A stretch of DNA of 40,902 nt from a virus. The DNA is taken from the IMG/VR virus record IMGVR_UViG_3300030606_000002, positions 1-40,902 of that record; one strand, 5' to 3'. Below, one piece after another: positions 1 to 40,902 of the stretch. Numbering within the stretch: the stretch's first letter is position 1; each line of letters opens with the position of its first letter. The translations under genes were made by a program, and so were the position numbers. The notes below the pieces were generated by a model. It was not told the DNA's origin. It searched no databases and saw only the letters and a list, made by a program, of their open reading frames with translations.

Positions 1-127
1 TCGTCTCGCCGCGCCATCCGTTCTTGCTCTCGCCGCCGCCGGTCAGCAACTGCTTCCCGTAGCGCAGCGCCACCACCGCGGCGGCCGCACCGATCAGGAT
101 CGACTCCATCCAATCACGCGCGGAGAC
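1..127. repeat. Terminal direct repeat, copy 1 (identical to 40776..40902); circular-assembly overlap
   Basis: Bases 1-127 (tcgtctcgccgcgccatccg...cacgcgcggagac) recur exactly as the last 127 bases. The repeat lies inside a minus-strand ORF whose start codon is at 40884 (equivalent to position 109), so positions 1..109 duplicate the 5' end of that gene. Confidence 0.9.
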
Positions 128-308
128 CGCGTCACCCACCTGGAGCATCATCACGGCAACCGCTCAATCCTCACACAAGTCTCCACGGTGACCTGCGTTT
201 CGACGGCCCTTCCATCGTGGAGTACGCCCGTGGCCGGGTACGTCTCCCGGTGACACGGGATCCCCGTTGGATCCGTGCATCCGAGGCAGAGGAGTACGCC
301 GAGTCCCC

Positions 309-3212
309 TCAGTAGGCTTTCCAATCCGTCCCCGTTTCTGGCAACCGCACGTGTACGTGCGTCCCGGTCGCGACCGTCATTGAGGCACCGCCGTTGATCG
401 TATCGCTTCCGTTCGCCGTTGGTGTCACGTTCCCACCACTGAAGTTCACAACCATGATCTCGCGACCGCGGTAGGCGGCACCGATCGCGGGGAGGTTGAG
501 CACGGAGGCTCCGGATCCGCACTCGAGCACGTTGTCATCGTCGAGCACCGTATATGGGGAGCTCGTGACGGATGTGCCCTTGCGACCGAACATCCGCGTG
601 AACACGGCGCTCGTGTCGTAGGCTTGCCGGTCTCCACTGAACAACACGGTTGCGTCCGCGTCCGTCGTGGTCGTCCAGGGTGAGACGGCTCCGCTCTCAG
701 CACGCGCACGAACGCGCGTCTCCCACGTGTCGTTCGTGCCACCGATCCGCGAATCCCCTTGCACGGGGAAGATAAAGAGTTCCTCGACCCCGTTCGGGAC
801 AATGAAGGTATCAGACCATGGGTCCGAGCTGCTCTCGCGGAACTGCACCTCGTGATGCACAACACTGGGTGACGTGGAATCCGTCCAGGATATTTCCGCA
901 CGTGATCGGAAGAGGTCGACGGCGGGGTCGTGCCGAAACACCGCGTTATCGACAACGGCGAGACCGGTCGGTGCCGCGATCGTGACGTCGACCGTCCCCT
1001 GATTCTCCGCGCTGATGATGTCGTTGAGGTCGCGACCCCACACGACGAGTTGCCGCCCCCACATGTCGTTCACCTCGAGCACGACACCGTAGACCGCAAG
1101 CTCGCCCTTCAACTGCCGTGCGGGGTTGTTCGGGTCCTTGAGCGCCAACCGATCGGTCACGACCGTCACCGGATCCCCAGGCTCTAGCTCGGGATGCGCC
1201 CGCTCCGAGCTGAACGGGACGATGATCATCCCGGCGCCGAGCGTGTCCACGACGTTGAGCGCGACGTTCGTTGCCGTGGTCGCGTCCTGGACCCACTTCC
1301 CGAAGTCATCATCCGCCCGATCCTCGGGCTTGAGCGGGACGCGGCGGAAAGCCAGGAGACTCGGGCCGTGCGTGCGTACCAGAATGTCGTCGAACTCACC
1401 GCGCTCGGCGTTGTAATTGAACGGCACGACATACCGGGGCACCCGCTGTTGGTACCCCGGCGTGACGTTGCCCTGTGCGATCTCCTCGAGCGGGAAGAAC
1501 GCGACGATCCCGCGACGCTGGTGCACGTCCCGCGCGACGACGCGGCCCTGTGACGAGATCACCGTCATGCCCTGCGTGCGCGCGATTTGGTTCACCGCCT
1601 GTCGCACTTCCGATCGATCCAGGTCACGACTGACCTGCGTTGTGGACGTGACGCCCTCACCGCGGTGCCGCCCGGGCAACTCGCCCCATACGTCAATCAG
1701 GTCCTCGTAGATCGCTTTGTAGGTCGCAGGATTGTAGCTCGGGTGTTGCCACTCCCAGGAACCGCCACCGAGATCGACGGCCTTCGGGATCTCGGCATCA
1801 AGCAGCGCCAGCGGACACACGCAGTCGAAGACGAGCGCACCGCCTTCCCCATGCTGATCGAGAATCACGCCCTCCCAGCGCAGCATCCACGCGCTCCGCG
1901 GGAGATCGTCCGCGCCAACGAATACCCGGAAATACACTTCGCTGACGGTGAACTCGGCCGCGATCCGCGTCGCGAAGTCCTCCCAGTCCCGCACCCCGTC
2001 GCGCAGAATCCTGATCGTCACGTTCTCGGGTTGCCCCTCGAGCGTTTTGGGGTTGAACCCGGTTCCGCGCGTAACGACTTCGGCGGTCTCAGACACGTCG
2101 AGCGTCGTGATCTCCCGGATCCCCACTGCGCGCAGGATGGGTGTTAGATCTCCCGCACCGTTGGGGGTCAGCGTCACCCGGATACTGTACGTCTGCTTGG
2201 GCGTGACGCCGGCGAGATCATCGGTCGTGTCCCCGTCCGCGAACGCCACCCACGCAGTGTCCGCGTCGTTGCGCACCTCAGCGGTGACGGTTGTCCCCTC
2301 GGGCGTGTGGTCGAGCAGTGTGAACTCGACGACCGTGCCGGACGTGACCGCGGCACCGAGGTTGAACAGGTTGCCGCTCGACCACGTGATCGTTGCCGCC
2401 GAGTAGGAACCCGCCTCGATCTCGATCCGTGGCACGTCGAGTCCGGTCGACACGATGTCGTACGCACCGCTCTGGTTCGACGAGTCGGTGAGCTGCACCC
2501 CGCTCACCCCGATCGGTGAGCCGGTCGTGAGCGACCCGCCACCAGCCAGGAGTCCCGTGTTCGCCGCGAGCGACCCGTCAGCCTTGACGCCCCACACGAA
2601 CACGTACGTCACCGGGACCGGCGACTCAGACCCGACTGGATGCCATTGAAGTGGGCGCGGGAGAATGGTCGTGAAGTCGAACAGCACGTCGGCGGCGGCA
2701 CCGCCCGCCACCGCCGTCGCCGCTTCGCTGATCGGCGACAACTCATAGTACGTGGTGTCCGTACCGTCCTCGCCAACCTGTCGGGTCAGGGCCATGAGCA
2801 AACACTTCCACGTCACGACCTCTTGGCCCGCGCCCGTATCCGGATCGAGCTTCAGCGTGAGTCGTCGGACGGCCAGGTCGCTCGGTTGACTCCCCAGCCA
2901 GTCGATCCGCACCACGTCGTACGTGCCACCGCCGGGCGGACGGTTGAGATTGAGATGGGTTGTCGCGTCGGTCGTCGTCTGCTCGAGCACCGTACCCAAC
3001 GTGGTTGCGTCGAGGACAAGTCCCTGATCTGGCAGGTAGTCGAACCCGTTCGCGTCGGGATCGACGTCGGCCTCGTCCCATTGGTCGGTGCGTTGGCGGA
3101 TGTGCGCCTGCAACTCACCGTGCGCCTCGACGTAGAGTCGTGCGCGCATCGGGACGGACTCGACCCGTTCACGGAGGGCAGGGGAGTAGTTCGCTCTCAC
3201 GACGGCACCCAC
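309..3212 (-). CDS. Large distal tail protein: tail fibre / host-specificity protein
   Basis: A 967-aa ORF, the last and largest gene of the tail module. It has an FN3-like segment (EISWTDSTSPSVVHHEVQF...GAVSPW) near the C-terminus. The start is GTG 3212 or GTG 3200 (GTGA overlap with the upstream stop). Confidence 0.6.
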   Translation of the reverse strand: MGAVVRANYSPALRERVESVPMRARLYVEAHGELQAHIRQRTDQWDEADVDPDANGFDYLPDQGLVLDATTLGTVLEQTTTDATTHLNLNRPPGGGTYDVVRIDWLGSQPSDLAVRRLTLKLDPDTGAGQEVVTWKCLLMALTRQVGEDGTDTTYYELSPISEAATAVAGGAAADVLFDFTTILPRPLQWHPVGSESPVPVTYVFVWGVKADGSLAANTGLLAGGGSLTTGSPIGVSGVQLTDSSNQSGAYDIVSTGLDVPRIEIEAGSYSAATITWSSGNLFNLGAAVTSGTVVEFTLLDHTPEGTTVTAEVRNDADTAWVAFADGDTTDDLAGVTPKQTYSIRVTLTPNGAGDLTPILRAVGIREITTLDVSETAEVVTRGTGFNPKTLEGQPENVTIRILRDGVRDWEDFATRIAAEFTVSEVYFRVFVGADDLPRSAWMLRWEGVILDQHGEGGALVFDCVCPLALLDAEIPKAVDLGGGSWEWQHPSYNPATYKAIYEDLIDVWGELPGRHRGEGVTSTTQVSRDLDRSEVRQAVNQIARTQGMTVISSQGRVVARDVHQRRGIVAFFPLEEIAQGNVTPGYQQRVPRYVVPFNYNAERGEFDDILVRTHGPSLLAFRRVPLKPEDRADDDFGKWVQDATTATNVALNVVDTLGAGMIIVPFSSERAHPELEPGDPVTVVTDRLALKDPNNPARQLKGELAVYGVVLEVNDMWGRQLVVWGRDLNDIISAENQGTVDVTIAAPTGLAVVDNAVFRHDPAVDLFRSRAEISWTDSTSPSVVHHEVQFRESSSDPWSDTFIVPNGVEELFIFPVQGDSRIGGTNDTWETRVRARAESGAVSPWTTTTDADATVLFSGDRQAYDTSAVFTRMFGRKGTSVTSSPYTVLDDDNVLECGSGASVLNLPAIGAAYRGREIMVVNFSGGNVTPTANGSDTINGGASMTVATGTHVHVRLPETGTDWKAY

Positions 3213-4519
3213 CCGCGAAAGTCGTCGAGCGAGAACCGCGTTCCACGGGCAACCATGAGCGCGCGTAGGGCAGTAAACGTGCTCAGAGAACCAAAGCGAC
3301 TACCAATGGAAATGGTCTGTGCTGTCCATGCGGATGCAAGACTGTTTGCGCCACTCACTGTACCGACGACCTCAGCCGTGCTGTTCTTTGCACAGCCGAT
3401 CTGAACTGATCCGTCCGCGTTGATGAGTGCCCGTAACTCAATCCGATCGCGGAAGGACGGGTCCACGTCAACGGTGCTCGTGACGTCCCCGGCACTGTTG
3501 CCGTGTAGAATCCTGTAACTGTCGCTTCCTCCGAGGCCGTACACAAGAAGTCGTGGACGGTTTTCGTTATTCGCACCAATCACGACGTGTCGGGCATCGT
3601 CCCAGTTCGGCCCGGCAAGGTTCTGAAAGTCCAAGTAAACCGTCATCTCCTGTGGCGGTGCGAGAAACGTCGCGCTCAAACTGTCCGCGTTCCGCGTGAC
3701 CGCCGCAGTCGTGGTCTTGATGTAGGACGAGGAAAAGTTCGCACTGTTCTCGAACTGCGCGCCCCAAATCCCGAGGGCCGAGGCCCCATCGCCGGTGTAC
3801 GTCAGCGTGTTATCCGCGCTCGCGAGGCATACGTCACCGTTGATGGCCGTGGCGGCAGAGCCGATCGACCCGACGAGTGTGCATCGATACCACCCGCTCG
3901 CCAAAGTTTCCACTGTCGCCCGCACGAACGCGGCAGTCCCACCAGCGGACGTCGTACCGATGACCCCGGTATTCACGTTGAAGAACGCCTGGACCGAGTT
4001 ACCTCCTCCCGAGTCGATCAGTCTCAACACTATCCAGTTCCGGCCTTCGCCTGTGTCCTTCGCGAAGACCGACAGCGCGTAGGTCGCATCTGCTGTCGCC
4101 GTCACGCCCTGCCGGACGAAGTGCACACCAGTCGACGTGTCTTCCAGTAACCGTTCGGCGGTCATCGTTCCGTCTGGCGCGGTGAACTGCTCATCTACAA
4201 CCGACGCAAGCAGCTTCGACCACGCCACGTTGTCGAAGCCCTCGGACCATAGGAAGAGGTTCGCTCGTGTCCCCTCCAACAGTACGTGGAGGACACGAGA
4301 GCCGTCCACGAGCGGGAAGTGGGGGCGCATCACGCCGGATGCGGCTAACCGGAGAACCCCATCACGATCGACGTAACTCGCCGTGCCCGTGCGAGTGAAC
4401 GTCTCGATGAGTTCCTCGCCGCCGAACCGTGGCGTCTGCGTGCGACGAAGGAAGACGCCGTACTTCTCAAGAGCGGCGCCGCCCCCATAAAACAGCACGT
4501 CGCGTTCGTGGAGCGTCAT
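3197..4519 (-). CDS. Tail fibre / receptor-binding protein with a concanavalin-A/LamG-like lectin domain
   Basis: A 440-aa ORF with an ATGA overlap to the upstream gene. The motif string ANLFLWSEGFDNVAWSK...TAPDGTMTAERL...SGWYRCTL resembles the jelly-roll domain common in phage fibres. It sits in the tail module. Confidence 0.5.
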   Translation of the reverse strand: MTLHERDVLFYGGGAALEKYGVFLRRTQTPRFGGEELIETFTRTGTASYVDRDGVLRLAASGVMRPHFPLVDGSRVLHVLLEGTRANLFLWSEGFDNVAWSKLLASVVDEQFTAPDGTMTAERLLEDTSTGVHFVRQGVTATADATYALSVFAKDTGEGRNWIVLRLIDSGGGNSVQAFFNVNTGVIGTTSAGGTAAFVRATVETLASGWYRCTLVGSIGSAATAINGDVCLASADNTLTYTGDGASALGIWGAQFENSANFSSSYIKTTTAAVTRNADSLSATFLAPPQEMTVYLDFQNLAGPNWDDARHVVIGANNENRPRLLVYGLGGSDSYRILHGNSAGDVTSTVDVDPSFRDRIELRALINADGSVQIGCAKNSTAEVVGTVSGANSLASAWTAQTISIGSRFGSLSTFTALRALMVARGTRFSLDDFRGWVPS

Positions 4520-5358
4520 CCAAGCCTCCGCTTCGGCGCGCTCTCAACGAACGGGATTTCACCCTGGCGCCATGGATAGTCACTCGGCTGCGGGAAGCCC
4601 AATTGCCCGCCAGCACGCACCACCTGGTACGCATAGTTAGCTTGCGCATCATCGAAACAAATCCACATCGGATGTCCGTCACCGAATTGACCGAGCAGGT
4701 GGTACCGCACCTGGTCATACTCGGCATGGTTGAGGTTGTAGTGAATGGTCCCCTGTCGCGGGCGGTACACCTGACCGCGACTCATCCAACCTGACGGCAC
4801 CTGCGTCTCCTCGACCATGAGCGCGTCCGTCTCGTCATCAAGCGGTGCCTCGAAGTATTCGGGTGAGAACGACAGCCCGATGTGTAGACCAACTATATTC
4901 GGCAGGAGTCCCGCACCCATCGCGTCAATCTGGAACTCGACGGCTTTGCCGACTCGAACCGGGAAACGCTTCAGCCAGGCCCCTTCCTCCGTCCGCACGC
5001 CGAGCGGATCATCGATGTCCCCGGGAACGGATACCGAGGGGAGAGTGAGATCGAAGGCGGTCTCGTACGTGCCCGTGAAGTCTGTCGCGTCGTTCGTGAC
5101 CTTCAGGTCCACGCCGATGCCCTTGAGGTTGTGGCCGCGGTCGAGACCAACGAAATCCAAGGCGCGCAGTCGATCGAAGACGCACCGGATCCACGTCGCG
5201 CTGTTGGTCGTTGTCGGACGCCAGTGATTCCCCTCACTGCGCCGACCGTTTGCGATACTCGCGACTGGGAACCCCGTCGCCTCTTCCTCGGCGGTGAGGA
5301 CATGCAGCGGAAACTGGTGAACACTGAGAAGGTTTTCGACAGCGAGGATGGGAGCCAT
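4516..5358 (-). CDS. Distal tail / baseplate protein (called from position)
   Basis: A 280-aa ORF immediately downstream of the tape measure gene, the usual Dit position. No motif recognised. Confidence 0.4.
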   Translation of the reverse strand: MAPILAVENLLSVHQFPLHVLTAEEEATGFPVASIANGRRSEGNHWRPTTTNSATWIRCVFDRLRALDFVGLDRGHNLKGIGVDLKVTNDATDFTGTYETAFDLTLPSVSVPGDIDDPLGVRTEEGAWLKRFPVRVGKAVEFQIDAMGAGLLPNIVGLHIGLSFSPEYFEAPLDDETDALMVEETQVPSGWMSRGQVYRPRQGTIHYNLNHAEYDQVRYHLLGQFGDGHPMWICFDDAQANYAYQVVRAGGQLGFPQPSDYPWRQGEIPFVESAPKRRLG

Positions 5359-7140
5359 CTAGCCCCCGAAGCTCGTGCCGAAGGGAACGGGCGCAGATTT
5401 GCCGAGTCGCGTCCGTCGGCCGAGCTCGAACTCAATCTCGCGAATGACCTCCCCCGTCTGTGGCGCAACGAGCTGGTTGGTGACCCTGAGCGGGCCTTGG
5501 ATGTCGGCAATCGCTTGGCCAATATCTCTTGGGTTGACGACGCGCACGCCAACATCCCCGCCATCTCTCCCCGGTGAGGACAACGCACTGACCAGCCCAC
5601 CGCCGGCGAGCAACGCGGCGCCCGCCAGCGGGTTGACCGCACCAATGACGCCACCCGCAATGCTCGCGAGTGAGCCGAGCACGCCGAAGAACCCGCCGCC
5701 CTGCGTGCCTCGGATGATCCCGATCAGCGCCGTCGCTGCGCCCGCGAGGGACTGCACGAGCTGGGCTGTCGCACGTTGCTCCAATCGTTTGATGCGCCCC
5801 AACTCCGCAGACGTCTTTGCCTGGTCCTCCATCTCCTTCGCGACATCACGGGTTGCTTCCGTCACCTTGTCCCAGTCGGGCAATCGGAGATCCAGCGCGC
5901 CTTGCCCGATCAACAGGCCCGCCGGCGTCGGAGAGAACCCGTGCCCGAGTCGCGTGCGCGAGCCAGGGAGTACCGTCCCACCGGCGGACGGTGCCGCCCC
6001 TGGTGCGGCGGCGGCCGCTGTCTCAGCAACGGAACGGTTGAACTGCGCCAATCTCGTATCTGCGAGATCGAGTAGACGCGTCACCGCGTCGAGTTCTTCC
6101 TGCAAGTCCCTCAACTCGCGATCGGTATCCCCAAACTCAAGGTCCTGCTGTGTACGCTCCCGTCCTTGTAATGCCTGCTGCTGCGCAAGGAGCCGCTCAC
6201 GGTTCGACTGCAACCCGCGTCGGAGAATGGGCAGGGACTGAGGTGTCGCACGTTCGATTGACTCACGCTGGCCCGCAAAAGCCGCGTTCTCGCCGCCGAA
6301 CGCCAGGAACCCCACGTTCGCCAACTCGGACATCGTCTTCGCGGCCGCGGCCGCCGCCGGCGTGATGTTCTCGAGAATCGTCAGGATCGTGGTGAGCGTC
6401 GGCAGGAGCTGCGCCGAAAAGTCATCGATGATGTCCTGCCACCGTGCCCGGAGCTGACGAGCCTTGTTCGCAGCCGAATCCGACGTCCGAGCCAGGTCAC
6501 CAACCGCGACACCAGCGCGCTCGGTGATAAGAGCCAGCCGGGCCTGGATCCGATCTTCTTCGGTCAGTTGCTTGACGAGTTTCTTGCCGGTATCCGTCAG
6601 CGCCCGCTTGTCCACCTCAGCCGCCTTGATGACGATCCCGACGCGCTTCAGTCGTTCGAACTCACCGGTCAACCCCGAGTTGATGATCTCCAGCCCCTCG
6701 GCGGTGCCGCCCGCCAAGTTGTTGAACGACGCGATATCACCACCAAGCCGTGCTACCTGGATCGCCGTCTGCGCGGCCTGGTCCGCCGTCTGTCCCATCC
6801 CGAGCGCCATCGCGCCCGTCGTGGCGGTGAGTTCCTGCGCCTGACGACGAGTAATCCCCGCCATCGTCGCGAAGTCGGAGAGGAACGCGTTGACCGTCTC
6901 ACGCGCAGCCCCGAACGTCGTCTCGAATTTGCTGCGCGTTTCTCCAACCGCGGCGCCCAGTTCGAAGAGTTTGCGACCGACGAACGCGATACCAGTAGCC
7001 GTAGCCGCGACCGCCGCGAAGGCCGTCGCGAGACCACGGGCCGAGATGCCCACCTTCTGGAGTGTGCCCGTGACGCCGCGCAGGACGCGCGTCGCCAGAT
7101 CCTTGGCTAGGACGAGGATCGTCAGCCGATCTTCAGCCAC
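5359..7140 (-). CDS. Tail tape measure protein
   Basis: A 593-aa Ala/Gly/Leu-rich helical protein. The N-terminal block (GISARGLATAFAAVAATATGIAFVG...TFGAARETVNAFL...MAGITRRQAQELTATTGAMALGMG...IASFNN) is typical of the TMP core. It follows the frameshifted chaperone pair. GTG start. Confidence 0.8.
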   Translation of the reverse strand: MAEDRLTILVLAKDLATRVLRGVTGTLQKVGISARGLATAFAAVAATATGIAFVGRKLFELGAAVGETRSKFETTFGAARETVNAFLSDFATMAGITRRQAQELTATTGAMALGMGQTADQAAQTAIQVARLGGDIASFNNLAGGTAEGLEIINSGLTGEFERLKRVGIVIKAAEVDKRALTDTGKKLVKQLTEEDRIQARLALITERAGVAVGDLARTSDSAANKARQLRARWQDIIDDFSAQLLPTLTTILTILENITPAAAAAAKTMSELANVGFLAFGGENAAFAGQRESIERATPQSLPILRRGLQSNRERLLAQQQALQGRERTQQDLEFGDTDRELRDLQEELDAVTRLLDLADTRLAQFNRSVAETAAAAAPGAAPSAGGTVLPGSRTRLGHGFSPTPAGLLIGQGALDLRLPDWDKVTEATRDVAKEMEDQAKTSAELGRIKRLEQRATAQLVQSLAGAATALIGIIRGTQGGGFFGVLGSLASIAGGVIGAVNPLAGAALLAGGGLVSALSSPGRDGGDVGVRVVNPRDIGQAIADIQGPLRVTNQLVAPQTGEVIREIEFELGRRTRLGKSAPVPFGTSFGG

Positions 7141-7899
7141 GACGGTCCTCCGAGATCTGATCGAACCGTCGAAGCGCGGCCACCCGTTGTTCGGGGGTCA
7201 GTCCCGGAAGCGCCCCGATCGATCGCTGAGTCTCGCGTATCCGATCCTCATCCCACAACGCGCTATCCGCGTCGCTCAGCGCGTGACGTGCCGAACGTTC
7301 CATCCGCTCCATCGCTTGCGTCTTCCCCCACGCGGCGTACGCCGTGTATCGTGCCTGGTGGTAGCGCCGCATCAGTTCGTCCGCCTCGAGACGCTCGACG
7401 GTGCCGGCGAGTCGCCAGAACCGTCGCCAGAGGATCCGTCCATCTCGGAATTCCCCGGGGAGCCAGTGACAGACTCGTCCGACGATGGGGGTAACCCAGT
7501 CACCGACGAGGCGCCGTTCGGTCTGCTTCCCCCGGCGACGGCGCGTGACCACTGACCGAGGGATGCCGCAAAACCCTGATACAACTCCTGGAGGATCCGC
7601 AGTCGCGTCGGGATTGTGAGCCGGCGCAGCGCTCCCCGAACAGCGAACCGACCCAACCAGTTCGGGGACCCAACGAAGTCCGCATACCGCAGCAACGCGT
7701 CGGTCATGCGCTCCACGTACGCGGGTAACTCCATCCGCTTGGCGGCGTAGTCCCCGTTGATGCGCTCGCATTCGTCCGCCGTGCGTAACGCGCGTTCGAA
7801 CGTCGGCGACTTGATGCGGATGGGGCGACCACCGATGCGCAACTCGATCGGCTCCACATCCGTCGCCCACGAGTCGAGGTCAATCACTATGCGTGCCAT
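7133..7899 (-). CDS. Tail assembly chaperone fusion (GT-like), made by a -1 programmed frameshift at 7459..7453
   Basis: The zero frame reads TCC CCG GGG AAT (SPGN). A slip on C_CCG_GGG gives CCC GGG GAA TTC (PGEF...), which joins the ORF that ends at 7133, 8 nt inside the TMP start. The frame arithmetic (codon phase 0 to 1 on the minus strand) is a -1 shift. Confidence 0.6.
7372..7899 (-). CDS. Tail assembly chaperone (G-like, zero-frame product)
   Basis: ATG at 7899 preceded by GGGAG. The longer track ORF (to 8076) overlaps the upstream gene and its extension is rejected. The position between the tail tube gene and TMP fits. It contains a slippery site leading into the overlapping -1 frame. 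Confidence 0.65.
   Translation of the reverse strand: MARIVIDLDSWATDVEPIELRIGGRPIRIKSPTFERALRTADECERINGDYAAKRMELPAYVERMTDALLRYADFVGSPNWLGRFAVRGALRRLTIPTRLRILQELYQGFAASLGQWSRAVAGGSRPNGASSVTGLPPSSDESVTGSPGNSEMDGSSGDGSGDSPAPSSVSRRTN
7453..7459 (-). other. Slippery heptamer C CCG GGG (X XXY YYZ) for the -1 frameshift
   Basis: Plus strand ttccccgggg at 7451-7460. On the minus strand, in the G frame, it reads tCC CCG GGG. Confidence 0.6.
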
Positions 7900-7907
7900 G
7901 ACACTCC

Positions 7908-8396
7908 CTAGAGAGGACTGTTGAGGGCGTTGCGAATGTGATCGTACAGGGGACCGATCGCGACGGCCGTCCGTTGGCCCCGTCGACCAAAGCGCAGCAC
8001 CGTGCGGCGGTACCACTTGCGACCGGAGCGGAAGCCCGACGGATAGTTGGCGCCCCACTCGAAGCCACCACGCCACACCCGCTCAATGTGCTTCGGGCCG
8101 TGCTCGACGTAGTCACGGTACAGCTGACCGCTCCAGAAGTTAGGGTCAGCACCACCGCCACTACGCGCGTAATAACCCCACGCCATGCGTCGCGCCTTGC
8201 GGGTTCGTGGCCGCAGTCGCCGCCACCGCTTCCCGCTGTGCGTTCCGCCCGAGTCGAAGGTGAGTTTGACGTGTCGCTCGAGGTTACGGATGCTCTCGCG
8301 GTAGGCTGGGGTGGGGTCGCGGATAGCATCGATCACCTTCGCCACCCGCGCTTGCACTGCCTGGAGGCCCTGGAACCGTGTGCTCAGATCGAGCAT
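7908..8396 (-). CDS. Hypothetical virion protein, possibly a Mu-G-like tail completion / virion morphogenesis protein
   Basis: A 162-aa basic ORF between the major tail gene and the chaperones. The segment FDSGG...GKRWRRLRPRTRKAR...FWSGQLYRDY loosely recalls virion-morphogenesis proteins. Confidence 0.3.
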   Translation of the reverse strand: MLDLSTRFQGLQAVQARVAKVIDAIRDPTPAYRESIRNLERHVKLTFDSGGTHSGKRWRRLRPRTRKARRMAWGYYARSGGGADPNFWSGQLYRDYVEHGPKHIERVWRGGFEWGANYPSGFRSGRKWYRRTVLRFGRRGQRTAVAIGPLYDHIRNALNSPL

Positions 8397-8399
8397 CCA

Positions 8400-9371
8400 T
8401 CAGTCGGATGTGACGCGGAACCACGTTCCGCTCGCGGGACGTGCAAACCGCAGGTTGATCGGACTGTAGTAGACCATCCCGTTATTCGACCGGAGCGGGA
8501 GGGCCTCGGCTGGATCGTACTCGACGTGATCCCCCTCGAGGAGGTACTGGTTCGTTGCCGTGTTCCCCAACCGCTGAGAGAAAGCCAACGCCGTCTGTGG
8601 AGCTGTCTGCCGGACGAACGGGTCATGTGTCGCTAGCGCCACGACCTCGGGCGGGAAGGAGATGCGTGGGTTGACCTGCGTGACAATCCCATGTAGCAGT
8701 CCCGACGCCTGGTTGCGGTCGATGCGCCACGGCCGCGCCGCCACCCCGAAGTCGAGATCGAACTCCTCATACACCATCACCGTGGCTCCAACGGTGAAGG
8801 CTCCCGTGAACGGAGCCGGCGTCACTCCCTGCGCACCGAACGTCTGAGACTCGAGCGCTTGCTCCGTCGGGCTCGCCTGGAGTATCCCCGCGAGCGTCGC
8901 GCGAACGATGACCCGTGCCTCGTCCGGCGAACCCACCATCCGCAGACTCTCCGGCACCGCGCCACGGATCGTGACCTGCTTGTTCGCGTGCTGAATGAGC
9001 AACGACAACGACTTCTTCTGGGACGCCGCCGGGACGTATTGCACGTTGGTCGCGCCGTTGATCGTCTCTGACATGAACGTCTGGAGGAGGCGGCCCCAGC
9101 GCGGTGGCGTATCGACCGCACCAGACCCGACGAGTTCCGTCGCGATCGTTACCCGACCGTACTGGCCGAGAGGCTTGGCACTGGGCGGGACGCCGTACCC
9201 GCCGACAGCAACACCGTCACGACCGCCAGGGAGGACGTAGCCGATCTCGACTTCAGGTTCCTCGGCCAACCGCAATGCGTCGTCCGCCATCGTCGGTGTC
9301 GCGTATGTCCCCGCAGTGGATTCCACCTTGACGGCGAACCCGTAATTCACATTCAGCTCAGGATTCGCCAT
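8400..9371 (-). CDS. Major tail (tube) protein (called from position)
   Basis: A 323-aa ORF upstream of the chaperone/TMP block and downstream of the connector genes. Strong coding appearance. Confidence 0.5.
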   Translation of the reverse strand: MANPELNVNYGFAVKVESTAGTYATPTMADDALRLAEEPEVEIGYVLPGGRDGVAVGGYGVPPSAKPLGQYGRVTIATELVGSGAVDTPPRWGRLLQTFMSETINGATNVQYVPAASQKKSLSLLIQHANKQVTIRGAVPESLRMVGSPDEARVIVRATLAGILQASPTEQALESQTFGAQGVTPAPFTGAFTVGATVMVYEEFDLDFGVAARPWRIDRNQASGLLHGIVTQVNPRISFPPEVVALATHDPFVRQTAPQTALAFSQRLGNTATNQYLLEGDHVEYDPAEALPLRSNNGMVYYSPINLRFARPASGTWFRVTSD

Positions 9372-9480
9372 CGTCCTTTACCTCTTTCGGTGGCCGTGAC
9401 GGCTTCCGCTTGGCGGCTTCCTGCTCGCGTTCTTCTGCGAGCACCGCGTCCGGTTTCCACGTGCCGGCGGTCTCACTCAT
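9358..9480 (-). CDS. Small 40-aa ORF not in the supplied track (MSETAGTWKPDAVLAEEREQEAAKRKPSRPPKEVKDDGES)
   Basis: It fills the 105-nt gap between two tail genes. Its ATG overlaps the upstream stop (ATGA at 9477-9480) and its end overlaps the major tail start by 14 nt. Confidence 0.3.
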   Translation of the reverse strand: MSETAGTWKPDAVLAEEREQEAAKRKPSRPPKEVKDDGES

Positions 9481-9977
9481 AAGCCCTCATCTCGTACGGT
9501 CACCGGGACGCGCACGATCGCGCGTTCCTCGGCGACCCGACTCTCGGTTGATTGTGGCGTGCGCGTAATGACCCAGTTGATCGACTCCCGCGCGTCACCC
9601 GCTCCCCACACCAACCGCGTCTCGTCGGGGACAAGCCGATCGATCGACCGAAGCAACGCATCGACGGCGAGCTCCGTCTGCACCATCGTCTCGTCCTCGT
9701 TGTCACCCTTGATGTACCAGTCCAGCACCACTTCGATGCGGCTGTCCCGCCGACCCGCACCCGCTGGACTACCGGGACGTCGCCGCGATGTCCCACCACC
9801 ATCATGGTAGACCCCAACGCCGGCGCTCGTGTGGAGCTTGAACCGATCTGCCGACCACCGCTTGTAGATGTCCGCGGTAACCGCTGGCACGCTGGCCGCG
9901 GCCGCGAGCGTTGCAAAGTCGCTGTTGAAGTTGGCGTTGACAATCTCATGGACTCGGTCGACAACCTTTCGAATCAT
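9477..9977 (-). CDS. Neck / tail terminator-type protein (called from position)
   Basis: A 166-aa ORF between the head-tail connector and the major tail gene, with an ATGA overlap upstream. Confidence 0.35.
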   Translation of the reverse strand: MIRKVVDRVHEIVNANFNSDFATLAAAASVPAVTADIYKRWSADRFKLHTSAGVGVYHDGGGTSRRRPGSPAGAGRRDSRIEVVLDWYIKGDNEDETMVQTELAVDALLRSIDRLVPDETRLVWGAGDARESINWVITRTPQSTESRVAEERAIVRVPVTVRDEGL

Positions 9978-10582
9978 GCGATCACGATGCTCGGCTTCCC
10001 GATCTGCTCAACGGCTGCCCGCCACATCGGCAAGCCCATCAGGCGCGTCCCAAACTCCAAACCCACTGCACCACCACCCATCACGACGTCCGAACCGAGA
10101 TCCCCAAGCGACTGCGACCGCAAATGCTCTGTCCCACGAATCCGATGCACCAGCGCCGCCGCTTCTTTGACCGCCTCGATCGCGACCGCCGGCAGGTTCT
10201 CGGCCGAACTGTACGTGACGAACAGATTGTAAATCCCCCTGGGGAAGCCCCCATTCTGGTGGCGCACGAGTCGTTGGGCGTTCACAGGATCAATCCGCAC
10301 GTCCGTGACGGGAATCGTGTCGTCAACGCTCGAGGGATCGCTGGTCGTCGAGATGCTGATCGTCGTGATGCTGGAGGCTGGTCGACGAAGCATCAGCGAT
10401 TTGCAACCGTCGCCGCTATGCACCTCGTCCGTGACCGTGCCCGAAGCAGCGAACGTCTGGTCGGTGAGATCCTCGAGGTAATCCTCAACCGCGTCAAGGA
10501 TAGCCTGCAGCGGCCCATCCTGGTCGGTCTTGTCGTATCGGAGGTAGGCCTTAAACTCGGTGAGCGTGAGGAGCGCCGCCAT
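9974..10582 (-). CDS. Head-tail connector (gp6-like N-terminal domain) protein
   Basis: The N-terminus LTLTEFKAYLRYDKTDQDGPLQAILDAVEDYLEDLT is the typical gp6-like connector/adaptor signature. At 202 aa it is longer than usual and may be fused to a head-closure domain. Confidence 0.55.
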   Translation of the reverse strand: MAALLTLTEFKAYLRYDKTDQDGPLQAILDAVEDYLEDLTDQTFAASGTVTDEVHSGDGCKSLMLRRPASSITTISISTTSDPSSVDDTIPVTDVRIDPVNAQRLVRHQNGGFPRGIYNLFVTYSSAENLPAVAIEAVKEAAALVHRIRGTEHLRSQSLGDLGSDVVMGGGAVGLEFGTRLMGLPMWRAAVEQIGKPSIVIA

Positions 10583-10588
10583 CCGCGA

Positions 10589-10888
10589 TCACTTCGTACC
10601 CTTCTTCGTGACCGCCTTGTTCTCGGTCTGCGCACGCGCCTTGTCCTCAGGTTTGGGCGCTTCCTTCTGCCCCCCCTGCACGATACGACCGTTGACCACG
10701 GCAAGCCCCAAGCCCTGAACATCAGCGAGAGGAATGGAACTCCCCGGCGGCGCTAACAGAAACGCCGCATCCGGCGCGCCCTCTTCGACGAGTTTGGTGC
10801 GATCTTTGTTCACGTAGAGCCGTCGGTCCGCCGTCAAGTCTCCGCTCACTCCGGTATCCCCCTCGCGCGTGTGAACCGTGAGTGCCAT
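10589..10888 (-). CDS. Hypothetical head-module protein with a Lys-rich tail
   Basis: A 99-aa ORF with a TAATG overlap to the upstream gene. Confidence 0.4.
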   Translation of the reverse strand: MALTVHTREGDTGVSGDLTADRRLYVNKDRTKLVEEGAPDAAFLLAPPGSSIPLADVQGLGLAVVNGRIVQGGQKEAPKPEDKARAQTENKAVTKKGTK

Positions 10889-11361
10889 TACGCGAACGTG
10901 GTGGCGGGAACGACCCGATAAAAGTACCGGACGTGCAGGTCGCTATCCCCAGTGATGATCTCCCCAACGAGGAGATGCAGCACCAACGCCGCATTCGCGG
11001 TCGGCGTGAGACTCGATATCGCGGACGCCGCGGTGTGCGGTCGCACGTACCGCGTCTGCGCCGTCGTCTGATCGAGGAACCCCGTGGTCTCGCACTCCGC
11101 AACCTCGAGTCCTGACTCGTCGGTGTACTTCACCGACAGGTCTTCGCCGGCAGCGATACCAGCGTACGCCGTTCCCGCCGGCTTATGGATCACCGCCCCC
11201 TCGAAGATCAGCGCAAGGCTGGCACCCGGTGCTGGAACGATCGTGATTGGGGCGGCGTTGAGTGCCAACACCTGCGCGGTCGTGACCACGAGATCGCGAT
11301 GCAACGTCCGTTCTGGTGTCGCGACCGCGAGCGTCGCGGCAGGCCGTTCAATGACAGTCAT
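10888..11361 (-). CDS. Hypothetical head-module protein (possible decoration/auxiliary capsid protein)
   Basis: A 157-aa beta-rich ORF following the capsid and HNH genes, with an ATGA overlap. Confidence 0.4.
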   Translation of the reverse strand: MTVIERPAATLAVATPERTLHRDLVVTTAQVLALNAAPITIVPAPGASLALIFEGAVIHKPAGTAYAGIAAGEDLSVKYTDESGLEVAECETTGFLDQTTAQTRYVRPHTAASAISSLTPTANAALVLHLLVGEIITGDSDLHVRYFYRVVPATTFA

Positions 11362-11840
11362 CGCTCAGCTCCTACGTGACAGATACCAGAATCGCCGAGC
11401 ACAACGTGGAGACGTTGGTGTTCGGCGTTGCTGAGCACCTGAAGGTTGTCAACTCGGTTGTCCTGTTTGTCACCGTTCACGTGGTGCACGTGCTCGTCGG
11501 CCGTGAGTTCACGCCCGAGGTGCGCTTCCATGACGATCCGATGCTCTAGTTGATACTTGCGAATCCCAACCTTCACAGTGATGTAACCAGCACGGCTGAC
11601 GTACCGAGTACCAGTGACGAGCTCGACACCACACTGCGCACGGTGCTTGCATGTCCGCGAGCAGTACCTTCCACCGCCAGTGTACCGTTTGAGTTGGCTC
11701 GGTTGGACCTCGAACATGCCACCACACTCGGTGCACATACGCGGGACACGAGTACGCTTACGACCGGGCTTGCAGACGTAGCACCGGTTCCCCCAAAGCC
11801 CCCCTAGTGGGCCGTTACAACTCTTGCACACCGTCATCAC
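11358..11840 (-). CDS. Free-standing HNH homing-type endonuclease
   Basis: It has N-terminal CxxC pairs and the C-terminal motif HVHHVNGDKQDNRVDNLQVLSNAEHQRLH (HNH_3-like). It is wedged between the capsid gene and the next head gene. Confidence 0.8.
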   Translation of the reverse strand: MMTVCKSCNGPLGGLWGNRCYVCKPGRKRTRVPRMCTECGGMFEVQPSQLKRYTGGGRYCSRTCKHRAQCGVELVTGTRYVSRAGYITVKVGIRKYQLEHRIVMEAHLGRELTADEHVHHVNGDKQDNRVDNLQVLSNAEHQRLHVVLGDSGICHVGAER

Positions 11841-13078
11841 AGCCCCGTCACAGTTGCAAAAGCAGCCGGTCGATACACGACGAAGGCCGCGCGCAATCCG
11901 GCACGGATCGTCCGACGACCGTCCAGGAAATCGTCGTTCACGAAGCCGACGAGCACTTCGAGCCCTCGCCGCTCGTAAAGCTGGCTAAAGTTCATGTAGT
12001 CGCCGACCAGCGCGGTGTTCTCGGTCTGCGCGTCGGAGAGAACGGCGGTGAGCCCCCAGATACGCTGCGGACCAGCCTCCGAGGGCGAACCCCAGATGTA
12101 CACACCGTCCGCGGTTTTGAGCAGGCGAACCTCCTGCCAATCGTTCGGGTGGAAGACGACGGCATTCGGGAATGCGCGACCCGTCACCCGCACGAGGTCC
12201 ATCGCTTTGTACACAGCGTCGGGAACGGAGTCGGCCCCCTTCGCTTGCGTCTGGATCCCAACCACGTTGTTGATGCCCCGCAAGTTGGGAGGAGTCCCAT
12301 TGCCAACCAGGAGTTGACCGTCCAACCGCTGACGCACGCCGAAGCCGAGGCGCTGGTCGAGGTAACTCTGCACACCTTCCACGTCCTGGAGCTGCTCGTC
12401 CGTCACGGGGATGGACGCACCGATCGAGCGCACGGTTGAACTCTGCTCCGTCAGCACGAACTCGGCCTCAGCATACGCAGCCGCTTCGGCACGTTCCGCC
12501 GCGGCGAACGTCGCCGTGGTCTCTTCCATGTACACGACCGCCGCTTGCCCCGTCGTCCCGGGAGGGATGATGTCCGTCACTTGGATGGGTCGGACAGCTT
12601 CGGGTATCACGAGACCGGGGATGCGCGTTGACTCTGGCGGCCAACCGGCCGTTGTCGAGAACACCGTCTTCAACTCGGCGAGGCCGAGTTCGACGATCGA
12701 CTTCGACGGCGTCCCCGACTGCTTGAACTTCTGAAACGCCTCCGACTCGACGACCATCTGGCCGAGCGTCTTGCGTTCCTTCTTGACCTGACCGTCAGGA
12801 AGCGGGGGGGGATCTACGGGCTCGTTCCTGGAATCGTTGAGCGCCTTGCGGGCTTTCTCGATCGTAGCAAGATCATCGACCTCTTTGCCGAGGTCTTCCA
12901 TCTCCTTGTTCCACTCGCGGACGATCTCGACCGCGTGCTTCGCGTCGGTCGCGCCCGTTTCCTTCAGGACGTCGGGCTTGGCAAAATCCAAGTCCTCCCC
13001 GGACGCCGCGAATACGGCATGGAGTTTGTCCTGCTTCGCCTTGAGAGCGTCCCGTTTTTCCTGGAGTTTGCTTGCCAT
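11837..13078 (-). CDS. Major capsid protein, HK97 fold family
   Basis: An N-terminal coiled delta-like region (MASKLQEKRDALKAKQDKL...) is followed by the core ...TDIIPPGTTGQAAVVYMEETT...VTDEQLQDVEGVQSYLDQRLGFGVRQRLDGQLLVGNG. The start is taken as ATG 13078, with GAGGAA 6 nt upstream, not the track start at 13099. Confidence 0.85.
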   Translation of the reverse strand: MASKLQEKRDALKAKQDKLHAVFAASGEDLDFAKPDVLKETGATDAKHAVEIVREWNKEMEDLGKEVDDLATIEKARKALNDSRNEPVDPPPLPDGQVKKERKTLGQMVVESEAFQKFKQSGTPSKSIVELGLAELKTVFSTTAGWPPESTRIPGLVIPEAVRPIQVTDIIPPGTTGQAAVVYMEETTATFAAAERAEAAAYAEAEFVLTEQSSTVRSIGASIPVTDEQLQDVEGVQSYLDQRLGFGVRQRLDGQLLVGNGTPPNLRGINNVVGIQTQAKGADSVPDAVYKAMDLVRVTGRAFPNAVVFHPNDWQEVRLLKTADGVYIWGSPSEAGPQRIWGLTAVLSDAQTENTALVGDYMNFSQLYERRGLEVLVGFVNDDFLDGRRTIRAGLRAAFVVYRPAAFATVTGL

Positions 13079-13189
13079 CGCCGGTTCCTCTGGGAGCACG
13101 GGAACGGCGAAAAAGAAGAGAGGCCGACCCGACGCTCATCGCGTAACAAGGTTGGCCCCTCAAAAAGGCCCTACTCAATTGTCGATTCC

Positions 13190-13218
13190 AACTTATGTCG
13201 GCTGACTCGTTTCGTCAA
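13190..13218 (-). promoter_or_regulatory. Sigma70-like promoter candidate TTGACG-17 nt-TAAGTT upstream of the capsid gene
   Basis: On the minus strand, TTGACG is at 13218-13213 and TAAGTT at 13195-13190 with an exact 17-nt spacer. The site is about 110 nt upstream of the capsid ATG, in an unusually long, lower-GC gap. Confidence 0.4.
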
Positions 13219-13383
13219 CCGGACGGAAGATATTGACCCATCCGCACTTACATTTCCAACTCTGGCGCGGAGGCGCCACCAGAGCGGTATCCCGCGTCAC
13301 CCGTACAATCCCCACGAACTCCAACCGTCCTGATGTTTCGCCGATGAAGTATGAGCACCGATGACACCGAATGGGGATGACGG

Positions 13384-13986
13384 TCAGTGGAATAGCAGCC
13401 TCGCGCGCGTTCGCTCGAACCGGATCAGTTCCTTGAGCGCCAGCGCCATCACCTCATCCGTGGCGTCCGTGGTCTCAAGCTCCTCCTTCTTCTGCTTTGC
13501 CGAGAGTGTGCGGGTATCGATCCCTGCACCAAGGAGCACAGGCGATACCTCGTGCACCTTGAGTTTCTTCAGCACTCGGAACGCACCACGCAACTCCTCG
13601 GGAAGCTCGTCCACGTCCCCCCGCTCGACCACGTCGAAGCCGTAACTCCATTCTTGCAGGTCGCCCATCCCTTTGATCGTCTCGAACGTTTCGCGACCCG
13701 CCTCGGTCGAGAGGAAAAACGTGCCCTCGAGAATCGCACGGTCTTCCTGCACCTTGATGACACCGCGGCCGACCGGCAACGCTCCCATCCACGACCGATG
13801 CCCGTAGGCGGAAATCCGGACCTTTGCTCCGTCCTCGAAAGCCCCCGGCAACGTCACATCGCCGTCATGGTCAACCACGTTGAAAGTCGAGAACACTGCA
13901 TGGACCTCACCCTTGTCAGCATCTTTGATCTCGATGTGACCAAGCGTCTTGTGTGCTCCCGCCTGGAGCTCGAGTTGGTCTGTCAT
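13384..13986 (-). CDS. Prohead maturation protease, HK97 (S78) family
   Basis: GEVHAVFSTFNVVDHDGDVTLPGAFEDG...YGHRS matches the HK97 protease N-terminal signature. It lies between the portal and capsid genes, with an ATGA overlap to portal. Confidence 0.8.
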   Translation of the reverse strand: MTDQLELQAGAHKTLGHIEIKDADKGEVHAVFSTFNVVDHDGDVTLPGAFEDGAKVRISAYGHRSWMGALPVGRGVIKVQEDRAILEGTFFLSTEAGRETFETIKGMGDLQEWSYGFDVVERGDVDELPEELRGAFRVLKKLKVHEVSPVLLGAGIDTRTLSAKQKKEELETTDATDEVMALALKELIRFERTRARLLFH

Positions 13987-15329
13987 TCATCGCCTCCCTG
14001 GTTCTGCGGCTGGGGTTCTGGAACAGTCCCCGGCGTCAACAGATTGATATTCGTCGGTTGGGCGTACACCTCGTCTCCCTCTTCCACCGGGTACCGGAGT
14101 TCCTGCTTGGCCGTCGATCGTTTGATGATGCCTGCCAGATAGTCCGCGCGGACCCGGTTGTGCTTCTCCACGTCATCTTCCATGAGTGCCGGGACGCGCG
14201 TGTGGTCGAACCGCACCCGACGACGAGGCGCTGTGTCGAGATCGGGCAGCAGTTGTCGACCGACCTGTTCGGCAATCGTTTCCTGCATCGGCATCAGACA
14301 ATCCGTCCACGCCATGCGGCGCATCTCGCGCATTGTTGCCCCGACCTTCGTGGTTTGCAATCCGGTCCCGAATCCCACGACGGCCGCCGGGATTCCGAGT
14401 GCCGCGCACACCCGCTCCTCAGAGACGTCGCGCAACGGGGACATATCGAAGGCCTGGAGGTTGTACTGCAACAGCTGCACGTCCGTGGGTTGACCTAACG
14501 CCATCGCCTTGCCCCGACTGTCGCCCGTGAACTTCTCTTGCACGTACTCCTTGACCGCCTTCACGTCGTCGGGACTCGCCGTCCCCTTTTCCTTGGGCGA
14601 GATGATGACGCCGATGATGCCAAAGTTTTGCAGAATGGCCGAGGCGAAGTTCGACGCCTCGTCATCCGTGTACACCTCCCGAACCAGTGCGCCGAGCTGG
14701 GAGAGGCCCAGACGACTGTTACGCGGATCAAGCCCAAACCGGAAGTGCACGACGTCTTTGACGGGAATCTTCACCGCCTGCCCGCCAACTCCCGTCACGG
14801 TCATGTGCTCGCTAAACCCGAGCACGTGACCAACCCCACCAGGCCGATACTCGTAGTGGTCGATGTACGTCTTCCCGTCACGCGGCCAGCGCGGAATCAT
14901 CGTGCACGATGGGACCCACCAAAGTTGAACGACCTCCCCAACACGGTTGCGGATCTTGAGCCAGTAGGCATTCCCGAACGCAAAGTCCAGAATCGTGGCC
15001 ATCCACAACTCACGGCCACCATAGAACTCGTTCGGCACCGCCAACTTGTCCGTCAGAGGATGCGGCTGAACGGTACCCCACTCTTCCTTCCGGAGGCGTT
15101 CCACCACCGGCGGAGCCTGCGGGAAGTTGCGCATGAGCCAATTGAGCGGACCCGCCAACACGGACGACTGCAGGCCGTCACCCACCTTCTGGGCGTAGTC
15201 CACGTTGGTGCCCGGGAGCAGCATCGACTCGAGCCCGTGGAGCCACTGCTGACGACCGTCGTGGACCATCGTCAGCAACTTCTGACCATTGGGCGTCGTC
15301 AGTCGTCGGATACTGTCGAGAAGGTTCAT
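13983..15329 (-). CDS. Portal protein (HK97-type)
   Basis: 448 aa counted from ATG 15329 (ATGA overlap with the terL stop). The earlier in-frame track start would overlap terL. Size and position are typical. Confidence 0.8.
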   Translation of the reverse strand: MNLLDSIRRLTTPNGQKLLTMVHDGRQQWLHGLESMLLPGTNVDYAQKVGDGLQSSVLAGPLNWLMRNFPQAPPVVERLRKEEWGTVQPHPLTDKLAVPNEFYGGRELWMATILDFAFGNAYWLKIRNRVGEVVQLWWVPSCTMIPRWPRDGKTYIDHYEYRPGGVGHVLGFSEHMTVTGVGGQAVKIPVKDVVHFRFGLDPRNSRLGLSQLGALVREVYTDDEASNFASAILQNFGIIGVIISPKEKGTASPDDVKAVKEYVQEKFTGDSRGKAMALGQPTDVQLLQYNLQAFDMSPLRDVSEERVCAALGIPAAVVGFGTGLQTTKVGATMREMRRMAWTDCLMPMQETIAEQVGRQLLPDLDTAPRRRVRFDHTRVPALMEDDVEKHNRVRADYLAGIIKRSTAKQELRYPVEEGDEVYAQPTNINLLTPGTVPEPQPQNQGGDE

Positions 15330-16969
15330 ACCGGCACCCACCCCATCGTTGGCACTAACCCCTCTGCCACGCAATCGCGCGCCGCTTCGTCACTCAAGAT
15401 AGCCGCCATCGCCAAGTCAATCTTATGCGGACTGTCCGGTCGGTCCTTTCGCAGCACCCAGAGCGGTTGCCCTTCTTCGTCTCGCAGTCCGGTGTGCATC
15501 CGACATGCATTGCCCATATGGGCCGCCAACCGCTTGTCGCCGTCGTGACTGATCTCTCCACCCATCATACCCTCAGTGAACGCACGGATTGCGTACGCCA
15601 TGGGTTTCCGACGGTTGGTCCACCACTCAACGACCCGCTTGTCACCGTACGCCCCCGCCCACTTCGAGACGTAACTCTCCCACTTCGGCGGGTCACAGTA
15701 CATCCGCAAGACGTTCCAGGTCTCAAACGCGTCAGCGACCGCCGCGTCAACCTCGTCAATCGGCACCTCCCAGTGCTCGACGTTCGCCGGCCGTTCCCAC
15801 AGTCCAATGACGAACTGATGGCGGTCAGGCAGGAGGGAACCCACGAGAGCCGTCGCATCGTCGAAGCGCGAGCCATCGAACCCGATGGTGATCGGTGCCC
15901 CTTCGGGAATTACCCGCGTAACGTCCGCAAGGCGTCCCCACTGCAACACGTCGAACGCCTTCTCGGTCGCCTGCACGCACCGGTTGAGCCACACGCGCTC
16001 CAGGTACGCCAAGTCCGCGTCGGGTTCCCGGAACGCATCAACGATCCCGTCAATATCGCTCCACGCCGCAATGTACGGGCCCGATGCCTCAAGGATGGCT
16101 GCTCGCAACCCGTCGTCTGTGGTCAGGTCGTGGTGCGGTGACGCCTCGCGGTGGAAAAAGAACAGGCGGGCCCGACTGGGGTCGGCCTGCTTCGCGAGCT
16201 CGATCGCATAATCCATGGTCGCCTCCGCGACCGACCCCGACCCCGGTTCGGGGGCCGTGGTGGTCTCGAGCGCCCAAGCATCCGACATCTGACGTTTGGG
16301 CAGATTGGCGAGCATGTTCCGCCACCCGTCCTTCAGGTGCCGCAGCGTGAACCAGTGCGTTTCGTCCGCGTGCTGAAACGTCGTCCGCGCACCGTCCCGC
16401 GCCTTCGGGGACGTGCTCACCGCCTCCGCCTTGCCGTCACCACCGATACGCGTGATGCGATCAAGGCCGATATCAAAATCAGCAGACAGTCGACTGATCT
16501 CGAGGATCCTGCGCAACGCCCCGTACGCGAGCTCTTCAGTCTGTTCTTCTGACGCCGCTATCATCGGGATGTACGGATCGCTCACGGGACCGGGGATCGG
16601 TTTGCCGTTCTCGAACCCGACACATCTCACCGGCCCGTCCTCGTGCAACTCACAGGCGGCAATCCACGCCGCAATCTCCGTCTTGCTCGATCCCTTCCGC
16701 AGCGAGAGCGCGACACGCCGAAACCGACGTCGACAGGATTGTGGGTTCCGCTCTTTCCGGCGACCGCGGCCCGTGCCGACAAACAGAAACTCCGGCTCCA
16801 CTTCGTACATGCGATAGATCCATGCCCGAAGTTCTTCCGACAGAATGACAGATTCCCCAAGCAGATCCCCGGGGCCGTGGACCAGGTTGCCCTCGATGAA
16901 CGCGCAGACGGAAGGACCGAGCGTTGGCCACGGCTCCTTGTCGGGAGGGGGAACGACAATGGTTGCCAT
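15326..16969 (-). CDS. terL: Terminase large subunit
   Basis: 547 aa, with a Walker-A-like SLRKGSSKTE. It lies between the small terminase and portal genes and has a Terminase_1-like layout. Confidence 0.8.
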   Translation of the reverse strand: MATIVVPPPDKEPWPTLGPSVCAFIEGNLVHGPGDLLGESVILSEELRAWIYRMYEVEPEFLFVGTGRGRRKERNPQSCRRRFRRVALSLRKGSSKTEIAAWIAACELHEDGPVRCVGFENGKPIPGPVSDPYIPMIAASEEQTEELAYGALRRILEISRLSADFDIGLDRITRIGGDGKAEAVSTSPKARDGARTTFQHADETHWFTLRHLKDGWRNMLANLPKRQMSDAWALETTTAPEPGSGSVAEATMDYAIELAKQADPSRARLFFFHREASPHHDLTTDDGLRAAILEASGPYIAAWSDIDGIVDAFREPDADLAYLERVWLNRCVQATEKAFDVLQWGRLADVTRVIPEGAPITIGFDGSRFDDATALVGSLLPDRHQFVIGLWERPANVEHWEVPIDEVDAAVADAFETWNVLRMYCDPPKWESYVSKWAGAYGDKRVVEWWTNRRKPMAYAIRAFTEGMMGGEISHDGDKRLAAHMGNACRMHTGLRDEEGQPLWVLRKDRPDSPHKIDLAMAAILSDEAARDCVAEGLVPTMGWVPV

Positions 16970-17439
16970 CAGCTAATCTTCAACACCTCTCTCGGGTCCT
17001 TACCTGTCTCAGCCGGTGTCGCTTGCTGCCGGCGTCGCTTCGCCGCCTCGTCCGCTGCACCCTCCCCGCGGTTGATCGTCCATTGCAGTCGGTTGCGATC
17101 GAGCGGGGTCAGACCAAACTTCGCGCTCTCTCGACCGATCGTCGTGGCCAAGCTGATCCGCGTCTTGGCATCCGTCGCCTCCCAGAAGTCGTGCACCAGC
17201 ATTGCCAACATTTCCACCGCGTGGCGGTCGGAAAACACGTGCTGTGTCGACATCGGACTCGTCCACACATCCCGCCACCACGCCTTTGCCTGGCTGTTCC
17301 ATGCTCCCTGACCGCGCTTCCGCTTCGGCATCGGTGGAACCCGATTGCCCCGAGTCAGAGCCGGATCAGGGAGATTGGCCCGCGTGCTCACCTTGTTGCG
17401 GCGCCGCCGGGTCTCTGGTGGTTTGGGATTACGTCCCAT
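16969..17439 (-). CDS. terS: Terminase small subunit (P27-like)
   Basis: MGRNPKPPETRRRRN...AWWRDVW...FGLTPLDRNRL resembles P27-family small terminases. The start is ATG 17439. Confidence 0.6.
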   Translation of the reverse strand: MGRNPKPPETRRRRNKVSTRANLPDPALTRGNRVPPMPKRKRGQGAWNSQAKAWWRDVWTSPMSTQHVFSDRHAVEMLAMLVHDFWEATDAKTRISLATTIGRESAKFGLTPLDRNRLQWTINRGEGAADEAAKRRRQQATPAETGKDPREVLKIS

Positions 17440-17545
17440 TACGCAATTCTCGCCCGATCCCCGACGCGGGAATTCCGTACGCACAAAAAACTAGATGCTT
17501 CCCGCTTGACGGAGGGGGGGTACCCCGAAAGAAATGATGTTTTCT

Positions 17546-17791
17546 TCATCCTCGCCTTCGCCGTAACACCTGGTCAACCGAGCCTTGCACGGGAATGATC
17601 GGGCTCTGCTTGGCCTTCTCCTCTTTGAGGAATAGGATCGTCCGTTGGATCCCCAACGAGAGGAGCCGCACCACCTCCATACCGTCCTGAATGCCTGTCC
17701 ATTGGGCTTGGATGTTGTTCACCTCGTCGACGTATACGGTGACGCTGCGCCTCGGAGGCTTCATAGCGTGTCCGTTACCTGGGTTCACCAT
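17546..17791 (-). CDS. Hypothetical protein
   Basis: An 81-aa ORF with GAGGAGAG upstream of its ATG, lying between the HNH gene and terS. Confidence 0.45.
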   Translation of the reverse strand: MVNPGNGHAMKPPRRSVTVYVDEVNNIQAQWTGIQDGMEVVRLLSLGIQRTILFLKEEKAKQSPIIPVQGSVDQVLRRRRG

Positions 17792-18108
17792 CGTTTTCTT
17801 CTCTCCTCGCCCTTGACCACGTTATCGCACGCTCGACAGAGTCCTTCACCGTTGTCCAGCGTCCACTGGCCACCGTGCTCGACCGGCACGATGTGGTTCG
17901 CGACCACCGAGAGCCGCTCGTGGCACCGCACACAGATGGGGTCCCTGGCAATTACCCGCGTACGCCAGGCCCGGTGCATCGGGGTCTGGTACAGCTGGTG
18001 CCTCACCGGCCGCTCACGGTTGTAGCGTCTGTCGTGCTGGACCTGATGGACCACACACCGTCCACGTTCGACGAGCGTGGGGCACCCCGGTTCCACACAA
18101 CTCCGCAT
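17785..18108 (-). CDS. HNH endonuclease associated with the terminase (HK97 gp74-like position)
   Basis: CPTLVERGRCVVH...ANHIVPVEHGGQWTLDNGEGLCRACDN is an HNH core with zinc-binding Cys pairs. It lies just upstream of terS. Confidence 0.8.
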   Translation of the reverse strand: MRSCVEPGCPTLVERGRCVVHQVQHDRRYNRERPVRHQLYQTPMHRAWRTRVIARDPICVRCHERLSVVANHIVPVEHGGQWTLDNGEGLCRACDNVVKGEERRKRW

Positions 18109-18384
18109 CTAGTACTGACCGAGGAAGCCCGTTGCCGTCGTCCCTGTCGCCCAGACACGTGAGATGCGACCAGGATGAAAGATGTTGGTGGCCAACGTGC
18201 CAGTCGGCACCGTGCACTCCACCGTCGCCCCAGCGTCATCGATGTGACTGACGTGGACCGCTCCATCCACTTTCCACGCTAGCGCCTGCAAGACGTTGGC
18301 CAGATCCGAATCGGCGGGGGTGATGGTCACCCACACCCCTGGGCTCGATCGGCCGCGTATCGATCTTTCGAATGGGTCCGCCAT
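18109..18384 (-). CDS. Hypothetical protein
   Basis: A 91-aa ORF packed tightly between neighbouring genes. Confidence 0.4.
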   Translation of the reverse strand: MADPFERSIRGRSSPGVWVTITPADSDLANVLQALAWKVDGAVHVSHIDDAGATVECTVPTGTLATNIFHPGRISRVWATGTTATGFLGQY

Positions 18385-18400
18385 TGGTTGCGTTTCTCCT

Positions 18401-20347
18401 TTATAGCCCGATACCCAAGTCTAGCGCCAAGGCGGTGCTCGCCACGGATGCGAGTTTCGCTCCCGCCGCGCTCACCGTCACCTCGAAGGGGCTCCCCGAG
18501 ATGGCCACGGTGTTGAGCGTTATGGCGTGCGAATCTGTTCCCGCAGCAGTCGGGGTGTACGAGTACGAGTAGGTCCCGTCGAGGTTATCCGTGACTGAGG
18601 GTGTGTCCTCGTTGGCGCCCGTAATCGCTGCAACAACCGTGTCACCACCTTGCGTCCAGTTTGACCCAAATTGATCCTTGATCTGGATCGTCACATCGAT
18701 TTGCTGGTCCACCGTTCCCGTCGCTGGGACGTTGGCGGTGCTATCTACCGCGCTTGGAGCGGCGTCGGCAATGTCGACCGAGTACGGACTGCCAGAAATA
18801 GGATCGTCATTGAACGTAATCGCGTGGCTGTCGGTCCCTTCGACTGTCGGGGTGGTCACATACGAATACGTCCCGTCCTCGTTATCGGTGATATCCGGCA
18901 AATCCGGGTTGTCACCATTGATTTGGACAACAACGGTATCGCCACCAGCAGTCCAGTTGAGTCCCAGATTATCCTTGATTTGAATCGTCACCGTGATCTG
19001 GATACCAGTGGGACTCGCAGAGGGAACATCCGCTGTTGAGTTGCTCGCGTCAGGCAACGAATCGGAGACCGCGACCGTGAACGGACTATCGAGAATGTTC
19101 GAGGCGTTGAGCGTGATCGTGACCGTCAACGTGCCAGAGGTCGTCGGCGTGACGGTGAATGTGTACGTCCCGTCCGTCTCGTCTGTGACGGTCGGTGTCC
19201 CTGTTTCTGACCCGCTAAGGGTCGCAACGACCGTGTCACCACCACTCGTCCAGTTCGCGCCGAACTGATCTTTGACTTGCACGATCACATCGAATGACAC
19301 TCCGACTGCCGCCTGTGCTGGCACGTCAGCCGTGGTGTTCGCAGCGGTTGGAACTGCGACCGTCTCTACAGTAACCGTGAACGGGCTGCCGACAATGTTC
19401 ACGGCGCCCAACTGAATGGTTACCGTATCGGTTCCCGCCGTTGTGGGGGTGTAACTTGCGGTGTAGCTGCCGTCCCCGTTGTCAGTGACCGTGAGATCCG
19501 CTTCGGGATTGTCACCCGTGACGTCGATATCGAATAACTCACCGCCCCAACTGACAGGGTTCCCGATACGGTCCTTGGCGGTGATGGTGATGTCAACGGG
19601 AGTGTCTACCTCAACGGAACTCGGGACGACGGCGGTACAGTTCGCCGCCTCCACGACTGGAACGCTGATAGCAACGTGACCTGGGTAGTAGATCGGGGGG
19701 TGGCTGTCTGATTTGAACGGTGCGCCAGTTGTGGCGACTGAAAACGTACCGGAAAGAAGGTCGAACTCCGTGGTACCAAGGCGGTGACCAATGCCTTGAA
19801 TGTAGATGTCGGGCCTGATGGAGCAGAGAATTGCACACAAGCCAGCTGCATGTTCGGCGATGAGCAACTCCGCCTGTGCCTGCGTCACTGACCCCCACAT
19901 AGCTGCTTCGGCGAGATGGGCTACATCGTCAGCGTCCCACACCCCGACGGCGAGCGTCACAGCAAGATCAGCGAACGGATCGCCGGATGCAGCACTACCG
20001 ACGAACGCGCCGTCGAAGTAGGCGCGCATGGTGTTCCCGCTCTCGTCAACCCATACCGCCACATGATGCCACGTACCATCCTGTGGGTAGGCAGAAACGG
20101 TAACACTTACATCCCCACCGCCATTGACACGCTGTTTAAGTACGAGACCGTTGGGATCAGCGCCGTTGAAGGCGTCAATAAACCCTCCAACGTTGACCGT
20201 GTTGCGGAGCCAACCCGCGGTCCCAAAACTCGTAGGGTCGCCGGAAAGCCGGAGCCAAAACGTTCTCAGCCCCTCGTCCCACGATTCTATTGCCTGTGTG
20301 AGAGCACTGCCATCAGCCCAAACAATAGTTCCACTCGCAAACGCCAT
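18401..20347 (-). CDS. LamG-domain protein with four tandem filamin/Ig-like repeats (virion surface / adhesin candidate)
   Basis: The N-terminus (WLRLSG...DGTWHHVAVWVDESGNTMRAYFDGAFVG) is Laminin-G_3-like. Residues about 232-626 form four repeats of about 98 aa, each ending ..TD..DGTY(S/T)...TPT..G...(V/I)T(I/L/F)......(G/D)SP(F/Y).V.(V/I), a filamin-repeat pattern. Confidence 0.7.
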   Translation of the reverse strand: MAFASGTIVWADGSALTQAIESWDEGLRTFWLRLSGDPTSFGTAGWLRNTVNVGGFIDAFNGADPNGLVLKQRVNGGGDVSVTVSAYPQDGTWHHVAVWVDESGNTMRAYFDGAFVGSAASGDPFADLAVTLAVGVWDADDVAHLAEAAMWGSVTQAQAELLIAEHAAGLCAILCSIRPDIYIQGIGHRLGTTEFDLLSGTFSVATTGAPFKSDSHPPIYYPGHVAISVPVVEAANCTAVVPSSVEVDTPVDITITAKDRIGNPVSWGGELFDIDVTGDNPEADLTVTDNGDGSYTASYTPTTAGTDTVTIQLGAVNIVGSPFTVTVETVAVPTAANTTADVPAQAAVGVSFDVIVQVKDQFGANWTSGGDTVVATLSGSETGTPTVTDETDGTYTFTVTPTTSGTLTVTITLNASNILDSPFTVAVSDSLPDASNSTADVPSASPTGIQITVTIQIKDNLGLNWTAGGDTVVVQINGDNPDLPDITDNEDGTYSYVTTPTVEGTDSHAITFNDDPISGSPYSVDIADAAPSAVDSTANVPATGTVDQQIDVTIQIKDQFGSNWTQGGDTVVAAITGANEDTPSVTDNLDGTYSYSYTPTAAGTDSHAITLNTVAISGSPFEVTVSAAGAKLASVASTALALDLGIGL

Positions 20348-20841
20348 CAGGTCTCCTTCACGATGACCTTGTGCAACTCGGCGTCACCTGCCATCGTGTC
20401 GGACGCGTGGTTGGCATCACGTGTCACCTTCAGCCGGAAACTTTCACCGGCTGCGAGCGAATCCATGTCGGCACCGTCCGTAAACGTGATGTCGGTGTAC
20501 TGCACCTCGCCAGACGCACTTGGCGCTGTAGCCGTAGCCGCGTTGGCAGCCGCGAACCCGTCGGCGTCAAGATCAAAGGCGTCGTCCGGGTGAGCTTCGA
20601 TCGCAACATTCCACACGACGTCGCCCGTCGTTGCGGTCGTCGCGCTCCATACCAGCGTCACCGTAAGACCATTGCCCGCGTAGTGCGTTGGGAGGACGCC
20701 CCCGAACACGGCGTTCTCGTCCGTGGCAGCGTCGAAGTCCAGCACGCCGTGATCGTTGCGCCGGTCGTACGTAGCCGGAGACGCTACTCCGGGTTGGTAC
20801 TCGTCAGCGCGAAAACTGAGCAGTTCGTTCCCTGCTGCCAC
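20347..20841 (-). CDS. Stand-alone copy of a ~160-aa domain also present at the N-terminus of the upstream 525-aa protein
   Basis: MAAGNELLSFRADEYQPG...LPTHYAGNGLTVTLVWSATTATTGDVVWNVAIEAH...MDSLAAGESFRLKVTRDAN aligns along its whole length with residues 1-163 of the 20852..22429 product. GTG start with GGAGA upstream. Confidence 0.6.
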   Translation of the reverse strand: MAAGNELLSFRADEYQPGVASPATYDRRNDHGVLDFDAATDENAVFGGVLPTHYAGNGLTVTLVWSATTATTGDVVWNVAIEAHPDDAFDLDADGFAAANAATATAPSASGEVQYTDITFTDGADMDSLAAGESFRLKVTRDANHASDTMAGDAELHKVIVKET

Positions 20842-20851
20842 TTGTGTCTCC

Positions 20852-22429
20852 TTACTCGAAGGGCGGCGCTAGCGGTTGAAGCGGTGTTCCACCACCGCCA
20901 ATGTTATCGGAGGCGTTGTTATCTACCACCATGAGTTCTGGGATCAGTCGCTGCCAATCACGGGTCCATGCTGTGTCATGTACAGGACGTGCGTTGAACG
21001 CAAACCCATAGTCCGATAGGAACTGGTCCGGGAATGACCCGTCAGCTCCATCTTCTACACACACGTTTAAACACTCGCAGAAAGCGTCATCTACGAGATA
21101 CGCGCCATAATTTTGGAGTGTCCACGCGATTTGCATTGCCGGCTCGGTTTCGAGCCCCAAAGCAGTGATGTCAGTGGATGTTGGAATCGCAAGCAACGCG
21201 CCCATCTTCATGGCGGTATTCGTGTTGTCGCCAATTGTGCCGTACCAACCTACGGCATACGAATCCGCACGAGTCGCAGGCCAGCGAAAGGCCTCCGCAA
21301 AGGTGGTCGCTTTGTACAGCAGTTGCCTGCTGTACATCTCTAACTTGAGGGCGTGTCTGGGCCCCTGACTCCCAGGACGCAACTCCCCAAGTCGAAGTGT
21401 GCCTCCGAACGCCGACAATCCTGAGCCCCCGTGAGTTCCATTGGCCCCAGCACCGTACAGATCGTGAGGTGCCACCGCCACGACAGCCGTCGCAATTCCT
21501 GCGGCGGTACAACGTGCAAGAGGCTGCGCTTCTAGTAGAGTACGGCCGTCAGCGAGCAAAAACGTAGCGGAGTTGTTCGTGTTCGAGTGCGGAACCACGT
21601 AGGCATCTGGGATAGGGACCTGCGCCAGCAGCCCGCCGGTGGCCGCGCAACGGTTGGCGCCCGACCAACCCGCACCGCTAAACATGAGGTTAGCGAGTGG
21701 GGCAGTCGGCTTCAGGACAATCTTCTCATTGTCGGCGAATGGCAGGCTTGCCCACACGTTAGGAGGTGAGCCCGGGACAGCAGGTAAATCACCAACTCCG
21801 TCCGGACCGGCCGGTTGATAATCAGCGTTACTGCCAATTGGCATGTTCCAAATGCTGGTCGCCGCAAACGGCCACTGCAACGGATCGCGGGTCGTGCTTT
21901 CCTCTTCACCTCCTCCACCTGCAAGCACCAACACAAGGCTCTCCCGTATTTCAACACGATGCACTTCCGCGTCGTTATCGAGCGTGTCGGCAACGTTGTT
22001 CGCGTCGCGGGTGACGAGCAGTCGCAAACTCTCCCCCGCCAGGAGCGAATCCATCTCTGCACCAGGAGCCAAGTCAATCCGCGTGTACTTCAAGTTACCG
22101 GACGCGCTGGCGGTTGTCCCCGTTGCTGAGAGTGCCGTCGCGAAGTGATCCGAGTCGAGATCGACCGAGTCATCGTGATGTGCTTCGATGGCCGCCGTCC
22201 ACACCACATCTCCAGTCGTGACAGCAGTAGCACTCCAGACAATGAAGACGTTGAGCCCGCGCCCGCTGTAATGCGTCGGTAGTGTACTGGCAAAAGCAGC
22301 ACTCTCGTCTGTGGTCTTGTCGAACAAGAGCACCGGGTGACCGTTCCGCTTCGCGAACTGCGCCGTGGACAACGTGCCCGGCTGTCGGTCCTGTGCCCGA
22401 AAGACGCGGAGCGTGTTACCTGCTGCCAT
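20852..22429 (-). CDS. Two-domain virion-surface candidate: shared N-terminal domain plus a ~360-aa C-terminal domain of unknown, possibly glycan-active, function
   Basis: The N-terminus MAAGNTLRVFRAQDRQPG...LPTHYSGRGLNVFIVWSATAVTTGDVVWTAAIEAH is a paralogue of the 20347..20841 product. A Gly/Glu linker (GGGGEEE) follows, then a long globular domain (PFAATSIWNMPIG...GTHGGSGLSAFGG...RHALKLEMY). Confidence 0.55.
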   Translation of the reverse strand: MAAGNTLRVFRAQDRQPGTLSTAQFAKRNGHPVLLFDKTTDESAAFASTLPTHYSGRGLNVFIVWSATAVTTGDVVWTAAIEAHHDDSVDLDSDHFATALSATGTTASASGNLKYTRIDLAPGAEMDSLLAGESLRLLVTRDANNVADTLDNDAEVHRVEIRESLVLVLAGGGGEEESTTRDPLQWPFAATSIWNMPIGSNADYQPAGPDGVGDLPAVPGSPPNVWASLPFADNEKIVLKPTAPLANLMFSGAGWSGANRCAATGGLLAQVPIPDAYVVPHSNTNNSATFLLADGRTLLEAQPLARCTAAGIATAVVAVAPHDLYGAGANGTHGGSGLSAFGGTLRLGELRPGSQGPRHALKLEMYSRQLLYKATTFAEAFRWPATRADSYAVGWYGTIGDNTNTAMKMGALLAIPTSTDITALGLETEPAMQIAWTLQNYGAYLVDDAFCECLNVCVEDGADGSFPDQFLSDYGFAFNARPVHDTAWTRDWQRLIPELMVVDNNASDNIGGGGTPLQPLAPPFE

Positions 22430-22637
22430 CGCCCACCAATTCTATCACGAATGTCTTGCCATGCTCCAGCATGAGTTTGCCTGTTAACCGGGTGTGATGA
22501 CGCTCAACGTCGGCGTCTGGGATGGACCGGAGTTCCTCGATCGAAAACTCGGGGTTGACCCACGTATCCCCAACCAACGTGAATCCGTAGAAGGGGAGGA
22601 TGTGCTCCCGCATTCGTGCGGCACAGCCACAGCTCAT
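22416..22637 (-). CDS. Hypothetical protein (first ORF after the leader terminator)
   Basis: A 73-aa ORF overlapping the next gene by 14 nt. No clear SD, so the start is uncertain. Confidence 0.35.
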   Translation of the reverse strand: MSCGCAARMREHILPFYGFTLVGDTWVNPEFSIEELRSIPDADVERHHTRLTGKLMLEHGKTFVIELVGDGSR

Positions 22638-22647
22638 TCAATCGTAC

Positions 22648-22697
22648 CAAAAGAAAAAGGCCCCACGTTCTCCTCCTCCGAGAACACAGGGCCTTTG
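22648..22697 (-). terminator. Strong intrinsic terminator on the minus strand
   Basis: Minus strand: AAAGGCCC-TGT-GTTCTC-GGAGGAG-GAGAAC-GTG-GGGCCTTT followed by TTCTTTTGG. That is 8 + 6 Watson-Crick pairs bridged by three G:U pairs, then a U-tract. Confidence 0.7.
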
Positions 22698-22719
22698 CCG
22701 CTCTACGGCGACTTCGACC
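22697..22719 (-). promoter_or_regulatory. Diverged third copy of the 22-nt promoter-like box, abutting the terminator hairpin
   Basis: Minus strand GGTCGAAGTCGCCGTAGAGCGGC versus GGTCGAGGTCACGTAGAGTGGC in the other two copies (1 indel, 3 mismatches). Confidence 0.4.
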
Positions 22720-22750
22720 TTGACTTCGGGTTTGTCAGACTACAAAAAGA

Positions 22751-23002
22751 CTAAGCCCGTTGATCCACCTGAACGGCGAAAACGCGGAGACGATCTCCCT
22801 CCGGGGAGTAACAGAAAGCTATGACTTCACCTTCTGTGTGTTCTTCGGTTACTTGCCGATGTGCAGCCCGTGAAGCCTCGTCCTGGGCACATTGCAGCGC
22901 CCAGGACGAGGCTTCATCTCGGTCAGTGAAAACGTGGACCGTCGTATCGGTGTGGCGATCTTGCCAAAGCACCACGTAAACTATCCCGGTTCCCGCCGTC
23001 AT
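22751..23002 (-). CDS. Hypothetical small protein
   Basis: 83 aa from ATG 23002 with GAGGAAGAGGA upstream. The longer track ORF start is rejected. Confidence 0.5.
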   Translation of the reverse strand: MTAGTGIVYVVLWQDRHTDTTVHVFTDRDEASSWALQCAQDEASRAAHRQVTEEHTEGEVIAFCYSPEGDRLRVFAVQVDQRA

Positions 23003-23022
23003 TCCTCTTCCTCTATCCTCCT

Positions 23023-23044
23023 GCCACTCTACGTGACCTCGACC
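23023..23044 (-). promoter_or_regulatory. 22-nt promoter-like box GGTCGAGGTCACGTAGAGTGGC (copy 1), contains the -10-like TAGAGT
   Basis: Identical to 23315..23336. It ends 20 nt upstream of the ATG at 23002. Confidence 0.45.
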
Positions 23045-23094
23045 TACGGCCCCAGCGGCTCGACGAAATGGGCGGTCCACTCCACTCGACCTGG

Positions 23095-23295
23095 CTATGA
23101 CTCAATTCTTAGATCCCACACGACGCGGCCTTCCGTTACATCCGTCGCATCAAACTTCACTGTTGCAGAAATGCCGTCTCCAACCTTTGTGATTACCACA
23201 TCACGAATGACGGTATCGTCTTTACACGTACCGTCACGGCGAACCTGAACCTCATAGGTTCTGCCGTCCACATTTACTACCTTAGTTCCCGCCAT
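23095..23295 (-). CDS. Hypothetical small beta-rich protein
   Basis: 66 aa from ATG 23295 with AAGGAGGAA upstream. Confidence 0.5.
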   Translation of the reverse strand: MAGTKVVNVDGRTYEVQVRRDGTCKDDTVIRDVVITKVGDGISATVKFDATDVTEGRVVWDLRIES

Positions 23296-23314
23296 CGTTC
23301 CTCCTTGGGCCTTC

Positions 23315-23336
23315 GCCACTCTACGTGACCTCGACC
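23315..23336 (-). promoter_or_regulatory. 22-nt promoter-like box (copy 2)
   Basis: An exact repeat of 23023..23044, ending 19 nt upstream of the ATG at 23295. Confidence 0.45.
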
Positions 23337-23594
23337 GTTGAGACCAAGTCCGCCTCACTTACCTCTACAATACGCTTACACCGCCTACAGCGCCACGTGC
23401 CTAACCCACCTAGCCCCTTCAGCCGTTTTACTGCCTCCGGGTACAGCTGGAGTGGGGGCGAGTACGGCGAAAACCGACAAGCGCAGGTGACAACGAAACG
23501 ATACGCCTCAGATGCACCCACGCAGGTGTCACCCCTCCTCCGAGCGAACTGGTGTTCGGCGCGGTCCACGGATGACCGCCTCAGACCGCCAGCA

Positions 23595-23616
23595 CCAGGG
23601 GGAGAACCAGGGGGAC
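23595..23616 (+). repeat. attP arm-type repeat CCAGGGGGAGAACCAGGGGGAC (copy 1)
   Basis: An exact 22-nt direct repeat of 23821..23842. Internally it is two CCAGGGGGA units. Confidence 0.5.
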
Positions 23617-23713
23617 GAGAGCGTTGGAATGAGGGTGAATGGAGCAACTGGACGGAGATCGGCGTCTATATGCGGGGCTTTGCGTGTGATCCCGGAAGGG
23701 AATCATAATCCGC

Positions 23714-23743
23714 GTGTCGGGGGTTCGAATCCCTCCTCCGCTA
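23714..23743 (+). other. tRNA 3'-end-like segment (T-arm plus acceptor strand): candidate attP core
   Basis: GGGGG-TTCGAAT-CCCTC forms a T-arm and is followed by CTCCGCT-A. No complementary 5' acceptor strand or D/anticodon arms could be folded upstream. It lies about 110 nt from the integrase 3' end. Confidence 0.5.
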
Positions 23744-23820
23744 CTGTCGCTAAGTCCCGCCTGTTTCATCACCTTACGTTCCGCCTCGCTGACTCCCGTC
23801 AATATAGCAAACCCCGGCCG

Positions 23821-23842
23821 CCAGGGGGAGAACCAGGGGGAC
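23821..23842 (+). repeat. attP arm-type repeat (copy 2)
   Basis: An exact repeat of 23595..23616, 8 nt beyond the integrase stop codon. Confidence 0.5.
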
Positions 23843-23850
23843 CCGACAAC

Positions 23851-24948
23851 TCACGCGCTGAGACCCTCCGGCATGTCCGCCACCAACGCTTGGCCCACCG
23901 CAGCCGCCACCTTCCGCGCCGTCCGCCGCGCCGAGTACTGGTGACTCTGATCGACCCGTGAGTGCCCCATGTGAATCGTGAGGTCCCGATCGGTCGCGCC
24001 GAAGTCACCGGCGTACTGCGCGCTGAGGTGTCGCAGGTCGTACATCCGGAGCCCCGGGAAGTCCGCCTGCTCGGCCGCGCGCTTGAACCACGTGTTCAGC
24101 CAGCGATACGCCAGCGGACTCGGCACCGCGCGATCGATCCACGCCCACAGATCCGGTGACACACTGACGTAGCGGTCACGTTGTCGCGTCTTCGTCCCCG
24201 GCACGTGCACCTCGAGCTGCTCCCGGTCGAGGTCCTCGCGCCGGATCCGGAGATACTCGTCGGGTCCACACCCGAGCACAGCCATCGCCACGTACGACGC
24301 ACGTACCCGAGGCTCGGCCCTTTGAATCAGCGTCCAGAACTGCTTCGGTCGCAGCCGCGGCTGGCGAGCTGGCGGCTCGCGCAGTGCCCTGAACAACCGC
24401 ATCACCTGCAGACGGAACGGATGGTGCAGGTGACCGAGGTACGCGGTGAGGAACGCCGACACCGCCGCGCGCGTCCGGTTCCAGTCGGCCGGACCCGCAT
24501 CCCACAACCTCGAGAGGCGAGCGAACTCGACGCGTGACAACTCGCCGACGGACGCGGCCGAGCTCAAGAGCCGATGCTTCTTCGCGACCCTGAACAACCG
24601 GTCCCACGACACCTCGTACCGGCGCCGACTCTGCTTCGCGGCCGCACTGTACGGGAGCCATCGATTGACCTCGTCCCGCAACGAGCGGTGCAAACGCAAC
24701 CGGTCCGCCGCCTGCAGCAGTCGACCGTTGCGGTCGGCGTCGACCAGGTCGCGCGTGGAGAGCTGCCCGGCCTTGAACAGTCGGAGCGTCTCGAGCGCGC
24801 CGGCTTCGATCAACTTGGTGAGAACGGCATCACGACGGTGGAACTCTTTGGGGTCGTCCGTGCCCGCACTGCGACGGATTCGGCCGACGCCCTCGACCTG
24901 GCGATCGAACCGGTAGTTCTTGGATCCTCGGAGCCGTTCGGGAGTCAT
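23851..24948 (-). CDS. int: Tyrosine recombinase / phage integrase
   Basis: The C-terminal catalytic signature was read by eye: ...GTKTRQRDRYVSV..., RMYDLRHLSAQY (HxxR) and IHMGHSRVDQSHQY (His plus the nucleophile Tyr). Confidence 0.85.
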   Translation of the reverse strand: MTPERLRGSKNYRFDRQVEGVGRIRRSAGTDDPKEFHRRDAVLTKLIEAGALETLRLFKAGQLSTRDLVDADRNGRLLQAADRLRLHRSLRDEVNRWLPYSAAAKQSRRRYEVSWDRLFRVAKKHRLLSSAASVGELSRVEFARLSRLWDAGPADWNRTRAAVSAFLTAYLGHLHHPFRLQVMRLFRALREPPARQPRLRPKQFWTLIQRAEPRVRASYVAMAVLGCGPDEYLRIRREDLDREQLEVHVPGTKTRQRDRYVSVSPDLWAWIDRAVPSPLAYRWLNTWFKRAAEQADFPGLRMYDLRHLSAQYAGDFGATDRDLTIHMGHSRVDQSHQYSARRTARKVAAAVGQALVADMPEGLSA

Positions 24949-25166
24949 GTCTGCGCCTCAATCTGCTGGGCGATCCAACGTAACACGTCGGTCTCCGACC
25001 AGACCACCTTTCGGTGTCCCATCTGCCAGCGTCCCGCTCGGAGGTTCTCCTTGACCCACCGCGCGCTGACCTTCCCGGAAAAGGGACCCTGAGCGACTTC
25101 CTTCGCGGTGAGCAGCCGACCGGGGTGAGAAGGAGGCTCGAGCTTCAAGACCTGGGCGCCTCTCAC
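24945..25166 (-). CDS. xis: Excisionase-type / AlpA-like HTH DNA-binding protein
   Basis: LLTAKEVAQ...VSARWVKENLR...GHRKVVWSETDVLRWI is an HTH_17 / MerR-like Xis pattern. It has an ATGA overlap with int. The exact start is uncertain. Confidence 0.6.
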   Translation of the reverse strand: MRGAQVLKLEPPSHPGRLLTAKEVAQGPFSGKVSARWVKENLRAGRWQMGHRKVVWSETDVLRWIAQQIEAQT

Positions 25167-25259
25167 CCCTCCATCTCCACGGTTACGCGCGTAAAGAACT
25201 CGGCGGGGGTCAGTCCTTCCGCGCTATTTGTCGTGTCCACTAACAACAACTCTCCGCGT

Positions 25260-25766
25260 TTAGGGTTCATGGTTGCTGACCCCCGCCACGTTTTTCGCGT
25301 CTTCTTTCGCTGCTCCGGTGATCGGTGTGATCTCGACTTCCACTCGCGGCCGCGCCGGGTCTTTCAACCGCCGCGTCCCGTCCCAGTTATCAATCAACGA
25401 ATCGTTCTTCAGAATGCCCTTTGCCTCGAGGTAGTCCCCGATGGCCTGGTGAAACCCGTGCACGTCCCCTACGGCACGCTCGCGGTAAATCAACGCCTTC
25501 ACGTGCACCGGCTCCGTGATCGGCATCTGCGGCCGTTCTCCCTGCCATTGCACCACCGCCTTGCGCACCCACTGCCGATAGTTCGAGCTCGGCTGCACCT
25601 TCACCCGATTCAACACGTCACGCTGCGTCAACGGCGCCGACTTGCGCACCAGTCCGATCAGCCACGCGCGGATATCAGCCGACCTCATCAAGAGCATCAA
25701 CTCGTTGGACGTCTTTTTCGTTCGGGGCGGAGAACCCACAATTGACAAACGGTAAACCGCCCCCAC
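25260..25766 (-). CDS. rusA: RusA-type Holliday junction resolvase
   Basis: YRLSIVGSPPRTKKTSN...DVHGFHQAIGDYLEAKGILKNDSLIDNWDGTRR matches the RusA layout. The start is taken as GTG 25766, overlapping the upstream TAG. Confidence 0.65.
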   Translation of the reverse strand: MGAVYRLSIVGSPPRTKKTSNELMLLMRSADIRAWLIGLVRKSAPLTQRDVLNRVKVQPSSNYRQWVRKAVVQWQGERPQMPITEPVHVKALIYRERAVGDVHGFHQAIGDYLEAKGILKNDSLIDNWDGTRRLKDPARPRVEVEITPITGAAKEDAKNVAGVSNHEP

Positions 25767-25972
25767 TACAAGCTCGCCTTGAGGAAGTGAGCAACATACG
25801 CCGGTAGCACGCACACGACATCACCGTCGAGGCTCGCAAACTCGAGCGTGGTTGTCCCATCGTCTCCCGTGGACACGTACAGCGACACGTCGATCGGGTA
25901 GTCCGGATCTCGTCCCTCGTTGCGTACGATCTGCACCGTGCCGAGGTACGCTGTCGTCCTGTCCTTGCTCAC
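25766..25972 (-). CDS. Hypothetical protein
   Basis: 68 aa, with a GTGA overlap to the upstream gene. Confidence 0.45.
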   Translation of the reverse strand: MSKDRTTAYLGTVQIVRNEGRDPDYPIDVSLYVSTGDDGTTTLEFASLDGDVVCVLPAYVAHFLKASL

Positions 25973-26235
25973 TGTGTCACCGCCTCGTGTTTGTCTCGTC
26001 TCGCCTCACGGCGGTGTCTCGTTTCCGCCGCGATGAACCGGGCAATCACCCGCAAACAGTCCTCCTCGAACACTGCCGGACCTGTAAAGAGCGCGTACTT
26101 CCGCCACGGGGTGTACCACCGAACGACCCCAAGGAGCGCGCCTCCTTCAATGGTGCGCACCTCCCACCTTTGCGTTTTCCCGCTCGGGCTCGTTTCGACC
26201 AGTACGAACTTGATCCACGTCTTCTCGTCGCTCAC
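25969..26235 (-). CDS. Hypothetical protein
   Basis: 88 aa from GTG 26235 (GTGA overlap). It contains WIKFVLVETSPSGKTQRWEV...LGVVRWYTPWRKYAL. Confidence 0.45.
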   Translation of the reverse strand: MSDEKTWIKFVLVETSPSGKTQRWEVRTIEGGALLGVVRWYTPWRKYALFTGPAVFEEDCLRVIARFIAAETRHRREARRDKHEAVTQ

Positions 26236-26756
26236 CGCGTCACCGCCTCGCTGTAGGTCCACACCAAGAGCACCAGCCCGAACGGCGGACGTTCGTTTGG
26301 TCCGATACCTTCGCTCCCGACCCTGATGAATCGGGGCCTGCCGGGCAAGAACTCGACCCGGAAGTTCCCTCCGTCACGGTCACGTACAGGTTCCACGTAC
26401 CGTTGCCACCATTTCTGCTCACAGCGGTTGTTAGGCAGCAGCATGACGATCAACTCGGCGCCTCGTTTGTGCTCATCCCAGGCCTTGACGACCCACGGTT
26501 CGATCAGTGAGTAAGGCGGGTTGCACCACACTCGTTCTCCAGCCCACGGTTGCTTCAGTCCATCAACGACCGCGTCGAAGAACCTTGCACACTTCGCGTT
26601 GTGCGCACTCGCCGCCACATCGAGCGTGAAGTAGAACCGCTCGTGAAGCATCCCAAAGAACACCGGGTCCGTCTCACGATCGTCGACGTCGTGTAACGCC
26701 CCACGAGTGGCCACCTGCTGCGGGTGGTTTCGCGCCCGGAACTTCCAGAGCGCCAC
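26232..26756 (-). CDS. DNA N6-adenine methyltransferase (phage Dam-type)
   Basis: FTLDVAASAHNAKCARFF...WCNPPYS is the phage N6A-MTase pattern with an NPPY catalytic motif. Confidence 0.7.
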   Translation of the reverse strand: MALWKFRARNHPQQVATRGALHDVDDRETDPVFFGMLHERFYFTLDVAASAHNAKCARFFDAVVDGLKQPWAGERVWCNPPYSLIEPWVVKAWDEHKRGAELIVMLLPNNRCEQKWWQRYVEPVRDRDGGNFRVEFLPGRPRFIRVGSEGIGPNERPPFGLVLLVWTYSEAVTR

Positions 26757-26757
26757 C

Positions 26758-26967
26758 TTACCGCGCCTCGCTATAGGTCCGGTACTCCCGCGTGGTCGAC
26801 GCCAACAGCTCGCGGGCTTCCTCCATCGCTGCCATCATCTCGCGGACCTGGTCCGCTGCCGCCTGGATGCTCGCTCGATCGAGCCGACGCTGGTGATCCG
26901 CACCAAGTCGGAAGGCCAGGACCAGGGACAGGCCAGCCAAGAGACAGGGGATCCGTAGGTCGGTCAC
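26758..26967 (-). CDS. Small membrane-anchored protein
   Basis: 69 aa from GTG 26967 (GTGA overlap). A hydrophobic N-terminus (IPCLLAGLSLVLAF) is followed by a helix. Confidence 0.4.
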   Translation of the reverse strand: MTDLRIPCLLAGLSLVLAFRLGADHQRRLDRASIQAAADQVREMMAAMEEARELLASTTREYRTYSEAR

Positions 26968-27254
26968 GAGGCAGCGATCCGGTCTTTGAGGTTCGCCTCC
27001 GTGCGCAACTCGTCCCGCGTCCGCGTCCAGTCGGTCAGGTGCTCGATTCTCCGCATCACCTTGATAGCAGCGTCGTAACTCGGAATGTCGCGGACTATGG
27101 CGTACCCACTGTGGTGTGAGACGACCCACCCGTCAGTGTCCCACCGGGCGCGGTGGACCATCAGCCCGCACGGGAACTCTTCCCCCTCGACCCAGCGGAG
27201 TTGAGCCTCCTCCTCACAGTCACCGACCGCTATCGGTACTCGTGTCGTGGTCAC
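26964..27254 (-). CDS. Hypothetical protein
   Basis: 96 aa from GTG 27254, directly after the upstream TAG. Confidence 0.4.
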   Translation of the reverse strand: MTTTRVPIAVGDCEEEAQLRWVEGEEFPCGLMVHRARWDTDGWVVSHHSGYAIVRDIPSYDAAIKVMRRIEHLTDWTRTRDELRTEANLKDRIAAS

Positions 27255-27255
27255 G

Positions 27256-27396
27256 CTACTCCTCCTCGATCTCGGGGAAGTCGGCTGGGTCGGGCTCGCA
27301 CTCGTGAGCACAGTAGGTCACTTCTTCTCCGAACGCCTGAAGGACAGCCACATCACAATCGCACTCGGCTCCGCACTCTGGACATCGGTGTGTCAT
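27256..27396 (-). CDS. Small acidic Cys-rich (zinc-ribbon-like) protein
   Basis: 46 aa: MTHRCPECGAECDCD...YCAHECEPDPADFPEIEEE. ATGA overlap with the methyltransferase stop. Confidence 0.45.
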   Translation of the reverse strand: MTHRCPECGAECDCDVAVLQAFGEEVTYCAHECEPDPADFPEIEEE

Positions 27397-28400
27397 CGGA
27401 CGCCTTCCGCGCACAGGATAGGGCCAACTCTCTGACGGGCCATCTCGATGTATTGCGGGTTTAGGTCGACGTGAATAGCACTCCGACCGTTCCCCGTAGC
27501 GACCTGCGCCACTGTTCCACTTCCACCGAACGGGTCGAGGACTGTGTCCCCAACAGCAGAGCCGGCCAGAATGCACGGCCGCGCCAACGCCTCCGGCATC
27601 GCAGCGAAGTGAGCGCCGACATAGGGTTGGACGGGAATCGTCCAGACGGCGCGGGCTGTACGCTTACCGTTCTTGTCCTCCCACGGCACCGAGCCCCCGA
27701 AATGGCTATCCGGTCGCGTTCGCCCGGGCCCCAACACGCGCTCTTTGTTGCCGCTGCGTCGGCGTTTCGTGATGCCGCTCTGTTTGACTTGGCCGGGGGA
27801 CTGGACGTCGGGGCCCGGGACGCCGTTCCTCGGATGGTCCCCATAGGTAACTGGTTCGGCGATCGCCTCGTGGTCGTAGTAGTAGGATGCACTCTTGCTC
27901 AGGATAAACACGTACTCGTAGTTGAGTGTCGGGCGATCCTTCTGACTACCCGGCATCCCGTTTGGTTTGTGCCAGATGATCGGGCAGCGCAACCACCAGC
28001 CATCGGCGCGGAGCGCGAACGCCACCATCCACGGGATGCCAACGAGGTCCTTTGGTTTGAGTCCGGTGTGGCGCTTCCCACGTCCAACACTCGCTCCGTG
28101 AAGTGCCAAGGCGTGCAGACCGCCCGTTGAGCCACCCCACTTCCCGTCGTTAGCGTACGAGTCTCCCACGTTCAACCACAGCGTGCCGTCAGACGTCAGC
28201 ATCCGTCTGACCTCGCGAAACACTGCCACCAACTTGGCGACGTACTCCTCTGGCGTGCGCTCGAGACCGATCTGGCCCTCGGTGCCATAGTCGCGCAACC
28301 CCCAGTACGGAGGACTGGTTACGCAGCACCGCACACTATCGGACTCAAGTCCACGCAACACCACGAGCGCGTCACCGCAGAGAAGACGAGCGACGGTCAT
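27393..28400 (-). CDS. DNA methyltransferase, beta-class N4-cytosine or N6-adenine (SPPY type)
   Basis: Motif IV is CVTSPPYWGLRDY and motif I is LDPFGGSGTVAQVA near the C-terminus (order IV to I). The start is ATG 28400, with GGAGATGGGGG upstream. The long N-terminal track extension is rejected. Confidence 0.8.
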   Translation of the reverse strand: MTVARLLCGDALVVLRGLESDSVRCCVTSPPYWGLRDYGTEGQIGLERTPEEYVAKLVAVFREVRRMLTSDGTLWLNVGDSYANDGKWGGSTGGLHALALHGASVGRGKRHTGLKPKDLVGIPWMVAFALRADGWWLRCPIIWHKPNGMPGSQKDRPTLNYEYVFILSKSASYYYDHEAIAEPVTYGDHPRNGVPGPDVQSPGQVKQSGITKRRRSGNKERVLGPGRTRPDSHFGGSVPWEDKNGKRTARAVWTIPVQPYVGAHFAAMPEALARPCILAGSAVGDTVLDPFGGSGTVAQVATGNGRSAIHVDLNPQYIEMARQRVGPILCAEGVR

Positions 28401-28440
28401 CGAACCCCCATCTCCAGGATGAACAGGATGACGCACTCCA

Positions 28441-28803
28441 TCAGAACGGGAGGTCCGAATCGTCGTCGAACAACCCGGGCTCCCCAACCGGCGCTGGAAC
28501 CTCGTCCACGTCCGCCCGTATCGTGACCGGTGGCGGGATGGCCGTGTCATCGTCCCCACCTGCGAACCGTTCGGCGGTCCACACTCTCCACCGCGTGTGC
28601 TCCGCCTCATCGTGCGTCCGATGCAACCGCTGCGAGTGCTCCCCTCGCGAGTTGTACTCGACGGGCTCCGCACCACAGACCGCGCACTGCCGTCCCTGTG
28701 GCATCTTCTCGTCCCGTGTCGCCGGCAGCCACTGCTTCCACGTGCGCGGTAAGCTCGGATGTCCACGGTCCCCGTTGCTCGTGACGTGCCGCCAATGCGT
28801 CAT
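28441..28803 (-). CDS. Hypothetical Zn-finger protein with an SSB-like acidic C-terminal tip (...FDDDSDLPF)
   Basis: 120 aa with a CAVCG motif and a His-rich segment. The last residues mimic the bacterial SSB C-terminal D-D-D-(I/L)-P-F tail. ATGA overlap upstream. Confidence 0.5.
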   Translation of the reverse strand: MTHWRHVTSNGDRGHPSLPRTWKQWLPATRDEKMPQGRQCAVCGAEPVEYNSRGEHSQRLHRTHDEAEHTRWRVWTAERFAGGDDDTAIPPPVTIRADVDEVPAPVGEPGLFDDDSDLPF

Positions 28804-29702
28804 CCGTCAACTCCCGGCGGTGGGTACTTCGCCACGTACTTTTCGATGAACGGGTGGGGCTTCCCCGCGGCGTAATGCGCGTTTCGATTCGCGAGCTCGT
28901 CACACACCGAATCGTTCACGAAGATTGACGGGAGATCCTTGAACGGTCGATTCCTGTCGTTCTCGCCCATGCGGTGCGGGTCTTTGCTCGTCTCGTAGAT
29001 GGCATACAAGCATGCGTTGGGGTCCAAGTTGTAGAACGCGAGCCGGGCGTCAATCTTCTGGCGTCGCTGTGTCGTCCACCCGAGTCGTGAATTCCCCGCG
29101 TAGAGCTTTGCTCGCCAATAGGCGAACACCATCTCGCGGAGATACTCCAGCGCCTCTCCCTCCGACACACGGGGTGTCGACGGTTGGCCCCCGATGCATA
29201 CGAGTGCGTTGGATTTTCGGCCGTCGACACCCAATTGGGATGTCTCCAGGCTGACTGAATTCTCAATATCTAGATCTCTACTAGGACTACTATCTGTATC
29301 TGCCTCTGCTTCTGCTATGTGTTCACTTTTGCTAACAGAGTTAACGGACTGTTTACGCCGCTTCCTCATGTAGTCGCGCATGTACTCGCGTCGCTGCTCT
29401 GGGTCACGCAACTCCCGATACTTCGCGTAGTTGAGGATCAACCAGCCGCCCTCCATCGTCTCGATACGTCGACCTCCATACTCCTGACTCTGGCTCTCCA
29501 GGTCCGGCGATTCGAGTACCTTGAGCGCACGCTGGCAGTCTGCCAGGGAGATGTTAGCCTGACGAGCCAACCCGCTTGGCGCGCCGCGGACGAACCCATC
29601 CCTGTCGGCAAGGGCTAGCATCGTTATCCAGGCAATCCGGGTACCGACAGCCTCCGACCAGATCGATGACGAGAGAATGCTGCTGAAGAGTTTGACGTAC
29701 AT
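28800..29702 (-). CDS. Replication initiator / replisome organiser (DnaD/phage O-like N-terminal domain)
   Basis: MYVKLFSSILSSSIWSE...RIAWITMLALADRDGFV...LARQANISLADCQRAL is typical of phage replisome-organiser winged-helix domains. There are two domains joined by a low-complexity linker. The start is ATG 29702. Confidence 0.55.
   Translation of the reverse strand: MYVKLFSSILSSSIWSEAVGTRIAWITMLALADRDGFVRGAPSGLARQANISLADCQRALKVLESPDLESQSQEYGGRRIETMEGGWLILNYAKYRELRDPEQRREYMRDYMRKRRKQSVNSVSKSEHIAEAEADTDSSPSRDLDIENSVSLETSQLGVDGRKSNALVCIGGQPSTPRVSEGEALEYLREMVFAYWRAKLYAGNSRLGWTTQRRQKIDARLAFYNLDPNACLYAIYETSKDPHRMGENDRNRPFKDLPSIFVNDSVCDELANRNAHYAAGKPHPFIEKYVAKYPPPGVDG
29255..29345. other. AT-rich island with short direct repeats inside the replication gene: candidate origin of replication
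   Basis: gactgaattctcaatatctagatctctactaggactactatctgtatctgcctctgcttctgctatgtgttcacttttgctaacagagttaacgg is visibly far less GC-rich than its surroundings. It has TATCTG x2 in tandem and CTGC(C/T)T runs, and it encodes the interdomain linker. Confidence 0.4.
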
Positions 29703-29706
29703 GCCC

Positions 29707-29961
29707 CTATCGTCCCTCCACGAAACCGTCCCACAGGGCCGGCCGGGCAATCCCGAGATGCTTTTTTGTCTCCGCGGCCGGCGCGGAACTACTGGCACTC
29801 CAGTTCTCCGCCTCGTACCAATCCAGCCACTTGTTCAACAGCCGGATCATCTCTGATCGATCGCGCAGGTCCCGACAGCAGTGGCAAGAGCAGTTCTTCG
29901 TCGCCTCCAGCTCGGCTCTGGCTCGCTTCTCGTCAAACCCCCTCGTGATGGAGTCACCCAT
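29707..29961 (-). CDS. Hypothetical small Cys-rich protein
   Basis: 84 aa from ATG 29961. Contains CSCHCC. Confidence 0.4.
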   Translation of the reverse strand: MGDSITRGFDEKRARAELEATKNCSCHCCRDLRDRSEMIRLLNKWLDWYEAENWSASSSAPAAETKKHLGIARPALWDGFVEGR

Positions 29962-30295
29962 TACGCACGTACTCTCCCTGGAGACGTTCACGTCGCCATA
30001 GAATGGCGTACCGCTCGGCCTCCTCTTCCAGGTCCACACCATGTTTCCGTTGCCAACTCAATACGCCGAGCGCGTGTTGCTCCGCGTGATGCCCGAACGC
30101 ACACAACGGCACACCGTTCCCTACCCACGGCACGTCTTTCCCGCCCATCCCGCGGTGACGCACGTGCGCGAACTCGGACGGCGCGGCCTTCCCGCACACC
30201 AAACACGGCTGGCTTTGAATCCACAGGCGGAACGCGGCGTCCTCCGCACTGAGCTTCGGAGACTGCACACGTCGGCGCATCGGCGAACGCTTCAC
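29954..30295 (-). CDS. HNH-like nuclease family protein (Ref/DUF968-like)
   Basis: CLVCGKAAPSEFAHVRHRGMGGKDVPWVGNGVPLCAFGHHAEQHALG. The start is uncertain (GTG 30295, ATG 30280 or the track start 30340). Confidence 0.45.
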   Translation of the reverse strand: MKRSPMRRRVQSPKLSAEDAAFRLWIQSQPCLVCGKAAPSEFAHVRHRGMGGKDVPWVGNGVPLCAFGHHAEQHALGVLSWQRKHGVDLEEEAERYAILWRRERLQGEYVRNG

Positions 30296-30296
30296 G

Positions 30297-30497
30297 TCAG
30301 CACTCGCAGTGTTCGGGCAGCCGCATAAACCAACAGACAAACGCGCCGGCGCGATCCACGATCACGGTACCTTGACCGGAGTACGGCCCGCCGTTATCCC
30401 ACAGCTCACGACGTTCGGCAGCCTTCGCGATGCGGTAGCCTTTGCGCTCGCGCTTCATCGCTTTCCACTGACAGAAATTACAAAGGCGGTCGCTCAC
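30297..30497 (-). CDS. Hypothetical small Cys-rich protein
   Basis: 66 aa from GTG 30497 (GTGA overlap). Contains CNFCQW...CWFMRLPEHCEC. Confidence 0.4.
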   Translation of the reverse strand: MSDRLCNFCQWKAMKRERKGYRIAKAAERRELWDNGGPYSGQGTVIVDRAGAFVCWFMRLPEHCEC

Positions 30498-31162
30498 TCC
30501 TCTGTCTCCGCTTCCGGCTCTCCAATTACCTCGTTCAGTTTCTCTGACCACACAACAAAGCCGCACGCGCACTCGACGGCGTCCCGTCCAGGCACGAGGT
30601 CGCCCTCGTCCAACCCCACGCACTCGACGGTGTGGTGCAAGTACCTCTTAGTTACCGCTTCCTCGAGCAGCGCCACCGCCTTCTTCGATGTCCCGTGCGC
30701 CGTAAACGACACCTGTTTCCCGTCGTCGTCCTGTTCCTTCCCAGGCTCCAACGCCTTCATGTACATCGCGAGCTCGCGGCTACTCCAATCGTTCTGCTCC
30801 GCGCGATCGAGCCACTCGTCTTGCTCGTCGGGCTCTTTCCCGGCCACGCAGCGGTGATGTGACCACGATAGCGTTTCGCGACGCCGCTCCGGAGCGACGC
30901 GCTCCGAAACCCACTGCACTTGTTTTAGCGTCTCGGGAGAGAGGTTCAGCCCGAAGTCGGCACCGAGATACTCTTCGCCAAACCACGCGTTGCCTTGCGT
31001 CAACAGATCTCCGAGCGCCCAGTGCCCAACTTCCCGTACGCGGGTAATCGTCTGGCACGCACTCTCCCATTCAGGGAAGGACAGTTGGACACGGGGCGCG
31101 AAGCGGAGACCCGTCGGCGTCACAGACACGCCAGGGAGATTCAGTAGAGCGGTGTGGTTCAT
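30494..31162 (-). CDS. Hypothetical protein, possibly DNA-binding (ParB/KorB-like helical region)
   Basis: 222 aa from ATG 31162. The segment WALGDLLTQGNAWFGEEY...LSPETLKQVQWVSERV...LSWSHHRCVA resembles ParB-type HTH regions. Weak call. Confidence 0.3.
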   Translation of the reverse strand: MNHTALLNLPGVSVTPTGLRFAPRVQLSFPEWESACQTITRVREVGHWALGDLLTQGNAWFGEEYLGADFGLNLSPETLKQVQWVSERVAPERRRETLSWSHHRCVAGKEPDEQDEWLDRAEQNDWSSRELAMYMKALEPGKEQDDDGKQVSFTAHGTSKKAVALLEEAVTKRYLHHTVECVGLDEGDLVPGRDAVECACGFVVWSEKLNEVIGEPEAETEE

Positions 31163-31167
31163 CACGA

Positions 31168-31581
31168 CTAGCCTGCAACGTCGAGGGTCGTAGCGCTGAC
31201 TGCCGGTTCCTGCGCGGTGCCGTGCTCGGCCAGCCATGCTACGATCTCCTGGTAGAGCTCGGCACGGGAGCCCTTCAAGAAGCCCTTATGCTCCCACTCT
31301 TCGAAGGCATTCTCGACTGCCGAGCCCTGCTCGTACCCGATACGCCCTACAGTAGCGCAAACGGCGCCGGTCGCATGTGCGAGGAAGCAGCAGGCTGTGC
31401 TGTGACACGCCGGGCACAGCCTGAGCTTTAATGCATCCTCTCGATGCTCGAACGCGATCATCCCGCGCTTTACTCTGACCACGCCGATCGCATCAAGTTC
31501 TCGGCGGACCTGGGCTCTGGTGGCATCGTTCATGGTTATACCTCCTTTGAGTGTGCCGGTGTACTCAATCGTGGCGCTCAT
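31168..31581 (-). CDS. Hypothetical protein
   Basis: 137 aa from ATG 31581, with AGAGGAGA upstream and an ATGA overlap. Confidence 0.45.
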   Translation of the reverse strand: MSATIEYTGTLKGGITMNDATRAQVRRELDAIGVVRVKRGMIAFEHREDALKLRLCPACHSTACCFLAHATGAVCATVGRIGYEQGSAVENAFEEWEHKGFLKGSRAELYQEIVAWLAEHGTAQEPAVSATTLDVAG

Positions 31582-31829
31582 GTCTCCTCTTTCTTGGGGT
31601 CGGCGCCCATGTCCTGACGTTCCTCGCCGGTGTAGATGTCGTCGTACAGCATCACGGGCGGCGGGCTCTCGTCGCTCCACTGTTGGCCGCAGGCTACGCA
31701 TCTGTGGTTAGTATGGTGCGTTCCCTCTTGCCGGTAACAGACACAGCGCCTCGGTGGACGGCGATCTAGGTAGCACGGCTCGGCGGGGATATCGCGCCAG
31801 TGACAGACCGGAGCGTTGGGACAGGTCAT
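31578..31829 (-). CDS. Hypothetical small Cys-rich protein
   Basis: 83 aa from ATG 31829 (AAGGAGGG upstream, ATGA overlap). Contains CPNAPVCH...CVCY...HRCVACG. Confidence 0.45.
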   Translation of the reverse strand: MTCPNAPVCHWRDIPAEPCYLDRRPPRRCVCYRQEGTHHTNHRCVACGQQWSDESPPPVMLYDDIYTGEERQDMGADPKKEET

Positions 31830-32977
31830 CCCTCCTTGCCTTTCCGCTTCGCGCGTTGCATCACCGCCTTGAGCTGCTTGTGGACGCTCTCCACGGACGA
31901 CAAGTCCATCGTCTCGAATGTCTGCACGTCCCTCGTGAATCCAGTCCACAAACGACGGCAGTTCTCGAAGGTCAGTTGCTCTTTCGCGGACAAGTCGGCC
32001 GGCTCGCTCTCCAACATCTCGTCGACTTCCACCCCGAGCTCCTGCTTCCGTAGTTCTCGCAGCACGTCATCGGCGGGAGCAGCTTCGCCCTCGGACGGCG
32101 TTTCTTCCGCTGCCGCCTTTGCTGCCTTCTCCTCGACGTTCCGTTCTTCGATGTACGTCTTGAGTTTGTCGATCCGCTCCGTGAGCGACTGCTTCGTCGC
32201 CGTCTGCTCGAGCCACCGCTGCGCTTTCTCACGGTCCGTGTCGCTCACATGATGACTCTTGATCAGGCGTTGGAAGAACTCGATCTGCGCTGACGTGGGA
32301 AGGTCTGGCTGCGCGTCTGGCGTGTCCGACTGTTTGGGTTGTGTCGTGACGTCCTCATATGACGCCCCGTCATCCGGCGGCGCATCCTCAACATCCTGCG
32401 TGAAATCTTCGCTGGCTCGCGTCCCAACGAGAACGGCACCGACGCGCGCCCGCTTCTGCGCCATCTTACAAATCGTGTTCACCTGACCGAACGCCGGACG
32501 CTCGACTGCGTAGAACGTGTACTTCTTCGCGCCGCGTTTCCCGCGCAACTGCGTGTCTGCCACCGGGGGCCGTTCGTCCTCTGGAATCTTCTCCCAGTCC
32601 CACTCGGGGTACCACCGATAGCGATACTTCTCTTCCATCGAGTTGCACGAGCCTTCCGCGTTGGCGATCTCACGTCCGTCACCGAGACGATACAGCACCG
32701 CCCGGTAGTGGTAGTGGAAGAACCCCTTCGCCCAATCCTCGATCTTGTTCGCCAACTCGTGCCGTATGCCGAGGCCAAAGAGATTCGCAATCTTCTGCGC
32801 TCCACTGTCCCAGAGCGACGGCTTGTCAACGCCCGGGATTTTCCCATAGTCCACACCCTCACGGAGTACCCGACTACGGTAGTCCCGGAGGATCATGACC
32901 TGCTCGTATGCCTGATCGACCGTCATCACCGGTCGCACCATCACTTCGTTGGCCGGCACCAAATCCGTCGTACTCAT
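31826..32977 (-). CDS. Putative recombination / ssDNA-annealing-type protein with a long acidic coiled-coil C-terminal half
   Basis: 383 aa from ATG 32977 (GAGGAG upstream, ATGA overlap). The core GKIPGVDKPSLWDSGAQKIANLFGL...NTICKMAQKRARVGAVL...EDFTQDVED resembles phage recombinase-like families, but the family was not identified. The 216-aa track extension is rejected. Confidence 0.35.
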   Translation of the reverse strand: MSTTDLVPANEVMVRPVMTVDQAYEQVMILRDYRSRVLREGVDYGKIPGVDKPSLWDSGAQKIANLFGLGIRHELANKIEDWAKGFFHYHYRAVLYRLGDGREIANAEGSCNSMEEKYRYRWYPEWDWEKIPEDERPPVADTQLRGKRGAKKYTFYAVERPAFGQVNTICKMAQKRARVGAVLVGTRASEDFTQDVEDAPPDDGASYEDVTTQPKQSDTPDAQPDLPTSAQIEFFQRLIKSHHVSDTDREKAQRWLEQTATKQSLTERIDKLKTYIEERNVEEKAAKAAAEETPSEGEAAPADDVLRELRKQELGVEVDEMLESEPADLSAKEQLTFENCRRLWTGFTRDVQTFETMDLSSVESVHKQLKAVMQRAKRKGKEG

Positions 32978-33219
32978 GAGACTCCTCGTGTGCGCTTCTC
33001 GGCGCGTTCTTTCTCGCGTTGTTCGGCGTGCTTCTCGCGTCGCTCGACGTAGTGACTCACCTTGGACTGCACGATGAGGTGGACATGCCCGCCGAACGTC
33101 TGCCGCGCCCGGAACCGCGCTTTCCACATGTCGGGCGCAACCACCGAACCGAGGAACGAGCCACGTTCCTCCTCGTGCTGGTACTTCCCAGCCCACACCA
33201 ACCAGACGATGCCGCTCAT
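32974..33219 (-). CDS. Hypothetical protein
   Basis: An 81-aa ORF with a basic C-terminus. Confidence 0.4.
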   Translation of the reverse strand: MSGIVWLVWAGKYQHEEERGSFLGSVVAPDMWKARFRARQTFGGHVHLIVQSKVSHYVERREKHAEQREKERAEKRTRGVS

Positions 33220-33222
33220 ATC

Positions 33223-33573
33223 CTACCGCTCCTGGGGCGGAGCCGTTGCCCAGTTTACCGGCTCCGCATGGGTCACGTCTGAAGAGGGTGAACATCCCAA
33301 GCCCCTCGAACTGGTCCCATCCTCCACACGTGGAGGCCCTGTTAGTCGCGCGATCTGTTCCCGCGCTATATCGGATTGACGCCAGAACTCGCGCTCCATC
33401 TTCTCGATGGCTTCGCTTACCCGCGCATGCAACTGCCGCTCCATCGTTACGCGCGTACCCTCTAACTCCAGGAGGCGCACGTGCACCTCTCGCACGACGA
33501 GCGCGAGCTCGCTCACTTCCTGAATGAGACGCAGCAACGTATCGTCTCTCCGTGTTGCATCGTCCGGGGTCAC
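33223..33573 (-). CDS. Hypothetical coiled-coil protein
   Basis: 116 aa, with a GTG start overlapping (GTGA) the stop of the 42-aa micro-ORF. Confidence 0.4.
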   Translation of the reverse strand: MTPDDATRRDDTLLRLIQEVSELALVVREVHVRLLELEGTRVTMERQLHARVSEAIEKMEREFWRQSDIAREQIARLTGPPRVEDGTSSRGLGCSPSSDVTHAEPVNWATAPPQER

Positions 33574-33698
33574 TCGCGTTCCTCCCGCTCAAGCCAGTCC
33601 GACCAGGCCTGCAACAGCGTAGCACCCACCACGATCATGCCGACGAGCGCGATGGCCGAGACGATGACGATCGCGGACCAGATCAGAAGGTGTTCCAT
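33570..33698 (-). CDS. 42-aa single-pass membrane micro-protein not in the supplied track (MEHLLIWSAIVIVSAIALVGMIVVGATLLQAWSDWLEREERE)
   Basis: It fills the gap between two genes. Its stop overlaps the next GTG (GTGA). One clear hydrophobic helix. Confidence 0.4.
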   Translation of the reverse strand: MEHLLIWSAIVIVSAIALVGMIVVGATLLQAWSDWLEREERE

Positions 33699-33715
33699 CA
33701 CAGTGGTTATCCCCA

Positions 33716-33970
33716 TCAGTCGTCACATGCGCGACGCTTGGGACACGCGTGACACCCTTTACACTCTTTCGGCGTGTAACAAAACGCGGGGCACTTCCCG
33801 TGCTCATTCTCATGCTGCCAAATGATCGGGACAGCGGGGTAGGGAAGCCTGTCAACACTCTCAACCCTTTTGCCCGTTATGACTGCCGCACGATTCCTCG
33901 CCGCAACCATGTTGCTGCCCTCACAACAAGCGGAGGTCCCGTCGGTGAACTCCACCCACCAGGGCGTCAC
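33716..33970 (-). CDS. Hypothetical small Cys-rich protein
   Basis: 84 aa from GTG 33970 (GTGA overlap). Contains HENEHGKCPAFCYTPKECKGCHACPKRRAC. Confidence 0.4.
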   Translation of the reverse strand: MTPWWVEFTDGTSACCEGSNMVAARNRAAVITGKRVESVDRLPYPAVPIIWQHENEHGKCPAFCYTPKECKGCHACPKRRACDD

Positions 33971-34155
33971 GCATCCTCCTCGTACGGAATGCTCTCCGGA
34001 ACCCACACCCACATGTCGGCAATCCGTTCTTCCGTCCGGTCGCACAACGGACACCGTCGGGTCTGCATCGTCGCCCCATGCGGCAGTACCGTGATCTCCC
34101 CGATCCACGCCGGACGTCCGTCGTGCTCGTGCGAGCAGTCCGCGAATGCCGTCAT
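33967..34155 (-). CDS. Hypothetical small Cys/His protein
   Basis: 62 aa from ATG 34155 (ATGA overlap). Contains CSHEH...CPLC. Confidence 0.4.
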   Translation of the reverse strand: MTAFADCSHEHDGRPAWIGEITVLPHGATMQTRRCPLCDRTEERIADMWVWVPESIPYEEDA

Positions 34156-34448
34156 GACATCAGCTCGTCGAGGGTTACGCGGGTAACGCTGTCGCCAAGG
34201 GGATGCGGAGACCGGTAGGAAACGAGGCGGAGCGTCCCGTCGGGCAACCTCCCCCAGCCGAGCCGCAGTGGCCACTCGGATTCGTCGACGGCGATCGGAT
34301 CCACGTAGGGCCGAAAGGTCACCTCAGGTTCAGCAGCGGGGGGGACACTCGTCCACTTCTCCCGCTCCCGCTTCGCCAGTATCGCGATGAGTCCGATACC
34401 GCCCACCAAAAGGAGCGCGCGACCGAGCCAGTCGAGAATGACCAGCAT
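34152..34448 (-). CDS. Small membrane protein
   Basis: 98 aa from ATG 34448 (TGATG overlap). The N-terminal hydrophobic stretch is MLVILDWLGRALLLVGGIGLIAIL. Confidence 0.4.
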   Translation of the reverse strand: MLVILDWLGRALLLVGGIGLIAILAKREREKWTSVPPAAEPEVTFRPYVDPIAVDESEWPLRLGWGRLPDGTLRLVSYRSPHPLGDSVTRVTLDELMS

Positions 34449-34675
34449 CACGACGCACCACCCGAGGGAGAAGAACCAGGGCTGGGGGACGCATCCGCGG
34501 ATCCTTCGTACAGCACGCCCGCGATCGCACGGCAACACGCCGGACAGACGTTCTTGTCCACGACGGTATCCAGGTCCATATGCTCGACGTCACTCGATCC
34601 CTTGGAAATCTTGACGTTGTTGATCGTGTTGAGCGGCGCCCCCTTACCGCACCGGTCGCAGAAGTATTTGATCAT
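34448..34675 (-). CDS. Small zinc-ribbon protein
   Basis: 75 aa from ATG 34675 (ATGA overlap). Contains CDRCGK...CPACC. Confidence 0.4.
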   Translation of the reverse strand: MIKYFCDRCGKGAPLNTINNVKISKGSSDVEHMDLDTVVDKNVCPACCRAIAGVLYEGSADASPSPGSSPSGGAS

Positions 34676-34983
34676 GAGCGTTCCCTCTGCGCTCGTGCCG
34701 CGAGCATCCGACGGAACCCGTGCGTGCGTCGGCACACCCTGCAGATCTGATCATTCAGTGCAGGCGAGTACTCGAGCTGCTCCGATCGGAGCGGGACCAT
34801 CTTCGAGCAGTGCGTGACCGGCGCGCGGATGGTGCCTCCGTTTGCCAGCCGCATCTCGGCCGAGTGCAGGACCTTGGACCGCGGCATCCGGACGAGGAGC
34901 CGGAGAGCGCTGCGTCGGTCGAGCACTATCTGGTCGTCTTTGGGCTCGAGGGCGGTCACCCGTTGCTCCTGTGCGGTGGTCAC
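34672..34983 (-). CDS. Hypothetical protein
   Basis: 103 aa, GTG start in a GTGA overlap. Confidence 0.4.
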   Translation of the reverse strand: MTTAQEQRVTALEPKDDQIVLDRRSALRLLVRMPRSKVLHSAEMRLANGGTIRAPVTHCSKMVPLRSEQLEYSPALNDQICRVCRRTHGFRRMLAARAQRERS

Positions 34984-35174
34984 GAGCCGACCGGGGACCC
35001 GAGTCGTGCGAGGATGTCATCGATAGCCGGCATCGCAAGCTCGGCGATGAGCTCGGAGGCGGAGAGCCGTTTCCCGCGGTCCAACTGCACGAGCCGGAGC
35101 GCCTCCTGAATCCGGTCCCCCTCCTGGGGAGTGAACCCGACGCCAACCCTATATGTCTTGTTGAGTTCCTTCAC
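34980..35174 (-). CDS. First early-operon gene: small ribbon-helix-helix-like regulator (Cro-analogue candidate)
   Basis: 64 aa. KTYRVGVGFTPQEGDRIQEALRLV has a beta-strand then helix pattern typical of RHH proteins. It is divergent from the repressor gene. Confidence 0.4.
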   Translation of the reverse strand: MKELNKTYRVGVGFTPQEGDRIQEALRLVQLDRGKRLSASELIAELAMPAIDDILARLGSPVGS

Positions 35175-35292
35175 GGCTCGTATCTTCCTGAGCTACTCTG
35201 TGTAGAGAGTGTGTAGCACTGGTGCAACTAACGTAGCGCCGAAGATACTAACGTGGTACGTAGAATGTCAAGGTTTTTGGTTGGAGTTCGAC
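35175..35292. promoter_or_regulatory. Divergent switch region between the early operon and the repressor gene
   Basis: Lower GC than the flanks. Direct repeats TGTGTAG at 35199 and 35210 (11-nt spacing). ACTAACGT at 35227 and 35247 (20-nt spacing). ACGTAG at 35231 and 35258. A plus-strand -10-like TAGAAT at 35261-35266. Confidence 0.5.
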
Positions 35293-35664
35293 GTGGGACG
35301 TAGGAAGCCTACCGCATACACGTGGGCGTTCCGCAGCAGGTTGCTGGACGCGTTCGGCGATCTAACGAAGCACGGCCCACTTTCGAAAGAGGAGTTTGCC
35401 CGGCGAATCTCTGCCGTTCCCGGTTACCGGGGAGTGACCGGTGCTTCAGTCGGTCGCTGGATGCACGAGCAGAAGCCTGACCTGCCAGGGATGGATATTG
35501 TTCCCGCCATTGCGGCCGTGTTGGAGATCCACCCGGGCTGGCTCGCATGGGGACTTCCTCCGCGAGACCCTCCGCCGAGTTTCACAGCCCTCAAGGTTGA
35601 AAACCCAGTCGACCCTCCAGCCAACAAACGGTTGATACAGATGTCACCATTCGAACGTCCTTAA
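35293..35664 (+). CDS. CI-like repressor, XRE-family HTH
   Basis: LSKEEFARRISAVPGYRGVTGASVGRWMHEQKPDLPGMDIVPAIAAVLEIHPGWLAWG is an XRE-type HTH. The start is taken as GTG 35293 (TTGGAG upstream); the track start 35209 lies in the operator region. Confidence 0.65.
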   Translation: MGRRKPTAYTWAFRSRLLDAFGDLTKHGPLSKEEFARRISAVPGYRGVTGASVGRWMHEQKPDLPGMDIVPAIAAVLEIHPGWLAWGLPPRDPPPSFTALKVENPVDPPANKRLIQMSPFERP

Positions 35665-35677
35665 CAGGAGGACTCTA

Positions 35678-35977
35678 ATGCCACTCATCGACTGCCCCGA
35701 CTGCGGCAAGCAGGTCTCCGACCACGCCACCAGCTGTATCGAGTGCGGCCGTCCACTACACGTAGACCTCCTGAGCCGACCCGCCGCCGGCAGCGACGAG
35801 GCAGTGAAGACGGGACGTCAACGATCAAAACTCAGGAACGACCTAGGCAACGCCCTAGGCCTATTCGGGGTCGGTGGGGCAATCGTGGCCGGCACCATGA
35901 GCGGCAGTTTTGCTCTGGGGATCGTACTCGCACTCGTGGCGTTAGGTCTCGCGATCTACGTCGCGTACGGCTACTGA
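35678..35977 (+). CDS. Zinc-ribbon membrane protein co-transcribed with the repressor (superinfection-exclusion candidate)
   Basis: AGGAGG lies 6 nt upstream of the ATG. The N-terminus is CPDCGKQV...CIECG. The C-terminus has two hydrophobic segments (LGLFGVGGAIVAGTM, ALGIVLALVALGLAIYVAY). Confidence 0.6.
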   Translation: MPLIDCPDCGKQVSDHATSCIECGRPLHVDLLSRPAAGSDEAVKTGRQRSKLRNDLGNALGLFGVGGAIVAGTMSGSFALGIVLALVALGLAIYVAYGY

Positions 35978-36131
35978 CCGTCGGCGAGCTCCCGGGCGAG
36001 GTCCAGGAGTCGCTGGCCCTGGGTCTCGAGCACGTCGGCCAGGGGAGCGTTTTCGGGAGCCCTTCGGGAAAACCGGACGCTGAGAATCCCCCAGGATCGG
36101 CGATCGGACCCGTCCGAATGGTAGGGGTAGG

Positions 36132-36211
36132 GGACATATGTCCACCTCGCTAGGCGTCAGCCGATTGTAACAAACCACGACTTTCGGGGCCTCATCGGGT
36201 GGACATATGTC
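36132..36211 (+). promoter_or_regulatory. Pair of palindromic operator-like sites flanking/overlapping a promoter
   Basis: GGACATATGTCCACC (36132-36146) and its inverse GGTGGACATATGTC (36198-36211), each centred on the palindrome GACATATGTC. The -10-like TACTAT/TATATA lies at 36223-36231, just downstream. Confidence 0.5.
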
Positions 36212-36237
36212 GCTCAGGTGACTACTATATAGGTACG

Positions 36238-36261
36238 GCACGGGCAATCCCGCCCGGCCAA
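36238..36261 (+). repeat. 24-nt leader repeat GCACGGGCAATCCCGCCCGGCCAA (copy 1)
   Basis: Identical to 36674..36697. It contains the hairpin CGGGC-AATCCC-GCCCG and is followed by an SD (CGAGGAG) and the ATG at 36274. Confidence 0.5.
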
Positions 36262-36273
36262 CGAGGAGATGAC

Positions 36274-36660
36274 ATGACCGACCGGCTGACCCTCTACCGC
36301 GCCACCGATGACGATATCATCGTGGGGTGTGCATCGTTCGCCTTGTCGCGTGAGGCGGCTGAGGCCTACCTGCGTAACCCCGGGTATGGCGGTCGGTCCC
36401 TGTGGCGTGCTGAGGTCGAGATCGACCCCGAGACACTCCTCGATCTGGTAGCCGTGGACGACCCTATCGCGACCATCATGCAGACGACCGGACTGCCGCA
36501 CCCTGGAGCCATCGGTGCCGACGAGTGGGTCCCCCGCATCGCCGACCGTCTAGCTGACGTCGGTATCGAGTGGGTCCGAGTCGCCGAGTCGTACCCGACC
36601 AACACCGTCACCTACATCTTCGTGGGCTCGGATGACCCGGAAATGGAGCCGGTCGAATGA
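36274..36660 (+). CDS. Small acidic hypothetical protein (operon gene 1)
   Basis: 128 aa from ATG 36274, with GAGGAG upstream. No recognisable motif. Confidence 0.55.
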   Translation: MTDRLTLYRATDDDIIVGCASFALSREAAEAYLRNPGYGGRSLWRAEVEIDPETLLDLVAVDDPIATIMQTTGLPHPGAIGADEWVPRIADRLADVGIEWVRVAESYPTNTVTYIFVGSDDPEMEPVE

Positions 36661-36673
36661 CGACCCCACAGAC

Positions 36674-36697
36674 GCACGGGCAATCCCGCCCGGCCAA
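36674..36697 (+). repeat. 24-nt leader repeat (copy 2)
   Basis: An exact copy of 36238..36261, followed by ACGAGGGAAGGA and the ATG at 36717. Confidence 0.5.
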
Positions 36698-36716
36698 ACG
36701 AGGGAAGGAACTCGAC

Positions 36717-36980
36717 ATGACTACCACGATACTCGGCACACTGCGGACGGACGACGAGACGGTGCAGATCGTCCACGACGGAACGACAGTCGTGGCACTG
36801 CTGGCCGACGGAAGACGAGAGTACCCCATCGAGGGCCGGGAGGTGACCGTCAGGCAGGCACTCGTCGACCTGCACGACCTGTACGTAGGGTGGCAGTGGG
36901 ACCCGGAGATCGACTGGCGAGACCTGCGCAACGAGGATGACGAGGAGGAGGTCGCGTACCAGGAGTACCTAGACCGATGA
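36717..36980 (+). CDS. Small, very acidic hypothetical protein (operon gene 2)
   Basis: 87 aa from ATG 36717. By my count it has 22 Asp/Glu and 8 Arg/Lys. An alternative start at ATG 36657 (ATGA overlap) would add 20 aa that span the leader repeat. Confidence 0.5.
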   Translation: MTTTILGTLRTDDETVQIVHDGTTVVALLADGRREYPIEGREVTVRQALVDLHDLYVGWQWDPEIDWRDLRNEDDEEEVAYQEYLDR

Positions 36981-37183
36981 CGACCCCACATCTCACCGAA
37001 GAAGAGGAATCGGAGCTTATGTCCTGGCGACTGTACGGCTCCGACGGCTACCCCGTGCAGCAGCTCGGACGCCGCTGGGTCGTACCCCATGTCCCCGCCG
37101 TGTTCGCGACCCGGCGTGCCGCCGTGGCACAGTGGGAAGCGTACATCTACGCTCTCTGCGACCGAAAGGCCGGACGGCTATGA
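36977..37183 (+). CDS. Small hypothetical protein (operon gene 3)
   Basis: 68 aa, ATGA overlap. The gene start ATGACGACCCCACA is identical to 36657-36670. Confidence 0.5.
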   Translation: MTTPHLTEEEESELMSWRLYGSDGYPVQQLGRRWVVPHVPAVFATRRAAVAQWEAYIYALCDRKAGRL

Positions 37184-37407
37184 CGGTCCCCCAGACGGCG
37201 GTGGAGTGGAGAGATCTGCTCCGCCGCCGGATCACCGAATCGGGGCTCTCGCTCACCGAGTTCGCCGAGACCGTCCTGCTCCGCGAGCGTCGCACCGTCG
37301 CCCGCTGGCTCGACGGCGACTCTCCTATCCCGCAGCGCGTCCAAGAGTGGCTGACCGATCCGCAGGTGGCGCCGTGGCCGGAGCACGTACCGGGCGCAGA
37401 CCCTTAG
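37180..37407 (+). CDS. Small HTH DNA-binding protein (operon gene 4, Aca-like candidate)
   Basis: 75 aa, ATGA overlap. ITESGLSLTEFAETVLLRERRTVARWLDGDSPIP is an XRE-type helix-turn-helix. Confidence 0.55.
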   Translation: MTVPQTAVEWRDLLRRRITESGLSLTEFAETVLLRERRTVARWLDGDSPIPQRVQEWLTDPQVAPWPEHVPGADP

Positions 37408-37494
37408 GCAGGGAAGGGGATAGCGCCCGCACCGCCAAGAGTGTATACTGACTTCGAACTAGCTGCGGTTCATGCTTCCGGCCACGGAAGCCCA

Positions 37495-37523
37495 AGCCCT
37501 CGGGATTCGTTCCGGGGGCTTTT
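37495..37523 (+). terminator. Intrinsic terminator candidate for the plus-strand operon
   Basis: AGCCCTCGG-gattcgtt-CCGGGGGCT (9 bp including one G:U) followed by TTTT. Confidence 0.5.
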
Positions 37524-37608
37524 CCCTGCCTTCGAACCAGGGTGCCGAGGTGCCTTACCTCCTCGACCGTTCTTTCCTCACGGGGTGAACTAGCTGCAAT
37601 AAGTTCCC

Positions 37609-37633
37609 CGCCGTGGCCGGCGTCCCGTTTTTT
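37609..37633 (+). terminator. Second, weaker plus-strand terminator candidate
   Basis: CGCCG-tggc-CGGCG, then tcccg, then TTTTTT. Confidence 0.35.
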
Positions 37634-37717
37634 GGCGCGCTCGCGAAGTCGTTCCCCGCGCCACGGTCAAACGGTGTCCGAAACCGTTGAACATCAACCT
37701 ACACAACACCGCACGCG

Positions 37718-37741
37718 AAAAGCAATTACGCGCGTAATTGC
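37718..37741 (-). terminator. Intrinsic terminator for the minus-strand lysis/moron transcript
   Basis: A perfect 20-nt palindrome GCAATTACGCGCGTAATTGC (37722-37741), followed on the minus strand by TTTT (37721-37718). Confidence 0.6.
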
Positions 37742-37807
37742 GGGAGGTGGGGGTCGAACCCACCGAGACACGCTTATGAGGCGCGCGAGGTCACCGGACC
37801 TTCCCGC
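37739..37807 (-). tRNA. Truncated tRNA-like element, anticodon CAU (Met/Ile2-type), atypical D-arm
   Basis: Folded by hand on the minus strand: acceptor GCGGGAA/CTCCCGC (6 pairs plus one A:C mismatch); GGTC-CGGT-GACC in place of the D-arm, with no 8-9 linker; anticodon arm CGCGC-CTCATAA-GCGTG; variable loop TCTCG; T-arm GTGGG-TTCGACC-CCCAC; discriminator A; no encoded CCA. Only 69 nt. Confidence 0.4.
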
Positions 37808-37816
37808 GTCACCCGT

Positions 37817-38368
37817 TTACCGAATATCCCGTTTGTCGATTAGGTAATAGTCAAGTGCCAAGAACCCGCCCGACACGACAAACGCGGGAACGAGTCCCCA
37901 CCGTTCCTTGACGTAACGCGTCACCGCCGGCAGCACGTGCTCCCCGAAGTCGAGCAGCGCGTCCACCCGCTGTGAGCTCGCGGACACAAACTCGGCTTGA
38001 CCTTCCTCCCCGATGTCCGCCGCGTGGAAGAACGAGGGGAACTCTCGGCCAAGGCCCCAGCCGAGGGTCGCCGCCAGTCCCACGTCCTTGACGTGCTCGG
38101 GAGCAACCCGAAACACTTTCCCGCTAATAAACCGTGCACCGAGGTCCACGCCGAAGCCGAGCCCGGCGTGGCCGAACGGCGTGACCGCCTCGATCAGCTC
38201 GATATCGAGCATGGCGAACCGGAATGTTTTTGGCTGCGTCCACAGCTCGCCCCGTGTTGGGCCGTCCTGCGCGCTTCCCGCGACAATCAGGTTCGCTGGG
38301 TTGTCCTGCGCGGCGAGCGGAAACGCGAGCACCGCCAGCACCGCTACGATTTGTAGGATACGTCTCAT
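37817..38368 (-). CDS. Secreted/envelope protein with a cleavable-type signal peptide (moron candidate)
   Basis: 183 aa from ATG 38368 (GGAGG upstream). MRRILQIVAVLAVLAFPLAAQD is a signal peptide with no lipobox Cys. There is a C-terminal hydrophobic segment. Confidence 0.55.
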   Translation of the reverse strand: MRRILQIVAVLAVLAFPLAAQDNPANLIVAGSAQDGPTRGELWTQPKTFRFAMLDIELIEAVTPFGHAGLGFGVDLGARFISGKVFRVAPEHVKDVGLAATLGWGLGREFPSFFHAADIGEEGQAEFVSASSQRVDALLDFGEHVLPAVTRYVKERWGLVPAFVVSGGFLALDYYLIDKRDIR

Positions 38369-38398
38369 GTCCGAACCTCCATGTTCAGCGGTCGGAAG

Positions 38399-38422
38399 TG
38401 TCAACAATTGTCAAGATTGACA
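38399..38422. promoter_or_regulatory. AT-rich palindrome cluster upstream of the secreted-protein gene
   Basis: TGTCAACAATTGTCAAGATTGACA contains ACAATTGT and the 14-nt palindrome TGTCAA-GA-TTGACA. On the minus strand it provides two TTGACA hexamers. Confidence 0.4.
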
Positions 38423-38464
38423 AATCGTGACAGTTCCCGACCAGGTTACCCGCGTACGCGACAC

Positions 38465-39160
38465 TCAACGGCGCAGCGGGATGCTCCACTGCAACCCCAT
38501 CCGGAACGCAGCGACCTGGTCCGGTGGGTTGCGCAGCTCACACGCCATGTAGCCGCCGAGGAAGCTGACGGCGCCGAAGGCCAGGTTCCAACCCAACCCA
38601 TCGAGGTCGATCAGCGGTCGGCCGGGCAGGGCATCGCGCACGCGCTGCAGCGTGTCACGGATCTGCCCGATGACAGTGTCGCTCCGCGCCAACAGACCGC
38701 GCGTGACCGCGCACTCGGTCTGCTCCTCGGCGAGGTCCAGCAGACATTGCTCGGCCTCGTCCTGCGACGCCTCGAGCGCGATCGAGTCCGCCCGTTGCGC
38801 GTCCTGCATCGCGGCGACAACCGCCCGCGCGTCCGCGTCCAGGTGGTCCTTGTGCTGGTTGAGCAGCTCGGCCGCGCGTCCCCGCGCGATGTTCCGGTCC
38901 GTGACGGCCACTACCACCACCTGCCGCAACGAGTCACGCGTGACCGAGTCGCGCGTCTCTTTCTCGAGGTGCGCCGCTTCCCGGATCCGGTACGCGGCGA
39001 TGTCACCGCGGAGGCTGTCCGCGACCGCGATGACGGAGTCCGCTGCTGCTTTCGCGAGCTGCTTCTCCTCCGTCATCGATCGATTCGCGGCAATGGCCAG
39101 GGTCGCGACGACCCCAGCCACGACCGCGAGGATCCACCCAATCAGGGCGAGCTGCTTCAC
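38465..39160 (-). CDS. N-terminally anchored coiled-coil envelope protein (i-spanin-like candidate)
   Basis: 231 aa, GTGA overlap. One N-terminal TM (LALIGWILAVVAGVVATLAIA) is followed by a long charged helical region. Confidence 0.4.
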   Translation of the reverse strand: MKQLALIGWILAVVAGVVATLAIAANRSMTEEKQLAKAAADSVIAVADSLRGDIAAYRIREAAHLEKETRDSVTRDSLRQVVVVAVTDRNIARGRAAELLNQHKDHLDADARAVVAAMQDAQRADSIALEASQDEAEQCLLDLAEEQTECAVTRGLLARSDTVIGQIRDTLQRVRDALPGRPLIDLDGLGWNLAFGAVSFLGGYMACELRNPPDQVAAFRMGLQWSIPLRR

Positions 39161-39582
39161 GTGACCGGCGCGGGTCCGGAGACTTTCTGCCGGACGCCGG
39201 CGAGGGCCTTCGCGCCCGCGTGGTTCCCCATCGCGAGCAACCCGTTCAGGATCCCGACCACGAATCCCGTGTCGATCGAGAAGAGGTCGGCCGGCGCCGG
39301 CAACCCGGCAAAGGCCGCGACCTTCGTGAGGACCGGCGCGATCGCGACGTTGATCCCGAAGAAGATGATCGCCTTCGCGGTATCACCCAGCTTCGCGACC
39401 GTTGCGCTGATCGCCTTGAGCAGCTGAATAAGCAGCGTGCTCACGATCGCGACGATCTCGAGCGTGATGAGATTGAGTCCTTGGTCGCCGGTCACCGGCT
39501 CGCCGGCTTGCGCCCACGCGGTGGCGGTGACCATCACCATGGCCACGAACAGCAGCGCGACCAGTTTGAATCGTGCTTGCAT
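39157..39582 (-). CDS. Multi-pass membrane protein (holin-class candidate)
   Basis: 141 aa from ATG 39582 (AAGGAGG upstream), with several hydrophobic helices. Confidence 0.45.
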   Translation of the reverse strand: MQARFKLVALLFVAMVMVTATAWAQAGEPVTGDQGLNLITLEIVAIVSTLLIQLLKAISATVAKLGDTAKAIIFFGINVAIAPVLTKVAAFAGLPAPADLFSIDTGFVVGILNGLLAMGNHAGAKALAGVRQKVSGPAPVT

Positions 39583-39642
39583 ACCATTCCTCCTTGAGTT
39601 GACCGCCACGTCCTGCGGCGGGTGTTCACGAAATCAGACTTC

Positions 39643-40071
39643 CTAAAACGGGTCGAGCGCGAGTGTCCATCCCGGTTTGACCGGGCGAATCTTGATGAAC
39701 GCGTTATCGCGGATCGCGTCCGACTCGTTTACCGTGCGACTGCCACCGCCGCTCGCTCCGATCGTCACGACGCGGCCACCGCCGTAGTTCTCATAGACCA
39801 TCTCGATGTGCACGTAGCGAGGCGGACTGCCCCAGAAGACGATGTGGCCAGGCTTGAGCATATTGACGGCCTGGATCTTTGGCGCGTCGCGAAAGAACTC
39901 GGCGAGACTCGCGGCGGTCCAGTCGCCTTCACGCGGAAGCATGTGCGCGGACTTGAAACACTCGATGATGAAGCCAGAGCAATCAAACCCCTGTGGGTCG
40001 TCGCCCCCCCATTTGTACCACTGGCCGAGGTAGCGAAATGCCACCTGCAGCGCGATCTCACGTTGCGTCAT
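39643..40071 (-). CDS. Endolysin: NlpC/P60-family cell-wall peptidase
   Basis: YLGQWYKWGGDDPQGFDCSGFIIECF carries the catalytic Cys signature, and a downstream GHIVFW...YVHIEMV provides the His. Confidence 0.8.
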   Translation of the reverse strand: MTQREIALQVAFRYLGQWYKWGGDDPQGFDCSGFIIECFKSAHMLPREGDWTAASLAEFFRDAPKIQAVNMLKPGHIVFWGSPPRYVHIEMVYENYGGGRVVTIGASGGGSRTVNESDAIRDNAFIKIRPVKPGWTLALDPF

Positions 40072-40532
40072 CCAGCTAACCCTCCGTCAGGGATCTGCTC
40101 GGGTCGCGGCTCGCTCACGTCGTGTGGTATGGGGTGCGCCGCGGACTCACGCGTTGCCTCCGGGAACTTCCCCTTGAGAAAGTGCGTGACGCGATTGAAC
40201 GAGTTGGGACCCATGCAATAGGCCCCCACGACGACGATCGCCCCAACCAACGGCCACGTCATCCCGAGACCGCTCGCGAACTGTGCGGTGCCGAACGTGC
40301 CCAGCAACGAGAGCAACACCACGAGCCCAATCGCGTACATCACCTTCGCGTGACTCGGGTTGCCGTCCATGCCGTAGAGATTCGCCCAGTAGTAGGTGGG
40401 CTCCAGCACCGCCGCCATCAACCGCGCCAACGGCTTTTCCTTCTTGGTCACGCCGTTGCGCCGGCGAAACCCACCAATCACCAGGATGCCCGACAGCGCG
40501 CCGGCGAAGAACACGAGAGCCAGCTCACGCAT
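40068..40532 (-). CDS. Three-TM membrane protein (holin/antiholin candidate)
   Basis: 154 aa, with ATGA overlap to the endolysin gene. The hydrophobic segments are LALVFFAGALSGILVIGGF, VMYAIGLVVLLSLLGTFG and WPLVGAIVVVGAYCM. Confidence 0.5.
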   Translation of the reverse strand: MRELALVFFAGALSGILVIGGFRRRNGVTKKEKPLARLMAAVLEPTYYWANLYGMDGNPSHAKVMYAIGLVVLLSLLGTFGTAQFASGLGMTWPLVGAIVVVGAYCMGPNSFNRVTHFLKGKFPEATRESAAHPIPHDVSEPRPEQIPDGGLAG

Positions 40533-40884
40533 GGTTGTTCACGATCTTCTGGTGCATGTCGTCAACCTGCTCTTCGATCCGCTCGATGCGGACGATGGCC
40601 GCGCGTCCGTCCTTCGTGTACTCGCCGAGCGCGCGCGCCACCTCCGCCACCATCCGCGCGACGTTCTCCTCCGCCCGCTGTTGTATCACCGCGATGCGCT
40701 CCTGCGACTTCGCGAGTTCTACTTGTCCTCGGCTGATCTCCTTCGTTTGCTCCCGGAGCTCGGCGATCATCGTCTTCGTCTCGCCGCGCCATCCGTTCTT
40801 GCTCTCGCCGCCGCCGGTCAGCAACTGCTTCCCGTAGCGCAGCGCCACCACCGCGGCGGCCGCACCGATCAGGATCGACTCCAT
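40525..40884 (-). CDS. N-terminal TM plus coiled-coil protein, first gene of the lysis-type cassette (spans the circular junction repeat)
   Basis: 119 aa: MESILIGAAAAVVALRYG followed by a charged helix. Its first 109 nt are duplicated at 1..109. Confidence 0.5.
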   Translation of the reverse strand: MESILIGAAAAVVALRYGKQLLTGGGESKNGWRGETKTMIAELREQTKEISRGQVELAKSQERIAVIQQRAEENVARMVAEVARALGEYTKDGRAAIVRIERIEEQVDDMHQKIVNNHA

Positions 40885-40902
40885 CCAATCACGCGCGGAG
40901 AC
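40776..40902. repeat. Terminal direct repeat, copy 2 (identical to 1..127)
   Basis: Exact 127-nt match to the window start, compared by eye. Confidence 0.9.

Follow-up and report, generated by a model that had tools for sequence, protein, structure and literature searches.

A candidate Aca-like, autoregulated counter-defence operon in an uncultivated tailed phage

The operon and its control region

The window, that is, the whole stretch of viral DNA that was analysed (40,902 nt; IMG/VR record IMGVR_UViG_3300030606_000002), carries a short operon of four small genes preceded by a promoter, by two copies of a palindromic site and by a hairpin leader. Its features are the following:

36132-36146, unstranded: putative upstream operator copy, GGACATATGTCCACC, a perfect 12-bp palindrome GGACATATGTCC followed by ACC
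36198-36212, unstranded: putative promoter-proximal operator copy, GGT-GGACATATGTCg, overlapping the -35 hexamer
36200-36228, plus strand: sigma-70-like promoter (-35 TGGACA, 17-nt spacer, -10 TACTAT), overlapping the second operator copy
36237-36259, plus strand: leader hairpin copy 1, inside the exact 24-nt repeat 36238-36261, directly 5' of the Shine-Dalgarno sequence of gene 1
36274-36660, plus strand: gene 1, 128 aa, acidic, modelled ADP-ribosyltransferase fold; the true ATG is at 36274
36674-36697, plus strand: leader copy 2, exact 24-nt repeat, with the hairpin at 36674-36694
36717-36980, plus strand: gene 2, 87 aa, very acidic orphan; an alternative start at 36657 gives 107 aa
36977-37183, plus strand: gene 3, 68-aa orphan
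37180-37407, plus strand: gene 4, 75-aa four-helix Xre/Cro-type helix-turn-helix (HTH) protein, proposed autorepressor
37474-37523, plus strand: two GC-rich hairpins closing the operon, the second (37496-37519) followed by TTTT

The original prediction, made from the sequence alone, described four tightly coupled genes behind a stretch of about 300 nt, and this description stands: genes 1-4 are joined by stop/start ATGA overlaps at 36657, 36977 and 37180, the preceding stretch measures 296 nt (35978-36273), and the products have the sizes given (128, 87, 68 and 75 aa, or 107 aa for gene 2 if the start at 36657 is used). The acidic composition agrees with a recount as well, acidic residues outnumbering basic ones by 22 to 8 in the 87-aa form of gene 2 and by 24 to 9 in gene 1, whose pI is 4.1. 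In the called frames GC3 is 0.74-0.86, versus 0.75 in the terminase gene. The strong pair of terminator hairpins at 37474-37523 is absent from the original prediction; the second of them, 37496-37519 with its TTTT, looks like an intrinsic terminator. The idea that the operon marks a prophage end beside a tRNA-Met was discarded, no integrase being present among the 20 larger ORFs scanned and lysis-like phage genes carrying on past the tRNA.

Comparison with isolate phages revealed no similarity at the DNA level, and scans of genes 1-4 against Pfam, PHROGs, NCBIfam and PADLOC returned nothing usable. Gene 3 matches phrog_15891 weakly (E 0.003); phmmer and tblastn searches with genes 2 and 3 against all fetched loci gave nothing, a word-indexed homologue search with gene 2 returned the self-match only, and both genes remain orphans.

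Upstream of the genes, GGACATATGTC(C) is present in two copies forming an exact 14-nt inverted repeat, as had been claimed for positions 36132 and 36198; the repeat finder gives 100% complementary arms with 51 nt between them, the second arm reading GGTGGACATATGTC at 36198-36211, and the centres of the two palindromes lie 69 bp apart. The 40.9-kb window has only two perfect inverted repeats whose arms reach 14 nt with no more than 100 nt between them, this pair being one of the two, against a mean count of 0.03 in 100 dinucleotide-preserving shuffles; allowing up to two mismatches, the pair also accounts for the only two occurrences of the 12-mer GGACATATGTCC within the window. The second copy had been placed immediately upstream of a -10-like sequence; it is indeed close, but the -10 begins 11 nt past the palindrome, so that the two do not directly adjoin. 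Scanning viral contigs with the 14-mer GGTGGACATATGTC was uninformative (more than 119 single matches, evidently due to chance), and a text search of the literature for the operator and leader sequences retrieved unrelated primers or nothing.

An exact 24-nt direct repeat, GCACGGGCAATCCCGCCCGGCCAA, occurs at 36238 and 36674 (0 expected by chance), an element that does not figure in the original prediction. Its first copy is predicted to fold into an 8-bp stem that has a 1-nt bulge and is capped by the loop AAUCCC; the second sits between the stop codon of gene 1 and the Shine-Dalgarno sequence and ATG at 36717, and no promoter-like site was found 5' of it. Rfam covariance models gave no match at 36237-36259 or at 36674-36694 even at E values up to 10.

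The HTH family and its sister cassettes

The single-sequence model of gene 4 is a four-helix HTH of moderate confidence (pLDDT 75), which resembles NatR, HipB and HigA; its Foldseek matches all have E of at least 0.4. The protein of the window matches no Pfam family; members of its family match HTH_29, HTH_31, HTH_3 and HTH_23, and three of them match Aca2_YdiL, at best with E 0.13. Searched against all PDB sequences, the family profile finds as its best, weak, matches Aca10 (7XI5, E 0.01) and Aca1 (E 0.02-0.05); pairwise hhalign gives a probability of 93% for Aca10 and 91% for Aca1, values that any Xre-type HTH may reach, and the profile also weakly matches the antitoxins MbcA and HigA.

Homologues of gene 4 were found in 16 viral and 50 metagenomic loci; a word-indexed search had returned the protein itself only, a false negative corrected by tblastn against fetched loci. 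Among 50,697 isolate phages and 72,556 plasmids no member of the family was detected. It is recognised by the signature SGLSARxFAxxVLxRDERT[VI]RRWLAGDSPIP. The recognition helix reads RERRTVARW in the window versus RDERTVRRW in the family, and the operator differs too; the possible covariation of helix and operator rests on essentially one lineage.

Wherever the upstream sequence is long enough (34 of the 50 distinct HTH loci have at least 600 nt of it), the HTH gene is the last of a short operon, and in L027, L032 and L037 the 3'-terminal homologue is likewise joined to its neighbour by an ATGA overlap. In half of the distinct loci (25/50) the same strand bears a GGGC-N4-GCCC palindrome upstream. 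The family operator, the 12-bp palindrome GGGCAWWTGCCC, is found within the -35/-10 spacer in most sister loci examined and is unique in most of those of 5-10 kb, and not one was present in control phage DNA totalling 1.2 Mb; it is absent from L037/L164, L166 and L175. The operator of the window is a symmetric variant of this site (G3 to A, C10 to T) and overlaps the -35 hexamer, whereas that of the relatives lies mostly in the spacer; its two-copy arrangement recurs in L188, where GGCATATGCC occurs twice, 54 bp apart.

The cargo placed under this conserved control differs in almost every locus: 40 cargo ORFs, drawn from 27 loci, form 37 clusters, and the sister HTH loci hold no relative of genes 1-3 of the window. 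Among the recognisable products are ArdcN (E 1.5e-35) and MPTase-PolyVal (E 5.5e-37) in L204 and LPD29 (E 4e-17) in L172. In dozens of uncultivated phages the promoter-plus-repressor frame carries different anti-restriction genes, some of them known. Sequence comparison shows that the HTH family is linked to a promoter palindrome as well as to hypervariable cargo, ArdC included.

The leader belongs to the same frame. It is composed of a covarying outer stem, one bulged base, a closing stem GGGC/GCCC that is invariant, and the loop AAUCCC; its first bases are, in most sister loci, the operator half-site GGGCAAT. From the end of the -10 to the leader core there are 13 nt in the window and equally in L165 and L169, and 11 to 15 nt in other loci; L027 and L170 likewise have an internal second copy. 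Caulobacter phiCbK-like phages possess the leader too, each genome having 3-10 places that match the leader query, and in these phages tblastn found no homologue of the gene 4 HTH protein; a text search of the phiCbK genome paper for hairpins, stem-loops, inverted repeats and conserved sequences found none. A role of the leader as a DNA operator of the HTH protein is disfavoured, because it occurs in phiCbK-like phages without the HTH gene, because it has an asymmetric bulge and tolerates G-U pairs on the sense strand, and because it is also found inside operons without a promoter.

The modelled fold and the distribution of gene 1

The original prediction recognised no motif in the first three products, which is wrong for gene 1: its AlphaFold2 model (pLDDT 94.8, pTM 0.88) has an ADP-ribosyltransferase (ART) fold, as judged from Foldseek comparison with the PDB, in which the top match is 6KYF (AcrF11/AcrIF11; E 4e-4, TM 0.57), followed by RES toxins, ParT, diphtheria toxin and MbcT, the RES, ParT, MbcT and VPA0770 toxins occupying ranks 2-5, 10-11 and 18. 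Matches to PolyVal ART and to large polyvalent proteins were obtained from a viral structure library. Sequence comparison yields far less: no Pfam family is matched at E up to 1, RES and ART-PolyVal (PF18760) included; PADLOC gives no match; the gene 1 profile finds among PDB sequences only chance EF-hand and antibody matches; and hhalign of the family against AcrIF11 (probability 0.2%, 10 aligned columns) indicates no sequence homology.

Within the gene 1 family R9, F22, Y32, the NPGxGG loop, D83, E84 and S106 are invariant, E105 is conserved in at least 90% of members and S21 is mostly kept. E105 and S106 follow strand 5, and the acidic residue at this position would be the equivalent of D115/E116 of AcrIF11. 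Gene 1 is presumably catalytically active, and its target may be a defence protein.

The gene 1 domain is widespread, with 355 clusters among 1.84 billion representative proteins, many of them within proteins of 1000-2800 aa. Domains of this type lie inside proteins of 737-2832 aa alongside Mu_F, ART-PolyVal, ddrB-ParB, InPase, HD_4, DNA methylase or Topoisom_I, and the domain is also a solo gene in many phages. In L017 and L020, PF18760 matches a separate region of the proteins that carry the gene 1 domain. The domain annotation thus places gene 1-like domains firmly among polyvalent phage proteins; in the 26 loci with a gene 1 homologue no neighbour gene recurs.

Interpretation and comparison with known systems

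Taken as a whole, the locus is probably an Aca-like, negatively autoregulated counter-defence cassette of a tailed phage of about 41 kb. The operon architecture, as far as sequences allow it to be judged, is well supported, because the HTH family recurs at the ends of short operons with almost entirely different cargo, because the conserved palindrome lies in core promoters and is lacking from the control DNA, and because Aca10 and Aca1 are, weakly, the best PDB profile matches. The anti-defence reading is supported indirectly, since the top solved match of gene 1 is AcrIF11 and since sister cassettes carry ArdC and LPD29. The Acr-Aca-like layout originally proposed is thus borne out by the sister loci for the promoter with its inverted-repeat operator, the variable small genes and the terminal HTH gene; none of the genes of the operon has a sequence homologue among known Acr proteins, and a specifically anti-CRISPR activity is hypothetical.

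In the mechanism that we propose, host RNA polymerase would initiate at TGGACA-17-TACTAT, producing an mRNA which begins with the conserved hairpin leader, encodes genes 1-4 and carries the second leader copy before gene 2. Early in infection, gene 1 would modify a host protein using NAD+, most likely a defence component; the accumulating HTH dimer would then bind GGACATATGTCC over the -35 and the auxiliary copy 69 bp upstream, shutting the promoter and limiting the output of a potentially harmful enzyme. The two palindromes of the window are thus putative binding sites of the gene 4 product. A more ambitious version is offered tentatively: the leader may be a new phage cis-regulatory RNA placed before individual counter-defence cistrons; its reader would be the Aca-like HTH protein, acting on both DNA and RNA, or else a factor from a Caulobacter-like host, with gene 1 as founder of an Arg-type mini-ART anti-defence family.

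Phage ART enzymes also act in host takeover or as toxins, and gene 1 has to be weighed against both roles. As part of a takeover cassette it would ADP-ribosylate RNA polymerase, translation or housekeeping factors in the manner of T4 Alt, ModA and ModB, the HTH protein still acting as autoregulator; fusion of its domain to Mu_F and its presence within polyvalent proteins, predicted to be injected effectors, are in line with such a role, as is a conserved R...S...E-like pattern closer to the R-S-E of Alt/VIP2 than to the H-Y-D of ART-PolyVal. We nevertheless consider takeover rather unlikely, since the recognisable cargo of the sister loci (anti-restriction ArdC, LPD29) does not consist of takeover functions, the nearest solved structure is an anti-CRISPR ART, and a conserved small repressor governing hypervariable cargo is the hallmark of an anti-defence locus (PMC9410906). 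A toxin-antitoxin, abortive-infection or superinfection-exclusion module, an alternative already raised in the original prediction, would make gene 1 an NAD+-consuming or ADP-ribosylating toxin neutralised by the acidic product of gene 2 and/or by the HTH protein, which would also repress; the toxins among the Foldseek matches of gene 1, the weak likeness of the HTH profile to MbcA and HigA and of the HTH model to NatR, HipB and HigA, and the position of a gene for a small acidic protein directly after that of the enzyme all speak for it. Yet gene 1 homologues have no recurrent partner in the 26 other loci and their domain is found within polyvalent proteins, HTH genes of the family accompany unrelated cargo elsewhere, ArdC and LPD29 among it, Xre-RES modules have their two genes in the opposite order, a toxin-binding domain is missing from the 75-aa HTH protein, and gene 1 matches neither Pfam RES nor PADLOC and keeps E105 and mostly S21 in place of the R-Y-N set of RES; such a module is therefore disfavoured and regarded as very improbable.

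The palindromes, too, could have another meaning. They might be operators of a different regulator engaged in lysis/lysogeny control, gene 4 regulating something else: two candidate DNA-binding genes lie within 1.2 kb, namely a CI-like HTH gene (35209/35293-35664, with only weak HTH matches) and that of a 64-aa protein on the minus strand (34980-35174), RHH-like by eye, and the palindrome of the window departs from the family consensus and is shifted relative to the promoter. Against this, the window has no further copy of the palindrome, not even in the divergent promoter region of the upstream gene (which carries ACTAACGTRG direct repeats instead), the gene 4 family travels with such a palindrome across some 50 loci, and neither of the upstream proteins has homologues in the sister HTH loci, all of which renders a foreign regulator quite improbable. 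Alternatively, the 14-nt inverted repeat might act as an RNA hairpin, an attenuator or processing site in read-through from the upstream repressor/zinc-ribbon operon, rather than as a pair of DNA operators. The region 36125-36220 indeed folds as a long hairpin (predicted -39.5 kcal/mol) and gives a sub-threshold match to a hairpin-type Rfam family, but each arm is itself a palindrome like the family promoter operators, which are single sites, no U-run follows, and the Rfam match (mir-507) scores 24.6 bits, far below the threshold of 79; this reading is extremely unlikely. The mir-507 match itself was rejected as merely reflecting the long inverted repeat.

Aca-type regulators are the main guilt-by-association tool for the discovery of new anti-defence genes. 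The HTH family and its operator are frequent in environmental phage contigs and were not detected among isolate phages or plasmids, and the frame thus gives access to about 40 as yet unexplored families of cargo, a new ART clade, ArdC and LPD29 among them; solo early genes are also linked to domains of the giant polyvalent phage proteins. If the tentative version proposed above is correct, the frame of HTH gene, operator and leader would offer a means of searching uncultivated phages for new anti-defence genes. The conserved leader RNA is common to the well-studied Caulobacter phiCbK phages, in which it is open to direct study.

In Aca systems, an inverted repeat lies in the core promoter, often together with a second, non-essential one (PMC9410906), and the locus described here follows this scheme, with an operator in the core promoter, a second inverted repeat upstream and an HTH family tied to variable upstream small genes on mobile elements. 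As with Aca10 and Aca1, the small HTH gene is the last, its 75-aa four-helix product being comparable to the 65-aa four-helix bundle of Aca10; similarity to these proteins is, however, marginal (E 0.01-0.05), and the 19-bp operator of Aca10, ATACGCTCATTGAGCGTAT, differs in sequence from GGGCAWWTGCCC or GGACATATGTCC. Further differences from acr-aca loci are that the cassettes of the window and of the sister loci are without a validated Acr, that the HTH family is known from uncultivated phages only, and that a conserved transcribed hairpin leader is present as an additional feature. Aca2 was reported in 2024 to control the leader of acr mRNA through binding of an RNA stem-loop; the combination of a promoter operator with a conserved stem-loop between transcription start and ribosome-binding site is similar here, but the leader is also found in phiCbK-like phages, where tblastn finds no such HTH protein, and RNA binding by gene 4 is hypothetical.

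Gene 1 shares with AcrIF11, its top Foldseek match and an enzyme whose target is Cas8f/Csy1, the ART fold and an acidic residue after the fifth strand; the key residues of AcrIF11 are reported as an H-F-H-D set, and its strand 1 carries a His where gene 1 has an Arg, sequence homology being absent. A Pseudomonas host is unlikely. With RES, ParT and MbcT gene 1 has in common an ART-like fold, the Arg in strand 1, a similar size and an HTH gene in the operon; nevertheless the RES active site, described as R-Y-N (PMC9503650), has Y and N where the gene 1 family keeps Ser (S21, mostly) and Glu (E105), the HTH gene lies downstream of gene 1, in an order reversed with respect to Xre-RES, the 75-aa protein is HTH-only, without a DUF2384-type neutralising domain, and gene 1 is without a conserved partner.

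ART-PolyVal is described as an H-Y-D clade and Alt/VIP2 as an R-S-E clade (PMC5512222). Gene 1 differs from ART-PolyVal, having R9, S21/F22 and E105, with PF18760 as a separate neighbouring domain. Its likeness to polyvalent ART proteins and to T4 Alt, ModA and ModB lies in the occurrence of its domain in giant multi-domain proteins, in Mu_F fusions and as solo genes, the pattern described by Iyer et al. 2017 for the polyvalent effector domains of phages and conjugative elements, which are found both embedded beside other such domains and solo. Proteins of this kind are predicted to be packaged, injected and to act on host proteins at an early stage, with Alt as the model (PMC5512222; PMC9503650).

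Genomic setting and anatomy of the operon

The window covers nearly all of a metagenomic tailed-phage contig of about 40.9 kb (40,916 bp in the record of the gene 1 protein). The large terminase, encoded at 15326-16969 on the minus strand, shares 43-47% identity with its actinophage counterparts; also encoded are two DNA methyltransferases, an NlpC/P60 lysin and a protein with a weak RusA-like match. The minus strand carries most of the genes, and the sole plus-strand block (35209-37407) contains the operon; the features concerned are:

36274-36660, plus strand: gene 1, 128 aa
36717-36980, plus strand: gene 2, 87 aa
36977-37183, plus strand: gene 3, 68 aa
37180-37407, plus strand: gene 4, 75-aa helix-turn-helix (HTH) protein
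37739-37809, minus strand: tRNA-Met

The methyltransferases, one Dam-like (26232-26756, minus strand; E 9e-22) and one matching N6_N4_Mtase (27393-28766, minus strand; E 8e-43), suggest that the phage further counters restriction by methylating its own DNA. The stretch from the terminase to the early genes encodes a 648-aa protein containing four Filamin/Invasin_D3 Ig-like repeats (18401-20347, minus strand; E 8e-46), and a perfect 20-bp palindrome at 37722-37741, with halves GCAATTACGC and GCGTAATTGC, overlaps the 3' end of the tRNA gene by 3 nt. Upstream of the operon, a divergent control region (35175-35292) separates a 64-aa gene (34980-35174, minus strand), whose product is RHH-like by eye, from a weak HTH gene that probably starts at GTG 35293, after GGAG; it holds a leftward promoter-like site, TTGACA-18-TATCTT, and two ACTAACGTRG direct repeats (35227 and 35247, 20 nt apart), which are unlike the GGACATATGTCC sites of the operon. 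Directly 3' of this repressor-like gene, a 99-aa protein (35678-35977) combines an N-terminal zinc ribbon (Pfam Zn_Ribbon_1, E 1.7e-6) with a C-terminal segment that by eye is hydrophobic and glycine-rich.

The original prediction described two inverted palindromic sites followed by four small coupled genes; the sites are indeed present, as an exact 14-nt inverted repeat (36133-36146 and 36198-36211), and the four ORFs have the lengths, ATGA overlaps and acidic and basic residue counts then stated, the start of gene 1 being amended to 36274. Only two such inverted repeats occur in the window (shuffle mean 0.03), and the core GGACATATGTCC is confined there to the two sites, the second of which is overlapped by a promoter-like TGGACA-17-TACTAT (36200-36228). 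Third-position GC agrees with the called frames, and the operon is a closed unit, since two GC-rich hairpins, the second with a T-run, come after gene 4. The window's only other long perfect inverted repeat, at 22871-22916, has an 18-bp stem (TGAAGCCTCGTCCTGGGC...GCCCAGGACGAGGCTTCA) and a 10-nt loop, with no clear T-run after it on the plus strand.

An exact 24-nt direct repeat (36238 and 36674), previously overlooked, lies just 5' of the Shine-Dalgarno sequence and ATG of gene 1 and of the 87-aa form of gene 2. A further exact 14-nt repeat, ATGACGACCCCACA (36657-36670 and 36977-36990), marks the junctions of gene 2 with gene 1 and with gene 3, both copies reading MTTP..., and leaves two possible starts for gene 2 (36657 and 36717); this repeat and the duplicated leader suggest an insertion of gene 1 or gene 2 through recombination at junction sequences. 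Genes 2 and 3 had no relatives in the protein collection or in any of the loci compared.

Fold and distribution of the gene 1 domain

Gene 1 retrieved nothing from family libraries (Pfam, PHROGs, NCBIfam, PADLOC), and in a large protein collection it has, its own entry aside, 38 homologues, all metagenomic and unnamed; invariant in their alignment are R9, F22, Y32, N35-P36-G37-x-G39-G40, D57, D83-E84, W100, S106, P108 and T113, with E105 nearly so. The AlphaFold2 model obtained from this alignment (pLDDT 94.8, pTM 0.88) has as its top Foldseek match in the PDB 6KYF, confirmed to be AcrF11 (AcrIF11), followed by Xre-RES toxins, ParT, diphtheria toxin, MbcT, VPA0770 and NatT, with tankyrases also present at weak E-values; in a viral structure library it matches PolyVal ADP-ribosyltransferase and large-polyvalent-protein entries. 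Structure prediction with Foldseek, the check originally proposed, has thus given a confident ADP-ribosyltransferase (ART) fold, and on these matches gene 1 is a minimal ART-fold protein. In the family, strand 1 has a conserved Arg, strand 2 usually has a Ser preceding F22, and a Glu follows strand 5, a pattern like the R-S-E type and unlike both the H-Y-D reported for ART-PolyVal (PMC5512222) and the R-Y-N reported for RES (PMC9503650). Kinship with AcrIF11 was ruled out at the sequence level, as was membership of Pfam RES or ART-PolyVal, there being no Pfam match.

The neighbours of gene 1 homologues vary among 26 loci, with no recurring partner gene, and in several of these the domain lies within very large ORFs. 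An exhaustive profile search yielded 355 clusters, with both solo proteins (about 125-140 aa) and large ones (1000-2800 aa) among them; the large ones also bear Phage_Mu_F, ddrB-ParB, InPase, HD_4, cytosine methylase and Topoisom_I domains, and ART-PolyVal as a separate domain. Such occurrence in multi-domain giants is a hallmark of polyvalent proteins, for which an action on host systems early in invasion has been predicted (Iyer et al. 2017, PMC5512222).

A conserved leader hairpin

The core of the 24-nt repeat, GGGCAATCCCGCCCGG, has exact copies on contigs of roughly 10 distinct phages, phiCbK-like ones among them, and a leader with the core GGGCAATCCCGCCCG(G/A) (36237-36259 and 36674-36694 in the window; comparison loci L027-L042 and L165-L223 from other phage contigs) is common to unrelated metagenomic phages and phiCbK-like Caulobacter phages. 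In the latter, 3-10 places per genome match a 38-nt leader query, the best-hit place lying, in most records, within the annotated terminal-repeat region. In nearly all cases a -10-like element precedes the leader by 10-15 nt, and a Shine-Dalgarno sequence with an ATG follows 10-30 nt after it. It is predicted to form an 8-bp hairpin with one bulged base, an invariant AAUCCC loop and a covarying outer stem (26 distinct instances); pairing holds in 88% of cells, against at most 49.5% with partners slid, and the covariation score is 0.159 against 0.078 in shuffles (0/500), values computed on the same 26 sequences from which the structure was derived. One base pair occurs as UA (7), CG (6), UG (6) and GC (1). 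No Rfam family matches the leader, and the literature searched yielded no description of it.

Since phiCbK-like phages have the motif but not the HTH gene, its function is probably host-directed and exerted at the RNA level, e.g., on translation or stability; the HTH protein might also recognise it. Its sharing with these phages is a weak hint of a Caulobacter-like host. Three cassettes, including the window's, have an internal second copy without a promoter; in two sister loci (L027, 810-835; L170, about 4640-4665) a GC-rich hairpin, CCGGGGGTGCAATGCCCCCGG or GGGGGTGCAAGGCCCCC, precedes this copy and might act inside the operon as an attenuator or a site of processing. In the window, no such hairpin stands before the second copy.

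The HTH family, its putative operators and sister cassettes

A word-indexed search with gene 4 returned only the protein itself; homologues (55-62% identity) in three unrelated contigs emerged from a tblastn meant to test whether phages with the 24-nt repeat have proteins in common with the window, and pattern-based scans extended the family to 16 viral and 50 metagenomic loci. Its members (53-81 aa; signature SGLSARxFAxxVLxRDERT[VI]RRWLAGDSPIP) are matched by Pfam HTH models, which do not match the window's own protein; tblastn detected none among 72,556 plasmids and 50,697 records of isolate phages. Wherever upstream sequence sufficed, the HTH gene closes a short plus-strand operon, and in the loci read in detail it has an ATGA overlap with its upstream neighbour. 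Sister promoters follow one common design, a -35 (TTGACA or TTGCGC), a 12-bp palindrome GGGCA(A/T)(A/T)TGCCC occupying the 3' part of the spacer and touching the -10, and a -10 (TATACT, TATATT or TAGCTT among others). A same-strand upstream palindrome was found in 25 of 50 distinct HTH loci (34 with at least 600 nt of upstream sequence); it is the sole one of its type in most 5-10 kb loci examined, and 1.2 Mb of control phage loci contained none. The leader is present in 17 of the 50, 29-34 nt past the palindrome wherever both occur except in one (L203, 49 nt) and the window (41 nt). One sister locus has two palindromes 54 bp apart, the window's two being 69 bp apart. The window palindrome differs symmetrically from GGGCATATGCCC (G3 to A, C10 to T), and its protein has the recognition helix RERRTVARW against RDERTVRRW in the family, helix 2 differing too; paired differences of this kind would look like a change of specificity, in a single case. 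One further locus (L037, the same as L164; IMGVR_UViG_3300022213_000011, 2000-4700) has four tandem promoter-plus-leader units within 2.7 kb, each with a GTGA-N5-TCAC inverted repeat replacing the GGGC palindrome, the HTH gene ending only the first.

Between operator and HTH gene, 27 loci hold 40 ORFs in 37 clusters. The recognisable domains are ArdC (in L204, as ArdcN, 1.5e-35, and MPTase-PolyVal, 5.5e-37), LPD29 (in L172) and the window's ART; all identifiable cargo is therefore of anti-restriction or polyvalent-protein type. By eye, a small protein of L174 resembles a cytosine methyltransferase and a protein of L162 is HD-like; neither matches Pfam.

A toxin-antitoxin module would accord with the fold matches of gene 1 to RES, ParT and MbcT, but gene 1 has no fixed partner, which argues against a toxin needing a dedicated antitoxin, and the gene order fits poorly, the regulator is HTH-only and the cargo of sister cassettes is unrelated. 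A role of the gene 1 ART in host takeover, like that of T4 Alt, would look the same by sequence as one in anti-defence. Another regulator encoded close by could instead use the palindromes; its own promoter region, however, has none, and such palindromes travel with the gene 4 family. The long inverted repeat also folds well as RNA, but each of its arms is a family-type operator.

The layout and the Aca-like interpretation (Aca proteins being HTH autorepressors of anti-CRISPR, acr, operons) hold, considerably strengthened by the sister cassettes with promoter palindrome and terminal HTH gene. For the cassette we infer a putative anti-defence function, which may specifically be an anti-CRISPR activity; the HTH/operator family, the ART clade as cargo and the undescribed leader hairpin are new. 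The proposed comparison with known Aca proteins gave marginal matches: the window's gene 4 model (single-sequence, four helices, pLDDT 75) has top Foldseek matches that are all Xre/Cro-type HTH proteins, including Aca2, Aca7, C-proteins, HipB, HigA and NatR (every E at least 0.4), and the family profile, searched against all PDB sequences, retrieves first 7XI5 (E 0.01) and then Aca1 (E 0.02-0.05). The former is Aca10, which has 65 aa and four helices and represses an acr operon as a dimer. Pairwise hhalign probabilities of 93% (Aca10) and 91% (Aca1) are suggestive of membership without establishing it. In Aca families an inverted repeat lies inside the core promoter, often with a second, non-essential one (PMC9410906), and in the window and its sister cassettes the promoter inverted repeat is arranged in the same way.
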